From positions 41,824-105,823 of the IMG/VR virus record IMGVR_UViG_3300013286_000725: a DNA stretch of 64,000 bases; one strand, given 5' to 3'. The position numbers were made by a program, and so were the translations under genes. The notes under the pieces were generated by a model. The model searched no databases, was not told where the DNA came from, and was given only the letters and a program-made list of their open reading frames with translations. Below are positions 1 to 64,000 of the stretch, piece after piece (position 1 is the first letter of the stretch; each line of letters opens with the position of its first letter). The stretch comes from a virus.

Positions 1-863
1 ACGGTGATACTGACTCATGTTATTTTAGTGCTTACAAGACGCTGAAGAAAGAAATTGACAAAGGATCAATTCCTTGGACTAAAGAAACCGTTGTACAACT
101 GTATGATCAAATTGGGGAAGAAGTCAATACCACATTTCCGCAGTTTATGCTAGATGCATTTCATGTGCCAAAGACTCGTGGTGAAGTTATCAAAGCCGGT
201 CGTGAGATTGTGGGATCAAAAAGTCTGTTCATTACCAAAAAACGCTATGCAGTCTTGTACTATGACAAGGAAGGCAAACGCAGTGATGTGGATGGAAAAC
301 CTGGCAAGATCAAAGCCATGGGCTTGGATTTGAAGCGTAGTGATACCCCTGAATTTATTCAAAACTTCTTGAGTGATATATTGGAGAAAGTTCTAACAGG
401 AGCAGACGAACAGGCAGTATTGAACTTTATTACTGACTTCCGTACAGAATTTAAGAGTCGTCCTGGTTGGGAAAAAGGTAGTCCTAAACGAGCTAATAAG
501 ATTACCGAATATCAAGCCAAAGAAGTCAAAGCGGGCAAAGCTAACATGCCCGGTCATGTGAGAGCAAGTATCAATTGGAATACACTCAAACGCATGTTCG
601 GCGACAAATATTCAATGGGTATTACCGACGGTGCCAAAGTAATCGTTTGTAAACTCAAAGAAAATCCATTGGGGTTTACTTCAGTGGCATATCCAGTAGA
701 CGAGTTACGCTTGCCTAAATGGTTTAAAGATCTGCCATTTGATCACGAAGAAATGGAAACCACGATCATTGACAACAAATTAGACAACCTTATCGGTGTA
801 CTTAATTGGGATGTCAGATCAACCGAACAGACAAATACTTTCAATAAATTATTTGACTTCTAA
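1..863 (+). CDS. gp43: Family B DNA polymerase, C-terminal part (5' end outside window)
   Basis: Frame open from base 3 reads (Y)GDTDSCYF (PolB motif C), then KKRYA and KAMGLDLKRSDTP. The track start at 147 is an internal Met. Confidence 0.95.
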   Translation, partial: GDTDSCYFSAYKTLKKEIDKGSIPWTKETVVQLYDQIGEEVNTTFPQFMLDAFHVPKTRGEVIKAGREIVGSKSLFITKKRYAVLYYDKEGKRSDVDGKPGKIKAMGLDLKRSDTPEFIQNFLSDILEKVLTGADEQAVLNFITDFRTEFKSRPGWEKGSPKRANKITEYQAKEVKAGKANMPGHVRASINWNTLKRMFGDKYSMGITDGAKVIVCKLKENPLGFTSVAYPVDELRLPKWFKDLPFDHEEMETTIIDNKLDNLIGVLNWDVRSTEQTNTFNKLFDF

Positions 864-881
864 AGAAAAAATCTATATACT
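853..881 (+). promoter_or_regulatory. Sigma70-type promoter upstream of clamp gene
   Basis: TTGACT(853-858)-17 bp-TATACT(876-881); AAGGA RBS before ATG 902. Confidence 0.65.
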
Positions 882-901
882 ATATTATAAAAGGAAAAAT
901 C

Positions 902-1633
902 ATGCAAGACATTTTAAAAGACCTAGTAGCACATACACACAGTTTGGGTGTTATCCCTGTAATTAAAATCACAGGCAATAGCAAAGAGACTGTTATTGAA
1001 TCAATGGCTGAAGATCGTTCAGTTATTATCAATGCTAAAACACATGCGCCAGTTGCTGAGTTTTGTGGTACATTCGGTATGTCTAACTTAGACAAACTAT
1101 CTTTACACTTGAAGAATCCAGAGTACAAAGAAAATGCAAAAATTCAAGTTGTACATGCTGAACGCAATGGTGAAGAAATCCCAGTCAGTCTACACTTTGA
1201 AAACGAAACAGGTGACTTTGAGAACGATTACAGACTCATGAGTCAAGAAGTTATTGCTGAGAAACTTAAAAAGGTCAACTTCAAAGGTGCTCAATGGTCC
1301 ATTGACTTTGAACCTGCTGTTGCCAGTATTCAAAGACTGCGATTGCAGGCCGCGGCACACTCAGAAGAAAACTGTTTCCAAGTTAAGACAGAAAAAGATA
1401 ATCTTGTGTTCTTCTTTGGGGATGCAAGCACACACGCAGGCTCATTCACATTCCAATCAAATATTGATGGCAAATTGAAACAGGCATGGTCATGGCCCGT
1501 GACACAAGTTATGAGTATTCTTGCTCTTGACGGCAACAAGACCATGCGCATTGCAGATGCAGGTGCTATGCAAATTACTGTTGACAGCGGTCTTGTTGAA
1601 TACAATTATATTTTACCCGCACAAAGCAAGTGA
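902..1633 (+). CDS. Probable DNA polymerase sliding clamp (gp45-like)
   Basis: 243 aa, beta-rich pattern, directly after PolB, ends ..YNYILPAQSK like clamp C-terminal strands. Confidence 0.6.
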   Translation: MQDILKDLVAHTHSLGVIPVIKITGNSKETVIESMAEDRSVIINAKTHAPVAEFCGTFGMSNLDKLSLHLKNPEYKENAKIQVVHAERNGEEIPVSLHFENETGDFENDYRLMSQEVIAEKLKKVNFKGAQWSIDFEPAVASIQRLRLQAAAHSEENCFQVKTEKDNLVFFFGDASTHAGSFTFQSNIDGKLKQAWSWPVTQVMSILALDGNKTMRIADAGAMQITVDSGLVEYNYILPAQSK

Positions 1634-3315
1634 TGAATAAAAATCTAACAGCTACACAAAACGACTACGCATATTTTTTGCCGGCAACTAGTGGCTTTTA
1701 CAGCACTTTTATCGGCAAACAACGCTACGGGAATTATGTGGATCCTGCTCGTGTTCCGCCCAGTCTAACTAACAGTGTAGAAAGTCTCAATTATCTAAAT
1801 CCAGATAAAGGTGCATTTTACTTTGATCATTGTTTATATTCGGCAGGACACGCCAACTTAGATTTGACCAAACCAGATGAAACCGAAGACATGTTTCGTA
1901 ATAGAGATCGTAGCACAAGTTGGGTGTTGGGCGACTCGGGTGGATTCCAGATTGGTAAGGGTGTGTGGGAAGGCGAGTGGCGTGATCCTACAGGACCTGA
2001 AGTTGCCGCCAAATGGGCAGAAGTCAATGCATTAGGCATTGAACTGGTACCACAGTTCCATCCTACTGGTCATCCCAAGACTGACAAGAACGGCAATCAA
2101 AAGTTTACCCGAGTAGATCATCCTAAGCTCTATCAGGCTCGTTTAGATGCCGCACAAAAGAAGCGTGAACAAGTGTTAACTTGGATGGATGCACTGATGG
2201 ATTATGGCATGGTACTTGATATTCCAGCTTGGGTTGAGCGTAGTCCTGCAGGTTGTAAGGCAACTGGTATTGAATCATATCAACAGGCAGTTAATGCCAC
2301 TAGGTATAATAACGAGTATTTTATCAAACATCGCGATGGCAACTGCAAGTTCCTTAATGTGTTGCAAGGCGAAACACACGATCAAGCAGAAGATTGGTAT
2401 CATCAAGTCAAAGACTTTTGTGATACTAAGATCTATGGTGACAAAGCATTTAATGGTTGGGGTATGGGTGGACAAAACATGTGTGATATTCACCTTGTAC
2501 TCAAACGCCTAGTGGCTCTACGCTTTGACGGATTGTTAGAGCAGGGTCAACATGACTGGATGCACTTCTTAGGCACATCAAAGTTAGAATGGGCTGTGCT
2601 GTTGACTGATATCCAGCGAGCTGTTCGCAAGTATCATAATCCCAACTTTACTATCAGTTTCGACTGTGCTAGTCCTTTCTTAGCCACTGCTAATGGACAG
2701 ATTTATATCAACACAGAAACCGAAGATCGTACCAAATGGGTTTATCGTATGCAGGCGTCGGCTGATGATAAAAAGTATGCCACTGATAGCCGACTGTTTA
2801 AAGATGCAGTATTGCAAGATAAAATATTTGAGAAGTTTGAATCAAGTCCAATTATTGATCAACTTGAAATGAAAGATATTTGTATCTATGCTCCGGGCGA
2901 TCTAAATAAGAATGGTAAGGAAGGCGCAACCAGTTGGGATTCATTTAGCTATGCGTTAATGATGGGTCATAATGTGTGGATGCATTTGAACGCAGTACAA
3001 GAAGCCAATCGTCAATATGATTTGGGCAAATTGCCTGCCATGCTAGTTGACGAACGCTTTGATAGAGTGTATTATAAAGACATAGTAGAAGCAATATTTG
3101 CCTGTGATAACAGAGACGATGCTAACGCTATTGTCGAACATTACAGTAAATTTTGGATGATGATTATCGGTACACGAGGTGCAACTGGTAAAAAGACAGT
3201 TAATGCACATACAAAGGCAGAAGAATTTGGTATTCCTATGGTGGATTTTTCCGATTTAAAAATAATTAAAAAAGAAGAATCTAAAGAAAATAACTTTGCA
3301 GAACTATTTGAATGA
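1630..3315 (+). CDS. dpdA: DpdA/TGT-fold 7-deazaguanine DNA transglycosylase-like protein
   Basis: TGT motifs in order: DSGGFQ, LDIP, VLQG, GMGG, HFLG, SFDCASP, GHN; clustered with folE/queD/queE. Confidence 0.8.
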   Translation: MMNKNLTATQNDYAYFLPATSGFYSTFIGKQRYGNYVDPARVPPSLTNSVESLNYLNPDKGAFYFDHCLYSAGHANLDLTKPDETEDMFRNRDRSTSWVLGDSGGFQIGKGVWEGEWRDPTGPEVAAKWAEVNALGIELVPQFHPTGHPKTDKNGNQKFTRVDHPKLYQARLDAAQKKREQVLTWMDALMDYGMVLDIPAWVERSPAGCKATGIESYQQAVNATRYNNEYFIKHRDGNCKFLNVLQGETHDQAEDWYHQVKDFCDTKIYGDKAFNGWGMGGQNMCDIHLVLKRLVALRFDGLLEQGQHDWMHFLGTSKLEWAVLLTDIQRAVRKYHNPNFTISFDCASPFLATANGQIYINTETEDRTKWVYRMQASADDKKYATDSRLFKDAVLQDKIFEKFESSPIIDQLEMKDICIYAPGDLNKNGKEGATSWDSFSYALMMGHNVWMHLNAVQEANRQYDLGKLPAMLVDERFDRVYYKDIVEAIFACDNRDDANAIVEHYSKFWMMIIGTRGATGKKTVNAHTKAEEFGIPMVDFSDLKIIKKEESKENNFAELFE

Positions 3316-3563
3316 CATTACCAGACGAAAGATATCGAGCAGTAGTACAGACTCAAAAGTTTTTACTTGAGATTTTGTCTACTGCTCGAGTTCCTAAAAA
3401 AATTAAAGATGATGCTAGGTGGTGTTTGCGTCATTATCCCAGCGAATATGATATGCAGATTGCGGCAATAGGTGCTCCCGAAGTGTTTCAAAAACAGATG
3501 GAACCTGTGACTAGATTGTTTAAAGTGTACGAACAAACAAAGGCTGAAAAAAATGAAGCGTGA
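3312..3563 (+). CDS. Small hypothetical protein (BPSL0761-like)
   Basis: MTLPDERYRAV...LRHYP pattern recalled from this family; ATGA overlap with upstream gene. Confidence 0.55.
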   Translation: MTLPDERYRAVVQTQKFLLEILSTARVPKKIKDDARWCLRHYPSEYDMQIAAIGAPEVFQKQMEPVTRLFKVYEQTKAEKNEA

Positions 3564-4065
3564 TTATGCCAGTGGTCAATCAGAAACTGCTGTATTCTTC
3601 ACAGGAATTGAAGTAGAGCATACACCTGCGTTTGGCATGCCTACACTGTTTGTCACAGGAGTTCAATCAGTAGATGAAATTGCATCAAATTTAAATGAAT
3701 GTAAGCATATCTTCTTTGGTGCTAATCACAGTTTCAATCCACAGAACAATCTAGATTGGCAACGCTGGGAAACTATGATCACATACTTTTTAGATAAAGA
3801 TTACCTGTGCAGTCTAGACATTCCATTATCAGCAGTTGAAGAATTCAACGACGGCGGTATGAATGACTACAATAATTTTATCCCACAGATAAGAGTGCCA
3901 ATTCCTTATGTAAAACTGTGGAATTATAATACAATGCTTAAAATAGATGACAAAGATTTTAAGGCAACAAATCCAGGCGTGTGGACTCATAGTCTACATG
4001 ATTTAAAAACCCGTGATAAGTTTACCCCTTGGAGTGCTTACACAAATGACACTATTATTAAATGA
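3553..4065 (+). CDS. Hypothetical alpha/beta protein in the modification cluster
   Basis: 170-aa ORF overlapping both neighbours. Confidence 0.7.
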   Translation: MKRDYASGQSETAVFFTGIEVEHTPAFGMPTLFVTGVQSVDEIASNLNECKHIFFGANHSFNPQNNLDWQRWETMITYFLDKDYLCSLDIPLSAVEEFNDGGMNDYNNFIPQIRVPIPYVKLWNYNTMLKIDDKDFKATNPGVWTHSLHDLKTRDKFTPWSAYTNDTIIK

Positions 4066-4451
4066 TTATCAAACAGGACATCAGACCTAATAAAATGATT
4101 TGGACTACCTTTTGCAAAGAAGGCATGCACAAATATCCAGCCGCACTTACAGATCCAGCACTTGCTACAGGTGATGAATATGATGTGAGTTTTCTAGGCT
4201 ATCCGCACCGTCACATCTTCCACTTCAAAGTTTGGATTGGTGTCACACATGACGACCGTGATATTGAGTTTATTCAGTTCAAACGATGGTTGCTAAATCT
4301 CTACAAAGACAGTATACTAGCGTTAGACTACAAGAGTTGCGAAATGATTTCAGGTGATTTATATGAAGTCATTTCACAAAAGTATCCCAATCGTGAGATT
4401 TGGATTGAGGTCTCCGAAGACGGAGAAAATGGTTCATTTATTAAGTACTAA
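4062..4451 (+). CDS. queD: QueD-like 6-carboxytetrahydropterin synthase (T-fold)
   Basis: H...HRHIFHF metal-binding motif, DIEF and SCEM segments, C-terminal EVSEDGENG; context. Confidence 0.7.
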   Translation: MIIKQDIRPNKMIWTTFCKEGMHKYPAALTDPALATGDEYDVSFLGYPHRHIFHFKVWIGVTHDDRDIEFIQFKRWLLNLYKDSILALDYKSCEMISGDLYEVISQKYPNREIWIEVSEDGENGSFIKY

Positions 4452-4463
4452 GGAAAAGCTATC

Positions 4464-4724
4464 ATGGCTAAAATTAATTACAGAGATTTTTCATATTTTG
4501 ACAACCGTCCGGACATTGTTAAAATCTTTGACGATTTAGAAAAACTACACAACTTCTGCCGTATTGAGATGTTGCCTTTTAATGAGGCAGATTTGTATAA
4601 TCGTAATAGTCAAGTTTGGAACAGCTATTACCATAGCACACGACCACGCAAGCCACGCGGTGAATGGCAACAACGCGGTGAATACAATCGCAGTGGGAAT
4701 AACAATCGTAACTATCAACGATGA
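4464..4724 (+). CDS. Hypothetical protein with R/N/G-rich tail
   Basis: 86-aa ORF with AAGGA RBS. Confidence 0.75.
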   Translation: MAKINYRDFSYFDNRPDIVKIFDDLEKLHNFCRIEMLPFNEADLYNRNSQVWNSYYHSTRPRKPRGEWQQRGEYNRSGNNNRNYQR

Positions 4725-4768
4725 TTTATATAGTTGACATTGAAGCGGTTGATACTATAATTTTTTGA
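4721..4768 (+). pseudogene. Orphaned 5' stub of glycosyltransferase gene (MIYIVDIEAVDT-IIF*)
   Basis: ATGA overlap with upstream stop; peptide aligns with N-terminus of downstream GT (IYIVDIEAVDT vs IWIFSLECLET). Confidence 0.55.
4734..4761 (+). promoter_or_regulatory. Sigma70 consensus promoter spanning the stub/insert junction
   Basis: TTGACA(4734-4739)-16 bp-TATAAT(4756-4761). Confidence 0.65.
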
Positions 4769-4893
4769 TAATGTATCGTTTCTTAAACGGAGTTGTTTGA
4801 TAACTAGCAGCCCATCTAGCAGACGATACAGAAAAATTATTGTTGATAATCTTTTACCTTACACAGTTTCTTAAACTCACGGAGGCTTATTTA

Positions 4894-6009
4894 ATGAAAC
4901 CCACAATTTGGATTTTCTCCCTTGAGTGTTTGGAGACCCGTTATACAAAACAATGGCACGAACACATTCCAAAATTACTTAAACATAAGTTAGGCAATAA
5001 GTTTAATGTTGTTCAGGTCGACGGCGTTCAAAAGAATAGCCAACTCACTCCCGGTGCTTTCTTGAATTTTTCAGATACCAACTATTGGAAAAGTTCTCAG
5101 TTATGTAATTTTTTAGAGCATCACAATAGGGGCGAGACTTCTACTGACGATCACATCCTTTTTACAGACGCATGGAATCCTACAGTTATTCAACTCAAAT
5201 ATATAAAGGATCTATTAGGCTTTAACTGGACACTCCACGGACTATTTCATAGTGGATCATACGATAACCAAGACTTTTTAGGTCGACTAGTTGGCAATAA
5301 GCCTTGGGTTAGAAACGCTGAAAAAAGCTTCTTTCACGCATTTGATCACAACTACTTTGCTACCAAGTTTCACATTGAATTGTTTCATAGAGAACTGCTC
5401 AACGGTGGATTGCAAACTGAAAACCCATGGTACGAAGACGAGCTTGCAGAAATAATGAATGGCGAATATCCAAGTATTGTTCGTACTGGCTGGCCCATGG
5501 AGTATATGGATTCAACTTTGACCATGTATAAAAACATGCCCAAGCGTGATCTTATCTTGTTTCCGCATCGCATTGCTCCAGAAAAGCAAGTTGATATATT
5601 CCGTGATTTAGCTACACACTTGCCACAATATGAATTTGTAGTTTGTCAGGATCAACAACTGACTAAAAACGAATATCATAATTTGTTGGGAGAAGCTAAA
5701 CTAGTGTTTAGTGCTAACCTTCAAGAAACACTTGGCATTAGTTGTTACGAAGGTGCTGTAGTAGATGCCATTCCAATGGTGCCTGATAGACTTAGCTATA
5801 CAGAAATGTATTATGATACATTTAAGTATCCAAGTGAATGGACAGAAAGTTTTGAAGCGTATGACACTTGTAGACAATCTTTATGTTTCAAAATTATACA
5901 GTATATGGACAATTATACTAGTTTTGTTCCACAAGTAAAAAAACAAGCAAAGGACCTACATGACAACTTCTTCAGTGCCAACGGACTACTCAACAATATT
6001 AAGCAGTGA
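4894..6009 (+). CDS. GT-B glycosyltransferase
   Basis: FPHRIAPEKQ and QETLGISCYEG GT-B/GT4-type C-domain motifs; start at ATG 4894 after GGAGG (4881-4885), not track TTG 4840. Confidence 0.8.
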   Translation: MKPTIWIFSLECLETRYTKQWHEHIPKLLKHKLGNKFNVVQVDGVQKNSQLTPGAFLNFSDTNYWKSSQLCNFLEHHNRGETSTDDHILFTDAWNPTVIQLKYIKDLLGFNWTLHGLFHSGSYDNQDFLGRLVGNKPWVRNAEKSFFHAFDHNYFATKFHIELFHRELLNGGLQTENPWYEDELAEIMNGEYPSIVRTGWPMEYMDSTLTMYKNMPKRDLILFPHRIAPEKQVDIFRDLATHLPQYEFVVCQDQQLTKNEYHNLLGEAKLVFSANLQETLGISCYEGAVVDAIPMVPDRLSYTEMYYDTFKYPSEWTESFEAYDTCRQSLCFKIIQYMDNYTSFVPQVKKQAKDLHDNFFSANGLLNNIKQ

Positions 6010-6361
6010 CACTATTACTATTACTGGGTACGAACCTAGTAATTTTAGCACTATACAACCACTGACTACTAATCAAATAGTTACTATCGGTTCAAGTAAT
6101 AGTAGTGTGTATTATACTGCACCCAGTATGACAACTATGTCAACTATTAACTCTGGTTCCATTAATACTGTCTCTATTGACACCAACTTGTGGAATACAT
6201 CTTTTAATTTGCCGATTGATTGGGTAGATGCTTTTCCGTCTTGGGATAAAGTTCAAGACATGTGCAAGCAATATCCCAGTTTAGAAATAGCACTTAGAAA
6301 TTTTCAAACCATCTATCAGCTTGTGAAAGACGACTATGATAATCCAGCGCCTAAAAAATAA
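5960..6361 (+). CDS. Hypothetical protein, Ser/Thr-rich N-terminus
   Basis: 133 aa, AAGGA RBS, helical C-terminus with YPSL. Confidence 0.7.
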   Translation: MTTSSVPTDYSTILSSDTITITGYEPSNFSTIQPLTTNQIVTIGSSNSSVYYTAPSMTTMSTINSGSINTVSIDTNLWNTSFNLPIDWVDAFPSWDKVQDMCKQYPSLEIALRNFQTIYQLVKDDYDNPAPKK

Positions 6362-6809
6362 GTTTTTTTCTTTTTTAGAAAAGCACGACCGTAAACGAAT
6401 AATCATGGATCGGCAATGCGACGAACCACTGTTGACTCGTTACTACTTGTTTTTGAAAGATCGTAAACAGTTTCCTTTCAATGTGTTCTTACACAAGTTT
6501 CACAAAGGCGATCCTGGAGATGTGCATGATCATCCTTGGCCATACGCTACATTGATACTGGCAGGCGGCTACTACGAATACACTCCTAATTTTGAATACG
6601 GCCAAATGGTCAGTGAAACCAAACACTGGCGTGGCCCTGGGCATTTTAGATTTTGCAGTGCCAACAGCTATCACCGCATAGAATTAAAAGAAGGCGTTAC
6701 TCCTTGGACACTGTTTATGCCTGGTCCACAACGACAAGAATGGGGATTCTGGGTAAACAACAAATGGATTCATAATGACAACTACCTCGAAGACCGTAAA
6801 AACAGTTAA
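6336..6809 (+). CDS. Cupin-fold metalloprotein
   Basis: HDHPW...GGYYE and HRIEL cupin metal-ligand motifs. Confidence 0.7.
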   Translation: MIIQRLKNKFFSFLEKHDRKRIIMDRQCDEPLLTRYYLFLKDRKQFPFNVFLHKFHKGDPGDVHDHPWPYATLILAGGYYEYTPNFEYGQMVSETKHWRGPGHFRFCSANSYHRIELKEGVTPWTLFMPGPQRQEWGFWVNNKWIHNDNYLEDRKNS

Positions 6810-7203
6810 TACTGTTACAACTACACATGGCACAAGCCACCCATTATACGGTGCGGTACCGCCCGCAAGTCCGTTCCCTATTGGAAAAGTTTATACAACT
6901 AATAATACAGGATCGGCTGGACAGTTTTTAACAAGTGGGTCTAACGGAACTAATTGGACTAATTCAACTGACAATGTATTGGTTGTCAAACAAGATCCTG
7001 CTATTTTAGAGGTTAAAGGTCGGATGATACTTAACGGACAAGACTTAGAAGAACGGTTAAACACAATAGAAAAAGTCTTGCGTATTCCCGAGCGAGATGT
7101 TATACTTGAGAAGAAGCATCCAAAGCTAAAAAAACTGTATGATGAATACATTCAAGCATTGGGTAAGTACAGAACATTTGAAGCAATTAAAGGAGATGAA
7201 TAA
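6775..7203 (+). CDS. Hypothetical protein
   Basis: 142 aa, Thr-rich N-terminus, helical C-terminus with HPKL. Confidence 0.7.
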   Translation: MTTTSKTVKTVNTVTTTHGTSHPLYGAVPPASPFPIGKVYTTNNTGSAGQFLTSGSNGTNWTNSTDNVLVVKQDPAILEVKGRMILNGQDLEERLNTIEKVLRIPERDVILEKKHPKLKKLYDEYIQALGKYRTFEAIKGDE

Positions 7204-7436
7204 TGAAACTACATGAATCAGTTGCGCAATCGCGCTACAAAATGACAATCAAAGAGTCAGAAGGTTTTAGATTGCGGTTGGAAAAACACGAAGTGCTTAG
7301 TCCTAAAGGACTGTATAGTGTTGATCTTATCAACGAAATGTTAAAGGCAGACGGTACAATACAAGACTCTAGCACATATAACTTCTTTATGACTCGAGAA
7401 GAATTACAAACATTGGCTTACGGTTTAACAGCATGA
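7203..7436 (+). CDS. Hypothetical protein
   Basis: 77 aa, AGGAG RBS, TAATG overlap. Confidence 0.7.
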   Translation: MKLHESVAQSRYKMTIKESEGFRLRLEKHEVLSPKGLYSVDLINEMLKADGTIQDSSTYNFFMTREELQTLAYGLTA

Positions 7437-7933
7437 AACAGATCTACTACTCTTGGTCACAAGTAGAAGGTGCCTGTTTAGATATTGCTAGACAAATGTC
7501 AATGCACAACTGGCAACCGGACTACATTGTAGGTATTGGGCGTGGTGGGCTAATACCAGCTAATTTATTGAGTCAGTACACTGGCATCAAGATGAACAGT
7601 TTGGATGTCAGTCTTAGAGACGGAGGCGACACAGTTAGCAATTGCGGTATGGCTGAAGATGCATTTGAAGGTAAACGGATTCTTGTTGTAGATGACATCA
7701 ACGATCAAGGATCCACAGTTAACTGGATCAAGAATGATTGGCAATCCCTTGCATTTTCCAATGACTCTAAATGGGAAACAATTTGGGGAGATAGTGTTAG
7801 GTTTGCAGTACTAACACACAATCAATCGAGTGAGTTTAAAGACCCAGACTACTATGCGTGGACTGTGAACAAAGCTGAACAAGATTGTTGGCTAGTTTAT
7901 CCTTGGGAAGAGTTTTGGAAAAATGACAACTGA
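7433..7933 (+). CDS. Purine phosphoribosyltransferase (xanthine/guanine PRT-like)
   Basis: GRGGLIPA, PRPP loop ILVVDDINDQGST, C-terminal WLVYPWE. Confidence 0.9.
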   Translation: MKQIYYSWSQVEGACLDIARQMSMHNWQPDYIVGIGRGGLIPANLLSQYTGIKMNSLDVSLRDGGDTVSNCGMAEDAFEGKRILVVDDINDQGSTVNWIKNDWQSLAFSNDSKWETIWGDSVRFAVLTHNQSSEFKDPDYYAWTVNKAEQDCWLVYPWEEFWKNDN

Positions 7934-8294
7934 TTTAGAAAAGGCATTAGATGAAAAACAAGCACCTTGGACAGAAATTGAATACCGAACAAAAGAATTC
8001 TGGATCTTCAGAGATGCATATCCAGTTACCCAAGGGCATCTGTTATTTGTGCCTACCAATCTGCAAAGTAACAATCTCTGGGAGTGCTATAAAGCAGCCT
8101 ACAAGTTTGGCTACGAAGGCGTTGCATCGGAAAAGTGGGATGCTTTTAACATCGGACAAAATGTTGGCGAGGCTGCTGGACAAACAGTGATATACCCCCA
8201 TGTGCATATGATACCTCGAAGAAACGGTGATATGACCGATCCCAGCGGTGGTGTTAGACATGTTATTCCAGAGAAAGGAAACTACAAAAAATGA
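7923..8294 (+). CDS. HIT-family nucleotide hydrolase
   Basis: DAYPVTQGHLLFVP, AAGQTVIYPHVHMIPR; first triad His is Tyr here. Confidence 0.9.
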   Translation: MTTDLEKALDEKQAPWTEIEYRTKEFWIFRDAYPVTQGHLLFVPTNLQSNNLWECYKAAYKFGYEGVASEKWDAFNIGQNVGEAAGQTVIYPHVHMIPRRNGDMTDPSGGVRHVIPEKGNYKK

Positions 8295-8467
8295 CATACG
8301 AAAATAGAGTTAAACATCTTGAAGAAGCTCATCATAGTCTTGATAAAAAGATCCGCGGAATAGAATCTACCGGAGTATTTGATGACGAACAACTACACGA
8401 ATTGAAAAAACAAAAATTGATACTTAAAGATCAAATTGAAGAATTGAAAAAGAAGCAACACGAATAA
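8291..8467 (+). CDS. Small coiled-coil protein, YdcH/DUF465-like (not in ORF track)
   Basis: MTYENRVKHLEEAHHSLDKKI...LHELKKQKLILKDQI, 58 aa, ATGA overlap. Confidence 0.75.
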   Translation: MTYENRVKHLEEAHHSLDKKIRGIESTGVFDDEQLHELKKQKLILKDQIEELKKKQHE

Positions 8468-8482
8468 AATATTCAATTGTGG

Positions 8483-8511
8483 TTGCAAAAATCTAAATAA
8501 TACTGTATAAT
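8483..8511 (+). promoter_or_regulatory. Sigma70-type promoter with embedded late motif upstream of folE
   Basis: TTGCAA-17 bp-TATAAT; CTAAATA at 8493-8499. Confidence 0.6.
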
Positions 8512-8551
8512 AACAAAAAGTCATCCACGACACTAACTCGGAGAACAACAA

Positions 8552-9376
8552 TTGACAAGAGAATTTACACCAGATCCAGTGTTCCATTCAGATACTGACA
8601 ATAAATTTGTAGCAGACGAATACACGCCGTTAGGCAAAGAAGTCTATATTAAAGCAGGCGAAGATATGGGTGACAAAGGCTATCAAGAAGGGTATATGGG
8701 CGATAACATTCGCTTCAAGATGAAACGCGAAGGCAAGCGTTTTTGGGCTGGAGACAATATCAGCGAATATCTTAGCGGATTCGATAAAGAAATACTAATC
8801 AATGAAGCTGCACTGGCATTCGAAACAGTGTTAGATAGATTGCTGATTGACCGCGAAACAGATCCCAACAGCAAAGGTACAGCTCGCCGATTAGCCAAAA
8901 TGTATTTCAACGAAGTAATGGCAGGAAGATATGAACCGGCACCAGATGCAACAGCGTTCCCAAATGATTCGGCAGACCGATATGAAGGTATGCTGGTGGT
9001 TAGAAGCGAGCTACGAAGTATGTGCAGTCATCATCACCAACCTGTCACTGGTGTGGCTTATATTGGTATTATTGCTGCCGATAAACTTATTGGTTTATCT
9101 AAGTATACCCGTATCGCACAGTGGTGTGCAAGAAGAGGTACTCTCCAGGAGGAACTTTGTAATGACATTGCTAGGGAAATCCAAAAAGCAACTGGAGCAG
9201 AAAACTTAGGCGTATACATTCAAGCCACACATGGATGTTGTGAGAATCGTGGCATTATGGCACACTCTAGTTTGACACAAACTACAGTGTTAAAAGGTGC
9301 GTTTAAAGACGACATGGGCACTAAGAAAGAGTTTATGGATAATATTAAAATGCAACAGGAGTTTGCCCCACGATGA
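8552..9376 (+). CDS. folE: GTP cyclohydrolase I
   Basis: SMCSHHHQP, IGLSKYTR, LQEELC, HGCCENRG; TTG start with GGAG RBS. Confidence 0.95.
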   Translation: MTREFTPDPVFHSDTDNKFVADEYTPLGKEVYIKAGEDMGDKGYQEGYMGDNIRFKMKREGKRFWAGDNISEYLSGFDKEILINEAALAFETVLDRLLIDRETDPNSKGTARRLAKMYFNEVMAGRYEPAPDATAFPNDSADRYEGMLVVRSELRSMCSHHHQPVTGVAYIGIIAADKLIGLSKYTRIAQWCARRGTLQEELCNDIAREIQKATGAENLGVYIQATHGCCENRGIMAHSSLTQTTVLKGAFKDDMGTKKEFMDNIKMQQEFAPR

Positions 9377-9486
9377 GATATATTACTAACAAATTTGACA
9401 GTATTCGTTTGCCGGTTGAGTCCGGTTTATTAGAATGGTTGCAGGCGCAATATCCTGCATCAAAATATTATATTAAGGAGAACTAA
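9373..9486 (+). CDS. Small hypothetical protein, 37 aa (not in ORF track)
   Basis: MRYITNKFDSIRLPVESGLLEWLQAQYPASKYYIKEN; ATGA overlap with folE, fills the gap exactly. Confidence 0.6.
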   Translation: MRYITNKFDSIRLPVESGLLEWLQAQYPASKYYIKEN

Positions 9487-9487
9487 A

Positions 9488-10183
9488 ATGTTTGGCGCAA
9501 ATTATATGAATAGCGGTATTTTAAGTTACCGTAGTGCTAGTGAGATTAATGAAGCAATGGGCCGTGTCTACGGTCACATGAGCCTAGCAGTTATTGTATC
9601 AATGTTAGTGAGTTATTTTGTGGGCACAAGTCCAGAGCTACTACAGTTCTTTTTTACAGGCGTTTTAAAGTGGATTGTGATTTTTGCTCCACTTGCGGCA
9701 ATTTTTGGCATCAGCTATGTGCTAGGCAACGATCCGAGTAAACCAGTGGCCCGGTTATGCCTGCATGGTTTTGCGGCCTTGATGGGTTTGAGCTTTGCCA
9801 CAATCTTTGCCATATTCACCATGGGGTCAATTGTGTCAGCATTTATGGGTGCGGCTATCTTGTTTGCGGTAATGAGTGGCTATGGCTACTTTACCAAACA
9901 GAGTCTTGACAGCCTTGGCAAGTTTATGTTTGTTGGTTTAATTGCAATTGTTATTGCCAGTATCGCTAATATTTTTATCGGCTCAACTGTAATGCAAATG
10001 GTTATCAGTGCATTAGCGATTATCATCTTCCTAGGTCTAACGGCATACGATACACAAAAGATCCGCGAAGAACTTAGCGTAGGAACAAGCCCTGCGGTAG
10101 AAGTTCGGGGTGCATTAACTCTATATATGGACTTTATCAACTTGTTTATCAACTTATTACAACTGTTCGGAGATAGAAAATAA
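9488..10183 (+). CDS. Bax inhibitor-1/YccA-family membrane protein
   Basis: About 7 hydrophobic segments; AYDTQKI and ALTLYMDFINLF signatures. Confidence 0.9.
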   Translation: MFGANYMNSGILSYRSASEINEAMGRVYGHMSLAVIVSMLVSYFVGTSPELLQFFFTGVLKWIVIFAPLAAIFGISYVLGNDPSKPVARLCLHGFAALMGLSFATIFAIFTMGSIVSAFMGAAILFAVMSGYGYFTKQSLDSLGKFMFVGLIAIVIASIANIFIGSTVMQMVISALAIIIFLGLTAYDTQKIREELSVGTSPAVEVRGALTLYMDFINLFINLLQLFGDRK

Positions 10184-10185
10184 TC

Positions 10186-10404
10186 ATGACCACTGCCAAA
10201 GAGATGACTGATAATTTGATTTACCGTGCAAAGAACATACAAGAGTTTGTGGTCAACCGATCGATGCCAGATATCCCAACAGGGCTAGTCAAATTCAGTT
10301 TTCAACACACAGCTGGTGAAAAGTATGCTCGTATTTTTGTTCCAGCATTGACTCAAGAAGAGGCGGAATCAATGGTTGACCAATGGTTCCGGGAGAATGT
10401 ATAA
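10186..10404 (+). CDS. Hypothetical protein
   Basis: 72-aa ORF in operon, GGAG upstream. Confidence 0.7.
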   Translation: MTTAKEMTDNLIYRAKNIQEFVVNRSMPDIPTGLVKFSFQHTAGEKYARIFVPALTQEEAESMVDQWFRENV

Positions 10405-10405
10405 T

Positions 10406-10696
10406 ATGAAATGGTTTAAAAAACTAGTTGCCGGTTGGGCAAGAGAAGGTAGAAATTATGAAGAAGATTGCGTACAGTCTAACAGATTGATCAGTACTGC
10501 TGAATGTGCCTCAATCAATGATGACCCTGTACTAAACTTTAAAGTCTACTCAGCAGTGGGTGGCAAGGTTGTAGAGTTTAAACGCTATGATCGCAAAAGT
10601 GATCGAAGCGATTCGACTACCTACATTATTACTAATGATCAAGACTTCGGTGATCGAATTGCTAAGATTGCAACAATGGAACAAATTAAATTATGA
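10406..10696 (+). CDS. Hypothetical protein
   Basis: Likely start ATG 10406 (MKWFKK); overlaps queE start. Confidence 0.7.
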   Translation: MKWFKKLVAGWAREGRNYEEDCVQSNRLISTAECASINDDPVLNFKVYSAVGGKVVEFKRYDRKSDRSDSTTYIITNDQDFGDRIAKIATMEQIKL

Positions 10697-11559
10697 GTAA
10701 GATTAAGATAGCAGAATTATTTTATAGTATACAAGGCGAAGGACGCTACATGGGAGTGCCCAGTGTGTTCCTTAGAACTTTCGGCTGTAATTTCCGCTGT
10801 GCAGGTTTCGGCATGAGTCGAGGCATGTTTAGCGAGGAAGCTGATGAGATTGCCAGTGTTGCTCATATGTTTGAAAAATACGAAAACTTGCCACTAGTCA
10901 GCACAGGCTGTGACAGCTATGCCAGCTGGCATCCCAGTTTTAAAGAACTAAGTCCAATGCTCACTAGTGACGCTATTGCAGATCGTATCTGCGAAATTAT
11001 TCCACACAACGAATGGCGTGATGAACATCTTGTTATTACAGGTGGCGAACCCTTGTTGGGTTGGCAACGGGCATATCCAGACTTGTTGAGTCATCCTAAA
11101 ATGCAAGGTCTTAAAGAAATTACATTTGAAACTAACGGTACTCAAAAACTAACTTCAGAGTTTAAAACATATCTGGCAAATTGGATTGACGGAGATGCTA
11201 ATGGGCATTTACGAAATGGCAACAGTCTCACATTCAGTGTAAGTGCCAAACTTCCAGCAAGTGGAGAAAAGTGGGAGGATGCTATTTGTCCGGAAATTGT
11301 TTGTGAATATGAACAAGTTGGTACAGCATATTTAAAGTTTGTTGTAGCAACAGAGCAGGACATTGCTGATGCCGAATGTGCAGCAGGCGCTTATCGTGCG
11401 GCAGGATTTACTGGACACATTTATCTAATGCCAGTAGGCGGTGTGGAAAGTGTTTATACCTTAAATGCAAAGAATGTAGCTCTAGCGGCAATGAAGCGTG
11501 GCTGGAGATATAGTGATAGACTACAAGTGCCACTATTTAAAAATGAGTGGGGTACTTGA
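10693..11559 (+). CDS. queE: 7-carboxy-7-deazaguanine synthase (radical SAM)
   Basis: ELFYSIQGEG, VFLRTFGCNFRC...CDS, VITGGEP, FETNG, SDRLQ. Confidence 0.92.
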   Translation: MSKIKIAELFYSIQGEGRYMGVPSVFLRTFGCNFRCAGFGMSRGMFSEEADEIASVAHMFEKYENLPLVSTGCDSYASWHPSFKELSPMLTSDAIADRICEIIPHNEWRDEHLVITGGEPLLGWQRAYPDLLSHPKMQGLKEITFETNGTQKLTSEFKTYLANWIDGDANGHLRNGNSLTFSVSAKLPASGEKWEDAICPEIVCEYEQVGTAYLKFVVATEQDIADAECAAGAYRAAGFTGHIYLMPVGGVESVYTLNAKNVALAAMKRGWRYSDRLQVPLFKNEWGT

Positions 11560-11969
11560 TGAAACAAATAATTAAAAAACTATTTGGCATTGACAAAATT
11601 GAAAAAGAAAAAGAACAAGTCATTGCCAGATTAGAAGAAGCCAAACAGGCAGAAACAACTGCCAAAATGACTCCAAAGGAACTGGCCACCGCCAAAGGTG
11701 AGCCGTGGGTAGCAGTTCTTGATACGCATGTTAACAAAGAGAATGTTAGAAATGGCTTTTTTGAACTTGACTGGAATGACCTATTTGTAGTACAATTGAA
11801 GCAAGCAGGATATGGATTTGATGGTGATCCAGACGAAGAGATTGTGGATCGTTGGTTCAGAGACCTCGCCCGTAATATGCTTACCGAAGAAGGGCTTGAT
11901 CCTACTAGACGAGGAGCAGGTTTTATTAATGTAATTCCAATTGACAAAAACAAAAGCGAAGTTTCATGA
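11559..11969 (+). CDS. Hypothetical protein
   Basis: Likely start ATG 11559; GFFELDWND core. Confidence 0.75.
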   Translation: MKQIIKKLFGIDKIEKEKEQVIARLEEAKQAETTAKMTPKELATAKGEPWVAVLDTHVNKENVRNGFFELDWNDLFVVQLKQAGYGFDGDPDEEIVDRWFRDLARNMLTEEGLDPTRRGAGFINVIPIDKNKSEVS

Positions 11970-12952
11970 CATATATTTTAGTTGATACTGCTAATACATT
12001 TTTTCGTGCTCGACATGTTATTCGCGGTGACGCGGATATTAAATTAGGCATGGCCTTGCATATTACCTTTAACAGTATCAAGAAAGCATGGCAAGACTTT
12101 GATGGTCGCCATGTGGTGTTTTGTCTCGAGGGGCGTAGCTGGCGTAAGGATTTCTATGCTCCGTACAAACGCAATCGACAAGAAACTCGTGCGGCTATGA
12201 GTGCCAAAGAACAAGAAGAAGACAAATTGTTTTGGGAAACATTTGATAAATTTAAAGAGTTTATCTCTGATAAATCTAACTGCACAGTACTACAAAATCC
12301 TCGACTAGAAGCAGATGATTTGATTGCTGGCTTTGTTCAAAGTCATCCCGATGACGATCATGTGATTATTTCGACAGACGGAGATTTTGCACAATTGATT
12401 GCTCCAAATGTTCGACAGTACAACGGTGTAGCAGATACTACACTTACACACGAAGGCTTGTTTGACAAGAAAGGCAAAAGTGTAATTGACAAGAAAACTA
12501 AAGAGCCAGTTAAAGCACAAGACCCAGAATGGATGCTGTTCGAAAAATGTATGCGTGGCGATACCAGTGACAATGTGTTCTCGGCCTATCCAGGTGTGCG
12601 TACCAAAGGTACAAAAAACAAAGTTGGTCTTACCGAAGCGTTTGAGGATCGTAAGAGCAAAGGCTATGCGTGGAACAATCTCATGCTGCAGAGATGGGTT
12701 GATCACAATAAAGTAGAACACCGCGTTATGGACGACTATGCTCGAAATATCACACTGTGTGATTTGACTGCACAACCTGCTGATATTAGAGAAATAATTA
12801 ACACTACTATTGCTACAGAATTAGCAAAAGAAAAGAATGTCACTCAAGTTGGCATTAGACTGTTGAAATTTTGTCAACTTTACGATATGAAAAAGATCAT
12901 GGATACTATCCAATTGTATGCAGAACCATTCCAAGCGAGATACCATAAATGA
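11966..12952 (+). CDS. rnh: RNase H / 5'-3' exonuclease (T4 rnh, FEN family)
   Basis: ILVD, YKRNR, EADD, STDGDFAQL, GDTSDNV. Confidence 0.9.
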   Translation: MTYILVDTANTFFRARHVIRGDADIKLGMALHITFNSIKKAWQDFDGRHVVFCLEGRSWRKDFYAPYKRNRQETRAAMSAKEQEEDKLFWETFDKFKEFISDKSNCTVLQNPRLEADDLIAGFVQSHPDDDHVIISTDGDFAQLIAPNVRQYNGVADTTLTHEGLFDKKGKSVIDKKTKEPVKAQDPEWMLFEKCMRGDTSDNVFSAYPGVRTKGTKNKVGLTEAFEDRKSKGYAWNNLMLQRWVDHNKVEHRVMDDYARNITLCDLTAQPADIREIINTTIATELAKEKNVTQVGIRLLKFCQLYDMKKIMDTIQLYAEPFQARYHK

Positions 12953-13425
12953 ATTTAAAAGCTAAACCCATTGTCGACGGCAAATTCTGGATCGTTGAAA
13001 ACGACGGAGAAAGAGTTGCCACGCTACATAAAAAAGAAAACAACAAGTTTATGTTAAGCAGTAAAGAAGGCGAAGCATATTTTAACAAAAAAGATGACTT
13101 GGTTAAACAATTTGGTATTGACTTTTTCCAAGTCAGTTCAAAAACCAAAGTATCAGATATTGAAGATCGTGATGTCTACGGCTTCCCTACCAGTTGTAAA
13201 CCCTACAATCCCTTGTACAATGTACAGAGAAAACTTCCCCTGTTTACCAAAAGCAATGCCAGTAAAAGTCTCTATTGCGCTGGATACTATACTGTTAAAT
13301 TTGACAAGGGTTGGGTCAAAAGTTTCTGTCCTAAACTGATCACTGTTGAGAGATATCCATATAAAGGCCCTTTTAAAAGCGACCTAGAAATGAAACAGGT
13401 GTTGTCTAATGCAAAATCCAATTAA
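12949..13425 (+). CDS. Hypothetical protein
   Basis: 158-aa ORF overlapping neighbours. Confidence 0.75.
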   Translation: MNLKAKPIVDGKFWIVENDGERVATLHKKENNKFMLSSKEGEAYFNKKDDLVKQFGIDFFQVSSKTKVSDIEDRDVYGFPTSCKPYNPLYNVQRKLPLFTKSNASKSLYCAGYYTVKFDKGWVKSFCPKLITVERYPYKGPFKSDLEMKQVLSNAKSN

Positions 13426-13651
13426 TACTGTACCCATTCAGCAGTTTATACAGCAGGTAAAGGCCGCTGATCTAAGTCAACAACGAGAAATTAAACTGGA
13501 CATTAAAACTGCCAAACTGCTGGCACTTACTCTAGGCGAAATTTCAGCAAAACTGTTGGAAGATTACGATATCATACTGCGCAAATTAGAACAAAATGCA
13601 GGCGGAACTGTGTCTGTGCAAATGGACGGTGGTGGGTTTTTGAACAATTAA
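13409..13651 (+). CDS. Hypothetical protein
   Basis: 80 aa, ends VQMDGGGF. Confidence 0.7.
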   Translation: MQNPINTVPIQQFIQQVKAADLSQQREIKLDIKTAKLLALTLGEISAKLLEDYDIILRKLEQNAGGTVSVQMDGGGFLNN

Positions 13652-13654
13652 GTG

Positions 13655-13661
13655 ATAAATA
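13655..13661 (+). promoter_or_regulatory. Late (gp55-type) promoter motif ATAAATA
   Basis: Intergenic match to T4 late core TATAAATA. Confidence 0.55.
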
Positions 13662-13687
13662 TATGCGTAGTTAACAGGACGCATATC

Positions 13688-13972
13688 ATGTCAAGACCAA
13701 AACCAAAAGTTTTATTAGAGCATATTAATAAAAAAACCTATAAGAGCGAGCAGATACTCGAGGCTGAAGCTATTTGGGCAGTGTTCTATAAAAATTTGCC
13801 TTTCAACTTGAAAAGTGCAAACAGTCTTACCAGCTACCCGGGTCCTAAATACAAGAAAACTAGTTTTTCAAATCCAGGACATGCGATCAACCTAGCTAAA
13901 AAGTTAAACACAATGTTCAATTGTGCAGACTTCCAGGTGGTCACATTGACTTCCGGTGCAGTATTGAAATGA
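13688..13972 (+). CDS. Basic hypothetical protein
   Basis: MSRPKPKVLL start after AGGA. Confidence 0.75.
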   Translation: MSRPKPKVLLEHINKKTYKSEQILEAEAIWAVFYKNLPFNLKSANSLTSYPGPKYKKTSFSNPGHAINLAKKLNTMFNCADFQVVTLTSGAVLK

Positions 13973-14367
13973 TTTCAAAAGAAACATACACTAAAATATT
14001 TCTTGAACAAAAACAAAGAAGTACAGACAGTGCCAATGTAAAATTACATCTATTCAAATGGTGGCAAAGCCACAGATCAAAGGACAGTGGTGGTCTACGC
14101 CTTAGTGACGAAGGCTACACTTATTTGGTAAATGATTTGGAACTTAAAGAATACGAAATCCCATTTACCGAGCCAATTGATCTAAGTCCTCAAACAATCA
14201 TCTTTTTTGATCGCACAATGGACAGTCCATATTATTTGACTAACCAAAGTATTACCGTATTTTCGGAGAAAAAGCATTTTGAGCTTTGCTTGTTTTCGGA
14301 CGATATCCGTAGATACGGACTGGTCAAAGCAATAAACAAACAAAACAACGAAGCTCAAACGGACTAA
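13969..14367 (+). CDS. Hypothetical protein
   Basis: ATGA overlap; GGLRLSDEG motif. Confidence 0.75.
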   Translation: MISKETYTKIFLEQKQRSTDSANVKLHLFKWWQSHRSKDSGGLRLSDEGYTYLVNDLELKEYEIPFTEPIDLSPQTIIFFDRTMDSPYYLTNQSITVFSEKKHFELCLFSDDIRRYGLVKAINKQNNEAQTD

Positions 14368-14383
14368 AAAAGTTAAAAACCTG

Positions 14384-14412
14384 TTGACGAGGTAGCTGTT
14401 AGGCAGTATAAT
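14384..14412 (+). promoter_or_regulatory. Sigma70 early promoter
   Basis: TTGACG-17 bp-TATAAT with A-rich upstream tract. Confidence 0.8.
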
Positions 14413-14459
14413 AGAACATAGACAGTTAATTCTTAACGCTTTTTTAACCAGGAGTAAAT

Positions 14460-15551
14460 ATGAGCGAGATCGTAAGTCGTACAGTAGGTCCCAAAAGTGC
14501 CAAAAAATCACTTCGCCGGGCGTTTAAAGCTAATCGTCCAGTGTTCCTTTGGGGCCCTCCTGGAATTGGCAAGTCTGATATTGTTAAGCAAATGGGTGTA
14601 GAGCTTGATGCTCATGTGATTGATATCCGTTTGAGCTTGTGGGAGCCCACCGATATCAAAGGTATTCCCTACTTTGACAGCAATGTCAAAGCAATGGTTT
14701 GGGCTCCTCCTATTGAGTTGCCAGATGCTGCATTGGCCGCTAAACACAAAAAAATCATCCTGTTTATGGATGAAATGAACAGTGCGGCTCCTAGTGTGCA
14801 GGCCGCGGCTTATCAGTTGGTCTTGAATCGTCGTGTTGGTACTTACAAGTTGCCGGACAATGTGCTGATTGTTGCCGCAGGTAACCGTGAAACTGACAAG
14901 GGTGTAACTTATCGTATGCCTGCTCCGTTGGCAAACCGCTTTGTTCACTTGGAAATGACAGTTGATTGGGAAGACTACTTTGGTTGGGCTACTGACAACA
15001 AGATCCACAAGGATGTTGTAGGCTTTTTGACCTTCAGTAAAAAGGACTTATACGACTTTGATCCTAAGAGCTCAAGCCGTGCGTTTGCTACTCCACGCTC
15101 TTGGACCTTTGTTAGCGAACTCCTGTTTGATGACGATGAGGATACTGATACATTGACCGATTTGGTGTCGGGTGCGGTAGGTGAAGGTCTTGCTGTTAAG
15201 TTCATGGCACACCGTAAGATTGCCAGCAAGTTGCCGGATCCTACAGACATTTTGAATGGCAAAGTTAAGAAAATGGACACTAAAGAAATCAGTGCCATGT
15301 ACTCGCTGACTGTGTCATTGTGCTACGAATTGAAGGACTCCTCTGAAAAGAAGGCTAAAAATTGGAATGATCAAGTTAACAACTTCTTCCAATTCATGAT
15401 GGACAATTTTGATACAGAATTGGTTGTTATGGGCACTAAACTTGCTCTTACCCAATATCAATTGCCATTGGATCCAGACGAAATCAAATGTTTTGATGAC
15501 TTCCATGCCAAATATGGTAAGTATATTGCGGCGGCAACAGAAAAGCGTTAA
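14460..15551 (+). CDS. MoxR-like AAA+ ATPase
   Basis: Walker A GPPGIGKS, Walker B LFMDE, AAGNR, LANRF, TPRSW. Confidence 0.92.
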   Translation: MSEIVSRTVGPKSAKKSLRRAFKANRPVFLWGPPGIGKSDIVKQMGVELDAHVIDIRLSLWEPTDIKGIPYFDSNVKAMVWAPPIELPDAALAAKHKKIILFMDEMNSAAPSVQAAAYQLVLNRRVGTYKLPDNVLIVAAGNRETDKGVTYRMPAPLANRFVHLEMTVDWEDYFGWATDNKIHKDVVGFLTFSKKDLYDFDPKSSSRAFATPRSWTFVSELLFDDDEDTDTLTDLVSGAVGEGLAVKFMAHRKIASKLPDPTDILNGKVKKMDTKEISAMYSLTVSLCYELKDSSEKKAKNWNDQVNNFFQFMMDNFDTELVVMGTKLALTQYQLPLDPDEIKCFDDFHAKYGKYIAAATEKR

Positions 15552-15566
15552 GCTAACCAAAACCAA

Positions 15567-15595
15567 TTGACACCTCCTTCGGGAGGTGTTATAAT
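15567..15595 (+). promoter_or_regulatory. Consensus sigma70 promoter whose spacer is a UUCG hairpin
   Basis: TTGACA-17-TATAAT; GACACCTCC-TTCG-GGAGGTGTT. Confidence 0.8.
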
Positions 15596-15621
15596 ATATA
15601 CTATAGCAAAAAGGAGCAATC

Positions 15622-16791
15622 ATGTCACATTTAGATCCCGTAATTGATAAAATTATTATAGCTCGTGTGGGCCTGCTACTGCGCCATCCATTCTTTGGTA
15701 ATATGGCAACCCGTCTTAAAATTGTAGACGGTTCTGATTGGCTTACTACTGCGGCAACTGATGGTCGACATTTGTTTTACAGCCGTCCTTTCTTTGAAAA
15801 ACTCACAGTCAAACAGGTAGAGTTTGTTGTTGCACACGAAATTCTGCATAATGTGTTTGAGCATATGCTTCGTGTGGAAGGCCGTGATCGTGCAATTTGG
15901 AATGCCGCGGCAGACTACAGTGTCAACGGCACATTGGTTCGTGACCGTATTGGTGAAGTGCCGCCAGATATCAAAATCTATCACGATACCAAACACTACG
16001 GCAAAAGTACAGAACAAGTGTACGACGAGATCTACGAGGACGAGGACGAGAAATCGTTGCAAGCTCTGGGTCAATTGCTGGACGATCACATTGATTGGGA
16101 GAAGGACGGTAAAGACGGACAGCCTAAGTACAGCAAAGAAGAGCTCAAACAAATTCGTGATGAGATCAAAGAAGCTACCATTGCGGCGGCACAGGCAGCT
16201 GGAGCAGGTAATACACCTGCAGAAATCCAACGCATGATCAAAGATCTTACTGAGCCTAAAATGAATTGGCGCGAGATCCTGCGTCAGCAAATTCAAAGTA
16301 CAATTAAGAATGACTATACATTTATGCGTCCTAACCGTAAGGGCTGGCACATGAACGCTATTCTTCCAGGTACTAACTATGACGAGACCATTGATATTTG
16401 TGTAGCCATTGACATGTCAGGATCAATTAGCGATAGTCAAGCTAAAGACTTTATCAGTGAGATTAAAGGCATTATGGACGAGTACAAAGAGTACAAGATC
16501 AAAGTATGGTGCTTTGATACTAAAGTCTACAATGAACAAGACTATGACAGCTACGGCGAAGATATTTCAGACTACGAAGTTATGGGTGGTGGTGGCACTG
16601 AATTTGATGCCAACTGGGATTACATGAAGAAACATGATATTCAACCTAAGAAGTTTATCATGTTTACAGACGGTTATCCCTGGGGCTCATGGGGTGATGA
16701 AAACTACTGTGATACAGTGTTCATTATCCATGGCAACGACAAAATTGTTCCACCGTTTGGTACTCATGCCTATTACGAAGAAGCCAAGTAA
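15622..16791 (+). CDS. Metallopeptidase-like + VWA-like domain protein (DUF2201 type), MoxR partner
   Basis: TAATDG, HEILH, MIDAS DMSGS, GGGGTEF, FTDG. Confidence 0.9.
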   Translation: MSHLDPVIDKIIIARVGLLLRHPFFGNMATRLKIVDGSDWLTTAATDGRHLFYSRPFFEKLTVKQVEFVVAHEILHNVFEHMLRVEGRDRAIWNAAADYSVNGTLVRDRIGEVPPDIKIYHDTKHYGKSTEQVYDEIYEDEDEKSLQALGQLLDDHIDWEKDGKDGQPKYSKEELKQIRDEIKEATIAAAQAAGAGNTPAEIQRMIKDLTEPKMNWREILRQQIQSTIKNDYTFMRPNRKGWHMNAILPGTNYDETIDICVAIDMSGSISDSQAKDFISEIKGIMDEYKEYKIKVWCFDTKVYNEQDYDSYGEDISDYEVMGGGGTEFDANWDYMKKHDIQPKKFIMFTDGYPWGSWGDENYCDTVFIIHGNDKIVPPFGTHAYYEEAK

Positions 16792-17069
16792 TGGCTCTTA
16801 AGAACGGTAAGGTAAACGCTCTTAATGCGCTGGATTTGAGAAAGGTTTCTTTTCCAGCGCATCATTTTCACTATGCACTATTAGACAAGTATAGTCCTTC
16901 ATACTTAAAACAGATAGATACATGGATTTACCATAATCTTAATAGTCGCTACTACGCAGGACAAGCTATTGATCTAATAGACAATACTATTGTTTTTGTA
17001 ACAAAAATTGGATTTGAACAAGAAAAAGAACTTAGTTTCTTCAAACTTGCGTGTCCACATTTAACATAA
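16791..17069 (+). CDS. Hypothetical protein
   Basis: 92 aa, TAATG overlap. Confidence 0.75.
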   Translation: MALKNGKVNALNALDLRKVSFPAHHFHYALLDKYSPSYLKQIDTWIYHNLNSRYYAGQAIDLIDNTIVFVTKIGFEQEKELSFFKLACPHLT

Positions 17070-17111
17070 CAGATAATTAATATACATATATAATTTTTTA
17101 AGGAGACTTAT

Positions 17112-17354
17112 ATGGCCGATGAAAATCAACAAACAGCAGAAAACGCACCCGCACAAGACAACGGTGATTTGACAATTAATGATCTTAACGCAATGAAACA
17201 AATCATTGATGTTGCCAGCTCACGCGGAGCCTTTAAACCAGGTGAAATGGTAGCAGTGGGACAGACCTATAACAAATTAGCCACATTTTTAGAAAATGTA
17301 GCAAAACAATCACAACAAACCGCACCCGCTACAGCGCCTGCTCAAGGAGCATAA
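17112..17354 (+). CDS. Hypothetical protein
   Basis: AAGGAG RBS; IIDVASSRGAFK core; ATAATTA late-like motif at 17073-17079. Confidence 0.8.
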   Translation: MADENQQTAENAPAQDNGDLTINDLNAMKQIIDVASSRGAFKPGEMVAVGQTYNKLATFLENVAKQSQQTAPATAPAQGA

Positions 17355-17355
17355 T

Positions 17356-18027
17356 ATGTCCGAACTAAAACATGTAGGCAGGATGAAAAATACAGGGCGT
17401 AAATGTCTTGTTGTTTTTCGTACCCTGCCAGGCGATGCATTTAGTTGTTTAATTATTCCAACAGAATCATTGCCCGATAGCTATCATGATTCACTTATCA
17501 GTCTAGTAGAATCTAATGCCGCTCAATCGACTAACGAATTTAGTGAAGTCTTGGCCCGTGCTGTATTTTCAGACGGATCCACTATGTTGCCAACTTTGCA
17601 TGTCAAAGGTTATTTGAGTAAAGTAGCCACTGACGAAGTAGAGATGACACCTAATAATCAAGCAAGTGTATTGTTAAGTGATCTTAATCAACTGATTGCA
17701 GAACAACAAGGTGTTAGTGTTCAAGATTTGGCTATTAAATCTTCGCAACCTGATCCTAATGTTGAGATTAAAGAAGTTGCCAGTGCTAAGGATATCAGTC
17801 CCAAAACTGGTAATACTGATCCATTAATAGATCAAGTGGAAGACTTTGGTCGCACAACCAGTGCAAGTGTTAATCAAGAAACGCCAGTTACTAAATTTGA
17901 TACTCCCGAAGCTGAAGCCAAATACTATCGTAGTCAGGCAGATCGATTGGCCAAGCAGGCAGCAGAAATGCGCCGCAAAGCCGAAGAAGTCTTTCCTACT
18001 AAAAAGAAAACTACTAGCGTATTGTGA
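17356..18027 (+). CDS. Hypothetical protein
   Basis: 223 aa, AAGGAG RBS. Confidence 0.8.
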   Translation: MSELKHVGRMKNTGRKCLVVFRTLPGDAFSCLIIPTESLPDSYHDSLISLVESNAAQSTNEFSEVLARAVFSDGSTMLPTLHVKGYLSKVATDEVEMTPNNQASVLLSDLNQLIAEQQGVSVQDLAIKSSQPDPNVEIKEVASAKDISPKTGNTDPLIDQVEDFGRTTSASVNQETPVTKFDTPEAEAKYYRSQADRLAKQAAEMRRKAEEVFPTKKKTTSVL

Positions 18028-18344
18028 CCCCGGGGAGAGTTTTCCCTAAAGATGTAGTTGAACACTGGCCCGAGGTATTTGGGGAAATCACACTCAATGT
18101 GATCCCCCTCAAATATCTTGATTCAATTACTGTAACTTTTAAAAATAAAAAGATTTGGGAAATCAAAGTTAGCGACCAGCAAGCTCAAGAAAATTGGGAA
18201 TCATTTGAAATGAATCTCAAAGAGATGCTGAGTTCTTACGAAAGTGAGATCGACAATGTTGACTTTAAATTAGATACAGAGCGTGTCAAAAAAGACATGA
18301 TTAAAAATACCAATAATTTTTTACGAAAGAAAAAATTAAAATGA
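18024..18344 (+). CDS. Hypothetical protein
   Basis: GTGA overlap; HWPEVF motif. Confidence 0.7.
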   Translation: MTPGRVFPKDVVEHWPEVFGEITLNVIPLKYLDSITVTFKNKKIWEIKVSDQQAQENWESFEMNLKEMLSSYESEIDNVDFKLDTERVKKDMIKNTNNFLRKKKLK

Positions 18345-19003
18345 ATGTTAAATTGTTATCCTATTCACAACCAACAGCTGAATTTGCATCCTTGGGCATT
18401 GCAGATGCACAAGAACTCATTGCGTATTGCGCCCGTGTCAGCAATCCCAGCAATCAGCTCAATACAGAAACAAGCGAAAAACTCATACGATACCTCATCA
18501 AACACCAACACTGGAGCCCTCTTGAAATGGTTTCGGCTTGTATTGAAATTACTACTACTAGAGATATTGCTAGACAGATACTTCGACATCGTAGTTTCAG
18601 CTTTCAAGAGTTCAGTCAACGCTATGCTGATCCAACAAAGGATCTAGACTTTGTTACCCGAGAAGCTAGACTGCAAGACACAAAGAATCGACAAAACAGC
18701 GTAGAAACATCTGATGCAGAGTTAACTGCTTGGTGGGATGCACAACAAAAGTTTGTGATTGAGAATGTACAAAGAATCTATACAGAAGCAATTGAACGAG
18801 GCATAGCCAAAGAGCAGGCTCGTGCAGTATTACCGGAAGGACTTATTGAAAGTCGGTTATACATGAACGGTACACTGCGTAGCTGGATACACTATATTGA
18901 CTTGCGGTCAGCTAACGGAACACAACTAGAGCATCAAGAAATTGCCCTAGCCTGTGCCAAAGTTATTGCAGAGATATTTCCTCTAGCTGACCTTCTAGAA
19001 TAA
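18341..19003 (+). CDS. thyX: Flavin-dependent thymidylate synthase
   Basis: HWSPLE, RHRSFSFQEFSQRY, AKEQARAVLP. Confidence 0.97.
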   Translation: MNVKLLSYSQPTAEFASLGIADAQELIAYCARVSNPSNQLNTETSEKLIRYLIKHQHWSPLEMVSACIEITTTRDIARQILRHRSFSFQEFSQRYADPTKDLDFVTREARLQDTKNRQNSVETSDAELTAWWDAQQKFVIENVQRIYTEAIERGIAKEQARAVLPEGLIESRLYMNGTLRSWIHYIDLRSANGTQLEHQEIALACAKVIAEIFPLADLLE

Positions 19004-19022
19004 TCAAATTTATATATGGAAT

Positions 19023-19050
19023 AAAAATAGGCCTCTAAGGCCTATTTTTT
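19023..19050. terminator. Bidirectional intrinsic terminator between convergent modules
   Basis: AAAAATAGGCCT-CTA-AGGCCTATTTTTT. Confidence 0.85.
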
Positions 19051-22000
19051 AATAGCCGTTGCCGGTGGCTTGGTCTTGTCGCACATTAAGATATAATGGT
19101 TTATCACCAATGGCCATTGTAAAGTTACCGTATCCCAGCTGCAGGTTAGTTCTAGCTTGTATAGTATGTGTACCGTTTTGTAATGATGATAACTGTCGAC
19201 CATCAACACCGGCAATGGTTCCGCCAGGTGAGGCAAAATCTAATCCAGGGCCATGGCCGTATTTAGCACCATAGTCTAATGTAACACCGCTAGGATAACC
19301 ACTTATGGTTACAGTAAATTCTACTACATATGAATAGGCTGTATCTATAGTTTGATATTGATCAAATGTAATTGTTGGTATATCAGCTGTTACTACCATA
19401 AGAGCGCTGGTTTCTTTGCCAGTTGACGGCCATTTTATCCATAGATAATAAGTGCCAGCGGTTGCGCCTTGAAATGCGTTGGGTTTTTCCCAGGTAGTGT
19501 ATCCGCTTTGTGGTGGAGGGCCAACAAAACCAGTACCGTCAATATTAAGTGTATACGCTGGCTGGTAGACTGGAACAGTGTAAGGGGCAGCAATTGCAAA
19601 TATAAATGTTTCTCCTGGGATTCCGCTGACTCTGATCAATGTTCCAGTACTAGCAGAAAAAGTACTAGGACTTACATATACTGTTTGAGGGTAATTGCTA
19701 GTAACAACCGTAGACTCTGCATTACCTGGAAGATTAAACTCAAAAACACTTGAACCGCCACTACCACTTGCTGTCACTTGAATTTTGATATGATTACCCA
19801 AGGCAGCCGGTAACAATGTTCCATAGACTGCTTGATATCCAGGTCCAAATGTGCCATCGAGACTCACAGTATTGGCCGGAATTACTACAGTTGTTGCATT
19901 AATTGAAGCGTTGGTAATATTGAGATAAAGTACAAAATTATCGCCAACATTGCTATAATTTCCGCCAATACTGTATTGACTAAAGGTCGGTTTAGGTAGT
20001 ACAGGTGCTGCTGGCAGGCTAAAATAGAAATATCCAGTTCCAGTCTGACCGTAACTATCAGTCACCGTGATTGTGCCGGTATACTGCTGGCCGTAGGGCA
20101 TACTGCCGTCTGTAGTCATTAAGAAATAATGATTGTTATCAGGTATTCCTGTTTTGGGTCTGCCAAGGTAGGTATTTTGTATTGAGTATTGTGAGAACAG
20201 TACATCTGGATATCCGTTCAACACGGCACTGATACTGGTAAGAGCAGTCACTCCGGGTTGTGTTCCGTTAGTAGCGACTTTTATTGTGCTTGTATGGAAT
20301 GTGATTGCATTGGTTGCATTAGGAGTAAGTTGGCTGCTGAAACTGTTAGGTTTTCCTGAGAATGGTGCTTTAAAAATCTGAGTGTTGTCTTGTAGACCCA
20401 CACTGTCTATAGTCAATGCCGGAATAGCCACAGTATAACTCAATGTCAACACTTTGCCATTGGTAAAAGTAGCAGTGTATTGGTAAAATCCGTCTGCCGA
20501 ACAAACACCTAAATAGCCGCCAGTTTGGGATCCTATTAGATCAAAACTGATTGCTGAGCCGGCATAAATGCCGGTGGTTTGAGTACTTAAAGATATAGTC
20601 TTTCCACTGCCATATCTGGTATCTTGAGGACTACTAATAACCACATTGGTATTAGGGGCACCTTTAATAGAGAAATTTATAGGCTGTGCTCGATAAAAGG
20701 GACCGCCGTTGGCTGTGCCAACAAAACTACCTAGAGGCAGAACATCTATACCCGGTCCGTCAGTACCCCATGGGTTGCTGGTAAAAAACTGATAGTCAAT
20801 GTTTTGAACAGTTACATTAACTGTGTTAGATGTAATTGTTCCTTCGTAGGGGCGATCATACCATAACGATGCTGTTGCACTAAATGATAATCCGTTGGTA
20901 TCTCCTGAAGCGGTTGTATATGTAGTGGTGTAAGTTCCAGAACCTGTCATGTCAAGGCCGTTTTGACCATACCCAGTACTGCCCAACCCTCTATTGACGC
21001 CACCGCTGATTCTGTCTATGCTAAGTGTTAGAGCGTCGGTTACTCCAGTCACAGTAATTGTTAAAACATCCCCTACTCCAACAGTGCCGCTAGGACTTAC
21101 TGATATTGTTCCGGGATTGGCTTTAAAGAAAGCCTTTGCCGATATATCCGCCGGAATGGCTGTAACACTATATCCCGCTACCGATGAAATACTGTTGATG
21201 TGGCCGCTCCAAGTAATTCGACGACCAGCTTGGCCGCCAGTGAAAAAGGTAGCACTAGATCCGCCAACAATTTGACCGTTTGCATTTGCAGTAAATGAAA
21301 AAGATGTTGAACCATTACTTACACCCAATGTATCACCGCTGAAAGTACCAGTTCCCGATACTATTGCACCAGGGGGTAGATTTGCTATTGTAGTTCCAAC
21401 TTCGTATCCCCATTTTGTTGTTATACTATTTCCTGCTACTGCTGTGGCGCTAGGGCCAAGAGTCCAAACCCATGTTGGGGTTTTTGCAACTATAGTGTTA
21501 GCAGGTACTGTCACTGCACTGCTGTTAAATGATGTATAACCAGTTCTACTGACACTTAATGACACTGTGGTAGCAGGGTTACCACTAAGCACTTTACCTG
21601 TAAAAGTGCCGCTGTTGGCGCCGAAGAAATCAACCCTTGCTTGACTGCCGCTGGTAATGGTGCCGGTGTTGCTAGGTACGCTCAACCCTTGTGAGTACGG
21701 TGCGGTGCCGAAGGTCCAGCTGATCAAGCTGTTATATGTGTCGCCTAAAATTATAAATCCTTGATAAACTCCTGTTCCGGCTGTGTTAATAGTAAATGAA
21801 ACCAAATTGTCAGCACCCACTGTTGGGCCAGTTACTGATATAGTGGGCTTTCCTACGACATTGGTGTAGGTTATTTTTTGATTTAATGTCAGAGGTGGGC
21901 TAGATGCGTCTGTTACATATATACCGTATGACACCGTACCTGTCTGTGTTGGCGTATACGAAAATTGATTAGAGCCACCAGAAGAAAGTGGACCTGTTAC

Positions 22001-24976
22001 ACCAACAGGTGTTATAGTTTGAGAAGGTGAGTAAGAATATGGCGGTGTACCCCCACTGGCAGTGAAGATTTCCAAGTACGGTGTATCAACGGTGATGGTG
22101 GCGGTGATGTTTGTAGGACTTAGTGTCAGGGGCGCCAGAGCCGTTGATACAGTATAAGCCATTGAAGGACTTGTAGCAGAAACACCATATGGGTTAATAA
22201 TAGTTATTGTAAACGATCCACTACCAACAGTTGTTGGGGTGAATGAAAAGGTGCCGGTAATACTGCCGCCGGTACCAGTACCAGTTAATGGCGTAGCACC
22301 TGGAGCAGTAGTTGTTATACTTCTAGTAGTTCCTGGATAATTGGCCTCCCAGTAAACTGAAATAGATTTGCCACTAGTAACCGTTCCTGATGCCGGTGTG
22401 AGCGTTGGGCTTGACACCGATGGCGGAAAAATATTCATCGCTGTGACGGCCGGTGGACTTTCTCCACTACCGTCTGTTAGATATCCTCTCAAAGCTACAG
22501 TGGTAGAGGTGCCGCTTGTAGGTGCTGTGATAGTATAACCTGTACCGGTAGCGTTTTGTGCAGGCCATTGGGTAGCTGATTGCACTCCATTTACTGATAC
22601 TTTTACATAGCTGGCATTGGTGCTGGTCCAATTTACAGCAATATTAGTTTCACCGGCAAAGGCGCCGTTGTTACCTAGGACAGTAGTAATGCTAATACTA
22701 TCAACAGTAACGGCCGCTTGGGATGCCATGGTGTAGGTACCCAGTCCAGGACTCACTGATACCGTAGGTACTTGAGTGCTGGTAGGAGTTCCGATGACAA
22801 TTGTACCTTGCGTAGTTCCTCTTGCGCCGGCTGTGCTAATAGCTGCCGATGATTGAGTTTGTGTTGCACCTGTGGTTGGAAAAGTCAATGTTATTGGGCT
22901 ACCAGTAACGCTGGCTAAACTGCCTGTACCAGTATAGGGTACTGAAACTGTGATTGCTCCACTGACTGCGCTGGCAGGTACATCTAGTGTCCCTTGTACA
23001 ATTGCCTTGGTACTGTCTTTATAGGCACCACTGGTGTTGGGACTAAAGCTGATTGTGGCAGTTGTTGGCACTCTAGTAATCGTCATTGCAGTGGTTTGTG
23101 GACTGCTAGGACTTGTTGCTCCACTGAATGACACTGTGATATTTCCAGATGCTGAGTTGCCGCTAGCAAGATTAATTGAAACTGATAAATCTGTTAATCC
23201 GCTTACTTGAAAACTGGGAACTGTAGCAGCGGTTATAAGATTGCCGGTGCCCAAAGCGTAACCATTGACAATTACACCTGTTGGAAATACTATCGAGCTG
23301 ACTGTAACTGCGCCACCAGTACTGTTAAAGGTCCAGGTAACAACCGAACCGTTAGTACCTTTTTGTGTCATTGTGGTAGCTGTAACCCGTGCATTGTTAT
23401 CTGCAGGAAGTAGGTATGCAATAGGTGCATATCCACTCAGCGTAATACTTGCGGCGGAACTCATGTCAAATGTCAACGGACTGGTCGCTGTGGTTAATCC
23501 CGAACTAGTTCCCGGAGTGATAGTTATTCTACCTGCGCCTGTAGCACTGGCACCGCTCTGAGTAGCAATCTGTGTGGCCACGCCTTGAGCAAATGTAAAT
23601 GTATAGTTTCCTGCTGATATTCCGTTAATGGTACTGGTAAACGGCACTGTGACAGTTGTACTGGTAACTGCAGGATTGTTCAATACAGCAGTGACCGTAA
23701 ATCCGCTCTGATATGCGCCACTTGGAGTACTGATAGTTACCGTGTAGGTTGTTGGAGCAGATAAGCTGGTATCGTTAACTGTGATCTGACTGCTGGTTGC
23801 CAACAGTGTTCCGCTAGCCGAGACTGAGTGTATTTCAACACTGAAACTACTAGAGCCGTCAGTGGTGGCATTGGCAAATACTGTTCTTGTCAATGTTCCT
23901 GTGTTATTGTTGATGGTAACAGTGCCACTGTTTTGACTATCGCTAAACCGCTGGGCTGTCTTTGGAAATGTTGAACTTGGTGACAAGATCCAATATAGAA
24001 TTGTGCCGTTTGGAATGTTGGTACCTGTAACTGTAAAGGTCACAGTGTCACCTTCGTTCATCGAAGTCTTATCAGGTGTAATTGAGTAGTTACTTGACAC
24101 CACAGCGCCGCCGGCAAATCCTGATTGTGTTGCACTTGGTGCTGACAAACTGAATGCACCTGTTGGAGTAGATGCTTTGATTGTACTAGTAACTGTTGCG
24201 TCAACATTATCGTCTGGCGGGCCAACTGCATCATCTGCAAAGTTGACGGTCAGTGTTAACACACTGGGTGTTGTTGCGTTATCCACACGAGCTGATAATT
24301 TATAATAATTGTTGGCGTATGCACCGGTACTGTAGGTCTTGACTATTTGTGTGTCGACGGTACCTAAACTATAAAAAGTTGAATAGTCAATAGCAACTTC
24401 GCCTAGACCGGATAATAAGATAGTCCAGCTGGTATCCTTAGCAGTGGCAGTGCCGCCACTGGTACTAGCACTTGCACGGATTTTTCCGCCTGCGTTAAAG
24501 AAATATCTTGCGGCACTATTTGACCCAAATGTAACTGTTACAGTCTGTGTTAATATGTTATTCCAAGGCTGACTTGAGGTGCCAGATACCAAAGTACTGT
24601 CTGCCAGTTGATTAGCGCCAACTGAGAATTTATTTGTGGTGATGCTGTCGGCCATATAGTTAAATTGGCCTCGGATTGATTCGCTTATTGTGGTAACACC
24701 GCTTACTACATTTATCAAATTTGATCCGCTGTAGGAACTGGTTTCAAGACTAGTGCCCAGAGTGCCGCCTGTTTGATGTGTATAGGCTTTGGCAATATCA
24801 GCTCGTAAAGCAATGTATTCTGCTGCCGATATCGTATTACCGGTGACTACAGACGGGCTAGTAATCGTTTGGCCGTAGCCGCTCTGGCCGCTACCTGCGC
24901 CAAGTACTAGATCAACTTTTTGTTTTATAGTTGAATAGTCACCAGATTCTATTTTTTGACCAACACCTGCTGCCAT
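19049..24976 (-). CDS. Large tail fibre/adhesin-like virion protein with tandem Ig-like domains
   Basis: 1975 aa, T/S/G-rich beta repeats (SMNEGDTVTFTV; FTASGGTPPYSY); last gene of the tail module. Confidence 0.7.
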   Translation of the reverse strand: MAAGVGQKIESGDYSTIKQKVDLVLGAGSGQSGYGQTITSPSVVTGNTISAAEYIALRADIAKAYTHQTGGTLGTSLETSSYSGSNLINVVSGVTTISESIRGQFNYMADSITTNKFSVGANQLADSTLVSGTSSQPWNNILTQTVTVTFGSNSAARYFFNAGGKIRASASTSGGTATAKDTSWTILLSGLGEVAIDYSTFYSLGTVDTQIVKTYSTGAYANNYYKLSARVDNATTPSVLTLTVNFADDAVGPPDDNVDATVTSTIKASTPTGAFSLSAPSATQSGFAGGAVVSSNYSITPDKTSMNEGDTVTFTVTGTNIPNGTILYWILSPSSTFPKTAQRFSDSQNSGTVTINNNTGTLTRTVFANATTDGSSSFSVEIHSVSASGTLLATSSQITVNDTSLSAPTTYTVTISTPSGAYQSGFTVTAVLNNPAVTSTTVTVPFTSTINGISAGNYTFTFAQGVATQIATQSGASATGAGRITITPGTSSGLTTATSPLTFDMSSAASITLSGYAPIAYLLPADNNARVTATTMTQKGTNGSVVTWTFNSTGGAVTVSSIVFPTGVIVNGYALGTGNLITAATVPSFQVSGLTDLSVSINLASGNSASGNITVSFSGATSPSSPQTTAMTITRVPTTATISFSPNTSGAYKDSTKAIVQGTLDVPASAVSGAITVSVPYTGTGSLASVTGSPITLTFPTTGATQTQSSAAISTAGARGTTQGTIVIGTPTSTQVPTVSVSPGLGTYTMASQAAVTVDSISITTVLGNNGAFAGETNIAVNWTSTNASYVKVSVNGVQSATQWPAQNATGTGYTITAPTSGTSTTVALRGYLTDGSGESPPAVTAMNIFPPSVSSPTLTPASGTVTSGKSISVYWEANYPGTTRSITTTAPGATPLTGTGTGGSITGTFSFTPTTVGSGSFTITIINPYGVSATSPSMAYTVSTALAPLTLSPTNITATITVDTPYLEIFTASGGTPPYSYSPSQTITPVGVTGPLSSGGSNQFSYTPTQTGTVSYGIYVTDASSPPLTLNQKITYTNVVGKPTISVTGPTVGADNLVSFTINTAGTGVYQGFIILGDTYNSLISWTFGTAPYSQGLSVPSNTGTITSGSQARVDFFGANSGTFTGKVLSGNPATTVSLSVSRTGYTSFNSSAVTVPANTIVAKTPTWVWTLGPSATAVAGNSITTKWGYEVGTTIANLPPGAIVSGTGTFSGDTLGVSNGSTSFSFTANANGQIVGGSSATFFTGGQAGRRITWSGHINSISSVAGYSVTAIPADISAKAFFKANPGTISVSPSGTVGVGDVLTITVTGVTDALTLSIDRISGGVNRGLGSTGYGQNGLDMTGSGTYTTTYTTASGDTNGLSFSATASLWYDRPYEGTITSNTVNVTVQNIDYQFFTSNPWGTDGPGIDVLPLGSFVGTANGGPFYRAQPINFSIKGAPNTNVVISSPQDTRYGSGKTISLSTQTTGIYAGSAISFDLIGSQTGGYLGVCSADGFYQYTATFTNGKVLTLSYTVAIPALTIDSVGLQDNTQIFKAPFSGKPNSFSSQLTPNATNAITFHTSTIKVATNGTQPGVTALTSISAVLNGYPDVLFSQYSIQNTYLGRPKTGIPDNNHYFLMTTDGSMPYGQQYTGTITVTDSYGQTGTGYFYFSLPAAPVLPKPTFSQYSIGGNYSNVGDNFVLYLNITNASINATTVVIPANTVSLDGTFGPGYQAVYGTLLPAALGNHIKIQVTASGSGGSSVFEFNLPGNAESTVVTSNYPQTVYVSPSTFSASTGTLIRVSGIPGETFIFAIAAPYTVPVYQPAYTLNIDGTGFVGPPPQSGYTTWEKPNAFQGATAGTYYLWIKWPSTGKETSALMVVTADIPTITFDQYQTIDTAYSYVVEFTVTISGYPSGVTLDYGAKYGHGPGLDFASPGGTIAGVDGRQLSSLQNGTHTIQARTNLQLGYGNFTMAIGDKPLYLNVRQDQATGNGY

Positions 24977-24986
24977 TTTATGTCCT

Positions 24987-26486
24987 TTACAGTATTACTG
25001 CTTCAACTAATCTTTCTTCAACACTGTCATTATCTTCTAGTGCGATTGCAAATACCAAATGATCATACGACACATCTTCATTATCTAAATCGATAACACC
25101 ACTGATGCTGTTTTCACAACTGATTGCAGTTCCTCTGTTGAATGCTATTAGTCTGTCACCTTTGGCCACTGCATATTTGATTCTTACTGGCACACGCCCT
25201 TTTAGAGCAATATATGTTCCGCCTACTAGATCTTTATTCATCATAAACGCAGGTTTAGCACTGACCACGCCAAGTGCTCGGAAACCGGCTGCGCTTTCTG
25301 TAACCTCTGCTGATCCGCCTACAATCACCACAGTTCCAACCGGGTAATCTGCATCTGCTAGATATTTTTCTGCCAAGTCAGCATACTTTGCACTGGTTGC
25401 TGTGCCGGTAAATGTCACGGCTGCTAGGGCGCCACTGTTATCTCTAGCGGCAATAGTGTTGGCAGTGTTGGCAGTACTGGCAAATCTGTAGCTGCCAGTG
25501 TCAACTTGCAGTGCTTGAGCCTGTGTAGCAATACCATTAAAATTAGCGGCATAGACATTGGCATATCTGTAACTGACTGAACCAATATTAGTTGTGTTGT
25601 CAGTTCCAGGAATAATAGTGTTGCCAATCAACTGTAAAGGGGTTTGGAAACTGCCTGTATAAGTTTGAAATACAATAGTACTGCCTACTGCATTTTGAAT
25701 GTATGGGGTTCCGCTTTGGATAAAAACTTTAAGGTCGTTAGCACTGGTTCCTACAGTAAATCCACTGTCTGGAAAATTGCTTAATGCTGTGCTCAATACA
25801 AAATCACTGGGTAAATGGCCGCCCAATCTGTCAGCGTTGCTGGCTGTTCCATAAAATCTATCTGTGGTTGAAGTAATACCGTTGGTACTGGCCACAGTGT
25901 TTCTTAGGGTCATACCTGCTCTGATACGATCAAATCCTGTAATTGGATTAGCAGTACCTAAGGTAAATTCGTCTGAAGAAATAATATAAACAACATTGCC
26001 GTTGACTTTGGCTTGTATAATAGCGTGTGTTTGCGGGCTTACTGCATTGTCTTGTACACTGATACTTTGCATCTGTGTTTGACCAAAACCGGTAACACCC
26101 TGGGGACCAATCAGCTGAAAATTTGTTCCATCTATACTAGCATACAGTTGATTTGTGCTGGTTTGAAACCATAGGTCTCCGGTGGTCAATCCTGTTGGTT
26201 GCGTGGCACTGACCGCGGCACCGCCTGTGGTACGCCAAGAATTATTTTTATCATAGAATTTTAACTTGTTTGTCCCACTGTCGTACCAAACTTGTCCGCT
26301 AATAGCATTTGGCGGAGCAATTGTGCCTGAAAAATTTTCTAGTAACCAGACATAATTATCATTCTGGATCTCACCGTAGCCGGCATAATTTTTACCCACT
26401 AATCTGAGATCTGTTGTATTATCTAGTGTACCGTCTTGCACTACGGAAATAGTACTTCCGTTGTATCTGCGAATGCTGTATGGCAT
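24987..26486 (-). CDS. Tail fibre-like virion protein
   Basis: N-terminal GKNY..YG..LLENF..GQVWYD domain; C-terminal YADLAEKY...ALKGRVPV domain. Confidence 0.75.
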   Translation of the reverse strand: MPYSIRRYNGSTISVVQDGTLDNTTDLRLVGKNYAGYGEIQNDNYVWLLENFSGTIAPPNAISGQVWYDSGTNKLKFYDKNNSWRTTGGAAVSATQPTGLTTGDLWFQTSTNQLYASIDGTNFQLIGPQGVTGFGQTQMQSISVQDNAVSPQTHAIIQAKVNGNVVYIISSDEFTLGTANPITGFDRIRAGMTLRNTVASTNGITSTTDRFYGTASNADRLGGHLPSDFVLSTALSNFPDSGFTVGTSANDLKVFIQSGTPYIQNAVGSTIVFQTYTGSFQTPLQLIGNTIIPGTDNTTNIGSVSYRYANVYAANFNGIATQAQALQVDTGSYRFASTANTANTIAARDNSGALAAVTFTGTATSAKYADLAEKYLADADYPVGTVVIVGGSAEVTESAAGFRALGVVSAKPAFMMNKDLVGGTYIALKGRVPVRIKYAVAKGDRLIAFNRGTAISCENSISGVIDLDNEDVSYDHLVFAIALEDNDSVEERLVEAVIL

Positions 26487-26509
26487 TTGTTCTACCCCTT
26501 AACTTTATG

Positions 26510-26516
26510 TATTTAG
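26510..26516 (-). promoter_or_regulatory. Late promoter motif CTAAATA
   Basis: Intergenic, upstream of gene starting at 26486. Confidence 0.55.
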
Positions 26517-26524
26517 TGTAACCA

Positions 26525-27610
26525 TTACCATAAGTCATTCCAGGTACCGTTGTAAACCTGGGCTTTGTTAGTGGTTGTGTTGTAAATTATCTCACCGTAA
26601 TTAGCGGCCGATAAAGACCTATTATCCCTTGCAGTACTGGTATACTTGGGCAACATCAAACTTTGACTTGCTCTAAAACTACCTGCTACATCTAGCGTAT
26701 AAGCAGGACTGCTATTAAAAATGCCTACTTGCTGGTTGATACTTCTAACTGTGACTGCATCTACTGTGCCGGAAGAATTTTTTACTTTGATTAGGTAATC
26801 TTGTCCACTGGTATTACTAATCTGTTGAATAGCACTGCTAGACACATGAATTTCTGTATTCTGGCTTGATCCTAGAATCAACGGAACACTATTTTGTATA
26901 GTAACTGTGCCTACTGTACGAGTACTAGTATCAGTTGCCATAAAACTTTGGGCGGATTTTAAATTTCCACCTTGATCAACTAGTGCATTTGCTTTGCTGG
27001 CAGTAACATTAAATGTCAGTCCTGATAAAGTCCCTGCATTAAAACCAGGTTTAATTTCTCCTGAGAATCCAGCAATATTTGCTTTAGGAGTAAAGGGAGT
27101 AACTTCTTTGCTAAAGATTCCTAATAGAGTATTTGCAACACTTAATTTTACAACAAGTCGTCCTGTACCATTTGAATCTAATACAGTATCTACTGTTAGT
27201 CCACTAACACCGTCAGTGTACTTGTAGATAGGGCCTGCGAGCGTTTGACTAGTTCCGTCACTGAACCAAAGTTGTTTATTAGAACTGTCAATCCAAAAAT
27301 CACCTTGTACTAGATTTAAAGGTGGTGTTGCCTGTACTACTGGACCACTACTAGTTTTGAAGCTGACACCGTCGTAAACTTTAAGTCTATTTTGACTAGT
27401 ATCATACCAAAGTTGACCTGTGATAGCATGTGGCGGTTCACTGTCATTGGCAAAATTTTCTAATAGATGCACAAAGTTTGTATCTATAAATTGTCCGTAT
27501 CCGCTGGTATTTTTACCTATTAAGGTAAGGTCGGTGGCAAAATTGTCAGTTTTGGTATCAAGAATCTCTACTAGTAGAGTACCGTTAGTTTTATTAATTT
27601 GATAAGTCAT
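26525..27610 (-). CDS. Tail fibre-like virion protein (paralogue)
   Basis: Same N-terminal domain as neighbours; VGIFNSSPAYTLDVAG repeat. Confidence 0.75.
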   Translation of the reverse strand: MTYQINKTNGTLLVEILDTKTDNFATDLTLIGKNTSGYGQFIDTNFVHLLENFANDSEPPHAITGQLWYDTSQNRLKVYDGVSFKTSSGPVVQATPPLNLVQGDFWIDSSNKQLWFSDGTSQTLAGPIYKYTDGVSGLTVDTVLDSNGTGRLVVKLSVANTLLGIFSKEVTPFTPKANIAGFSGEIKPGFNAGTLSGLTFNVTASKANALVDQGGNLKSAQSFMATDTSTRTVGTVTIQNSVPLILGSSQNTEIHVSSSAIQQISNTSGQDYLIKVKNSSGTVDAVTVRSINQQVGIFNSSPAYTLDVAGSFRASQSLMLPKYTSTARDNRSLSAANYGEIIYNTTTNKAQVYNGTWNDLW

Positions 27611-29733
27611 TATACGATTGCACCAGTAAAAATTATGTAGTTAATAGTTTGATAAGGATTCATTGTATTAACTGGAACACTTAGATTGCCGCCATTTGCA
27701 TCAACTCCGCCACTATTGGGCAAGTACTGAGCAGTGTCAGCTTCTGTTGGACCAAGATTTAAATTTGACACAGTTTCTATGTCTGCAACATCCGATACTG
27801 CACTAGGACGAATAGCATAATACTGATTGCCTTTTAAGTTAGTGTCAGGATTGGTTCCTTTTAAATCATGTTTATGATCAGGAAGGTTTTGTGTTGATAA
27901 TGTAACTTGCTCATGGCCAGCGCTTGAACCAACTTGATCTGCACTTACATCTGTTACTCGATTGGCCATTGCGGCAATTGTAGTAATGTTTGTACCGTCA
28001 ATTACACTTTTAACTGTGGTCCCATTATTCATACTGTCAGGGCCTAGGGGGAATCGACCTCTTAGATCCGGAAGTGCAAATGTTGATTGTCCTTTTAATA
28101 ATCCCAATGCTTTATATGTATATTTTATAACTGCAAACAATTGTGGATAATTTGTAACTAGCTGCTCACTGCCATCGCAAAGCAAGTATCCGGACGGTAA
28201 AGTAACAGTGGGGTCTGTCAGATCGCCTGCCCATGGAAATATTGATCCTACGGGAACTGTGGCAATGTTTGACAAGAAACTTTGCTTGGTTGTTTTTAGC
28301 AGACCTACTCCAGGGCGGCTGACTACCAATAAATCAGTTGCATAAGAATCTGTTGCCAATGTTTTAGTGTTGATAAAAGTTGAGTCAAGGGTAGTAGTGA
28401 ATTCTGCTGTGCCACCTGTGCCATTAAAGCTAACGGTGTTGCTGGTAATATCGCCAACTAATCTAAAATTTGTTGGGCTGGTTAAACTGTTAGCACTTCC
28501 TGAAATTGATCCTTGAATTGTACTGTTAGAAGACAAATTACCGTTAAATGTGCCGTAAAAATTATTGGCATAAATTTTATTAAACTTAGCACCAGTTGAT
28601 CCAATATCAAACACACTATCTGTACTAGGTAACACAGCAGGTCCAGGTTTAGGATTACCTGCACCGTCGATCCAATTTAAATAAAGTTGTCCGTTAATTG
28701 TGGTATCATCGCCTAATGTACTGGTACTGGCCACTGTTAATGTAGTGCCAACTGATAATGTAGTTCCTGCGGTGATGCTAGTAGATGAGGCAATATCACC
28801 TGTTACATCAAGGGCTGCGGTAGGAGAAGTTTTATTAATACCAACAGTTGATCCTACTATACTCAACGGATTTAAACCATCCCCGTTTGGTGCTCTAACT
28901 CTAAGAAAAATCTTATTGTTAGTACTATCGTTATTGGATAGAACTACACCGGCATCTTGTTTTAATTCAACAGTGCTTGATCCAACTCCGATAGTTAATC
29001 CACGAGCATTTTGAATTGTTAATTTATTACTAGTAACACTATCAGCATCGCTTCTTAAAAAATTTGATGCTGCTACTGTTGTACCATTAACAACTAGGGC
29101 ACTTGCTTTTTCTGATAGCCCCCAAGAGGCATAGTTAGGACTAACATTAAAACCAACTTTTAAACTGGCATTTTCAAAGCCTCGAATAGTAATTTTAGGA
29201 GTAAATGCTTCGGTGGCAATAATAGCCACACTAATTCCGTTGACTAGAAAATTAATTATTGAATGATTAGTGTTGTTCGAATCTGCAATGATCTGTACTA
29301 GCGGCCCGCTTTCAGCGCCTGAACTATATTGAGGACCTACCAATATCCATGCACTACCCGACCATAGATATAGCTGTTGCTTAATAGTGTCAACCCATAA
29401 ATCTCCAACTACCGCAGTAGTTGGTTTGATCTGATTTTTCTTTACATTACCAGATGCAACCCATCCAATACCGTCCCATATTTTTAACTGGGGTTGTGGG
29501 GTAGGGCTGTTGGTATTAGTATCATACCATAGCTGTCCAAGTGTTGGGTGGCTAGGAGCAGACGGACTGGCGAAATTTTCTAATAGGTGAAGGAAATTTT
29601 CACCTAATTTTTGACTGTAGCCTGTATAGTTTTTTCCAATAAAAGTTAAACTTGTACTAGTATTGTTTACACCGCCATCTGGTACTACTATGGCTTGGTA
29701 TGACGGATCACTATGATTGATGTTGTATGACAT
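27610..29733 (-). CDS. Short tail fibre with tail-collar domain
   Basis: PVGSIFPWAG...GYLLCDGS...YPQLFAVI...FALPDLRGRFPLG; ends NPYQTINYII. Confidence 0.85.
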   Translation of the reverse strand: MSYNINHSDPSYQAIVVPDGGVNNTSTSLTFIGKNYTGYSQKLGENFLHLLENFASPSAPSHPTLGQLWYDTNTNSPTPQPQLKIWDGIGWVASGNVKKNQIKPTTAVVGDLWVDTIKQQLYLWSGSAWILVGPQYSSGAESGPLVQIIADSNNTNHSIINFLVNGISVAIIATEAFTPKITIRGFENASLKVGFNVSPNYASWGLSEKASALVVNGTTVAASNFLRSDADSVTSNKLTIQNARGLTIGVGSSTVELKQDAGVVLSNNDSTNNKIFLRVRAPNGDGLNPLSIVGSTVGINKTSPTAALDVTGDIASSTSITAGTTLSVGTTLTVASTSTLGDDTTINGQLYLNWIDGAGNPKPGPAVLPSTDSVFDIGSTGAKFNKIYANNFYGTFNGNLSSNSTIQGSISGSANSLTSPTNFRLVGDITSNTVSFNGTGGTAEFTTTLDSTFINTKTLATDSYATDLLVVSRPGVGLLKTTKQSFLSNIATVPVGSIFPWAGDLTDPTVTLPSGYLLCDGSEQLVTNYPQLFAVIKYTYKALGLLKGQSTFALPDLRGRFPLGPDSMNNGTTVKSVIDGTNITTIAAMANRVTDVSADQVGSSAGHEQVTLSTQNLPDHKHDLKGTNPDTNLKGNQYYAIRPSAVSDVADIETVSNLNLGPTEADTAQYLPNSGGVDANGGNLSVPVNTMNPYQTINYIIFTGAIV

Positions 29734-30332
29734 TAGGCTACCTCACTAAGACCGGTCAAACTCTGTATACGAACCGTATAATCAATTTGTATGAGTCTGT
29801 TCAGACTTTTTTGTACAGGATGAAAAATAACATGAGTTAGTAACTGCCCGTCTAATGTTTTTAATCCCAGTTCATCAAATACAAAGTCACTTTTGTTATT
29901 TGTGGTATTGTCAAATGCACTTTGGCCGCTGGGCTCGCCGTAGTCTAGAAAACAGGTAACAAATACATCAGTATAATTGGTTCCGGTTACATGTCGAGTT
30001 TCAAGGTAGTTCCTTGTGGGGTCTAAGTTGGTAACTGAATTATTATCCACAACTTTTTGATATTTTTGATTGTATAAACTTGCATTTGTGCCTGTAGAGT
30101 TAGGAGTAAGATATGTAATAATACCCGTTGGATTAATGCTTGTGCCGCCATTACCGAATGCCATACCGTAGATAAATCCCTTCCTTGTATTAGCAATGCT
30201 CTGTGCAAGAGCCACACTCATGTTTTCGTAATGAATAGCATTACGCTTGTTTATATAGATTTCTTGTGTTTCGGGGTCATAAATTTTAATATGCCCTTCG
30301 ATATGTATTCCGGATAAGTCTTTACTCTGCAT
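29733..30332 (-). CDS. Baseplate/fibre-attachment structural protein
   Basis: 199 aa within tail module; FDELGL...HVIFHPVQKSLNR. Confidence 0.6.
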   Translation of the reverse strand: MQSKDLSGIHIEGHIKIYDPETQEIYINKRNAIHYENMSVALAQSIANTRKGFIYGMAFGNGGTSINPTGIITYLTPNSTGTNASLYNQKYQKVVDNNSVTNLDPTRNYLETRHVTGTNYTDVFVTCFLDYGEPSGQSAFDNTTNNKSDFVFDELGLKTLDGQLLTHVIFHPVQKSLNRLIQIDYTVRIQSLTGLSEVA

Positions 30333-30352
30333 GTTGATCTCTCATAGTTTAT

Positions 30353-30359
30353 TATTTAT
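30353..30359 (-). promoter_or_regulatory. Late promoter motif ATAAATA
   Basis: Overlaps stop of giant gene, upstream of 30332. Confidence 0.5.
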
Positions 30360-33300
30360 CGTGGCCAGATAGTAGTACTTTTCTTCACGAAATTAGCAAC
30401 AATACTATTGGAATTTCTTAAAGATTGGTCCATCTCTCCCCACAACTGTCCTTGTTTTTTTACTAAAATGATTTTAGTGTTAGCAGCTGGTGGTGTTCTC
30501 AAACTGACAATACTGTTATTGACTGTAAATTCAGGCGGTAGTATTATGTCGCCGGCAGGGCTATACGGATATCCTAAAGTTTCAGAATACACTGTATATG
30601 CTGATTTTTTCAAACGATAGCCGCCAACAAATACTTCAATTTCATTAATATTATCAATATTAAAAGTAGGAGTTACAGTTGTACCAGTACCATCTGCTAT
30701 GAATGTTTCTACTAACTCGCTATCAGTATAAGGAACAGTTTCTCCTGAACTAACATCTTGCACTAGAGAATTAACTGCATGTATTGTGGGAACTCCGGTT
30801 CCCAAAGTTCCTCGTCTTAGTTGACTAATAACATTGCCTAGTTTGTAAAAATATTCAATTCGTTCTCCGTTGATAAACACCACACCTGGAAGATTCAGTG
30901 TTGGATTTGGCGTGGTTAATACTGATCCGTCAACAACTGCAATATCAGCAGAAGTTTGTTTCACTGCTTCTCTTAATGTAGTTGAAGATGCTGCATTTAA
31001 TCTCTTGTAGTGTGTTCGATTTAAAATATCTTTAAATTGCATAAATCCGAAACTATTTTCTTTAATAGGTATTCCATTAAATGCAATGACTTGTATAACA
31101 TCAGTGATTACTAGGGTAGATGTCAGCTGAATTGTTTTATAGTCAGACAAAATAATATAATCTACATTTAAAGTTAATAATTGATTATTTTTAATAACCC
31201 ATACTCTATCTTCAGCAACAACTTTGTCTGCTAATTTAAATTTTCCGCCAGTTTTGGCAGTAAATTCAAAATACTCACTAGTATCTGGAACTAAGGTTGT
31301 TGCTGGTATCATCGTATCAGTTGTTCGTTTAATATCCAAAATAGAATGATTGTAGAAAGTGGTAACATCTATAGCAGTGTCTTGAGCATGTAGATTTTTA
31401 AATGTTATTGTGCCATTGTCGTTAATTCTGTAATCGTCATTGGCATCAACAACGATTGTCAATTTGGCATTATTAATATACGACGACGGTACTAACACAA
31501 CTGAGATTGTGTCGCTGTTTACTGTGAAGTCAGCGCCAAAATTTAATTTTATTCCGTTGACAAATACCCTAATATCAGTTACGGCAAGATTGTATGGTGC
31601 GAATTGATAGGTAGGAATAGTATATTCTAATTGATTGTCGGCCAGTATATGATAAAATGCAGTTGGCGGTTTAAGCACTGTTGATCCTGCACGAACCAAC
31701 ACATTGGTTTCGTAGGGTAGTAATCCAGGAGTAGACAACACAGACGATGTCAAATTATCTAAACTGTAGGTATAATCAGTTCCGTTAGTTATTATTGATT
31801 GACTTTTTACAATACTGCTAGTACTGTCATTGACATTGATAATATATGTAACAATGCTACCGTTGGTCGGAATAGTTCCAAATCTAATTGCGGTTCTGTT
31901 GTTGCTGGCGTAAGTGTTATCTGTTTTAAACAGTACATAGTTTACTATCACGCCGTCAACTAACACAGTGGCATTCAAATTATCTTCTAACCACGGTGCC
32001 CGTGTAACAAACTCGTTAGTAGTACCGTCACTGACAAAATAATCTATATCTAATAGATTAGTACTACTAGGTCCAAAACTGATTATGCTGACTACTGAAT
32101 TCGCTGTAGGCACATTGACCAATGTGACCAAATTAGTGTTCATATCAATTTGATAGTCACCGGCTTCAATAATAGTTGTTCCAACTTTGACTATTATTGA
32201 ATGATTTAATAAAAGTTTTTGAGCTATTGAATAAGTTGCTCCAACGCCGTCGGCTAGATAATTTTTAAAGAAAATAGTTGAATTGCCGCTGCTCGGTCTA
32301 GTATAAACTTTTATGGCCAAACTATCTAATATTTGTCCAGGTACAACTTCTTCGGGTGCGTGACTTGTCATGGGTGTAACAAACCCATCACCGTCAACAT
32401 TGATATCATCAGGATTGACACCTATTGCTGTGCTTAATACTGTGCCTATAAATCGTCCGCCGTCCAGACTAGTGTCGTAAGAATCAGCATCAGGTGTTAT
32501 ACTGCTATCGCTTGCACGATTGTTTGTGTAGGAATCCCATTGATCAGATGCCCATCCTGCATCATTGTCCCAACCGCCTGCAATATGGAAATCTAATCCG
32601 CTTATATTAACTCCTGCATAATCAACACCGGTCATCAACTGAGAAAGATCTTTGGCGATTTCACCGGCTGCTGGGTTGTAATAAAAATTAATTCTATCAG
32701 TTGCAGACAAGTGATTAAAATCTTTTTCATAGTCAACAACAATCTTGGCACCTTTAGCAGGAGCAGAATCTAATTTTAAAATGCCAAAATATTTTGTAGT
32801 TCCATTTGCAGTAGTAGAAGTATTAGATAAAGAATATTCGTTTTTTAATACCTCAATTCCGTCTACAGTAACTCGTTGATAGATTGTAATTTCTGTTTTT
32901 GGGCTCCAAGTCAGCGAAAATTGTAGTCTTGATCCCGTACCAGTGAAAATATCAGTATGTAACAGAGTCGACGAATAGTAGGATTTTGAGATTCTATCAA
33001 ATTTAATTGCCAATTTGCTAGTTCTAACAACTTCACTTTCTATTATAGCAACAGCTCTTGCAGCCACACCTCGAATTCCTAGGCCGCCGGCTAATACAAT
33101 TTGTGGAGCTTTTAGGTAACCCGTTCCTTGATTTACTAGATCAATTCTATTGACTTTCCCGCCGGCTATGTATGCCTTTGCTACTGCATTTTGTCCGTAG
33201 CCGTCCAAGATCTTAACCACAGGTTCTGAAATATATCCAGAGCCGCCATCAACAATCTTTATCGAGTTTATTTTAAATCCAACATTTTCTAACCACATTT

Positions 33301-36300
33301 TCCAAGGATAAGTGTTGATAACCGCCGAGTCGTATTCTACAATTCCTTGATCAGATACCGATACTGCAATAGGATGTATCTGCTGAGTTGAATCTATTAC
33401 TGGCAATAGATCAAAATCTGATACAGCATGTTTTGCGTAATCTATAGAATCATACGCACTGACATATTCTCTAATTTTTGTTCTATAAGGTTTGACTTCG
33501 TTAACATAATCCTCAAAGTTTTTAAGATTATCGTTGTTATAAGTTACTTTTTGTTTGAGCATGCCGACATTGTGTCGTGCTTTGACAAAGCTAGTTTTGA
33601 ATGCCCAGTCAACAAAACTTTGTTCATACATAACATATCGCAAACTTGCGAAGAACAATTTTAAATATTCTAATCGCAATTCGTTGATTAATAACTTGTG
33701 CTTTATAGTGTCTAAAATTATGTTCAATTCTATGCTGGCAAAGTCGTCATATGTTGCGCCGTCATACAATTGATCATCAAAACCCAATACAGTATTTGCA
33801 TAATCATATAGACTACTTGAAAATTCAATTGTGCCGTTATATCTGCCAACAACTGTGTAATTTTGTGTATAATCAATTGTAACAGTATTACTGTATTTTT
33901 GTAGTAATATCCAGCCTCCGGTTCCAATATTTTTTACTTTGACAACATCTCCAATATTTGAAGTTAATGATGATAAGAAATAGGTATTGTCCACAATGTA
34001 ATCAATTTTTGTAAACTGATTATACCCGGTAGCATACCAGTCAATATATTTCCAAAATTTTGTAACATCATAGGACTGTGATTTTACTCGAGCCCAAGAT
34101 TTAGTTCCAGCATTCCACTGCAATATTGCCCATTTATCAAACACAAACGCATCGCTAGTGACTAAAACAGAGTATGGTCGTATACTTAAACTAGTGGTAA
34201 GGGTGTTGTAGCCTTCGCCGCCGTCGAGGATAGTGTAACCGTTTATTCTACCAAGATTATCTAAAGTTGTTTTAATTACAGCACCATTGCCCGTTCCAGT
34301 TACAGTGACAAATGGAGCATTAATATATCCAAATCCTTTGTTAGTAAAACTAACTTCAGTAATTACTCCTTTCACCACGGTAGCAGTGGCAGACGCTTGA
34401 GAAAGATTTGAAGTTCCAATATATTGTAATTCTGCCCCCAACGAGATTGTGATATCCCATTTGCCTGTTATATAACTAGGGGCAGATTCATACTTTGATA
34501 AACTGGTAATATCGTGTGAGTCAGAAATTAAAACTTTTGCTAACACTGTGTTAGTTCTAGTTATGAATTGCTTTAATGCTTCTAACCTATTGATAAACAT
34601 ACCTTGTCTTGGTCTAAATTGGACTCCGTAACGCTGTTTAACAGGTAACGATAAATTAGGAACTGTTTCATCATTGGCGTCGCGACCAGAAAGACTGTGA
34701 AACCATTTAGTTTCAATTTGTGCCGGTAATTCAGTGTCAATGTCTTCGCTGATTATTTTCCATTCGGTATGAAGATTTAATTCTTGATTATCAACAGTCC
34801 AATACTCTACATGTAAAGCAATGTCTGTAGATTTTAAATATTTTTTGCAATTGACTAGGTTAAAACTGTTGGTCCCTGTAAGTGCAAGACAGCTATAGCC
34901 ATAGGCAGTTGGATCCGTAATCAGCGAAGATACTTCGGCTGCCGATAATGATCTGCCTAGTGCATTAGGTACAATCTGTTTGTTTCTAACCCAGAAATAG
35001 TAGGTAGTGATCAATACTTCACTAACAGAATCATAGCGTTGGCTTGTACTATATACTGCATCACCATACAAACTCTTGCCGCTTATATTGACAGCAAGCC
35101 CTGCTTCAGTATCTGCCCTGGCATCCCATTGACTTGGTTTTAGTCTTGACGATACCCATTCGTAAACATCAATACTAGCACTATTATACAATTTGTTCCA
35201 ATTAGTACTTCTGTAAACAATGTCGCCGTCTACATTTTCTATGAACTTGGCTCTTGTAAGATCCCACCACAGCACCCCAACTTTGTCAGCTAACCAATTT
35301 GCACCGTTATCTATGTTAGCGCCTGAAACTGTTTTATCAGTGTAGGAGTATACTGCTGGATCATAGTATGTTTTATATCTAATTTCTTGATCAGCTACTC
35401 CGGGAATGTGTCCTTGGATAGGCTCAACAATATCAAGATAAGTCACAATCTGATTTGACTTTTTATTATACAAGAATACTTTTTTAATTTTGTCAAGATT
35501 TATTCTATCAATCTGTTTGTGGTAAACTGACCAGGTCTTACTTCCAGCATTTTTTGTATAACTATAAACTAGTCCAGAATTAACAACAACCTTATCTTCT
35601 TCTTGTGGTGCCCCTACAATCACAGTATTATTTCCTACTGCAACGGACATACCGTATCTAGTAGATATTGGAAGTGCATCGTTTGACACAATTCCCGAGA
35701 AACTTTCTGCATAGATAAACTTAGTGTTATACCTATCAAAAATATCAACTCTTCCAGATTGTATTAATCTATCAATAAATTTTAAAGACTTACTGTCAAA
35801 AGTTGTCATACCAGTGTCAAACATTGTGTCATTGCTGATATTTCCGTTAGCTGACAACACTACTAGAGAATTTGAAGAATCTATAAAACTAACAAATGCA
35901 CCATAATGTTCATTTTCTTCATCTTTAGGACTTGATATTGTCTGTAAAAGATCATAGGTAAAATTAGAATCAATAAGTTTATTAAAAATATTTACTTTGC
36001 CATCTGACACGCTGGTTAACGATGACAACGGTGAGCCAACTGCTAGGTAGGCGCCGGTGGTTGATAAAGAAACACTTTCTCCAAATCTATCCCCGTCATC
36101 AATTGTTGGCACTTGTTGTCCACCAATGGTTGACATTAGACTGTAGGATGCTCCGTCGTATTGATATAAAAATATTCTACCGGTATTGGGATAATTTTGA
36201 TTAGATAACAGAGTCCAGTTGGCATTAGGCGGTGCATCTGTTGTTGTGTGTAGTGCTTTAAAATAATTACCTGCATTGACTACCACTTGATTTGCAGTAT

Positions 36301-39300
36301 AGAGTGTACCAAACTGATATTCTCCTTGTAATCCAGCAAAACTATTTTGGTCTGATCCCGGAGCACCAACAACTAGGATATCACCCGTTTTAGTTGCGCT
36401 TACAGAATATCCAAATTGATCACCGGCAAATGTTACAGCAGACAATGTCTGCGTATGTGTCCAGGTAGTATTGGAAGAAGTGTATATGTCAACTTGTCCT
36501 TGTGACGAATTATAACCAACACTAGACACTGCTAGCATGTAGGTTGTTGCAGCACCAACAGAGTATTGACTAAAGGCCAATTTAGAACCAAATTGATCAT
36601 TGGCTAAGATATTATTAGGCGGCGTTAGCACAGTGGTAATATTAAAACTTACCGACCCAATTGATATTATAGTTACTGTATTTGTTGTAGGATTACTATA
36701 GGCCAATATATTGCTGTCTGGACTAAATGCAATATCACCTGTTGCAATAGTTGTTATAATATTTGTGTAATTGTCCCAGGTGCCGTCGATGTTCTTACTA
36801 GATAGACTTATTTTATTATTATCGGCAACAGCAATAGTATTACCATTTAATGATACTGCAATTTTTTTACCGTAATTTAATCCTGTACTAGGAGATAGAT
36901 TTGTAACTAAATTTTCATTATAAACGGGGTTGTTTTTATAAACCGTCCATTGACCAAGACCGTTGTTATCTGCCCATAGTAGCTCATTAAGTTTGATAGA
37001 CTTTGGCAATACTGTATTTGCATTGTCAATACTGTCAACCCTGCTCTTAATAAACTTGTATGAAGTAATTTGAGAAAGATCTTTAACTAAAAATTCAGTG
37101 TGTGTAAATCCTTCAACCGTTGCGTTGATATTAATTGTGGCATTTGTTATGGAATCTATTCGATAAAATCTATTCAATGCTTTGGTGTTTTTGATACCAA
37201 TTATGTCGCCTTGACTAACATTAGGTATTCTATTACAGACAATACTTAACACTTCGTTAGAGTAGGTTACATCAAGAATTTTAAAATCATTTCTTGTGAA
37301 TCTATAAACATTCCAATTAGCAGATTCAAATGCACACCATACATAATCTCCATCATTAAAAGCTGTTATATTTTGAGAAAATATATTGTTTTTAAGGCCG
37401 GTTAACGAATCAATACTATAATTGACATCATCGTATCTTACATACCCTGGGGTCCTTAAATACCCATCTTTATTTGATACCGGCCATGGATTATTATTAT
37501 AACCTACAGGTTTAATGTATACATCAGTAGGTATTTGTCTATAGACAAAGTCTAATAATGCAGGATCAACACGATTAACTAACTCAAAAGGCTGAGGATT
37601 TATTTTAAATTCAGTTTCGTCTAAAATAAATTCTATTTCGTCAAATGTATCAACTGCTCCGTACTCTCCAACACGAACTGCCCATTCTTCATTAAAAGTC
37701 AAACTTTCCATGTGATCTGTACTAAGCACATCAAATAACTTGTTTAATACATTCTGAGTACCTTTTTCAATTATCATTCCCTGATAAAATTTGTACTGGC
37801 TTACATCGTCCTGTATGATGTTGGCAAGATACTGCCTCGGTTGGTATCCAATTAAATGTTGAGCAAACTTTTGTTGCTGTACATCAAAATTTCCGCTGTT
37901 TAGATTATAGAAATCTGTAAATTGCTCAACTTTGTAATCCCAATTTGGTAATAATTGAGGTGTTGGTTGTTTAGTTAATTTTACCCATTGTTTGTCATTA
38001 AATTTATTTGCGCCGGGTAATGACACTGTTGCACTGTAGTAGAATGATTTATATTTTACAATGTCGCCTAGATGATAATCGGTGTAAGGGGCCCAGTCAC
38101 TTATTTTAGCTTGGTCAAAAATGAATCCAGGAATATTAAATGAACCGTTCCAATTTTTTGTTATGTATCCAAGCACTTTGACTTTTTCTTGTCTATAACC
38201 TGGTTCAAGGTTATAAATTACATCATTAAACATTGTACGATTATCTAACAACAATACATGTTCTTTTTGTACTAAAAATATTACTGCACCATATATTCCG
38301 TGCTGAGTATTGGATGATGCTAATACAAATCCACTGTCGTTTCGATAGATATTAGTTAGATGTAAATCTAACATTTGTCCATCAACTCTAAAAATATGAT
38401 ATCCGTAAAATGCATCGTTGATATCGTTTACTGTGGTAAATTCAGTAATTAGTGTTAGTTGAGATGCGGCAGGACTTAGGCTCAGCACAGTGCCGCCGGC
38501 CCATCCTTGAGTTGTCCAGAATACGAATTCATTAGCAGCATTAGTCCAATTATTAACTGTGGTTAAATTATTATTAAAATTATCAAATGTAAACCCTTGA
38601 TCTTTTAAATATTCACCGTAACCTAATAAAAAATCTACTACAGACTGAATTGAAGATAACTGAGCACCGTAGCTTAAAACATTCTCGGTGGTCTTATCCC
38701 ATGTATCTCTAATATAAAAATCTACGCCGCCAGTATTTGGCAGTCCTGATAACTTTGCAAACAGGCCGGTATTAAATGCAGTTAAACTAGTGTGTGTAGA
38801 TGTTACTCGATAATATGCACTGCCGTATCGTACTACAGTGCCAACAAGGTAATATTGATTTTCACTCCAAGTAACATAGCTTTCACTAAGGCCGGCAATG
38901 TTGGTTAATTGACCTTCTAGTTGGTAAGAATAATATTTAAAATAGGGATGCTCGTTTGTATAACCTGAAATTTCAAATGATGTTCCGTCTGCACCTTTTG
39001 TGATAATTACACCGCTGTAGATTAGTTTTTGTACAGGACTGCTAGTGTTTAAAAATATATTATAATTTTCTTGCGGGACAAAAACTCCGCCGGTGCTAGC
39101 AGGATTTTTACTGTCTAAAAGTAAATTAAATTTGGGCTTGCTGGTAAAGCCTCCAAGTTTTGATCCTAATTGATTTGTTAAAGATTGTAAATCTGCCATA
39201 TACTGATCTACAAGCGTGGTGGTTTCGCCTGACATATAATCAACAATATAATTGACCAGTCCTGCTGTAAATACTCTGCTAGTACTTAACACAGTGCTAG

Positions 39301-42300
39301 GCAGTTCAATGTCGGCCAATCTAATTCTTAAACCTGTTTTACTGTAAACAAATTGTCCTGCTAGATTTTTTACAATTCTACTACGATCAAAACAAGTGCC
39401 TAGTACTTTGTTTGGTTTTAATAAAAGAGCAGTTTGCATCAGTGCAAATGGATAATATGACGATTTACGCCATGCCGATTCAACTGGGCTGTAATCCCCA
39501 AATACATAATTGCTAGAAATTGCAGTGCTAAAATAACCATCAATAAAATTTGTATCTAATGGATTTAACAGATTGCCTTGTTCGTCAACAGGGAGACCGT
39601 TGTTTAAAATAGTTCGTATGAATCTTGCATCCTGGCGGACTACTTTATTTGGTTCTCTAATAATACCGTTTTGTATGTCTTCCCATAATAATAGGTTGCC
39701 GCTTGTATAAGGTGCCGGCCCATATACTTTAGTCCACCACTTAGGTTCTTCGCTAAACCCTAGCGTTTCCCAAGGAGTAACATTTGGCCTATCAGTATCT
39801 AGAAACCATTTATAAATACCTCTCCAATAAGCAGGAATATTAGTGCCACGAGGACTATAGCTGCTAGCATAATTAAAAGTAAACGGGTCACTTCCGTTAT
39901 AATCAGTTTGCTTAGTATAATCTTGTGCTATTAGTTGTGTCCACTGATAAAAAAAGATGGCTAGGACTTGTTCAAATTCTTTCTTTGAGTAATTTGTAGT
40001 TCTATCATATCCAGGAATAAATTCATAGATATCAAAAATATCAGAGTCGTAGTTGACTTTGATATTATTGTAAATTCTTTTTTCTAATTCTAATAATAGG
40101 TCATCTCTGAAATCGTTAAATGCAATAGTGATACTACCGTCGTGCCCTTGTATAACTTTCCGTGGAGTCCTATAGGTATTGTCAACATAAATCTTAGGCT
40201 CAAATTTAGGATATAATCCTAATTTAGTTGGTGTTGCGGGACAAAAACTGCCATCTGTCGAATGATATTCGTAGGCTTCAATTATTCCGCCTTCGGTCAA
40301 CTCAATATGTAATTCAAAGAAAACATCTGAACCAAAGGTATAATCTTTGCCGTGTAATAACTGCATACCGTTATAATATATATTGACTGTTTGATTGCTC
40401 AACTTAGTGAGATCAAATGTTTCAGTTAACGGATATTTTTTAATTCGTGCATCTAGTACTATATATTCTGATCGGACAGACCCGCTGTATGCAAACATGT
40501 CAGACAGGTAGTAAGATTGAGTTTTAGGAATGTTCGCAGTGACTATTGACAATACATGATCAACATGCTGTTTAACTTCTGTGTCAATACCCGATTCGTT
40601 TGCGGCAATTAAGAACGCTCGTTTAAACTTAGCATAATCATCTTTTGCAGTACTTAATGCTTTAAATACATTTGCTTGTTGATTGCCTAAGTGGTATAGA
40701 CTTAGATTAACTGATCCGCTGTGTTGAACAAACTTTGTTCCGTATGGGGTTAAATCTCCTAAGTCTCTTAGATTACTGTTTCCAGGGTAAGCGCCGACGA
40801 ATCCAGTAATGTTATCAATGATTGAATCAACATGATTAATAACTTCACCTAAGGTAAAATTAATTAAATTATCATTCAAAGGATTGTTTTGTAAATTAAT
40901 TGGAATTTCATAATAACCGTTTTGATTTTTAGAACTAGCACTAAAACATTTTAAAGTGACAACATCTGTTAAAGTAACATCGGTGTTTAGACGAATTAAT
41001 TTTATCGATGCTGTTGTAACAATTGAAAACTTGTTTTGGTCTAGACGATGCCCATTAACATACACACGAATTACTAGATCCGTTAGGGTGTTTACATTAT
41101 TATAAACATCAACAGGAAAATTGTTTATTAAATTACTTTGTTTAAAAATTCTTACCACAGGCTGTATACGATCAACCAGTGATTTTTTCCAACCATTTAC
41201 ATAGTTAAAAGTTATAAGATTTGTGATTAATTTTAAAAATCCAGTATTTGTATTTTTAATACTAACCTGTGTGTTGGTTTTGTATTCAAAACTGTCATTT
41301 AACAAATCAAAAGTAAACGAAATGTCTCCAACATTATTAATATTCTGATACGACAGCGCAAATCCCAGTTCAGTATCAATCAAAGAAGATAAACTAGGTT
41401 TATAAGAAAATAATTTGGTTCCTACAAATTTTGATCCAGGGTATACCGTAGTGTCACCATAGCTGATACCATTAGTGTCTACCACATCAAATAGAGGAAA
41501 TTGATTAACTTTGAGTTTAACAGGCCCTAATTTCCAGGCTGTGCCGTCAAACCAATACATATTTCCTTGGTTTGTAGTACCTTGTCTAACTAATACAGTC
41601 TCATTTAGTTTTGGTGTTGCGTCAGCTTCTTCAACCAAGTTGATTTGTCTTAGTTGACCCGTTTGATCTGAGAGTTGATGAGTCCCTGCTCCTATTTTTA
41701 ACAAATCAACTGGTGCAGTTAATGACTTGTTAAGATATAATTTGATTGCAGTGTTGCTGATAACATATACATAGTAACTCTTACGGTTCAGTAATCCAGA
41801 AATATCACTATTGGCATTATTTAAATAGATAACTTGTGTTCCTGTTACAAATCCGTGCGGTGAGCCGACTGAAAAATTAATTATATTTTTATCTATATCA
41901 ATTTGGCTTGCATCAAATTCAGAAATTTTTGCAGGATCTTGTATGGTTAAAAAATTGACCTTGTAAATTTTATTTTTAACTCTACCGTCAGTGTCTGCAG
42001 AAAATAACACACGCATGCCGTTAGTCAAAGGAACACCGTCAACAAGGTAGCCTAAACTTCCTTCAACACCGCTAAAGGCATCAGTAGTAACAGTATCAAT
42101 TACATCAATGTCTGTCTTACACTGATGCCCAAAATTAAATAATTTTAATCCTGCTTGGAATTCAATAATAGGTCTTTTTGCCCTTGCTGCCTGATCAAAT
42201 TCAGGAACTTGCCCTGTTGCAGATGCAATTGCAGTGATTACAGACTGATGGAACCATCGATTATATCGACTCCACGGATTCTTATCTGGACTGCCTCTAG

Positions 42301-43438
42301 CAATGGTGATATAATCTTTAGTATTGGCTGCGCTAGCAGATGAACTGAACGGTTCCTGATCAAAAGGGGTACTATCAAACAGTGTAGAAGTTTCAGAACT
42401 ATAAGCAGAAACAATCTCTGTATCTGCTTCAGAAATTAATCTTATAGATGACCCAACACCTTCTACATACCAATAACCGTTAGAATATTTTTCAGGTGTT
42501 ACTTTTCCAATGAAATCTAATTTCATTCCATTAGTTAAAGGAGTGCCGTTACCTAATGTATATTTTTGTTTGTTTAAAATATCAGTTTCAACATTTAAAT
42601 AACTGTTGTTGTCAATATCTAGTATATGGAACGCTCCCCCAGTGTCGGCATCTGTTTCACTTACATAAAATAACACACTAGGAGCAGTATGTGGGACTGT
42701 AAAAATAATCTGTCCTTGAGAAATACTATTGTTTATCAGTCCGTCGTTGACAAATCTATTAAGAGTGTCTGCCGACCTGATGGTCTTAATGCTGAACGGA
42801 TTGTTAGGACTTGTTATATTAAATCTATAAGTTTGTCCTCTATACAATGTTATTGTTGGGTTAGGTGTTAGGCCATCATTACTAAAAGTATATGCATAAT
42901 TGCCGCCTTGATCTACTAGATTAACAGTATAGGTACTGTCAATAGCAATCTGTTGCCCTGCAACTATTATAGGGGTTGGGCCAAATGGTAACCAATAGTA
43001 CTGTTGAAAGTTAACAAACTTATCCCAATCAATATGCGGATCCCAACTATAGAACTCTTGCTTATTTAGGCGTTCATGATTAGATACATTGCCGCCAAAG
43101 GTGTCAATGTTGTTAATATGATCAATATAGTCTTTATAGAAAGTAACATTTCCGATATAATCTTTTATAACAGCCGCAGGTTCTAATTGATAATTTTGTC
43201 TCGTTTGATCGCTAGCTGCTAAGAAGACATCGTTGCCATTTGTAGATTTGGCATTTTGTCTACCAATAAATCCGTCAATTTTTTTAACAGTTCCAGGCTG
43301 TGTTAGTTGATTTAATGTTGCCTGTAAAAACTTTTTATTACTGTCAGTTCTATAATATGTAGGAAGTAAGCTGGCAGAAAATCTAGCATTGTTGCCCGGA
43401 ATAGGAAGACCGTATTCGCCTTGGTTGTCAGTTGTCAT
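30356..43438 (-). CDS. Giant baseplate wedge-like structural protein (gp7-like position), 4360 aa
   Basis: Follows gp6-like gene; KPYRTKIR, GGSGY..P.V repeats, FG-GAP-like propeller repeats. Confidence 0.7.
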   Translation of the reverse strand: MTTDNQGEYGLPIPGNNARFSASLLPTYYRTDSNKKFLQATLNQLTQPGTVKKIDGFIGRQNAKSTNGNDVFLAASDQTRQNYQLEPAAVIKDYIGNVTFYKDYIDHINNIDTFGGNVSNHERLNKQEFYSWDPHIDWDKFVNFQQYYWLPFGPTPIIVAGQQIAIDSTYTVNLVDQGGNYAYTFSNDGLTPNPTITLYRGQTYRFNITSPNNPFSIKTIRSADTLNRFVNDGLINNSISQGQIIFTVPHTAPSVLFYVSETDADTGGAFHILDIDNNSYLNVETDILNKQKYTLGNGTPLTNGMKLDFIGKVTPEKYSNGYWYVEGVGSSIRLISEADTEIVSAYSSETSTLFDSTPFDQEPFSSSASAANTKDYITIARGSPDKNPWSRYNRWFHQSVITAIASATGQVPEFDQAARAKRPIIEFQAGLKLFNFGHQCKTDIDVIDTVTTDAFSGVEGSLGYLVDGVPLTNGMRVLFSADTDGRVKNKIYKVNFLTIQDPAKISEFDASQIDIDKNIINFSVGSPHGFVTGTQVIYLNNANSDISGLLNRKSYYVYVISNTAIKLYLNKSLTAPVDLLKIGAGTHQLSDQTGQLRQINLVEEADATPKLNETVLVRQGTTNQGNMYWFDGTAWKLGPVKLKVNQFPLFDVVDTNGISYGDTTVYPGSKFVGTKLFSYKPSLSSLIDTELGFALSYQNINNVGDISFTFDLLNDSFEYKTNTQVSIKNTNTGFLKLITNLITFNYVNGWKKSLVDRIQPVVRIFKQSNLINNFPVDVYNNVNTLTDLVIRVYVNGHRLDQNKFSIVTTASIKLIRLNTDVTLTDVVTLKCFSASSKNQNGYYEIPINLQNNPLNDNLINFTLGEVINHVDSIIDNITGFVGAYPGNSNLRDLGDLTPYGTKFVQHSGSVNLSLYHLGNQQANVFKALSTAKDDYAKFKRAFLIAANESGIDTEVKQHVDHVLSIVTANIPKTQSYYLSDMFAYSGSVRSEYIVLDARIKKYPLTETFDLTKLSNQTVNIYYNGMQLLHGKDYTFGSDVFFELHIELTEGGIIEAYEYHSTDGSFCPATPTKLGLYPKFEPKIYVDNTYRTPRKVIQGHDGSITIAFNDFRDDLLLELEKRIYNNIKVNYDSDIFDIYEFIPGYDRTTNYSKKEFEQVLAIFFYQWTQLIAQDYTKQTDYNGSDPFTFNYASSYSPRGTNIPAYWRGIYKWFLDTDRPNVTPWETLGFSEEPKWWTKVYGPAPYTSGNLLLWEDIQNGIIREPNKVVRQDARFIRTILNNGLPVDEQGNLLNPLDTNFIDGYFSTAISSNYVFGDYSPVESAWRKSSYYPFALMQTALLLKPNKVLGTCFDRSRIVKNLAGQFVYSKTGLRIRLADIELPSTVLSTSRVFTAGLVNYIVDYMSGETTTLVDQYMADLQSLTNQLGSKLGGFTSKPKFNLLLDSKNPASTGGVFVPQENYNIFLNTSSPVQKLIYSGVIITKGADGTSFEISGYTNEHPYFKYYSYQLEGQLTNIAGLSESYVTWSENQYYLVGTVVRYGSAYYRVTSTHTSLTAFNTGLFAKLSGLPNTGGVDFYIRDTWDKTTENVLSYGAQLSSIQSVVDFLLGYGEYLKDQGFTFDNFNNNLTTVNNWTNAANEFVFWTTQGWAGGTVLSLSPAASQLTLITEFTTVNDINDAFYGYHIFRVDGQMLDLHLTNIYRNDSGFVLASSNTQHGIYGAVIFLVQKEHVLLLDNRTMFNDVIYNLEPGYRQEKVKVLGYITKNWNGSFNIPGFIFDQAKISDWAPYTDYHLGDIVKYKSFYYSATVSLPGANKFNDKQWVKLTKQPTPQLLPNWDYKVEQFTDFYNLNSGNFDVQQQKFAQHLIGYQPRQYLANIIQDDVSQYKFYQGMIIEKGTQNVLNKLFDVLSTDHMESLTFNEEWAVRVGEYGAVDTFDEIEFILDETEFKINPQPFELVNRVDPALLDFVYRQIPTDVYIKPVGYNNNPWPVSNKDGYLRTPGYVRYDDVNYSIDSLTGLKNNIFSQNITAFNDGDYVWCAFESANWNVYRFTRNDFKILDVTYSNEVLSIVCNRIPNVSQGDIIGIKNTKALNRFYRIDSITNATININATVEGFTHTEFLVKDLSQITSYKFIKSRVDSIDNANTVLPKSIKLNELLWADNNGLGQWTVYKNNPVYNENLVTNLSPSTGLNYGKKIAVSLNGNTIAVADNNKISLSSKNIDGTWDNYTNIITTIATGDIAFSPDSNILAYSNPTTNTVTIISIGSVSFNITTVLTPPNNILANDQFGSKLAFSQYSVGAATTYMLAVSSVGYNSSQGQVDIYTSSNTTWTHTQTLSAVTFAGDQFGYSVSATKTGDILVVGAPGSDQNSFAGLQGEYQFGTLYTANQVVVNAGNYFKALHTTTDAPPNANWTLLSNQNYPNTGRIFLYQYDGASYSLMSTIGGQQVPTIDDGDRFGESVSLSTTGAYLAVGSPLSSLTSVSDGKVNIFNKLIDSNFTYDLLQTISSPKDEENEHYGAFVSFIDSSNSLVVLSANGNISNDTMFDTGMTTFDSKSLKFIDRLIQSGRVDIFDRYNTKFIYAESFSGIVSNDALPISTRYGMSVAVGNNTVIVGAPQEEDKVVVNSGLVYSYTKNAGSKTWSVYHKQIDRINLDKIKKVFLYNKKSNQIVTYLDIVEPIQGHIPGVADQEIRYKTYYDPAVYSYTDKTVSGANIDNGANWLADKVGVLWWDLTRAKFIENVDGDIVYRSTNWNKLYNSASIDVYEWVSSRLKPSQWDARADTEAGLAVNISGKSLYGDAVYSTSQRYDSVSEVLITTYYFWVRNKQIVPNALGRSLSAAEVSSLITDPTAYGYSCLALTGTNSFNLVNCKKYLKSTDIALHVEYWTVDNQELNLHTEWKIISEDIDTELPAQIETKWFHSLSGRDANDETVPNLSLPVKQRYGVQFRPRQGMFINRLEALKQFITRTNTVLAKVLISDSHDITSLSKYESAPSYITGKWDITISLGAELQYIGTSNLSQASATATVVKGVITEVSFTNKGFGYINAPFVTVTGTGNGAVIKTTLDNLGRINGYTILDGGEGYNTLTTSLSIRPYSVLVTSDAFVFDKWAILQWNAGTKSWARVKSQSYDVTKFWKYIDWYATGYNQFTKIDYIVDNTYFLSSLTSNIGDVVKVKNIGTGGWILLQKYSNTVTIDYTQNYTVVGRYNGTIEFSSSLYDYANTVLGFDDQLYDGATYDDFASIELNIILDTIKHKLLINELRLEYLKLFFASLRYVMYEQSFVDWAFKTSFVKARHNVGMLKQKVTYNNDNLKNFEDYVNEVKPYRTKIREYVSAYDSIDYAKHAVSDFDLLPVIDSTQQIHPIAVSVSDQGIVEYDSAVINTYPWKMWLENVGFKINSIKIVDGGSGYISEPVVKILDGYGQNAVAKAYIAGGKVNRIDLVNQGTGYLKAPQIVLAGGLGIRGVAARAVAIIESEVVRTSKLAIKFDRISKSYYSSTLLHTDIFTGTGSRLQFSLTWSPKTEITIYQRVTVDGIEVLKNEYSLSNTSTTANGTTKYFGILKLDSAPAKGAKIVVDYEKDFNHLSATDRINFYYNPAAGEIAKDLSQLMTGVDYAGVNISGLDFHIAGGWDNDAGWASDQWDSYTNNRASDSSITPDADSYDTSLDGGRFIGTVLSTAIGVNPDDINVDGDGFVTPMTSHAPEEVVPGQILDSLAIKVYTRPSSGNSTIFFKNYLADGVGATYSIAQKLLLNHSIIVKVGTTIIEAGDYQIDMNTNLVTLVNVPTANSVVSIISFGPSSTNLLDIDYFVSDGTTNEFVTRAPWLEDNLNATVLVDGVIVNYVLFKTDNTYASNNRTAIRFGTIPTNGSIVTYIINVNDSTSSIVKSQSIITNGTDYTYSLDNLTSSVLSTPGLLPYETNVLVRAGSTVLKPPTAFYHILADNQLEYTIPTYQFAPYNLAVTDIRVFVNGIKLNFGADFTVNSDTISVVLVPSSYINNAKLTIVVDANDDYRINDNGTITFKNLHAQDTAIDVTTFYNHSILDIKRTTDTMIPATTLVPDTSEYFEFTAKTGGKFKLADKVVAEDRVWVIKNNQLLTLNVDYIILSDYKTIQLTSTLVITDVIQVIAFNGIPIKENSFGFMQFKDILNRTHYKRLNAASSTTLREAVKQTSADIAVVDGSVLTTPNPTLNLPGVVFINGERIEYFYKLGNVISQLRRGTLGTGVPTIHAVNSLVQDVSSGETVPYTDSELVETFIADGTGTTVTPTFNIDNINEIEVFVGGYRLKKSAYTVYSETLGYPYSPAGDIILPPEFTVNNSIVSLRTPPAANTKIILVKKQGQLWGEMDQSLRNSNSIVANFVKKSTTIWPR

Positions 43439-46400
43439 TAGTAATTCCCGCTAGTGATGCTTTGACTATTAATAGTAGTCGATGTTGCTGATATTGCGCC
43501 CGTACTTTGTAGTTGGCTAGCTGTCACGGCTGTGATTATTTCTATATCGTTTATAGTTGCACCATTAATAAAAATTTGATCGCTTTCGCACGGTATTTCA
43601 AATAAACTTCCAAAAGACAAATTACCTTCTTTAGGAACAATTAAGAAGTTTACAATATTAGGTGTTAGAGAATTCATCACATAAGTTAGTAATTCACTAA
43701 AATAAAAACTATCACCAAAGTCAAAATTATCTAATGCAAAAAATTGATTCAATGCGGATAGTACTCTAGTTTTAATATCATTATCGCTCACAACAACATT
43801 TGAATTTTTTACTATTTTAAAAGTTGCCTGTACATCGCCAGATGCGAGATTTCCAAATAATATTTTATATTTGACGGGGTGGTATACTATTTCATCGCTT
43901 ATAGATTTGATTAAATTCAAACTAGGACTTAATAAACTATACAAGTAGTCAGTACTCGGAGCCAACGGTTGATTAGGTATGGATCCTAGTAGCCATTGGC
44001 GATAATTTATGTCATATTGTTTGGTTAGTACAAAAATGTCCATGATGTTTGTTTTGCTAGGATCAATTCTTGACTCATAACTTGCATTATGTATGTATTG
44101 AAATTTGATATCCCTTCGGCCAACATATACTTTGTAATCTTGAGATACTTGATAACCAGAAGTAGTATATATTTGAACTGTTCCACTGTCAATAAAATAA
44201 TAGTAGTTTCCTATTGTCGGAGTGATGCTGTCTTGGTTTAAAATAGTCACGGTTCTTTGACTATTATCAAATAATTTATAATCATCTTTACCAGTATCTA
44301 TAGAATACTTTGCCAAAACTACAAACTTGGTCAACGGATTGACCGTCGGTGCAACCAGCTGGTCAAAAATTGTAGGATCGTCAACAATACCGTCGTCGTT
44401 GCTGTCGCTGAATGTAATTTCAATTTTCTTAGTGTCAACATATCCGTCAACACCCTTATAAGTATCAGTTATTTCCCATTTGTAATCATAGGTCAATGGT
44501 GATGTTGAGTCAGGCTGTGTGTTGATGCTGAGTACTTTGATATTATCTTTTGCCACCGTGTTGCTTGTAATGTCATAAATTTTATGACTGGGATCAAAAT
44601 AAAACCTAATCTGTTTGTCACTTTCAAAAACATAACGAGCCAATCTACTTTTTACAGTATAAAATTCAGAGTCAGTAGTAAACAATACCAGCCAGCTAGA
44701 ATCTCTTTGTGTGTTAGTATTATCGCCGGAAGTATTTAAATCAAACGCTGAGCGAATATTCAAGTTTACTTCAGATATGATTTTCCAAACAGTATTTTGA
44801 CTATCGTATCTTAAACCAAATTGTTTATTTGAATAGATTAAATCTACCATAGTGGACACAGTGTTAGTAGTTAGGTTGGTTACCCAGGCAGGTATAATAC
44901 CCGATAAAATTGCACCGGTTGGTACTGTGTTGTTTATTAGAATAGGAGTGGTTACACTAGAGCTAGGTATACCATTTCCATTAATTGATACAACCTGCGC
45001 CCACAAAACAGAACTTGTGTTAGCTGTAGGAGAATTAACTAGGGCATTTTTATTTGATTTATCAAAATATTGTTGTACACGATCAATAATTGGGGCCTTA
45101 AACTGTAGTAGACTATTTGGTGTTATCAAAGTTAAGTCACCGGACCCGGTATTTGATCCAACTGTTTGGGCTTGTATCCCGTTGAGGATATAGCCAACTG
45201 ATTGATTTGTATCTTTTGATATTTGATTCCATAGATTATCAGTGGTAAGATTTGTTTTATTAAATTTGGTATAATAAAAATCTCTTAATTGCTTAGAAGA
45301 TAATGCACTGATAACTTGATTGTATATTACACTTTGAATGTCTGTCTTTGTTTTATAACTAAATCTAAAAGTATCTGTATATTCTTGTTTGTATAGTGCG
45401 CCATCATCAGCAAATAGATTTGTTTTACTATATTTTCCAGTAGGATCTACTAGATCAAAGTAACGACTTATTCCGCTTGAACTACGATTAACTGATTTAA
45501 TCTTGACAATTTCTTGATTAACCGATAGTGGTGCCACATTATAATCTTCGCCTGTTATCATACGATTTTGTGTATAATAATTAGACGGAGCGTTATTTTT
45601 AATATGTGTATTTGTTTCTGTTGAGGCACTGTTAGCCACAGAGGACATTAAATTAAGACCAATAGTTAGTGTTTCAATCTGTCCCACATTGGATGCATAT
45701 GGTATTTGTACCGTTACATTGCGGATATCGGCAGGATTGATAGTATAACTAATACCGTTACTAGTTCTATAGTAGACTCTAAAGTTACCTAATGGTAAGT
45801 TGCCAAATGTACCGTCGCTGAAGCCAAGACTAATCCTATCGTTTGATCGTGTAATCACTTCGTAAATATTTTTAATACTTTTGTTTAAGCTATTATAGAT
45901 AATGTTATTGCCCTTAGTGCTAGGAACCTGTGCCCAGTACTCATTTTCAATACCGTTTTGATCTAGTCTATACAACCAAACATCGGTATTATTAACATTT
46001 ATAGCTTCTAAATCAATTATTTCATTAGTTGCAGGTTGACTAACTGTAAATGTTCCTTGATTTAAAATTCCCTGACGAAAATGTACAAAGAATCCTTTGT
46101 TGGCGCTGCTGTTGCCGCGGCCGTCGTCACGATATAAGAATGATAACCTGTTGCCGATTAGCGGAGGTTCTTCATAAATGTCTGTAGAATTAATAATCGT
46201 TGACACAATTTCAAAATTCATATTACGACCATCGATGGCTTTGCTAAATTCATATACTGGAATGCCTGTATTAGATGCCTGGAATCTATATTGTTCTGTT
46301 TTAATGCCGTCGATGGTACTGCTAGCATCTGGATTTCCAAACTGTCTTGTGGCGGGGATAGCAGCATTGATAATTTTAATAAACTGATCGTACCAATTAG

Positions 46401-46848
46401 AGTTAGCAGTATCGTTCCAACCAATAACTTGATTTGCCAGGTTGCGATTGTTACTATCATAGATTGTTTGTGTGGTTTGGATTGAAGAAAATTTCAATAA
46501 ACCTGATGATGTTATATTTCTTTTAGGCTTATAGCTTAGTAAATTTGCAAAACGGAGCACACTTTCTCTACGCTCTGCTAGCTCCAAAAAGTTATCCCTG
46601 GCATTAAGATCTGCGCGAAATGCAATACTTTGTCCCAAAAACGCAATAACATCGATCAGCGCAAGATATTCGCTAGATTCAATGTAATCATTAAAGTCTT
46701 CGGGGTAATTTTCTCTAATATATTGAATCATTACTCTGCGTAAATTTTCAAAATCATAGCTTTGAAAATCAGCATTAGTGAATGTTTGATATATTCTTTT
46801 CCAGTCTTGTGAGACTAATAATCTATTTTGTCTATCTGTAGATGACAT
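43438..46848 (-). CDS. gp6: Baseplate wedge subunit (gp6-like)
   Basis: DFENLR...EDFNDYIESSE, FLELAERRESV..LSYKPKR, FSDGTFG, QNRMITGEDY. Confidence 0.85.
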   Translation of the reverse strand: MSSTDRQNRLLVSQDWKRIYQTFTNADFQSYDFENLRRVMIQYIRENYPEDFNDYIESSEYLALIDVIAFLGQSIAFRADLNARDNFLELAERRESVLRFANLLSYKPKRNITSSGLLKFSSIQTTQTIYDSNNRNLANQVIGWNDTANSNWYDQFIKIINAAIPATRQFGNPDASSTIDGIKTEQYRFQASNTGIPVYEFSKAIDGRNMNFEIVSTIINSTDIYEEPPLIGNRLSFLYRDDGRGNSSANKGFFVHFRQGILNQGTFTVSQPATNEIIDLEAINVNNTDVWLYRLDQNGIENEYWAQVPSTKGNNIIYNSLNKSIKNIYEVITRSNDRISLGFSDGTFGNLPLGNFRVYYRTSNGISYTINPADIRNVTVQIPYASNVGQIETLTIGLNLMSSVANSASTETNTHIKNNAPSNYYTQNRMITGEDYNVAPLSVNQEIVKIKSVNRSSSGISRYFDLVDPTGKYSKTNLFADDGALYKQEYTDTFRFSYKTKTDIQSVIYNQVISALSSKQLRDFYYTKFNKTNLTTDNLWNQISKDTNQSVGYILNGIQAQTVGSNTGSGDLTLITPNSLLQFKAPIIDRVQQYFDKSNKNALVNSPTANTSSVLWAQVVSINGNGIPSSSVTTPILINNTVPTGAILSGIIPAWVTNLTTNTVSTMVDLIYSNKQFGLRYDSQNTVWKIISEVNLNIRSAFDLNTSGDNTNTQRDSSWLVLFTTDSEFYTVKSRLARYVFESDKQIRFYFDPSHKIYDITSNTVAKDNIKVLSINTQPDSTSPLTYDYKWEITDTYKGVDGYVDTKKIEITFSDSNDDGIVDDPTIFDQLVAPTVNPLTKFVVLAKYSIDTGKDDYKLFDNSQRTVTILNQDSITPTIGNYYYFIDSGTVQIYTTSGYQVSQDYKVYVGRRDIKFQYIHNASYESRIDPSKTNIMDIFVLTKQYDINYRQWLLGSIPNQPLAPSTDYLYSLLSPSLNLIKSISDEIVYHPVKYKILFGNLASGDVQATFKIVKNSNVVVSDNDIKTRVLSALNQFFALDNFDFGDSFYFSELLTYVMNSLTPNIVNFLIVPKEGNLSFGSLFEIPCESDQIFINGATINDIEIITAVTASQLQSTGAISATSTTINSQSITSGNY

Positions 46849-46869
46849 ACGCTATTCCCATTTATATGA

Positions 46870-46876
46870 TATTTAG
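46870..46876 (-). promoter_or_regulatory. Late promoter motif CTAAATA
   Basis: Intergenic upstream of gp6-like gene. Confidence 0.55.
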
Positions 46877-46897
46877 CGTAGTTTATTAAGTGAGTGT

Positions 46898-47341
46898 TTA
46901 ATTTGTTAGACCGTTTTGCTGATCAAATCGTAGCTGTATGGCTTCTTGTATATAGTAGGGAAGGTAAGTCAAAGTGCATTCTATTTGCAGCCCGCTTTCA
47001 TATTGAGTTATAATCACTTGCTTTGCAGTCACACGGGGATCATAGTTGATAATTTCTTCAACATTTTGTTTTATTAGTATTTTAAGCTGTTCAGTAAGTG
47101 GCTCGTAGAGCATATCCCATATAATAGTTCCAAATGTAGGGTTCATTAATCGCTCACCCTGACGAATATTAAAATGATTTAGGATATCCTGTTTGATTAA
47201 AGCATAATCATAAAGAGCAAACTTTTGCGTGTCAGGACTTATAGTACTAAAACCTTTGTAAGTCTTAGAGCCAGGGGCATCCTGGTGGGTGGCCCTACTA
47301 GGAATAGTGATATTATCATATAATTTTGGTATAGTATTCAT
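46898..47341 (-). CDS. gp25: Baseplate wedge subunit (gp25-like)
   Basis: GERLMNPTFGT..LYEP...YDPRV. Confidence 0.9.
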   Translation of the reverse strand: MNTIPKLYDNITIPSRATHQDAPGSKTYKGFSTISPDTQKFALYDYALIKQDILNHFNIRQGERLMNPTFGTIIWDMLYEPLTEQLKILIKQNVEEIINYDPRVTAKQVIITQYESGLQIECTLTYLPYYIQEAIQLRFDQQNGLTN

Positions 47342-47349
47342 AATATTAT

Positions 47350-49080
47350 TTAAGTCTCCGAATCAGCTGCGGGCGGGGGTGTTCGTTTAAATGTATCAAT
47401 TGATGTAGAGTATTCTTTGTAATATTTTGAAAGTGTTAGATCGCCGGAAACTTCCCTGTCAAGTTTGCTAATTTTTAAATTAACCGGGTCAAGGTTCTCG
47501 TGATATGGAAAAGGTTCGTGAGTGGTTAATCGTTTCATTATACTAGTTATCGGAGTATCTGTAAATTTATATTCAAAAACTTTGGCGGCAGAATCTTTTA
47601 CAGTGATATCTTTAACATTAAATGTTTTTAATGCTTTAGGAATATCTGCTTTAGCAGCAGTGGCTGCGGCAGGACCATTCATATCAATCCTATCAGCAGT
47701 TTCAATATGGTTTCCACCGCTTTTAATATTAGTAGCACCTCCTGCTGTAAAATTATTATGCCCTGTAGAATTTAAATCTAAATCAGCTTTAGTAGTAAAC
47801 TTGGTATTTTTTCCAATAGTAACATCGAGGTTGCCGTCTTTGGCTAAACCTGTTTGTATTTTTCCGTCGGATCCAACAATTAAATTGTATTTGAAGGCTG
47901 ATTCTATTTGTATTCTTCCACTATCATAACCGTTTTTATCTGTATCTTTTGCCGAACTATAATCCGCAGTAGCTTTCATATTGATATTACGGCCTGCTTC
48001 AAAATTAATATCTCGGTCTGCACGAATATTTAGATCAGCTTTGGTACGCATGGTAATACTGTCTTCTGAGTAGATGTCAATTTTTCCATCGCTGGATAGT
48101 TCTACCCATGCAGTCCCCCTGCTGTTGGTAATATAAATCAAATCTTCACTGTTGTGCAATACAATTTGGTGGCCTGTTCTAGTTTTTATTCTAACCAATT
48201 CGTTATGCGGGCGAGTTTGATCGCCTGTAGGAGTTGACCCTTTGGGCAATTGCTCAAGTGCTTCGTACTCTGGCGGTCCGGCGGTTGGTGCTTTCATTCT
48301 TATAAACTTATCATCGCCATCATCCATAACAAATGAACTGCCGCCGAGGTGGCTGGTCTTCTTATCAACCTTGCCTTTATCAGTACCAACTGGATTAACC
48401 GGAGCACCATTTTGTTTGTCAAACGGGCCTGGCGTTGAAATGCCAAATACCATGCTAGGAATTTCTCGGCGAGCACTGCTAGTGGTTATTCCTCGAATGT
48501 CATCGTAGATTAATCCTTGATTATTAATTAGTACTTCTTGCGGAGTTGCAGGTTTGGTTACTGCTGATGCATCTAATGTACTGCCTCCTGCTTCTTTGTT
48601 TAATTCTGCAACCGGAACACGCTCTGCTGTGGTTTTTTTTGTTTCGTCAACATTATAATAAGTAGAAGGATATCCCGGCAGCATGAAATTCATTTTTTCA
48701 TCTAGTACACAGCCTATCCAATACAATTCTCGTTGATTGCCTTGAGCATAGACTACCATTACTTTTGTGCCCACATCTGGCGGGATCATCCACATACCAT
48801 ATGACTTTTGTGTATTGTCATAGGTGTCGGTGCTAGGGTCATCAGGGTTGCCGGTGACAAATTTGGCGCTGGTAACTCCGTAAAACGGACTACAATAAGA
48901 TGCTAGGTGTACTTGGCCGTCGGCATTTTCGGCTCCGCCTGATTCTCTTAATAGTTGCACTTGAAGTTTACCCATGTAACTTTTATCAAGATGCCCAACA
49001 ACTTTAGCTATGAACGGGCCATCATTAGGTTTTTGGCCTGCTGGCGCGGAGTTTCTTGAATCTTCGTTTTGATCACTCAT
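47350..49080 (-). CDS. Baseplate hub/central spike (gp5/VgrG-like)
   Basis: OB-fold D..YMGKLQV...PPDVGTKVMV; TRTGHQIVLH and beta-helix repeats; no lysozyme domain recognised. Confidence 0.8.
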   Translation of the reverse strand: MSDQNEDSRNSAPAGQKPNDGPFIAKVVGHLDKSYMGKLQVQLLRESGGAENADGQVHLASYCSPFYGVTSAKFVTGNPDDPSTDTYDNTQKSYGMWMIPPDVGTKVMVVYAQGNQRELYWIGCVLDEKMNFMLPGYPSTYYNVDETKKTTAERVPVAELNKEAGGSTLDASAVTKPATPQEVLINNQGLIYDDIRGITTSSARREIPSMVFGISTPGPFDKQNGAPVNPVGTDKGKVDKKTSHLGGSSFVMDDGDDKFIRMKAPTAGPPEYEALEQLPKGSTPTGDQTRPHNELVRIKTRTGHQIVLHNSEDLIYITNSRGTAWVELSSDGKIDIYSEDSITMRTKADLNIRADRDINFEAGRNINMKATADYSSAKDTDKNGYDSGRIQIESAFKYNLIVGSDGKIQTGLAKDGNLDVTIGKNTKFTTKADLDLNSTGHNNFTAGGATNIKSGGNHIETADRIDMNGPAAATAAKADIPKALKTFNVKDITVKDSAAKVFEYKFTDTPITSIMKRLTTHEPFPYHENLDPVNLKISKLDREVSGDLTLSKYYKEYSTSIDTFKRTPPPAADSET

Positions 49081-49088
49081 AATTTACC

Positions 49089-51569
49089 TTAATCTGTTAC
49101 GGGGGTTGACGACACTACATTTCCATCGTTATCATAAGTGATACTACTACCATCATCAAATTTTTGCGTGTGTGATTGCGCTGCAGCGTCAGCTGGAGTA
49201 TTAGCTTGCGGAATAACTTTGTCAGCAGCAGTGACCATAGGGACCGGTTTACCAGTTGCTTTAGTTGGGTCAACTGTTTGTCCTGGCAATCTAATCATTT
49301 TTAATATTTGAGTAAATTTGCCTCTACTAAAATTGCTGTCTACTTGATTAACTTTAAACAATCCACTAAATTCATTAACTAATTCCGTTGGTCCAAAAGT
49401 ATATGCACTTTTGCTAACATCAATATCTATAGGAGTTCGAAAATTAACTATAATCATAACTTCGCCTGACTGATAATTTATTGCGCCGTCATTGTTCAGT
49501 TGTTCGTATTGAGTTGCCTTGGCTGTATAGTTACCCATACCACTATCACCAAGATAGTAAGGATCACCTAAAATAGTCATAGTGGTGTTGACCATATCAA
49601 CTGCATTATTAACTACATTTTTTTGAAACTGTCTAGCTGCCATAGTATCAGGAGTGTCGCGACTACCTCCGCCTACTCCTGTATCAGTTTTTGTAGAATC
49701 GGATCTAACTTCTGTTGGCAAGTTGCCTGTTGAAGCAGTAGCTGCTCCAGCAGTAGGGGGCTCTGATCTTTCAACTGTAGCAGGAATAGCCGAGCCATCG
49801 TCTTTGGCTGTTACAGTGCCTTGGTTATTCTTTGCGGCATCTTGAGCTAAGGAAGTATAGAAAGTATTTTTAAAATTAATATCAAAACTTAATATATCTA
49901 GATTTTTTGATGTATAGATATAATTATATTCTTTAATAACTTGCGCCTTAGCTTTTTCAGTTTTTGGGTTAGTAGTATTTGGTGGCATAAATCTACTAGC
50001 ATCAATAAAATAAGGGACTACTCTATAGACAATTAACTTAGGTAGTGTTCCTGTTTTGGCTAAATTATCTTCGGAAGGAATAGTGTAAACCTGTGCTTCA
50101 ACTCTCCACCAAGGTATTCTTCCTGTTTCGGTTTGTTGTACTTCAGTTAATGCTTGACGACCGTAGTCGCTCATTAAAATAGTTTGGTTAATTGCATTAA
50201 TAATATCAGTGCCTTGGGTGAATTTCATTACCCCTTTTGTTGGGTCAATGCTAATATTTCCCCTAGTGTAAGTGTTTGTTTCTTTATTATAAACTGCATT
50301 GTCTGCGGCAAAAGGAGGATCGCCCGGGCGGTACAGATCAAATCCCATGCTAGCTCGACCAATAGCATTAACAGTAGTATCAGAAACTTCTTGTACTAGT
50401 ACTTGATTTGCTCCGACACTAACACCTAATTTACTATATAATCCGTTTGCTCCCGAACTAGCACTACCGGCACTTGGGTCTTTGGTTGCTCCTGCATCAT
50501 CATTATTGGTTGCACTACCTGCACTACTGGCTATGTCGGCTGGGAATAGTATTAGCATTTGATCAGGTACTTTGACTATTCCGTCGTTTTTTTGTTTTTG
50601 GAGTCGTTTATTCAACTCAACTTCTAGACTGTTTTCTCCAGTTTGTAACATTTCAACTACAGTTTTACCTGAAATTGAAATATCTGTTTTTAAATCTAAG
50701 TAACTACTAGAAAACCCTTTTTCGTTCCAAGGGAACGCTTCACAATCATATTCGGCACCTCGCCCGGTAACGCTCATGTTTAGTGTTCGTAACTTTAACG
50801 GAAAATGTTTGGTTGTTTTTTCAGGAGTGATCGATCCGGCATCAATTCCTTGTACAATTGAACTCAGGTGTCCTTTAAATTCTAAAGTTAGCAATAACGG
50901 TACATCAAGATAATTTTTATAGCCTGCATTTTTTGCGGCAATCTGTAATGCCTGGAAGAACAGACCCATACTATAAGGTTCTATAATTTTAAATTTGAAT
51001 CCGGCGGCATTGGTGTTGCCGGTACTCTTATCAAAACCAATAACACTGTTGATGCTGACATTGTCAATAAAAAATTCAAACTTACCGTAAGCAGTTTGTA
51101 CACGATTATCCGGATCGCCGCTGCCATCTTTTAAAATAATTTGTCCAAGGTCGCCTTTCTTGTAAGTGTCGTCGGGGAAATTAATTGATGCAGGGTCAAG
51201 AACACTTAATGTCCAAATATAATTATAGCTGGCAAAGTTGTGCAAGACATTGGGTATCCTAGTACTTGGTTCACCGGTTACTGGATCATACCCCGGGATA
51301 GGAATATTTACTGCACCACTAGCTTTACCTATTGATGATGCAATGTTTCCTAAGTTAATTATACTTTGAGCGGCCTGTGTGGCTGCTGATAGTCCCGGAA
51401 CTTTACTTAATAAATTTGAGCCAATGTTACTTAGACCGGCACCTGCTAGATTTTGAATATTTTTTGCCGCAGCTGTAATATTGTTTAAGTTACTGGCTAA
51501 TCCAGTGTTTCTAACAACCGTATTGACTGCTCCGGTTAATGCAGTTGTCGCTTGGTCTAGCAGGCCCAT
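49089..51569 (-). CDS. Baseplate hub protein (gp27/late-control-D-like)
   Basis: MTILGDPYY and FSGLFKVNQVDSNFSRGKFTQ C-terminal motifs; position before spike gene. Confidence 0.65.
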   Translation of the reverse strand: MGLLDQATTALTGAVNTVVRNTGLASNLNNITAAAKNIQNLAGAGLSNIGSNLLSKVPGLSAATQAAQSIINLGNIASSIGKASGAVNIPIPGYDPVTGEPSTRIPNVLHNFASYNYIWTLSVLDPASINFPDDTYKKGDLGQIILKDGSGDPDNRVQTAYGKFEFFIDNVSINSVIGFDKSTGNTNAAGFKFKIIEPYSMGLFFQALQIAAKNAGYKNYLDVPLLLTLEFKGHLSSIVQGIDAGSITPEKTTKHFPLKLRTLNMSVTGRGAEYDCEAFPWNEKGFSSSYLDLKTDISISGKTVVEMLQTGENSLEVELNKRLQKQKNDGIVKVPDQMLILFPADIASSAGSATNNDDAGATKDPSAGSASSGANGLYSKLGVSVGANQVLVQEVSDTTVNAIGRASMGFDLYRPGDPPFAADNAVYNKETNTYTRGNISIDPTKGVMKFTQGTDIINAINQTILMSDYGRQALTEVQQTETGRIPWWRVEAQVYTIPSEDNLAKTGTLPKLIVYRVVPYFIDASRFMPPNTTNPKTEKAKAQVIKEYNYIYTSKNLDILSFDINFKNTFYTSLAQDAAKNNQGTVTAKDDGSAIPATVERSEPPTAGAATASTGNLPTEVRSDSTKTDTGVGGGSRDTPDTMAARQFQKNVVNNAVDMVNTTMTILGDPYYLGDSGMGNYTAKATQYEQLNNDGAINYQSGEVMIIVNFRTPIDIDVSKSAYTFGPTELVNEFSGLFKVNQVDSNFSRGKFTQILKMIRLPGQTVDPTKATGKPVPMVTAADKVIPQANTPADAAAQSHTQKFDDGSSITYDNDGNVVSSTPVTD

Positions 51570-51571
51570 AA

Positions 51572-51871
51572 TTATAATCCTAAAACTTTAAGCAATCCTG
51601 CTTTTTGTGAAAGATAAATTTGTGTTCCGGCAACAAAATCAAATACAGGATCTTGCAGTACATCCATATTTCGTTGTATGAAAACCCACCATAACTGATG
51701 ATGTCCGTATAAGTCGTAGGCCAACAAGTCTGGACGATAAGTGTACTGAGGTTCTATAGTATAGATAGCATCGTCTGATTGCGCACTAACTGGTCTAATT
51801 TTTAAAATGTTTAAATAATTCTGTGTTATAGGAGTGCTGGCCCAAGGACTGGTATTATTGTATGCTGCCAT
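51572..51871 (-). CDS. gp53: Baseplate wedge subunit (gp53/LysM-like)
   Basis: RPDLLAYDLYG...LWWVF...N. Confidence 0.8.
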   Translation of the reverse strand: MAAYNNTSPWASTPITQNYLNILKIRPVSAQSDDAIYTIEPQYTYRPDLLAYDLYGHHQLWWVFIQRNMDVLQDPVFDFVAGTQIYLSQKAGLLKVLGL

Positions 51872-52908
51872 TATACATATCCTCCAGAACCGTTCATATA
51901 ATCTCCGTTGACAAATTTTTGTAAACTAAACTGTCTCACAGATTCTCTGCTATAAATTGGTTGTAGCGTTACTGACACTGTGCTCTTAGTTGGCACATGA
52001 GTACTTGCACTGGTAGATCCTGCACCACTTAATCCGTTGATAAAGTTGGTAACATTGTTAACTGCACTACTCACATTGGCGGCCGCTCCTAATATTTTGG
52101 CAGCACCGCTGGCTCCAACTGCACCGGCTACACCTGCTAGTGTAGTTAATGCACCACCAGTACCTCCGCCGCCTACAGGATTTCCTGACCCGCTAAATCC
52201 TTTTTGTCCAACTGTGGTACCAATATAGTTTGTATCGCTAGGCAACTCTACTGAGAAACTTTTTATTACCACCGGCACATTTTTAAAAACAAAATCCCCG
52301 TAGCCGTTTAGCGTTAGGATAGGAGGTGGGCTTCCGCTGAATTCACCGCTGTCACCTGTGTACATTTTTGTAGCTGATCTTAAAAAGTGTACTACTGCAA
52401 TCCAATACTGCGCTTGATCTGCAGTCTCACAATAAAATGTTCCGCTAATTGAAAATTCGCTTACTCTTGAATTTTGATAAGCAAGGAATTGATAATTTTG
52501 ATGTGTTAGTACAACATCGTCATAGCTTGCGCTGTTACTGATGCTGATTGTAGGAGTATATGGAAACACCAAACCGTTAGATGCCATTAGTGGGGCTAGT
52601 ACTGGACTACTGGAGAAGAAATTATTAGGAATTCCTAATCGTACACGCCAATCGTCTGTGTTTCCTGGTCCAGCAAAGGCCACTCGAGTGGCGGCAAAGG
52701 CCGCGCCACCCCCGCCGGGCAAGTTCATGCTTCGAATTGAGCTAATCAGCGCAGCAGGGTTAGATAAATTATTTAACGCAATGCCCAACTTGCTTGCGGC
52801 TCCGCCAATATTGCCAGTTGAAATATCGTTTACCAGTCCGGTAGCTGCCGACTGAATATTGTTTACCGCTTGTGTTGCACCGCTAGCTAATGTATCAAAA
52901 ATGCCCAT
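51871..52908 (-). CDS. Tail tube initiator-like baseplate protein (gp48/gp54-like)
   Basis: FPYTPTI, GSPPPIL.L.GYG..VF..VPVVI..F. Confidence 0.6.
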   Translation of the reverse strand: MGIFDTLASGATQAVNNIQSAATGLVNDISTGNIGGAASKLGIALNNLSNPAALISSIRSMNLPGGGGAAFAATRVAFAGPGNTDDWRVRLGIPNNFFSSSPVLAPLMASNGLVFPYTPTISISNSASYDDVVLTHQNYQFLAYQNSRVSEFSISGTFYCETADQAQYWIAVVHFLRSATKMYTGDSGEFSGSPPPILTLNGYGDFVFKNVPVVIKSFSVELPSDTNYIGTTVGQKGFSGSGNPVGGGGTGGALTTLAGVAGAVGASGAAKILGAAANVSSAVNNVTNFINGLSGAGSTSASTHVPTKSTVSVTLQPIYSRESVRQFSLQKFVNGDYMNGSGGYV

Positions 52909-52927
52909 ATGGACTCCTTAGTCTGTA

Positions 52928-52963
52928 TATTTAGTTGACAAAATAAACTGCATAGTTTATAAT
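52928..52963. promoter_or_regulatory. Divergent control region: late CTAAATA (-, 52928-52934) abutting sigma70 promoter (+)
   Basis: TTGACA(52935-40)-17-TATAAT(52958-63); inverted repeat ATAAACT-GCAT-AGTTTAT in the spacer. Confidence 0.8.
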
Positions 52964-52983
52964 AGTATGAAAATAGGACCGTT

Positions 52984-53808
52984 ATGACCAAAGTTAATTA
53001 CTTAAACAACAAAGATTTATTGGAAGAAATCCACAAAAGCAAGAATACATTTTGCAGTTATGTGCAACCCGAATATCACAGATATGATTTAATCTTGCCC
53101 AGCGTGGACAAAATCAATATTCGAACTATAGCAGAGGCCAAACGAGCACAGGCCAAACGACTAGGTCAAAAAGACTATGAAGCTAGGAAACTGGCAGGGG
53201 AAAAAGTCAAACAGGCAGATTGCGAAGTTGATTACAAAAAGATCAACAAGAAAGATTTAATTTTTAGGGTTATGACTTTTGATCATATTCCGTTAAACAA
53301 TACTCGAAAAAAGAATCCTAAGAGCATTGCAGATCACAGAGATAAAGTTAACTTTCCACCGTTCCAACATTGGAAATTCAATGACGAAGACATTTTAGTA
53401 TGCGTGGGCAAGAGTCATTGGAAAGGGTCTGTTGAAAAGGGCAAGTTTAACAAAGATCATGGGCAGATTACCAATACCCTGGCTCGCATGTATATCAAGC
53501 TGTGTGAACGATATGCTACTCGAGGCAATGTGCGTGGATATACCTACAACGACGAAATGAAAGGTCAAGCTATTCTGCAACTTACACAGATCGGTTTGCA
53601 GTTTGACGAATCAAAAAGTGATAATCCGTTTGCATATTTTACTGCCGCAGTTACAAACAGTTTTGTTCGTATCATTAATATCGAAAAACGCAATCAGGTT
53701 ATCCGTGATGACCTGTTAGAAATGAACGGAATGAACCCTTCGTACACTAGGATCGGAGAAGGCGAGCATCAAGCTGCCTTGAAACGCAATGAGGAAAATG
53801 TTGAATGA
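52984..53808 (+). CDS. gp55: Late transcription sigma factor (gp55-like)
   Basis: VNYLNNKDLL, N.RGYTYNDEM, FD..KSDNPFAYFT; upstream of gp47/gp46 as in T4. Confidence 0.85.
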   Translation: MTKVNYLNNKDLLEEIHKSKNTFCSYVQPEYHRYDLILPSVDKINIRTIAEAKRAQAKRLGQKDYEARKLAGEKVKQADCEVDYKKINKKDLIFRVMTFDHIPLNNTRKKNPKSIADHRDKVNFPPFQHWKFNDEDILVCVGKSHWKGSVEKGKFNKDHGQITNTLARMYIKLCERYATRGNVRGYTYNDEMKGQAILQLTQIGLQFDESKSDNPFAYFTAAVTNSFVRIINIEKRNQVIRDDLLEMNGMNPSYTRIGEGEHQAALKRNEENVE

Positions 53809-53815
53809 TTTAACC

Positions 53816-53848
53816 CTAAAGTGTATAAATAAAACTATACACTTTGGA
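53816..53848 (+). promoter_or_regulatory. Late promoter TATAAATA inside a hairpin reaching the endonuclease RBS
   Basis: AAAGTGTATA-AATAAAAC-TATACACTTT; TATAAATA at 53824-53831. Confidence 0.7.
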
Positions 53849-53855
53849 TTAAAAT

Positions 53856-54617
53856 ATGTTTATCTATAAAATTATCGTTAATAATAATGTTTATATAGGA
53901 CTTGATACTAAACCGTCCTATAAGTTATCACGATGGAAAAAGCATTGTGATGAGGCAACTACAAGATGTAAAACAAAATTACATAAGGCTATGAATATGT
54001 ATGGCATAAAGAATTGTGTAGTTGAAATATTAAAAGATAACTTTAAGTCTATTGGAGAACTTGCGTTATCGGAAATTGATTACATTAAGCAATACGATTC
54101 TTATAAAAACGGACTTAACTCTACTCCAGGTGGAGACGGTTTAGGAAAATACGATTTAACTTTATTATCGCTTGCAGATATAGACAAAATCAAATCTGCA
54201 TTAGGTGAGCATTTTAGTAATTATAATAAAAATATCAAATGGGCAGGAACTACTGAAGTTGATAGAAAATTATTAACTAAACATTTACATACTGACGAAA
54301 TTTATCAAAAGAAATCGGATACTCTTAAGAAATTTTACAAAGCAAATCCAGATATTGCCAAAACAAAAGCAGTAGGGATTAGAAAATGGCAGTTGCAAAA
54401 TCCAGAAGAAATGAAGAAACGCAATCAGATTAATTCGATCAAAGGTGCCGCGGCTGTTTCGAAGAAACTAAAGGTTGAACTGGAAGACGGTAATGTGTTA
54501 TACTATTCAAGTAAAAGTGAATTCCATAGATTAACAAATCAATGGGCAAACACCATTATTAAAAAAACACAAGAAGGTGTTTTCTACAATGGTTATAAAA
54601 TATGGGAAGAAAAATGA
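53856..54617 (+). mobile_element. Free-standing GIY-YIG (Seg-like) homing endonuclease gene
   Basis: FIYKI...VYIG, RWKKH, E..YI..YDS..NGLN.TPGG; AT-rich; sits between gp55 and gp47. Confidence 0.85.
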
Positions 54618-54856
54618 ACAACTACAATATGTCTATTCACACAAATCCCGATGCAAGAGCCTGGGCTAAATTCTTTACTGAAAAGTATAAAGTATGGTCG
54701 GAAGATGGTGTAGAGTCTGACTCTGAGGCCTTAATGACTGCGTGGTTTGCCAATGCTATGATGGCGATGCATGATCATTTAGTATTGAAAGGTAATCCAA
54801 TCAATGGAGATCATGCCCAATACCTTATAGATAAAGAAAACGGAGTTAAACAATAA
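54614..54856 (+). CDS. Hypothetical protein
   Basis: ATGA overlap with endonuclease stop; AWFANAMMAMHD. Confidence 0.7.
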   Translation: MNNYNMSIHTNPDARAWAKFFTEKYKVWSEDGVESDSEALMTAWFANAMMAMHDHLVLKGNPINGDHAQYLIDKENGVKQ

Positions 54857-55869
54857 TGGCAAACTTATTTAAAAAAGTTGCGTGCATGACCGATATTCAT
54901 TTCGGTCTCAAGAGCAATTCATCAGTACACAACCAGGACTGTGAGGATTTTGTAGACTGGTACATTGCCAAAGCCAAGGAGGAAGGCTGTGATACAGGTA
55001 TCTTTCAAGGAGATTGGCATCATAATCGCAATAGTCTTAATATCACTACTATGGACTATAGCCTTAGGGCCTTGGAAAAGCTCGGAGCGGCGTTTGATCA
55101 ATTTTATTTCTTTCCTGGCAATCATGATTTATATTACAAAGACAAACGGGATATTCACTCTGTAGAATTTGGCAAGTACATCCCAGGAATTACTGTTGTT
55201 CATGAGCCTACTACCATTGGCGATGTTACGCTGTGCCCGTGGTTAGTAGGGGAAGAATGGCGGGCTGTGGGTAAGAAGGGCGGCAAGTATATTTTTGGTC
55301 ACTTTGAATTGCCCAGCTTCTTTATGAACGCCATGGTGCAGATGCCAGACCACGGTGAGATCACTCTTAATAGTTTCAAAAACTATGAGTTAGGATTCAG
55401 CGGGCACTTCCACAAACGCCAGCAACAAAAGAACATGATCTATATTGGCAATGCTTTCCCGCACAACTATGCAGACACATGGGACGACGAACGAGGCATG
55501 ATGGTATTAGAGTGGGGCGGGCAACCAGAATACCATACTTGGCCTAATCAACCTACTTTTAGAACACTCAAACTCAGTAGACTTATAGACGAAGCTGATA
55601 GTATAATTAAACCTAATCAGTATCTACGAGTTAACTTGGACATTGATATCAGTTATGAAGAAGCAACTTTTATCAAAGAAAAGTTTATGAAAGACTATCC
55701 AATTAGAGAACTAACCCTAATCCCTGAAAAGAAAGAAATTGATATCAATACCAATATTGATATTCAAAGTTTTGAAAGTGTAGATCAAATTGTCAGCAAT
55801 CAATTGGTCAGTATTGAAAGCGAGCAATTTGACAAGACTGTGCTGTTGAGCATTTATAATAACCTATGA
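54856..55869 (+). CDS. gp47: Mre11/SbcD-like recombination nuclease
   Basis: TDIHFG, GDWHH, GNHD, GHFE, SGHFH. Confidence 0.95.
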   Translation: MANLFKKVACMTDIHFGLKSNSSVHNQDCEDFVDWYIAKAKEEGCDTGIFQGDWHHNRNSLNITTMDYSLRALEKLGAAFDQFYFFPGNHDLYYKDKRDIHSVEFGKYIPGITVVHEPTTIGDVTLCPWLVGEEWRAVGKKGGKYIFGHFELPSFFMNAMVQMPDHGEITLNSFKNYELGFSGHFHKRQQQKNMIYIGNAFPHNYADTWDDERGMMVLEWGGQPEYHTWPNQPTFRTLKLSRLIDEADSIIKPNQYLRVNLDIDISYEEATFIKEKFMKDYPIRELTLIPEKKEIDINTNIDIQSFESVDQIVSNQLVSIESEQFDKTVLLSIYNNL

Positions 55870-57644
55870 TAAAAATTAAAGATCTGTCAGTTAAGAATTT
55901 TATGAGTGTGGGTAACCAGACTCAAGCAGTTGATTTTGACAAAGAACAGTTGACTCTTGTGCTGGGCGAGAACTTAGATCAGGGCGGTGACGACAGTGGC
56001 TCAAGAAACGGTACTGGCAAAACTACCATTGTGAATGCACTTAGTTTTGCACTGTACGGAACTGCGCTTACCAACATTAAAAAAGACAATTTGATCAACA
56101 AAACTAACGGTAAGAACATGTTGATCACATTGAGTTTTGAGAAAGACGGTGTTAGTTATCGTGTTGAGCGAGGCCGTAAACCTAATATTCTCAAGTTCTA
56201 CATCAATGATCAGGAACAGGAAACCGCAGAGTCCGACGATGCGCAAGGTGACATGCGTGAAACACAAAAGGACATTGATGACTTGTTGGGCATGAGTCAC
56301 GACATGTTCAAGCACATTGTTGCGCTTAACACTTATACTGAACCGTTTTTGAGTCTTAAGGCTAATGAGCAAAGAGAAATCATTGAACAGTTGTTGGGTA
56401 TAACTCTGCTGAGTGAGAAGGCAGATTTACTTAAAGAACAAGTTAGAGTTAGCAAAGAAAAGATTTTGCAAGAAACTGCTGACATCGAAGCGGCAAAAAA
56501 GTCTAACGAGCGCATTGAGCAAAGTATTACCAATTTAGAAACTAAACTCAAAGCCTGGAATACTCAACAAGAAACAGACGGAGTTAAAATTGCCAAAAGC
56601 ATTGCTGAACTTCAAAGTGTTGATATTGAAAAAGAAATTGCACAGCATGCACTGGTCAAAGAGTATGATGAATTTGCGGCCACTATCAAGAGTCTTAATA
56701 AAGAAAAAGCCACGCTGGAAACCGCAGTGGGTCAAGCAGATAAAAGTGTAACCAAGTATACCAAAGAAGTAGAGCAGTTAAAAAATAAGACTTGTCCGGC
56801 ATGTGAACAAGAGTTACACAGTCACAAGCATGAAGACATGACAGCTACCGCTGAAAAAAATCTAGAAGACGCAGTGGCCTATATAGAAACTGTCAGCAAC
56901 AACTATGCAGGTGTGTTGCAAGAGTTAGAAATAATTGGTGACATAAATGGTAGGCCTAGAACTTACTACGACACAGTAGAAGAAGCACTCAAGCATCAAA
57001 ACAATCTAGCAACATTAGAACAGGCATTGATTAATAGGCAAGAAGAATCTAATCCTTATCAAGAGCAAATTGATGAGCTACGCAATAGTGCTATACAAGA
57101 AATTTCGTGGGATAATGTTAATATATTATCCAGCTTGAGAGACCATCAAGAGTTCTTGCTTAAATTGTTGACCAGTAAAGATAGTTTTATTCGAAAGAAG
57201 ATCATAGATCAAAACCTTGCCTATCTTAACAATCGTCTAACATTTTATCTTGACAAGATGGGATTGCCGCACAGCGTTAATTTTCAAAATGATTTGACTG
57301 TTGAGATCACACAGCTGGGTCAGGACTTGGACTTTGATAACTTGAGTCGCGGTGAGCGCAATCGTTTGATTCTAGGATTGAGCTGGGCATTCCGTGATGT
57401 GTGGGAAAGTTTATATCAACAGATTAACTTGTTGTTTATTGACGAGCTGATCGACAACGGTCTTGATGCCGCAGGAGTCGAGAACGCATTAGGTGTTCTC
57501 AAGAAAATGGGCCGTGAACGCAATAAAAATATCTATTTGATCAGTCACAAAGACGAATTGATCGGTCGTGTTAACAATGTTCTTAAGGTTATCAAAGAAA
57601 ACGGTTATACCAGCTATGCCAATGATTTGGAGATTGCAGACTAA
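55866..57644 (+). CDS. gp46: Rad50/SbcC-like ATPase
   Basis: NGTGKTT, coiled coil with CPAC zinc hook, LSRGE, FIDE, ISH. Confidence 0.95.
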   Translation: MIKIKDLSVKNFMSVGNQTQAVDFDKEQLTLVLGENLDQGGDDSGSRNGTGKTTIVNALSFALYGTALTNIKKDNLINKTNGKNMLITLSFEKDGVSYRVERGRKPNILKFYINDQEQETAESDDAQGDMRETQKDIDDLLGMSHDMFKHIVALNTYTEPFLSLKANEQREIIEQLLGITLLSEKADLLKEQVRVSKEKILQETADIEAAKKSNERIEQSITNLETKLKAWNTQQETDGVKIAKSIAELQSVDIEKEIAQHALVKEYDEFAATIKSLNKEKATLETAVGQADKSVTKYTKEVEQLKNKTCPACEQELHSHKHEDMTATAEKNLEDAVAYIETVSNNYAGVLQELEIIGDINGRPRTYYDTVEEALKHQNNLATLEQALINRQEESNPYQEQIDELRNSAIQEISWDNVNILSSLRDHQEFLLKLLTSKDSFIRKKIIDQNLAYLNNRLTFYLDKMGLPHSVNFQNDLTVEITQLGQDLDFDNLSRGERNRLILGLSWAFRDVWESLYQQINLLFIDELIDNGLDAAGVENALGVLKKMGRERNKNIYLISHKDELIGRVNNVLKVIKENGYTSYANDLEIAD

Positions 57645-57898
57645 TGAGCGGACATGATGGTTTAATGTCAGCTTTCCAGGTTTACTTTAAGGCAAACCAA
57701 CGATGGGAAAGCACACAAACACATGTCTCGGCCATTGCTCTTAGACGAGCACTTAGAGATTTGAGAGATCGCGCAAGCGAATACAGAGTAGAGATACAGA
57801 CAGTACGAGAAAAAAAACCAAAAGTTAAATCACCAAAATGGCGAGAAGAACAGGCAAGTCAGAACGAAAAGGCTCAAGGCAACGATGATGCTAACTAA
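57644..57898 (+). CDS. Small basic helical protein (weak Hc1 histone-like resemblance)
   Basis: AIALRRALRDLRDRASEYRVEIQ. Confidence 0.55.
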   Translation: MSGHDGLMSAFQVYFKANQRWESTQTHVSAIALRRALRDLRDRASEYRVEIQTVREKKPKVKSPKWREEQASQNEKAQGNDDAN

Positions 57899-57901
57899 AG
57901 C

Positions 57902-58327
57902 ATGTCATGGACTTATCAGGATACAATTATTGAAACATTACCCGAAGAATGTGTCGGGTTTGTATATCTGATAACCAATGTCATCTCTGGCAGAAAATAT
58001 ATAGGCAAGAAATTAGCAAAATTCTCAAAGACGACCTACAAGACTGTAAAGTTGAAGAACGGCACAAAGAAAAAAAAGAAAATTCGAAGCAAAATAGACA
58101 GCGATTGGCGTGAGTACTACGGAAGTAGTCCTAACTTGACCGCAGATATAGATGCACTAGGCAAAGAAAATTTCACAAGAGAAATATTATATTACTGCAA
58201 CTCAAAATCAGAATGTTCATACATCGAGGCCAGAGAACAATTCACCCGCAAAGTTCTAGAATCAAAAGACTATTACAACGGCCAGATATCTGTCCGTGTA
58301 CATGGTTCCCACATATTAAAATCTTAG
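57902..58327 (+). CDS. Small GIY-YIG nuclease (catalytic domain only)
   Basis: GFVYLITN...KYIGKK, WREYYGS, FTREIL, YIEAREQ, YYNG; Lys-rich insertion KTVKLKNGTKKKKKIRSK. Confidence 0.88.
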   Translation: MSWTYQDTIIETLPEECVGFVYLITNVISGRKYIGKKLAKFSKTTYKTVKLKNGTKKKKKIRSKIDSDWREYYGSSPNLTADIDALGKENFTREILYYCNSKSECSYIEAREQFTRKVLESKDYYNGQISVRVHGSHILKS

Positions 58328-58800
58328 GCTAATCATACAGTTAGGGCTCGCACCGGCTAAAATCGGGTGCCGAACAGTTGAAACCTGGACTCATAGTCGC
58401 AGGGATCCGAAGTCTTGCCGCTGTAAGCAAGCACTCAATCAGTATCCTTAACAGGACCACGATCGCTTAAAACCTGCGATTTGATTGTTTGAACAGAATA
58501 CATAATAGGTAAAAAGAAGGGAGAAAAACCCTGGATTAATATATGCGACTGCGTGTGTATATTAATTGCCGTTGAATCTAAGACGGAGCTCGTGGTACTG
58601 GTCAACCGCCACTGTAACTGCTCTAACGCTAGTGTGACATTGTGCAACTCAGATAATGTTATATTTTTTAGCCCGGAAACGGGCTAAGTGTGACTGAACA
58701 ATCTAGATAATACTTAAATGCTTCGCATTAATTGTGTTCTAAGAAACAGAAAACATGTTCGAGCGCGAGCGAAGAACTGAAGAACGCAAGTTCTTCTTTA
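58328..58800 (+). ncRNA. Putative large structured non-coding RNA (family unassigned)
   Basis: ~470-nt gap in a gene-dense genome with more than 10 hairpins, GAAA and GCAA tetraloops, and G-U pairs valid only on + strand. Confidence 0.6.
58779..58800 (+). terminator. 3' hairpin, possible terminator of the structured RNA
   Basis: GAAGAAC-GCAA-GTTCTTC followed by TTT. Confidence 0.45.
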
Positions 58801-58807
58801 ATAAATA
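58801..58807 (+). promoter_or_regulatory. Late promoter ATAAATA, 5 nt before ATG
   Basis: ATAAATA-CACAT-ATG(58813). Confidence 0.6.
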
Positions 58808-58812
58808 CACAT

Positions 58813-60057
58813 ATGAAAGTTTATGATATCATCTCTGAAGAAAAACAACAACTAAATGAATTCGTACCTCTTTTGATTGGCGGCCTTACGATTGGCGGTA
58901 TATTGACCGCCATAAACTTAGGTATAAGTGCTTGGGGTGCTTATGATATCTATCAGTTTGTAAAAAAGTATAATGACGATCCTGACAAAATTACAGACGA
59001 TGAGTGGGGCGATCTTTGGATAGATGCCGCACTATTATTTGCACCTGCAATAGGTAAATTTGGTAGAGCTGCATTTGTCAAAGTGCTTCCTAAATCTTGG
59101 ATTATCAAAGGTGGCGCTTGGTTCAAACGATCAGTATTAAAAATATATGCCAAGTCAGCTACCAAAGGGCTTGCTGGCGCAGATCGAATCAAAGCATTAA
59201 AGGCTATTGCTAAAGAAAGTAGATCAGTTGCATCTGCGCAAAAATCTATCAATGCATTAGGCACTGCATGGAAAATAATACAAACTTTAGGTATTAGTGT
59301 AGTTGGATACAACTACTGGACTGAACTATCTGCGCTGGATGAAGAATTTAGAAAATTCAAAGGTGGAGATAAGACCACTAAGATATTTGGTAATTCTACA
59401 GACAGTGATGCGTATGAGGTCTATCTTGACCTACATGCAAAGATACTTGGAGAGTTGACTATTGCTGTTGGTGGCTTTGTAGGCGGAATGGCTGTGGGCA
59501 AGACTATTGGCTTCCTGGGTAACTTTATAGGGAAGACACCTGTAGTTGGTTGGGCTGTCAAAATACCTTTTGATATAGCTTCCGGACTAGCTAAAATGAT
59601 GGGCAACACTAGTGTTTATATTCCCCTGTTCATGGCCACTGATGCTGGCAAAAAGTTCATGGAAAGCGGAATTATAACTTTGATCACCAAAGGTATCGGA
59701 CATATGGAACAAGGTGCTATAGAATTGCTATCTAAAGCATTAGAAGAAATAGGTGTGTCAAAGGGTGTAACTGATAAAATACCTGGAAAAACAGAAGAGC
59801 CGCCTGCTAGTGTGCAGGCTAACGATGCCGAATCTGACAAATATATCAAAACTGGTCAAGGTAATCCTGCACTTAGAAAACGCACTGTTGGCAAGCAAAT
59901 CTATATTGGCAATGTACTAGTAACCGACGACGATGGCTATCTATTACCCAGCGTTGGAAGTCGAATTCAAGATATACAAGACAAGGCAAAGATAGTAGGA
60001 GAGCCGGATCCTACAGCGGGTATACCTAAGAAGCCCGGTGTTGATTACACCAACTGA
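58813..60057 (+). CDS. Probable capsid-packaged protein with hydrophobic helices
   Basis: Start MKVYDIISE at 58813 (track start 58732 lies in the RNA region); several Gly-rich hydrophobic segments. Confidence 0.65.
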   Translation: MKVYDIISEEKQQLNEFVPLLIGGLTIGGILTAINLGISAWGAYDIYQFVKKYNDDPDKITDDEWGDLWIDAALLFAPAIGKFGRAAFVKVLPKSWIIKGGAWFKRSVLKIYAKSATKGLAGADRIKALKAIAKESRSVASAQKSINALGTAWKIIQTLGISVVGYNYWTELSALDEEFRKFKGGDKTTKIFGNSTDSDAYEVYLDLHAKILGELTIAVGGFVGGMAVGKTIGFLGNFIGKTPVVGWAVKIPFDIASGLAKMMGNTSVYIPLFMATDAGKKFMESGIITLITKGIGHMEQGAIELLSKALEEIGVSKGVTDKIPGKTEEPPASVQANDAESDKYIKTGQGNPALRKRTVGKQIYIGNVLVTDDDGYLLPSVGSRIQDIQDKAKIVGEPDPTAGIPKKPGVDYTN

Positions 60058-60059
60058 TT

Positions 60060-60293
60060 TTAAATCCAGGGCAACTTAGTTGCTTTGGTTGTTTCAATAT
60101 TTTCCGTAATAATATCATTCATGATTTTACGATCTTCAAAAGAGTAAACATGAAATAGGTCATGGCTACTAACACCACCTCGCATATACCAACTGATTCT
60201 AAAAATTTCGTCTTTTAGAGCTTTGGTATGTGTTTCATACCCTTCAATAAACTTTTCTATCTCAGAGTTCGGCAGTGTTTGTAGCCTTATTCG
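60060..60293 (-). CDS. -1 frameshift extension (gp51-like / lambda T-like segment) of the upstream gene; not in ORF track
   Basis: 77 open codons RIRLQTLPNS...SWYMRGGVS...KLPWI* starting at the T TTT TTC heptamer. Confidence 0.7.
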   Translation of the reverse strand, partial: RIRLQTLPNSEIEKFIEGYETHTKALKDEIFRISWYMRGGVSSHDLFHVYSFEDRKIMNDIITENIETTKATKLPWI

Positions 60294-61099
60294 AAAAAAT
60301 TTGATTGATCCATCGTGATAGTAGTTTTATCTTGATGATGGCAATCGGAGCATTCTACTTGTAGATCAGGCATGGCCCAGACATCTTTATTTGCCTCAAG
60401 AAAGTCTTTGATCTGTTTATATTGATCTCTGCTCATGTGACTTAACCATTCAAGTATATGTTCTTTTTCAGAAACTTTTCCATCTGGCATGTCTACAGAT
60501 TCAATACTGGCCAATAATACTTTTAATTGTATATCAGCTAATTTAGCATAGATTTCGTCTATGTATCCCTGTTTAGTTTCTTCAGTAACATTGGCCAATT
60601 GTGCTAGCATACGCTGTAGAGTAAAATTTTCTACATTAAATCCAGTAACTTCGTTGTAGTTTAATGGTCTAATATTGATGGTTAAATCGCCTAACGGTAG
60701 TCTACTGTTAAACACTTTGTCTTTGTAATTTTCAATTACAGCACCTAAATCCACATCAAAATTGTCTTCGTGCCCGCAATTAACACAGGTGTTGACAATG
60801 GTCATTTTTTCACCAAAAGTAGCCATTCTGATAGCAACTAGCAAGGTATCAGTATCTAAACTAGGAACAACTGTGGCGTCTTTAATATACGGGCAACAGG
60901 ATTCAATTAACTTGATTGATGCTTCGCCGTTAAACAGGGCGTCAGGCGTTTTCATAATGACCTCGTCCATACCAGTCATGGCAAAAATAGGCACATTACT
61001 GCTGTCGCCCTGTAAGGTTCCTTCGGGATAGAACAATCCCTTGCTGGGAAGACTGATATAAATTTTAGGTTGTCTAAAATATTTTTGTAATGGATTCAT
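60287..61099 (-). CDS. gp26-like baseplate hub/tail assembly chaperone
   Basis: NPLQKYFRQPKIYISLPSKG, MTGMDE, two CxxC motifs, ends DQSNFFE. Confidence 0.75.
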   Translation of the reverse strand: MNPLQKYFRQPKIYISLPSKGLFYPEGTLQGDSSNVPIFAMTGMDEVIMKTPDALFNGEASIKLIESCCPYIKDATVVPSLDTDTLLVAIRMATFGEKMTIVNTCVNCGHEDNFDVDLGAVIENYKDKVFNSRLPLGDLTINIRPLNYNEVTGFNVENFTLQRMLAQLANVTEETKQGYIDEIYAKLADIQLKVLLASIESVDMPDGKVSEKEHILEWLSHMSRDQYKQIKDFLEANKDVWAMPDLQVECSDCHHQDKTTITMDQSNFFE

Positions 61100-61115
61100 G
61101 GTATTTTGGCTCTCG

Positions 61116-61143
61116 ATAAATATAATTGCACAATATATTTATA
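61116..61143. promoter_or_regulatory. Overlapping divergent late promoters
   Basis: ATAAATA on + (61116-61122) and TATAAATA on - (61136-61143). Confidence 0.65.
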
Positions 61144-61168
61144 TACGCACATTTCTGGAAGAAAATAA

Positions 61169-64000
61169 ATGGCAAAGTTAGACAATGACGACTACACAGC
61201 GATAGGTAACGCTATTGCTAACGCTTTGGGTAAAAGCAACAGCTTTCAGGGTGGCGGACAACAAACAACAGCGGCACCCAGTGCGTCTGCGTTAGACACT
61301 AGCAGTGCTGAAAAGTTTGGCCAAAGTTTAAAGAAAGCAACTAGTGACGGAGTTGACGGGTTTGGTAATGCTGTTAAAAATTCAACTGGAACACTTGGCG
61401 AATTAAGCAAGCGTGGCCAAAACTTCAGTAATGATCTTGTAGGAATGAACACCGCGGCTGCTCATAGCCGTGTAGGATTAAATGATTTTGCAGGAGTAGT
61501 TGCTGAAAACGGCAAAGGTCTAGCAGGGCTCGGCGGGTCTGTTACCCGTGGTGCAGAAGCTTTTGGTAAGTTAAGTAAAGGATTCTTTGACAGTAGGATG
61601 GCTGATGAGCTCCAGCAGATGGGCTACAGTGCAAAAGATCTTAATCAAGTTCTAGCTATACAAGCAAGTACGCAACGATCAACACTGGGTAATGATGCTA
61701 CTAGTAGAAAAGCCAGTTACGAATCTGCCGCCAGTTTGGCCAAAGAAATGGATCTTATCAGCAAGCTAACTGGTAAGAATCGTGAAGAGCAGATGGAAGA
61801 AGCCAAGAAACGGGCTGCAGACGGACAAGTAGAAGCCAAGTTACGACTTATTGGTATTGAGCAAGGTGCTGACGCAGAGAAAGCAGCCAGAGCTAACTTT
61901 CAAGAACAATTTGCCAAAGCCGAAGCTCGCGGACAAGGACAAATGGCCAAAGAGCTGTTTGCCACAGGCACAGTGACCAGTCAAGAAGCCGCAACACAGT
62001 TTGCGTTAACGGGAGAGGCTGCTCAAAAATTAGCACAGCAAATGGATCATCTTGGCAAAGGTAATATTGAAGCCGCCAATGCCGCAAGCAAAGAAGCTGA
62101 TGCCGCCAATGCTAAAAATCAAAGAGATCCTACACTGCTAAGATTAGCCACATTAGGTTCTGCCGCAGGCGATGCCGGCATGATCATGAAGAAGAATGTT
62201 GAAGACAACATGGCACTTCATGACTCAGTAGTTGCATATGCCAAAGCAAATGGTATAGCATTAAACTCAGTAAAAGATTTTGGCAAAGCACTTGACGGTG
62301 TTAGGACTGATCTAAAGGCAAGCCAACTAGGCCAACGACAAGTGGGTAACGATGTTGCTAAAGCTGACGGTAAGTACACCGATGTTAGTGGACTCAACAG
62401 GGGAGTAGTAGCTACTAGAGTAGCTGGACAGGAAGTTGGTTCAGGTGTTGCTCAAGCAGTTGAAGCCAAAGACCAAAACGGCCGAAGTATTGCTGGGAAT
62501 TTGAATCAAGGCGGCCGAGCAGTCGAGTCTGCTATAGGTAGTTTATCTCCTAATCAAAGCCTAGGACGAACAATTGGAGAAGCAGCCGAGAAAGGTGCTG
62601 CTACAGGCGGCAAAGAAGGTGGAGCAATAGGCGGAGCAACTGCATTAACTGTTGGAGTTTTTAATAAATCAACTGACACATTTGACAGTGCTGTTAAAAC
62701 TTTTGCTATAGGGATAAAAAGTTTTGCATTTGGCGCACCAAAAACAACTCCTCCAGCGCCTGCAGTCGCACCAGCTAATGGACAAGTCCCACAACTAGCA
62801 GACGGCGGAGTTGTTACACCAAAATTAGGCGGAACAATAGTTAATGTAGGAGAAGGCGGCAAATCTGAAGCAGTTATTCCGTTAGATAAACTGCCTGGAA
62901 TGATTGGTGCCAAGACCAGTATCAGTTCATCAACACCTGCACCTGGTTACGGTATTCAAGGACAGATGGGACAAATGTCTGTGAGCATGGACCGTTCTGC
63001 ACTGAGAACAGACGACCAGAAGAAAGTGTTTGATGAGATAATGACTCTCAACACTAAATCTTCTCAAGAGAAATTAGCATCATTAAAAGCAGAGCAAGCG
63101 GCAGCTCATGCGGCAAACAAAGCATCAACTGATGCAATTGATGCAATGGAAGAGAAATTAGAAGCTGAAGGAAAAGGCTTTAAAGATCTTGCAGGCGCAC
63201 AAAAAGCTGAATATGAAGCTCTTAGAACACAACAGCGAGAATCTTATGATGCATCTGACAAAGGCAGAGAAGCAATCAAAGCTGCCGAACGAGCAGTTCA
63301 AGCTAAACAGAATTTAGAAAAATTAGGTTACGAACAAACTTTTGCCAACGAAGAACAAAAAGCAAAAATTGTTGAAGAGTCTAGCCAAAAGATCAAAGCT
63401 GATATCGCTGAAGCATTGCCAGTAAAAACCATTGAAGACAGTGCTGAAAAAACCAAAACAGTACTGACAGCACATCAAGAAACTACCTTAAAGTATGCTT
63501 ACCAAGATACCGAAGGCAAGAAGATGCAGTTGGATAATCAGAAAAATCTGATCAAAGGTGAAATCAATTCAATTGCTGAGAAGAATCAACAGATTGCAGA
63601 TATACAGAAAGAAGCAGATGGCAGAGAACTGTCTGAGAGAGAAAAGAATCGTATTGAAAGAATACAAAAAGAAATTGAAGCTGGTAAAGAAACTCTCAAA
63701 ATAAGAGAAGAAGATCTCGAAGTATATCAAAATCTTGACAAGCTGTCTGCAGAGCGTGGACTAAAAGAACAACAGGAAACTGCCAAGAAAGAAGCTGAGA
63801 TTAAAGATCAACAGATGCTGGACAAGATCAAAGCAGATGTTGCAGCCGGCGGCTCTCAAGAATTAACAGTTAACGGTAAAGCAGTGGATCCTGGTAGTGA
63901 AGAAGGTAAAACAGCCGCAGCTCAAATGAATACTGCATTAGCCGATATGGCCAAAAATATGCCCAATCCTGCTGATTTGATGTCAGGCGGCGGCACTTTG
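61169..64000 (+). CDS. Tape measure-like protein (runs off 3' end; not in ORF track)
   Basis: ATG 61169 MAKLDNDDY...; Ala/Gly/Lys/Glu-rich helical sequence (EMDLISKLTGKNREEQ; LADGGVVT..VGEGG.SEAVIPLDKL); no stop seen before window end. Confidence 0.8.
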   Translation, partial: MAKLDNDDYTAIGNAIANALGKSNSFQGGGQQTTAAPSASALDTSSAEKFGQSLKKATSDGVDGFGNAVKNSTGTLGELSKRGQNFSNDLVGMNTAAAHSRVGLNDFAGVVAENGKGLAGLGGSVTRGAEAFGKLSKGFFDSRMADELQQMGYSAKDLNQVLAIQASTQRSTLGNDATSRKASYESAASLAKEMDLISKLTGKNREEQMEEAKKRAADGQVEAKLRLIGIEQGADAEKAARANFQEQFAKAEARGQGQMAKELFATGTVTSQEAATQFALTGEAAQKLAQQMDHLGKGNIEAANAASKEADAANAKNQRDPTLLRLATLGSAAGDAGMIMKKNVEDNMALHDSVVAYAKANGIALNSVKDFGKALDGVRTDLKASQLGQRQVGNDVAKADGKYTDVSGLNRGVVATRVAGQEVGSGVAQAVEAKDQNGRSIAGNLNQGGRAVESAIGSLSPNQSLGRTIGEAAEKGAATGGKEGGAIGGATALTVGVFNKSTDTFDSAVKTFAIGIKSFAFGAPKTTPPAPAVAPANGQVPQLADGGVVTPKLGGTIVNVGEGGKSEAVIPLDKLPGMIGAKTSISSSTPAPGYGIQGQMGQMSVSMDRSALRTDDQKKVFDEIMTLNTKSSQEKLASLKAEQAAAHAANKASTDAIDAMEEKLEAEGKGFKDLAGAQKAEYEALRTQQRESYDASDKGREAIKAAERAVQAKQNLEKLGYEQTFANEEQKAKIVEESSQKIKADIAEALPVKTIEDSAEKTKTVLTAHQETTLKYAYQDTEGKKMQLDNQKNLIKGEINSIAEKNQQIADIQKEADGRELSEREKNRIERIQKEIEAGKETLKIREEDLEVYQNLDKLSAERGLKEQQETAKKEAEIKDQQMLDKIKADVAAGGSQELTVNGKAVDPGSEEGKTAAAQMNTALADMAKNMPNPADLMSGGGTL

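What the first reader, a model, noticed from the sequence alone, without database searches (positions are those of the whole stretch)
57891..58800. Small GIY-YIG nuclease followed immediately by a ~470-nt highly structured RNA-like element: candidate nuclease-RNA system
Seen: the largest non-coding gap in the window starts at the nuclease stop codon and is tiled with stems. These include GCACC/GGTGC (58350-58370), CCTG/CAGG (58384-58403), CTTGC/GCAAG (58414-58431), and a three-way junction closed by CAATCA/TGATTG (58436-58487) around TCCT/AGGA and ATCGC/GCGAT. Further on are ATTAATATATGC/GTGTATATTAAT (58535-58566), CCGT/ACGG, nested GAGC/GCTC + GTGG/CCAC (58586-58623), TGACATTGT/ATAATGTTA (58635-58661), TTAGCCCG-GAAA-CGGGCTAA (58668-58687) and GAAGAAC-GCAA-GTTCTTC (58779-58796). 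GNRA loops and G-U pairs work on the + strand, which favours RNA folding over DNA cruciforms. I recognise no tRNA, tmRNA, RNase P or group I/II intron hallmarks. The 141-aa nuclease lacks the C-terminal DNA-binding modules of homing endonucleases (compare 53856-54617) but has a very basic insertion. Inference: one transcript from CTAACTA (57891-57897) carries nuclease plus ncRNA, possibly forming a ribonucleoprotein (RNA-scaffolded or RNA-guided nuclease, by analogy with OMEGA nuclease-ncRNA pairs).
Basis: partly seen in the sequence, partly recalled or inferred. Interest (0 to 1): 0.85.

Follow-up and report, generated by a model that had tools for sequence, protein, structure and literature searches.

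The report
Twin-box Polynucleobacter-1 phage RNA
The gene-free stretch behind a small DNA-cutting enzyme gene of this uncultured giant T4-like lake phage encodes a real, knotted non-coding RNA of about 450 bases; its first third is the unexplained Rfam motif Polynucleobacter-1, the rest is uncatalogued and shows one fast-changing 7-letter word twice, and the enzyme looks like a fixed neighbour, not a proven partner.

Summary
Window 58345-58796 (+) is one large structured RNA directly behind a 141-aa GIY-YIG domain-only nuclease. Its 5' third (58345-58490) is Rfam RF01718, Polynucleobacter-1 (87.5 bits, cut-off 37), so it is not a wholly unknown family.

The remaining ~300 nt match nothing in Rfam but are conserved and covary. 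They hold a three-way junction, an H-type pseudoknot, two repeated units around a GAAA hairpin, a GNRA-capped hairpin and a terminal hairpin.

Other phages keep the 3' core but carry unrelated 5' modules. A 7-mer (AGATAAT here, at 58651 and 58705) is identical in both units in 161/161 phage loci, across 10 variants, and no partner within the RNA was found.

Among close nuclease relatives, 72/72 loci with enough downstream sequence carry the RNA. Yet distant nuclease relatives lack it. Polynucleobacter chromosomes carry the whole RNA without the nuclease, always upstream of a catalytic-domain-only tyrosine recombinase.

An RNA-guided nuclease is therefore unsupported, and the function remains unknown. 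This scan found the same "twin-box" RNA earlier on other phage DNA; I reached it independently.

The parts
57902..58327 (+). 141-aa GIY-YIG nuclease, catalytic domain only, with a basic beta-hairpin insertion (residues about 40-66)
   Evidence: Pfam PF19835 SegE_GIY-YIG, E 1.2e-32, full profile. PHROG 447. AF2 model pLDDT 88.6. Best fold match is the I-TevI catalytic domain 1ln0, Z 8.7, rmsd 2.7 over 82 residues. Y22, Y33, G35, R70, E94 and N126 are invariant or nearly so in the relatives.
58345..58490 (+). Domain I: Polynucleobacter-1 RNA (Rfam RF01718). Three hairpins plus a three-way junction.
   Evidence: cmscan 87.5 bits against a gathering score of 37, E 3e-17, model 1-141. Covariation.
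58508..58570 (+). Domain II: three-way junction closed by GGT/GCC (58508-10 with 58568-70). It holds hairpin AGGG/CCCT (58518-32) and a 14-bp hairpin (58534-67).
   Evidence: The same architecture, with different stem sequences, appears in the roughly 40 class-1 relatives folded.
58571..58623 (+). Domain III: H-type pseudoknot. PK is 58571-75 with 58602-06; Pb is 58592-96 with 58608-12; Pc is 58586-89 with 58620-23.
   Evidence: PK: 105/116 distinct contexts fully paired, 8 pair combinations. Pb and Pc.
58631..58661 (+). Unit A (GTGTGAC...AACTC + box). Box A is AGATAAT at 58651-58657.
   Evidence: Box A is identical to box B in 161/161 phage loci across 10 variants. No covarying partner within the region from about 330 nt upstream of the pseudoknot motif to 140 nt past unit B.
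58668..58687 (+). Hairpin Pe, 8 bp with a GAAA loop, between the two units
   Evidence: 5 of 8 pairs change on both sides; 94.7% of cells pair.
58688..58715 (+). Unit B (GTGTGAC...AATCT + box). Box B is AGATAAT at 58705-58711.
   Evidence: This is the only such twin signature in the 105.8-kb record.
58717..58729 (+). Optional small hairpin AATGC-TTC-GCATT, present in class-1 relatives only
   Evidence: Stem varies as ATGC/GCAT, CTGC/GCAG, GTGC/GCAC and CGTC/GACG in the alignment.
58757..58777 (+). Hairpin Pf: outer stem GTTC/GAAC, GA/GAA internal loop, inner GC/GC pair stack, GNRA tetraloop. The conserved motif is GAGCGnnAGCGAA.
   Evidence: 43/44 relatives have an outer stem of at least 4 bp, with 30 distinct stems. 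The inner pairs covary GC to AU. The same motif is in the bacterial copies.
58779..58796 (+). Terminal hairpin Pg (GAAGAAC-GCAA-GTTCTTC), the likely 3' end or terminator
   Evidence: 44/44 relatives have a hairpin of at least 6 bp, with 23 distinct 5' arms.
58813..60057 (+). Downstream 414-aa ORF. It is not part of the element and is variable between relatives.
   Evidence: No Pfam, PHROG or NCBIfam hit. No DNA similarity in relatives. In class-2 loci the next gene is convergent.

Best explanation
Window 58345-58796 (+) is a full-length member of a large, modular, multiply pseudoknotted non-coding RNA family. The Rfam motif Polynucleobacter-1 is only one of several exchangeable 5' modules of this family.

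Shown:
- The RNA is real.
- It is read on the + strand.
- It ends in a conserved terminal hairpin.
- Its universal core is two repeated units, each presenting the same 7-nt word, around a hairpin.

Inferred:
- It is a self-sufficient, trans-acting RNA carried on mobile DNA (giant lake phages, and recombinase-bearing cassettes in Polynucleobacter chromosomes).
- In phages it is made either as the 3' extension of the gp47-gp46-nuclease transcript or from a promoter inside the nuclease gene's 3' end.
- It works by offering two identical, unpaired 7-nt words on a rigid scaffold to one and the same outside reader.
- The GIY-YIG nuclease is a fixed neighbour in this phage clade and not an obligate partner.
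For: - RF01718 match.
- Strong covariation in domain I, in the 3' core, in the pseudoknot and in the terminal hairpins.
- G-U pairs and the fold z-score favour the + strand.
- Loci without RF01718 carry unrelated 5' modules but the same core. None of these modules is in Rfam.
- The twin 7-mers are identical in 161/161 phage loci over 10 variants. Class 3 has ACATGAA twice. Eight of 11 bacterial copies have identical boxes and the other three differ by 1-2 nt.
- No covarying partner was found within the sequence around the RNA.
- The RNA occurs without the nuclease in Polynucleobacter chromosomes.
- The nuclease occurs without the RNA in distant relatives.
- Nearly identical nucleases go with different modules and boxes.
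- In class-2 loci the next gene is convergent, so the RNA is not a 5' leader.
Against:
- The outside reader of the boxes is unidentified, so 'trans-acting' is an inference.
- In the phage clade the RNA is always next to the nuclease (72/72).
- In bacteria it is always next to another catalytic-domain-only DNA enzyme (12/12).
- Together these two patterns could mean a real enzyme partnership.
- All phage loci share the gp46...gp26 synteny, so linkage and common descent cannot be separated.
Confidence: 0.55

Rival explanations
1. Nuclease-RNA ribonucleoprotein. The RNA scaffolds or guides the domain-only GIY-YIG nuclease, supplying the DNA recognition that the protein lacks.
For: - 72/72 adjacency on the same strand, with the RNA starting 13-60 nt after the stop codon in most loci.
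- 143/161 RNA loci have a full nuclease gene upstream.
- The protein lacks any DNA-binding domain and carries a basic beta-hairpin.
- The linkage persists down to 41-56% nuclease identity.
Against: - The RNA exists without the nuclease in bacteria.
- The nuclease family is far wider than the RNA: 530 phage records, and those examined have no long gap and no model hit.
- Nucleases 98.6% identical pair with different 5' modules and boxes.
- ORFs are inserted between the gene and the RNA in 15/143 loci.
- No guide-target relation was found.
- The linkage is confounded by conserved synteny.
Confidence: 0.12
2. DNA-level element: an RNA-primed replication origin or protein-binding repeats. The two units would be iterons or nuclease sites, and the transcript would act as a primer, as in ColE1 RNA II or T4 origin transcripts. 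The bacterial cassettes would be satellites that copy the phage element.
For: - The position lies between the recombination genes gp46/47 and the structural genes.
- Direct repeats that evolve in concert are typical of iterons.
- The same element sits in integrase-bearing chromosomal cassettes.
Against: - More than ten helices and a pseudoknot are kept by compensatory changes and by G-U pairs that work only on the + strand.
- There are only two repeats.
- The unit occurs nowhere else in the 105.8-kb record.
- No tyrosine recombinase is found in complete relatives of the phage.
Confidence: 0.1
3. Cis-regulatory leader or riboswitch-like 5' UTR of the downstream gene. Weinberg et al. rated the motif as probably cis-regulatory.
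For: In class-1 loci a + strand gene follows. A late-promoter-like ATAAATA often lies between the terminal hairpin and its start codon.
Against: - The downstream genes are unrelated between loci.
- In class-2 and class-3 loci the next gene is convergent.
- The RNA ends in a terminator-like hairpin before the gene.
Confidence: 0.04

Closest known systems
Polynucleobacter-1 RNA motif (Rfam RF01718; Weinberg et al. 2010, Genome Biol 11:R31, PMC2864571)
   Same: 58345-58490 is a full-length, high-scoring member. The 2010 supplement already says that most copies lie downstream of one gene family (GOS11034, possibly like PSSM2_218 of cyanophage P-SSM2), and that the function is unknown.
   Different: The Rfam model covers 141 nt. 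Here the RNA is about 450 nt. The motif is an exchangeable 5' module, and the conserved core (pseudoknot, twin boxes, GNRA hairpin, terminal hairpin) is not catalogued. The 2010 paper found no copy in a sequenced purified phage and did not recognise the gene as GIY-YIG. The only paper in the searched library that names the motif is the 2010 one.
Large ornate bacterial and phage RNAs of unknown function (GOLLD, ROOL, OLE, HEARO)
   Same: Several hundred nucleotides, multi-domain, pseudoknotted, found on phages or mobile DNA, discovered by comparative genomics, biochemical role open. This comparison rests on my own knowledge.
   Different: No Rfam model other than RF01718 reaches threshold. None of those RNAs is known to me to carry two concertedly evolving identical words.
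OMEGA RNAs of TnpB/IscB and IS110 bridge RNAs (RNA-guided nucleases and recombinases)
   Same: A structured RNA is encoded directly beside a compact DNA enzyme on mobile DNA. Short segments vary between lineages inside a conserved scaffold.
   Different: The enzyme families differ (GIY-YIG or tyrosine recombinase, not RuvC/HNH or DEDD). No target complementary to the boxes was found. RNA and nuclease occur apart. The two variable segments are identical to each other, not two different guides.
I-TevI and the T4 Seg homing endonucleases; T4 endonuclease II (DenA)
   Same: GIY-YIG catalytic fold: I-TevI domain Z 8.7, EndoII Z 5.5. A small phage nuclease. In the Melnitz and BUCT-ZZ01 phages the homologue follows the nrd genes, as denA does in T4 (my recollection).
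   Different: No C-terminal DNA-binding domain, unlike I-TevI and the Seg proteins. No detectable sequence similarity to EndoII. The gene is constant in this clade, unlike the patchy spread expected of a homing gene.

Membership tests
Rfam RF01718 Polynucleobacter-1 | Covariance-model score at or above the curated gathering score over the whole model | tested here: met
   87.5 bits against 37, model positions 1-141 of 141.
Rfam RF01718 Polynucleobacter-1 | The consensus helices are kept by compensatory changes | tested here: met
   22 of 29 pairs change on both sides. 93.7% of cells pair against 76.6% in shuffles and about 35% when slid.
Rfam RF01718 Polynucleobacter-1 | Lies downstream of a GOS11034-family gene (Weinberg 2010 supplement) | tested here: inconclusive
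   It lies downstream of the GIY-YIG gene in the phage loci. I could not check that GOS11034 is this family. In Polynucleobacter chromosomes no such gene precedes it.
GIY-YIG nuclease superfamily (Pfam PF19835 SegE_GIY-YIG) | Profile match above cut-off, conserved GIY/YIG tyrosines, Arg, Glu and Asn, and the GIY-YIG fold | tested here: met
   E 1.2e-32. Invariant Y22, Y33, G35, R93?/R70, E94 and N126. I-TevI catalytic domain Z 8.7.
Free-standing homing endonuclease (Seg / I-TevI type) | A DNA-binding domain joined to the catalytic domain | tested here: not met
   141 aa, and the Pfam domain spans residues 3-129. The model shows one domain plus a beta-hairpin.
OMEGA-type RNA-guided nuclease system | A TnpB/IscB-type (RuvC, HNH) nuclease | tested here: not met
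   The only domain found is GIY-YIG.
OMEGA-type RNA-guided nuclease system | Obligate co-occurrence of the RNA and its nuclease | tested here: not met
   The RNA occurs without the nuclease in 12 bacterial loci. The nuclease occurs without the RNA in distant relatives.
OMEGA-type RNA-guided nuclease system | A variable guide segment complementary to a DNA target | tested here: inconclusive
   The 7-nt boxes vary between lineages. No complementary site stood out nearby or genome-wide. Seven nucleotides are too few for a blind search.
IS110 bridge-RNA system | A DEDD/Tnp IS110 recombinase beside the RNA | tested here: not met
   The neighbours are GIY-YIG (phage) or a PF00589 tyrosine recombinase (bacteria).
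Rfam RF01745 manA RNA | Score at or above the gathering score | tested here: not met
   21 bits against 55.2 at 58670-58817. The stretch is explained by Pe, unit B, Pf and Pg.
Group I / group II intron, tRNA, tmRNA, RNase P | An Rfam or ARAGORN match | tested here: not met
   No match at E up to 10 in 57800-58900 other than RF01718 and manA. No tRNA or tmRNA in the window.
Iteron-type or transcript-primed replication origin | Repeated protein-binding sites, an unwinding element, and mapped initiation | not testable with these tools
   Two concertedly evolving direct repeats exist. Initiation cannot be mapped here.

The most novel reading that the evidence does not exclude
The twin-box RNA is the DNA-recognition subunit for catalytic-domain-only DNA enzymes. 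In phages it would serve the GIY-YIG nuclease. In Polynucleobacter cassettes it would serve the 188-211-aa tyrosine recombinase that lacks its core-binding domain. The two identical 7-nt boxes would read the same 7-bp core in two DNA partners. Seven base pairs is the usual length of a tyrosine-recombinase crossover region, and that region must be identical in both recombining sites. This would be an RNA-programmed tyrosine recombinase or GIY-YIG system, a class not described.
Probability: 0.07. Interest if true: 0.95.

Novelty: new variant of a known kind. Interest (0 to 1): 0.6.

Why it matters
An orphan Rfam motif from 2010 turns out to be one interchangeable head of a much larger RNA. That RNA is abundant in uncultured giant lake and marine T4-like phages and is also present in bacterial chromosomes.

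Its core shows a rare signature: two copies of a 7-nt word that change often between lineages but always together. That signature calls for a specific outside reader.

In both settings the RNA neighbours a DNA enzyme stripped to its catalytic domain. So the small chance that it programmes DNA cutting or recombination would, if true, add a new class of RNA-directed DNA enzymes. If not, it is still a new large structured RNA class that phages share with their likely hosts.

Tried and rejected
- blastn of 57600-59000 against 50,697 phage records: no match.
- manA RNA: 21 bits, below the cut-off.
- Introns, tRNA, tmRNA, RNase P: no match.
- CCGT/ACGG stem: not conserved; replaced by the pseudoknot.
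- Cis partner of the boxes. Mutual information over the region from about 330 nt upstream of the pseudoknot motif to 140 nt past unit B finds only the twin column. Exact reverse complements within 1.5 kb show no positional peak. A G-U-tolerant peak about 150-200 nt upstream of unit A (35 of 134 loci) probably reflects the conserved 3' tail of domain I (TGTTT), as it does in the window. That tail does not covary with the boxes.
- Extra copies of the unit or the 7-mer in the 105.8-kb record: none beyond chance.
- AYYY+box counts in two Polynucleobacter genomes: G088 equals its control (11 against 11); G075 has twice its control (32 against 15), which I put down to the A/T-rich word. No target site stood out in either.
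- Box copies at the cassette edges in bacteria: none found.
- The phage 3' core model R2 does not hit the bacterial copies. Their likeness rests on architecture and shared motifs.
- Tyrosine recombinase in the phage record and in complete relatives: none. The boxes therefore cannot be sites of a phage-encoded tyrosine recombinase.
- Sigma-70-like promoters and terminators: not above chance.
- Foldseek against the PDB: no match at E 0.001 or better; the structural match came from VIA-align.
- phmmer of the nuclease against PDB sequences: nothing significant.
- RNAalifold on raw MAFFT alignments of the variable-length hairpins failed, so the stems were counted directly.
- Complex prediction was not used, because it does not take RNA.
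- The genome-contig scan for the nuclease returned mostly metagenome-assembled contigs of scattered taxonomy, probably mis-binned phage DNA.

Full report
**Setting.** The window is bases 41824-105823 of a 105.8-kb IMG/VR virus record that CheckV rates 30% complete. Relatives reach 345-347 kb, one with terminal repeats, so this is an uncultured giant T4-like phage. Around the finding lie, in order:
- a gp47-like phosphoesterase (54856-55869);
- a gp46-like SMC/AAA protein (55866-57644);
- an 84-aa ORF;
- the 141-aa nuclease (57902-58327);
- the gene-free stretch;
- a 414-aa ORF with no family (ATG at 58813);
- a gp26-like baseplate hub on the minus strand (60287-61099).

**The nuclease and its relatives.** The protein is a SegE-type GIY-YIG domain with nothing else attached (PF19835, E 1e-32).
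- An AlphaFold model (pLDDT 88.6) shows the catalytic fold plus a long basic beta-hairpin.
- The best structural matches are the I-TevI catalytic domain (Z 8.7), a GIY-YIG restriction enzyme (Z 7.1), the UvrC N-terminal domain (Z 5.7) and T4 EndoII (Z 5.5).
- More than 585 viral contigs encode relatives at 72-89% identity.
- 530 cultured-phage records encode relatives below 60% identity, mostly cyanophages. These are often mislabelled 'NAD synthetase'.

**Domain I in relatives.** Of 50 records with the nuclease, 29 hold RF01718. Each has one copy, starting about 13-60 nt after the nuclease stop codon on the same strand. My own model R1 finds it in 45 of 80 loci. Covariation is strong: 93.7% of cells pair against 76.6% in shuffles and about 35% when the partners are slid, and 183 cells change on both sides against 54.

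**The rest of the gap is part of the same RNA.** BLAST shows that 58491-58812 is conserved, while the downstream ORF is not. Alignments and folds reveal the following parts:
- a three-way junction (58508-58570);
- an H-type pseudoknot, in which 58571-75 pairs with the loop of hairpin 58592-96/58608-12 (105 of 116 contexts fully paired, eight pair combinations);
- helix 58586-89/58620-23;
- two repeated units around the GAAA hairpin 58668-87;
- a small optional hairpin;
- a hairpin whose 'loop' GAGCGnnAGCGAA is itself a GC/GC stack capped by a GNRA tetraloop (58757-77);
- a terminal hairpin (58779-96).

A model of the 3' core (R2) hits 76 loci. On that alignment 91.5% of cells pair against 78.6% in shuffles, with 220 double changes against 73. 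The two terminal hairpins are kept with 30 and 23 different stem sequences respectively. Invariant G-U pairs sit on the + strand only.

**Modularity.** Loci that lack RF01718 are not empty. They carry an unrelated, conserved 5' module of about 215 nt (class 2) or another one (class 3), followed by the same units and terminal hairpins. None of these modules matches Rfam. L048 and L054 have nucleases 98.6% identical and the same neighbouring genes, but different 5' modules. The head of the RNA is therefore swapped as a cassette.

**Twin boxes.** Each unit ends in AACTC or AATCT followed by seven variable bases.
- In 161 of 161 phage loci the seven bases are the same in both units, over ten variants. 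In the window they are AGATAAT, at 58651 and 58705.
- Class 3 and two marine contigs have ACATGAA twice.
- Among the 80 loci chosen only by the nuclease, 72 show the signature. The other 8 end less than 480 nt after the gene.
- Upstream and reverse-strand controls give 0 hits, and the whole 105.8-kb record gives one.
- Mutual information finds no other column that follows the boxes.
- No complementary word is placed consistently nearby.

The boxes are therefore unpaired within the RNA and are read from outside by one and the same reader. I found this before consulting earlier notes of this scan. Those notes describe the same 'twin-box' RNA on other phage genomes.

**Is the nuclease a partner?**
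- For: adjacency without exception in this clade. In the reverse test, 143 of 161 RNA loci have a full nuclease gene upstream, 128 of them ending 200-350 nt upstream of the pseudoknot motif.
- Against: every locus, even those with nucleases at 41-56% identity, lies in the same gp46...gp26 block, so linkage may be plain descent.
- Against: 15 loci have an ORF inserted between gene and RNA.
- Against: relatives at 46% identity or less, and cultured phages such as Melnitz and BUCT-ZZ01, have no long gap and no model hit.
- Against: the bacterial copies below lack the nuclease altogether.

**Bacterial copies.**
- RF01718 is present in 13 of 121 Polynucleobacter genomes searched, including closed chromosomes, in one or two copies. 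A few further Burkholderiales genomes also have it.
- In all 12 loci examined there is no GIY-YIG gene.
- The RNA lies between a divergent DUF6641 gene and, 0.3-1.3 kb downstream, a 188-211-aa tyrosine recombinase. The recombinase aligns only to the catalytic half of XerC/D.
- The bacterial RNA is about 520 nt and has the same plan: domain I, middle domains, unit A (GAACTC + box), a hairpin, unit B (GAATCT + box), an A-rich linker, the GAGCGnnAGCGAA hairpin and a terminal hairpin.
- Its boxes differ between genomes (AGCGAAA, ATCAAAA, AGAGAAA, AACAAAA, GGAGAAA and others). They match within a copy in 8 of 11 loci.
- Two copies in one genome resemble each other mainly over the RNA.
- Complete phage relatives encode no tyrosine recombinase.

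**Reading.** The RNA can exist without the nuclease, and the nuclease without the RNA, so an obligate nuclease-RNA particle is unlikely. The best-supported view is an autonomous, mobile, large structured RNA whose twin boxes engage a common outside reader.

A 5'-leader role is excluded by the loci where the next gene is convergent. An origin-type DNA element cannot be ruled out, but it does not explain the strand-specific RNA covariation.

That both settings place the RNA beside a DNA enzyme reduced to its catalytic domain is striking. It keeps a small probability alive for an RNA-programmed enzyme.

**Known or new?** The 2010 supplement already states that the motif lies downstream of one gene family and is found in Polynucleobacter and in environmental samples. 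No later paper in the searched library names it. The full-length RNA, its modular heads, the pseudoknotted core, the twin boxes and the recombinase context are not in Rfam or in the papers I could search.

Noticed in passing
L239-L250 (Polynucleobacter-type chromosomes), about 6 kb either side of the RNA: A recurring cassette: DUF6641 gene (minus strand), the roughly 520-nt twin-box RNA (plus strand), zero or one variable ORF, then a 188-211-aa tyrosine recombinase with only the catalytic domain. Two diverged copies occur in some genomes. The neighbours on the left vary (a patatin-like phospholipase, an FMN reductase).
   Followed up: partly
Pfam finds no family for it at E below 0.001.
   Followed up: partly
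L013, L020 and related loci, between gp46 and the nuclease: Many relatives carry radical-SAM/SPASM genes inserted between gp46 and the nuclease gene. The window instead has an 84-aa ORF there.
   Followed up: no
window 30356-43438 (-): A single 4360-aa ORF in the structural block, flanked by other very large ORFs of 1975 and 1136 aa.
   Followed up: no
window 1790, 25080, 31754, 34256 (- strand) and one further site outside the window: The 10-mer TTTAGATAAT occurs five times on the minus strand of the record. It could be a promoter-like word for minus-strand genes.
   Followed up: no
L218, L220, L221 (marine metagenome-assembled contigs): Marine relatives with the nuclease at 54-59% identity carry a divergent RNA at the same place. 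The R2 hits are weak (E 0.003-0.014). L218 and L221 have the ACATGAA twin boxes; none was detected in L220.
   Followed up: partly
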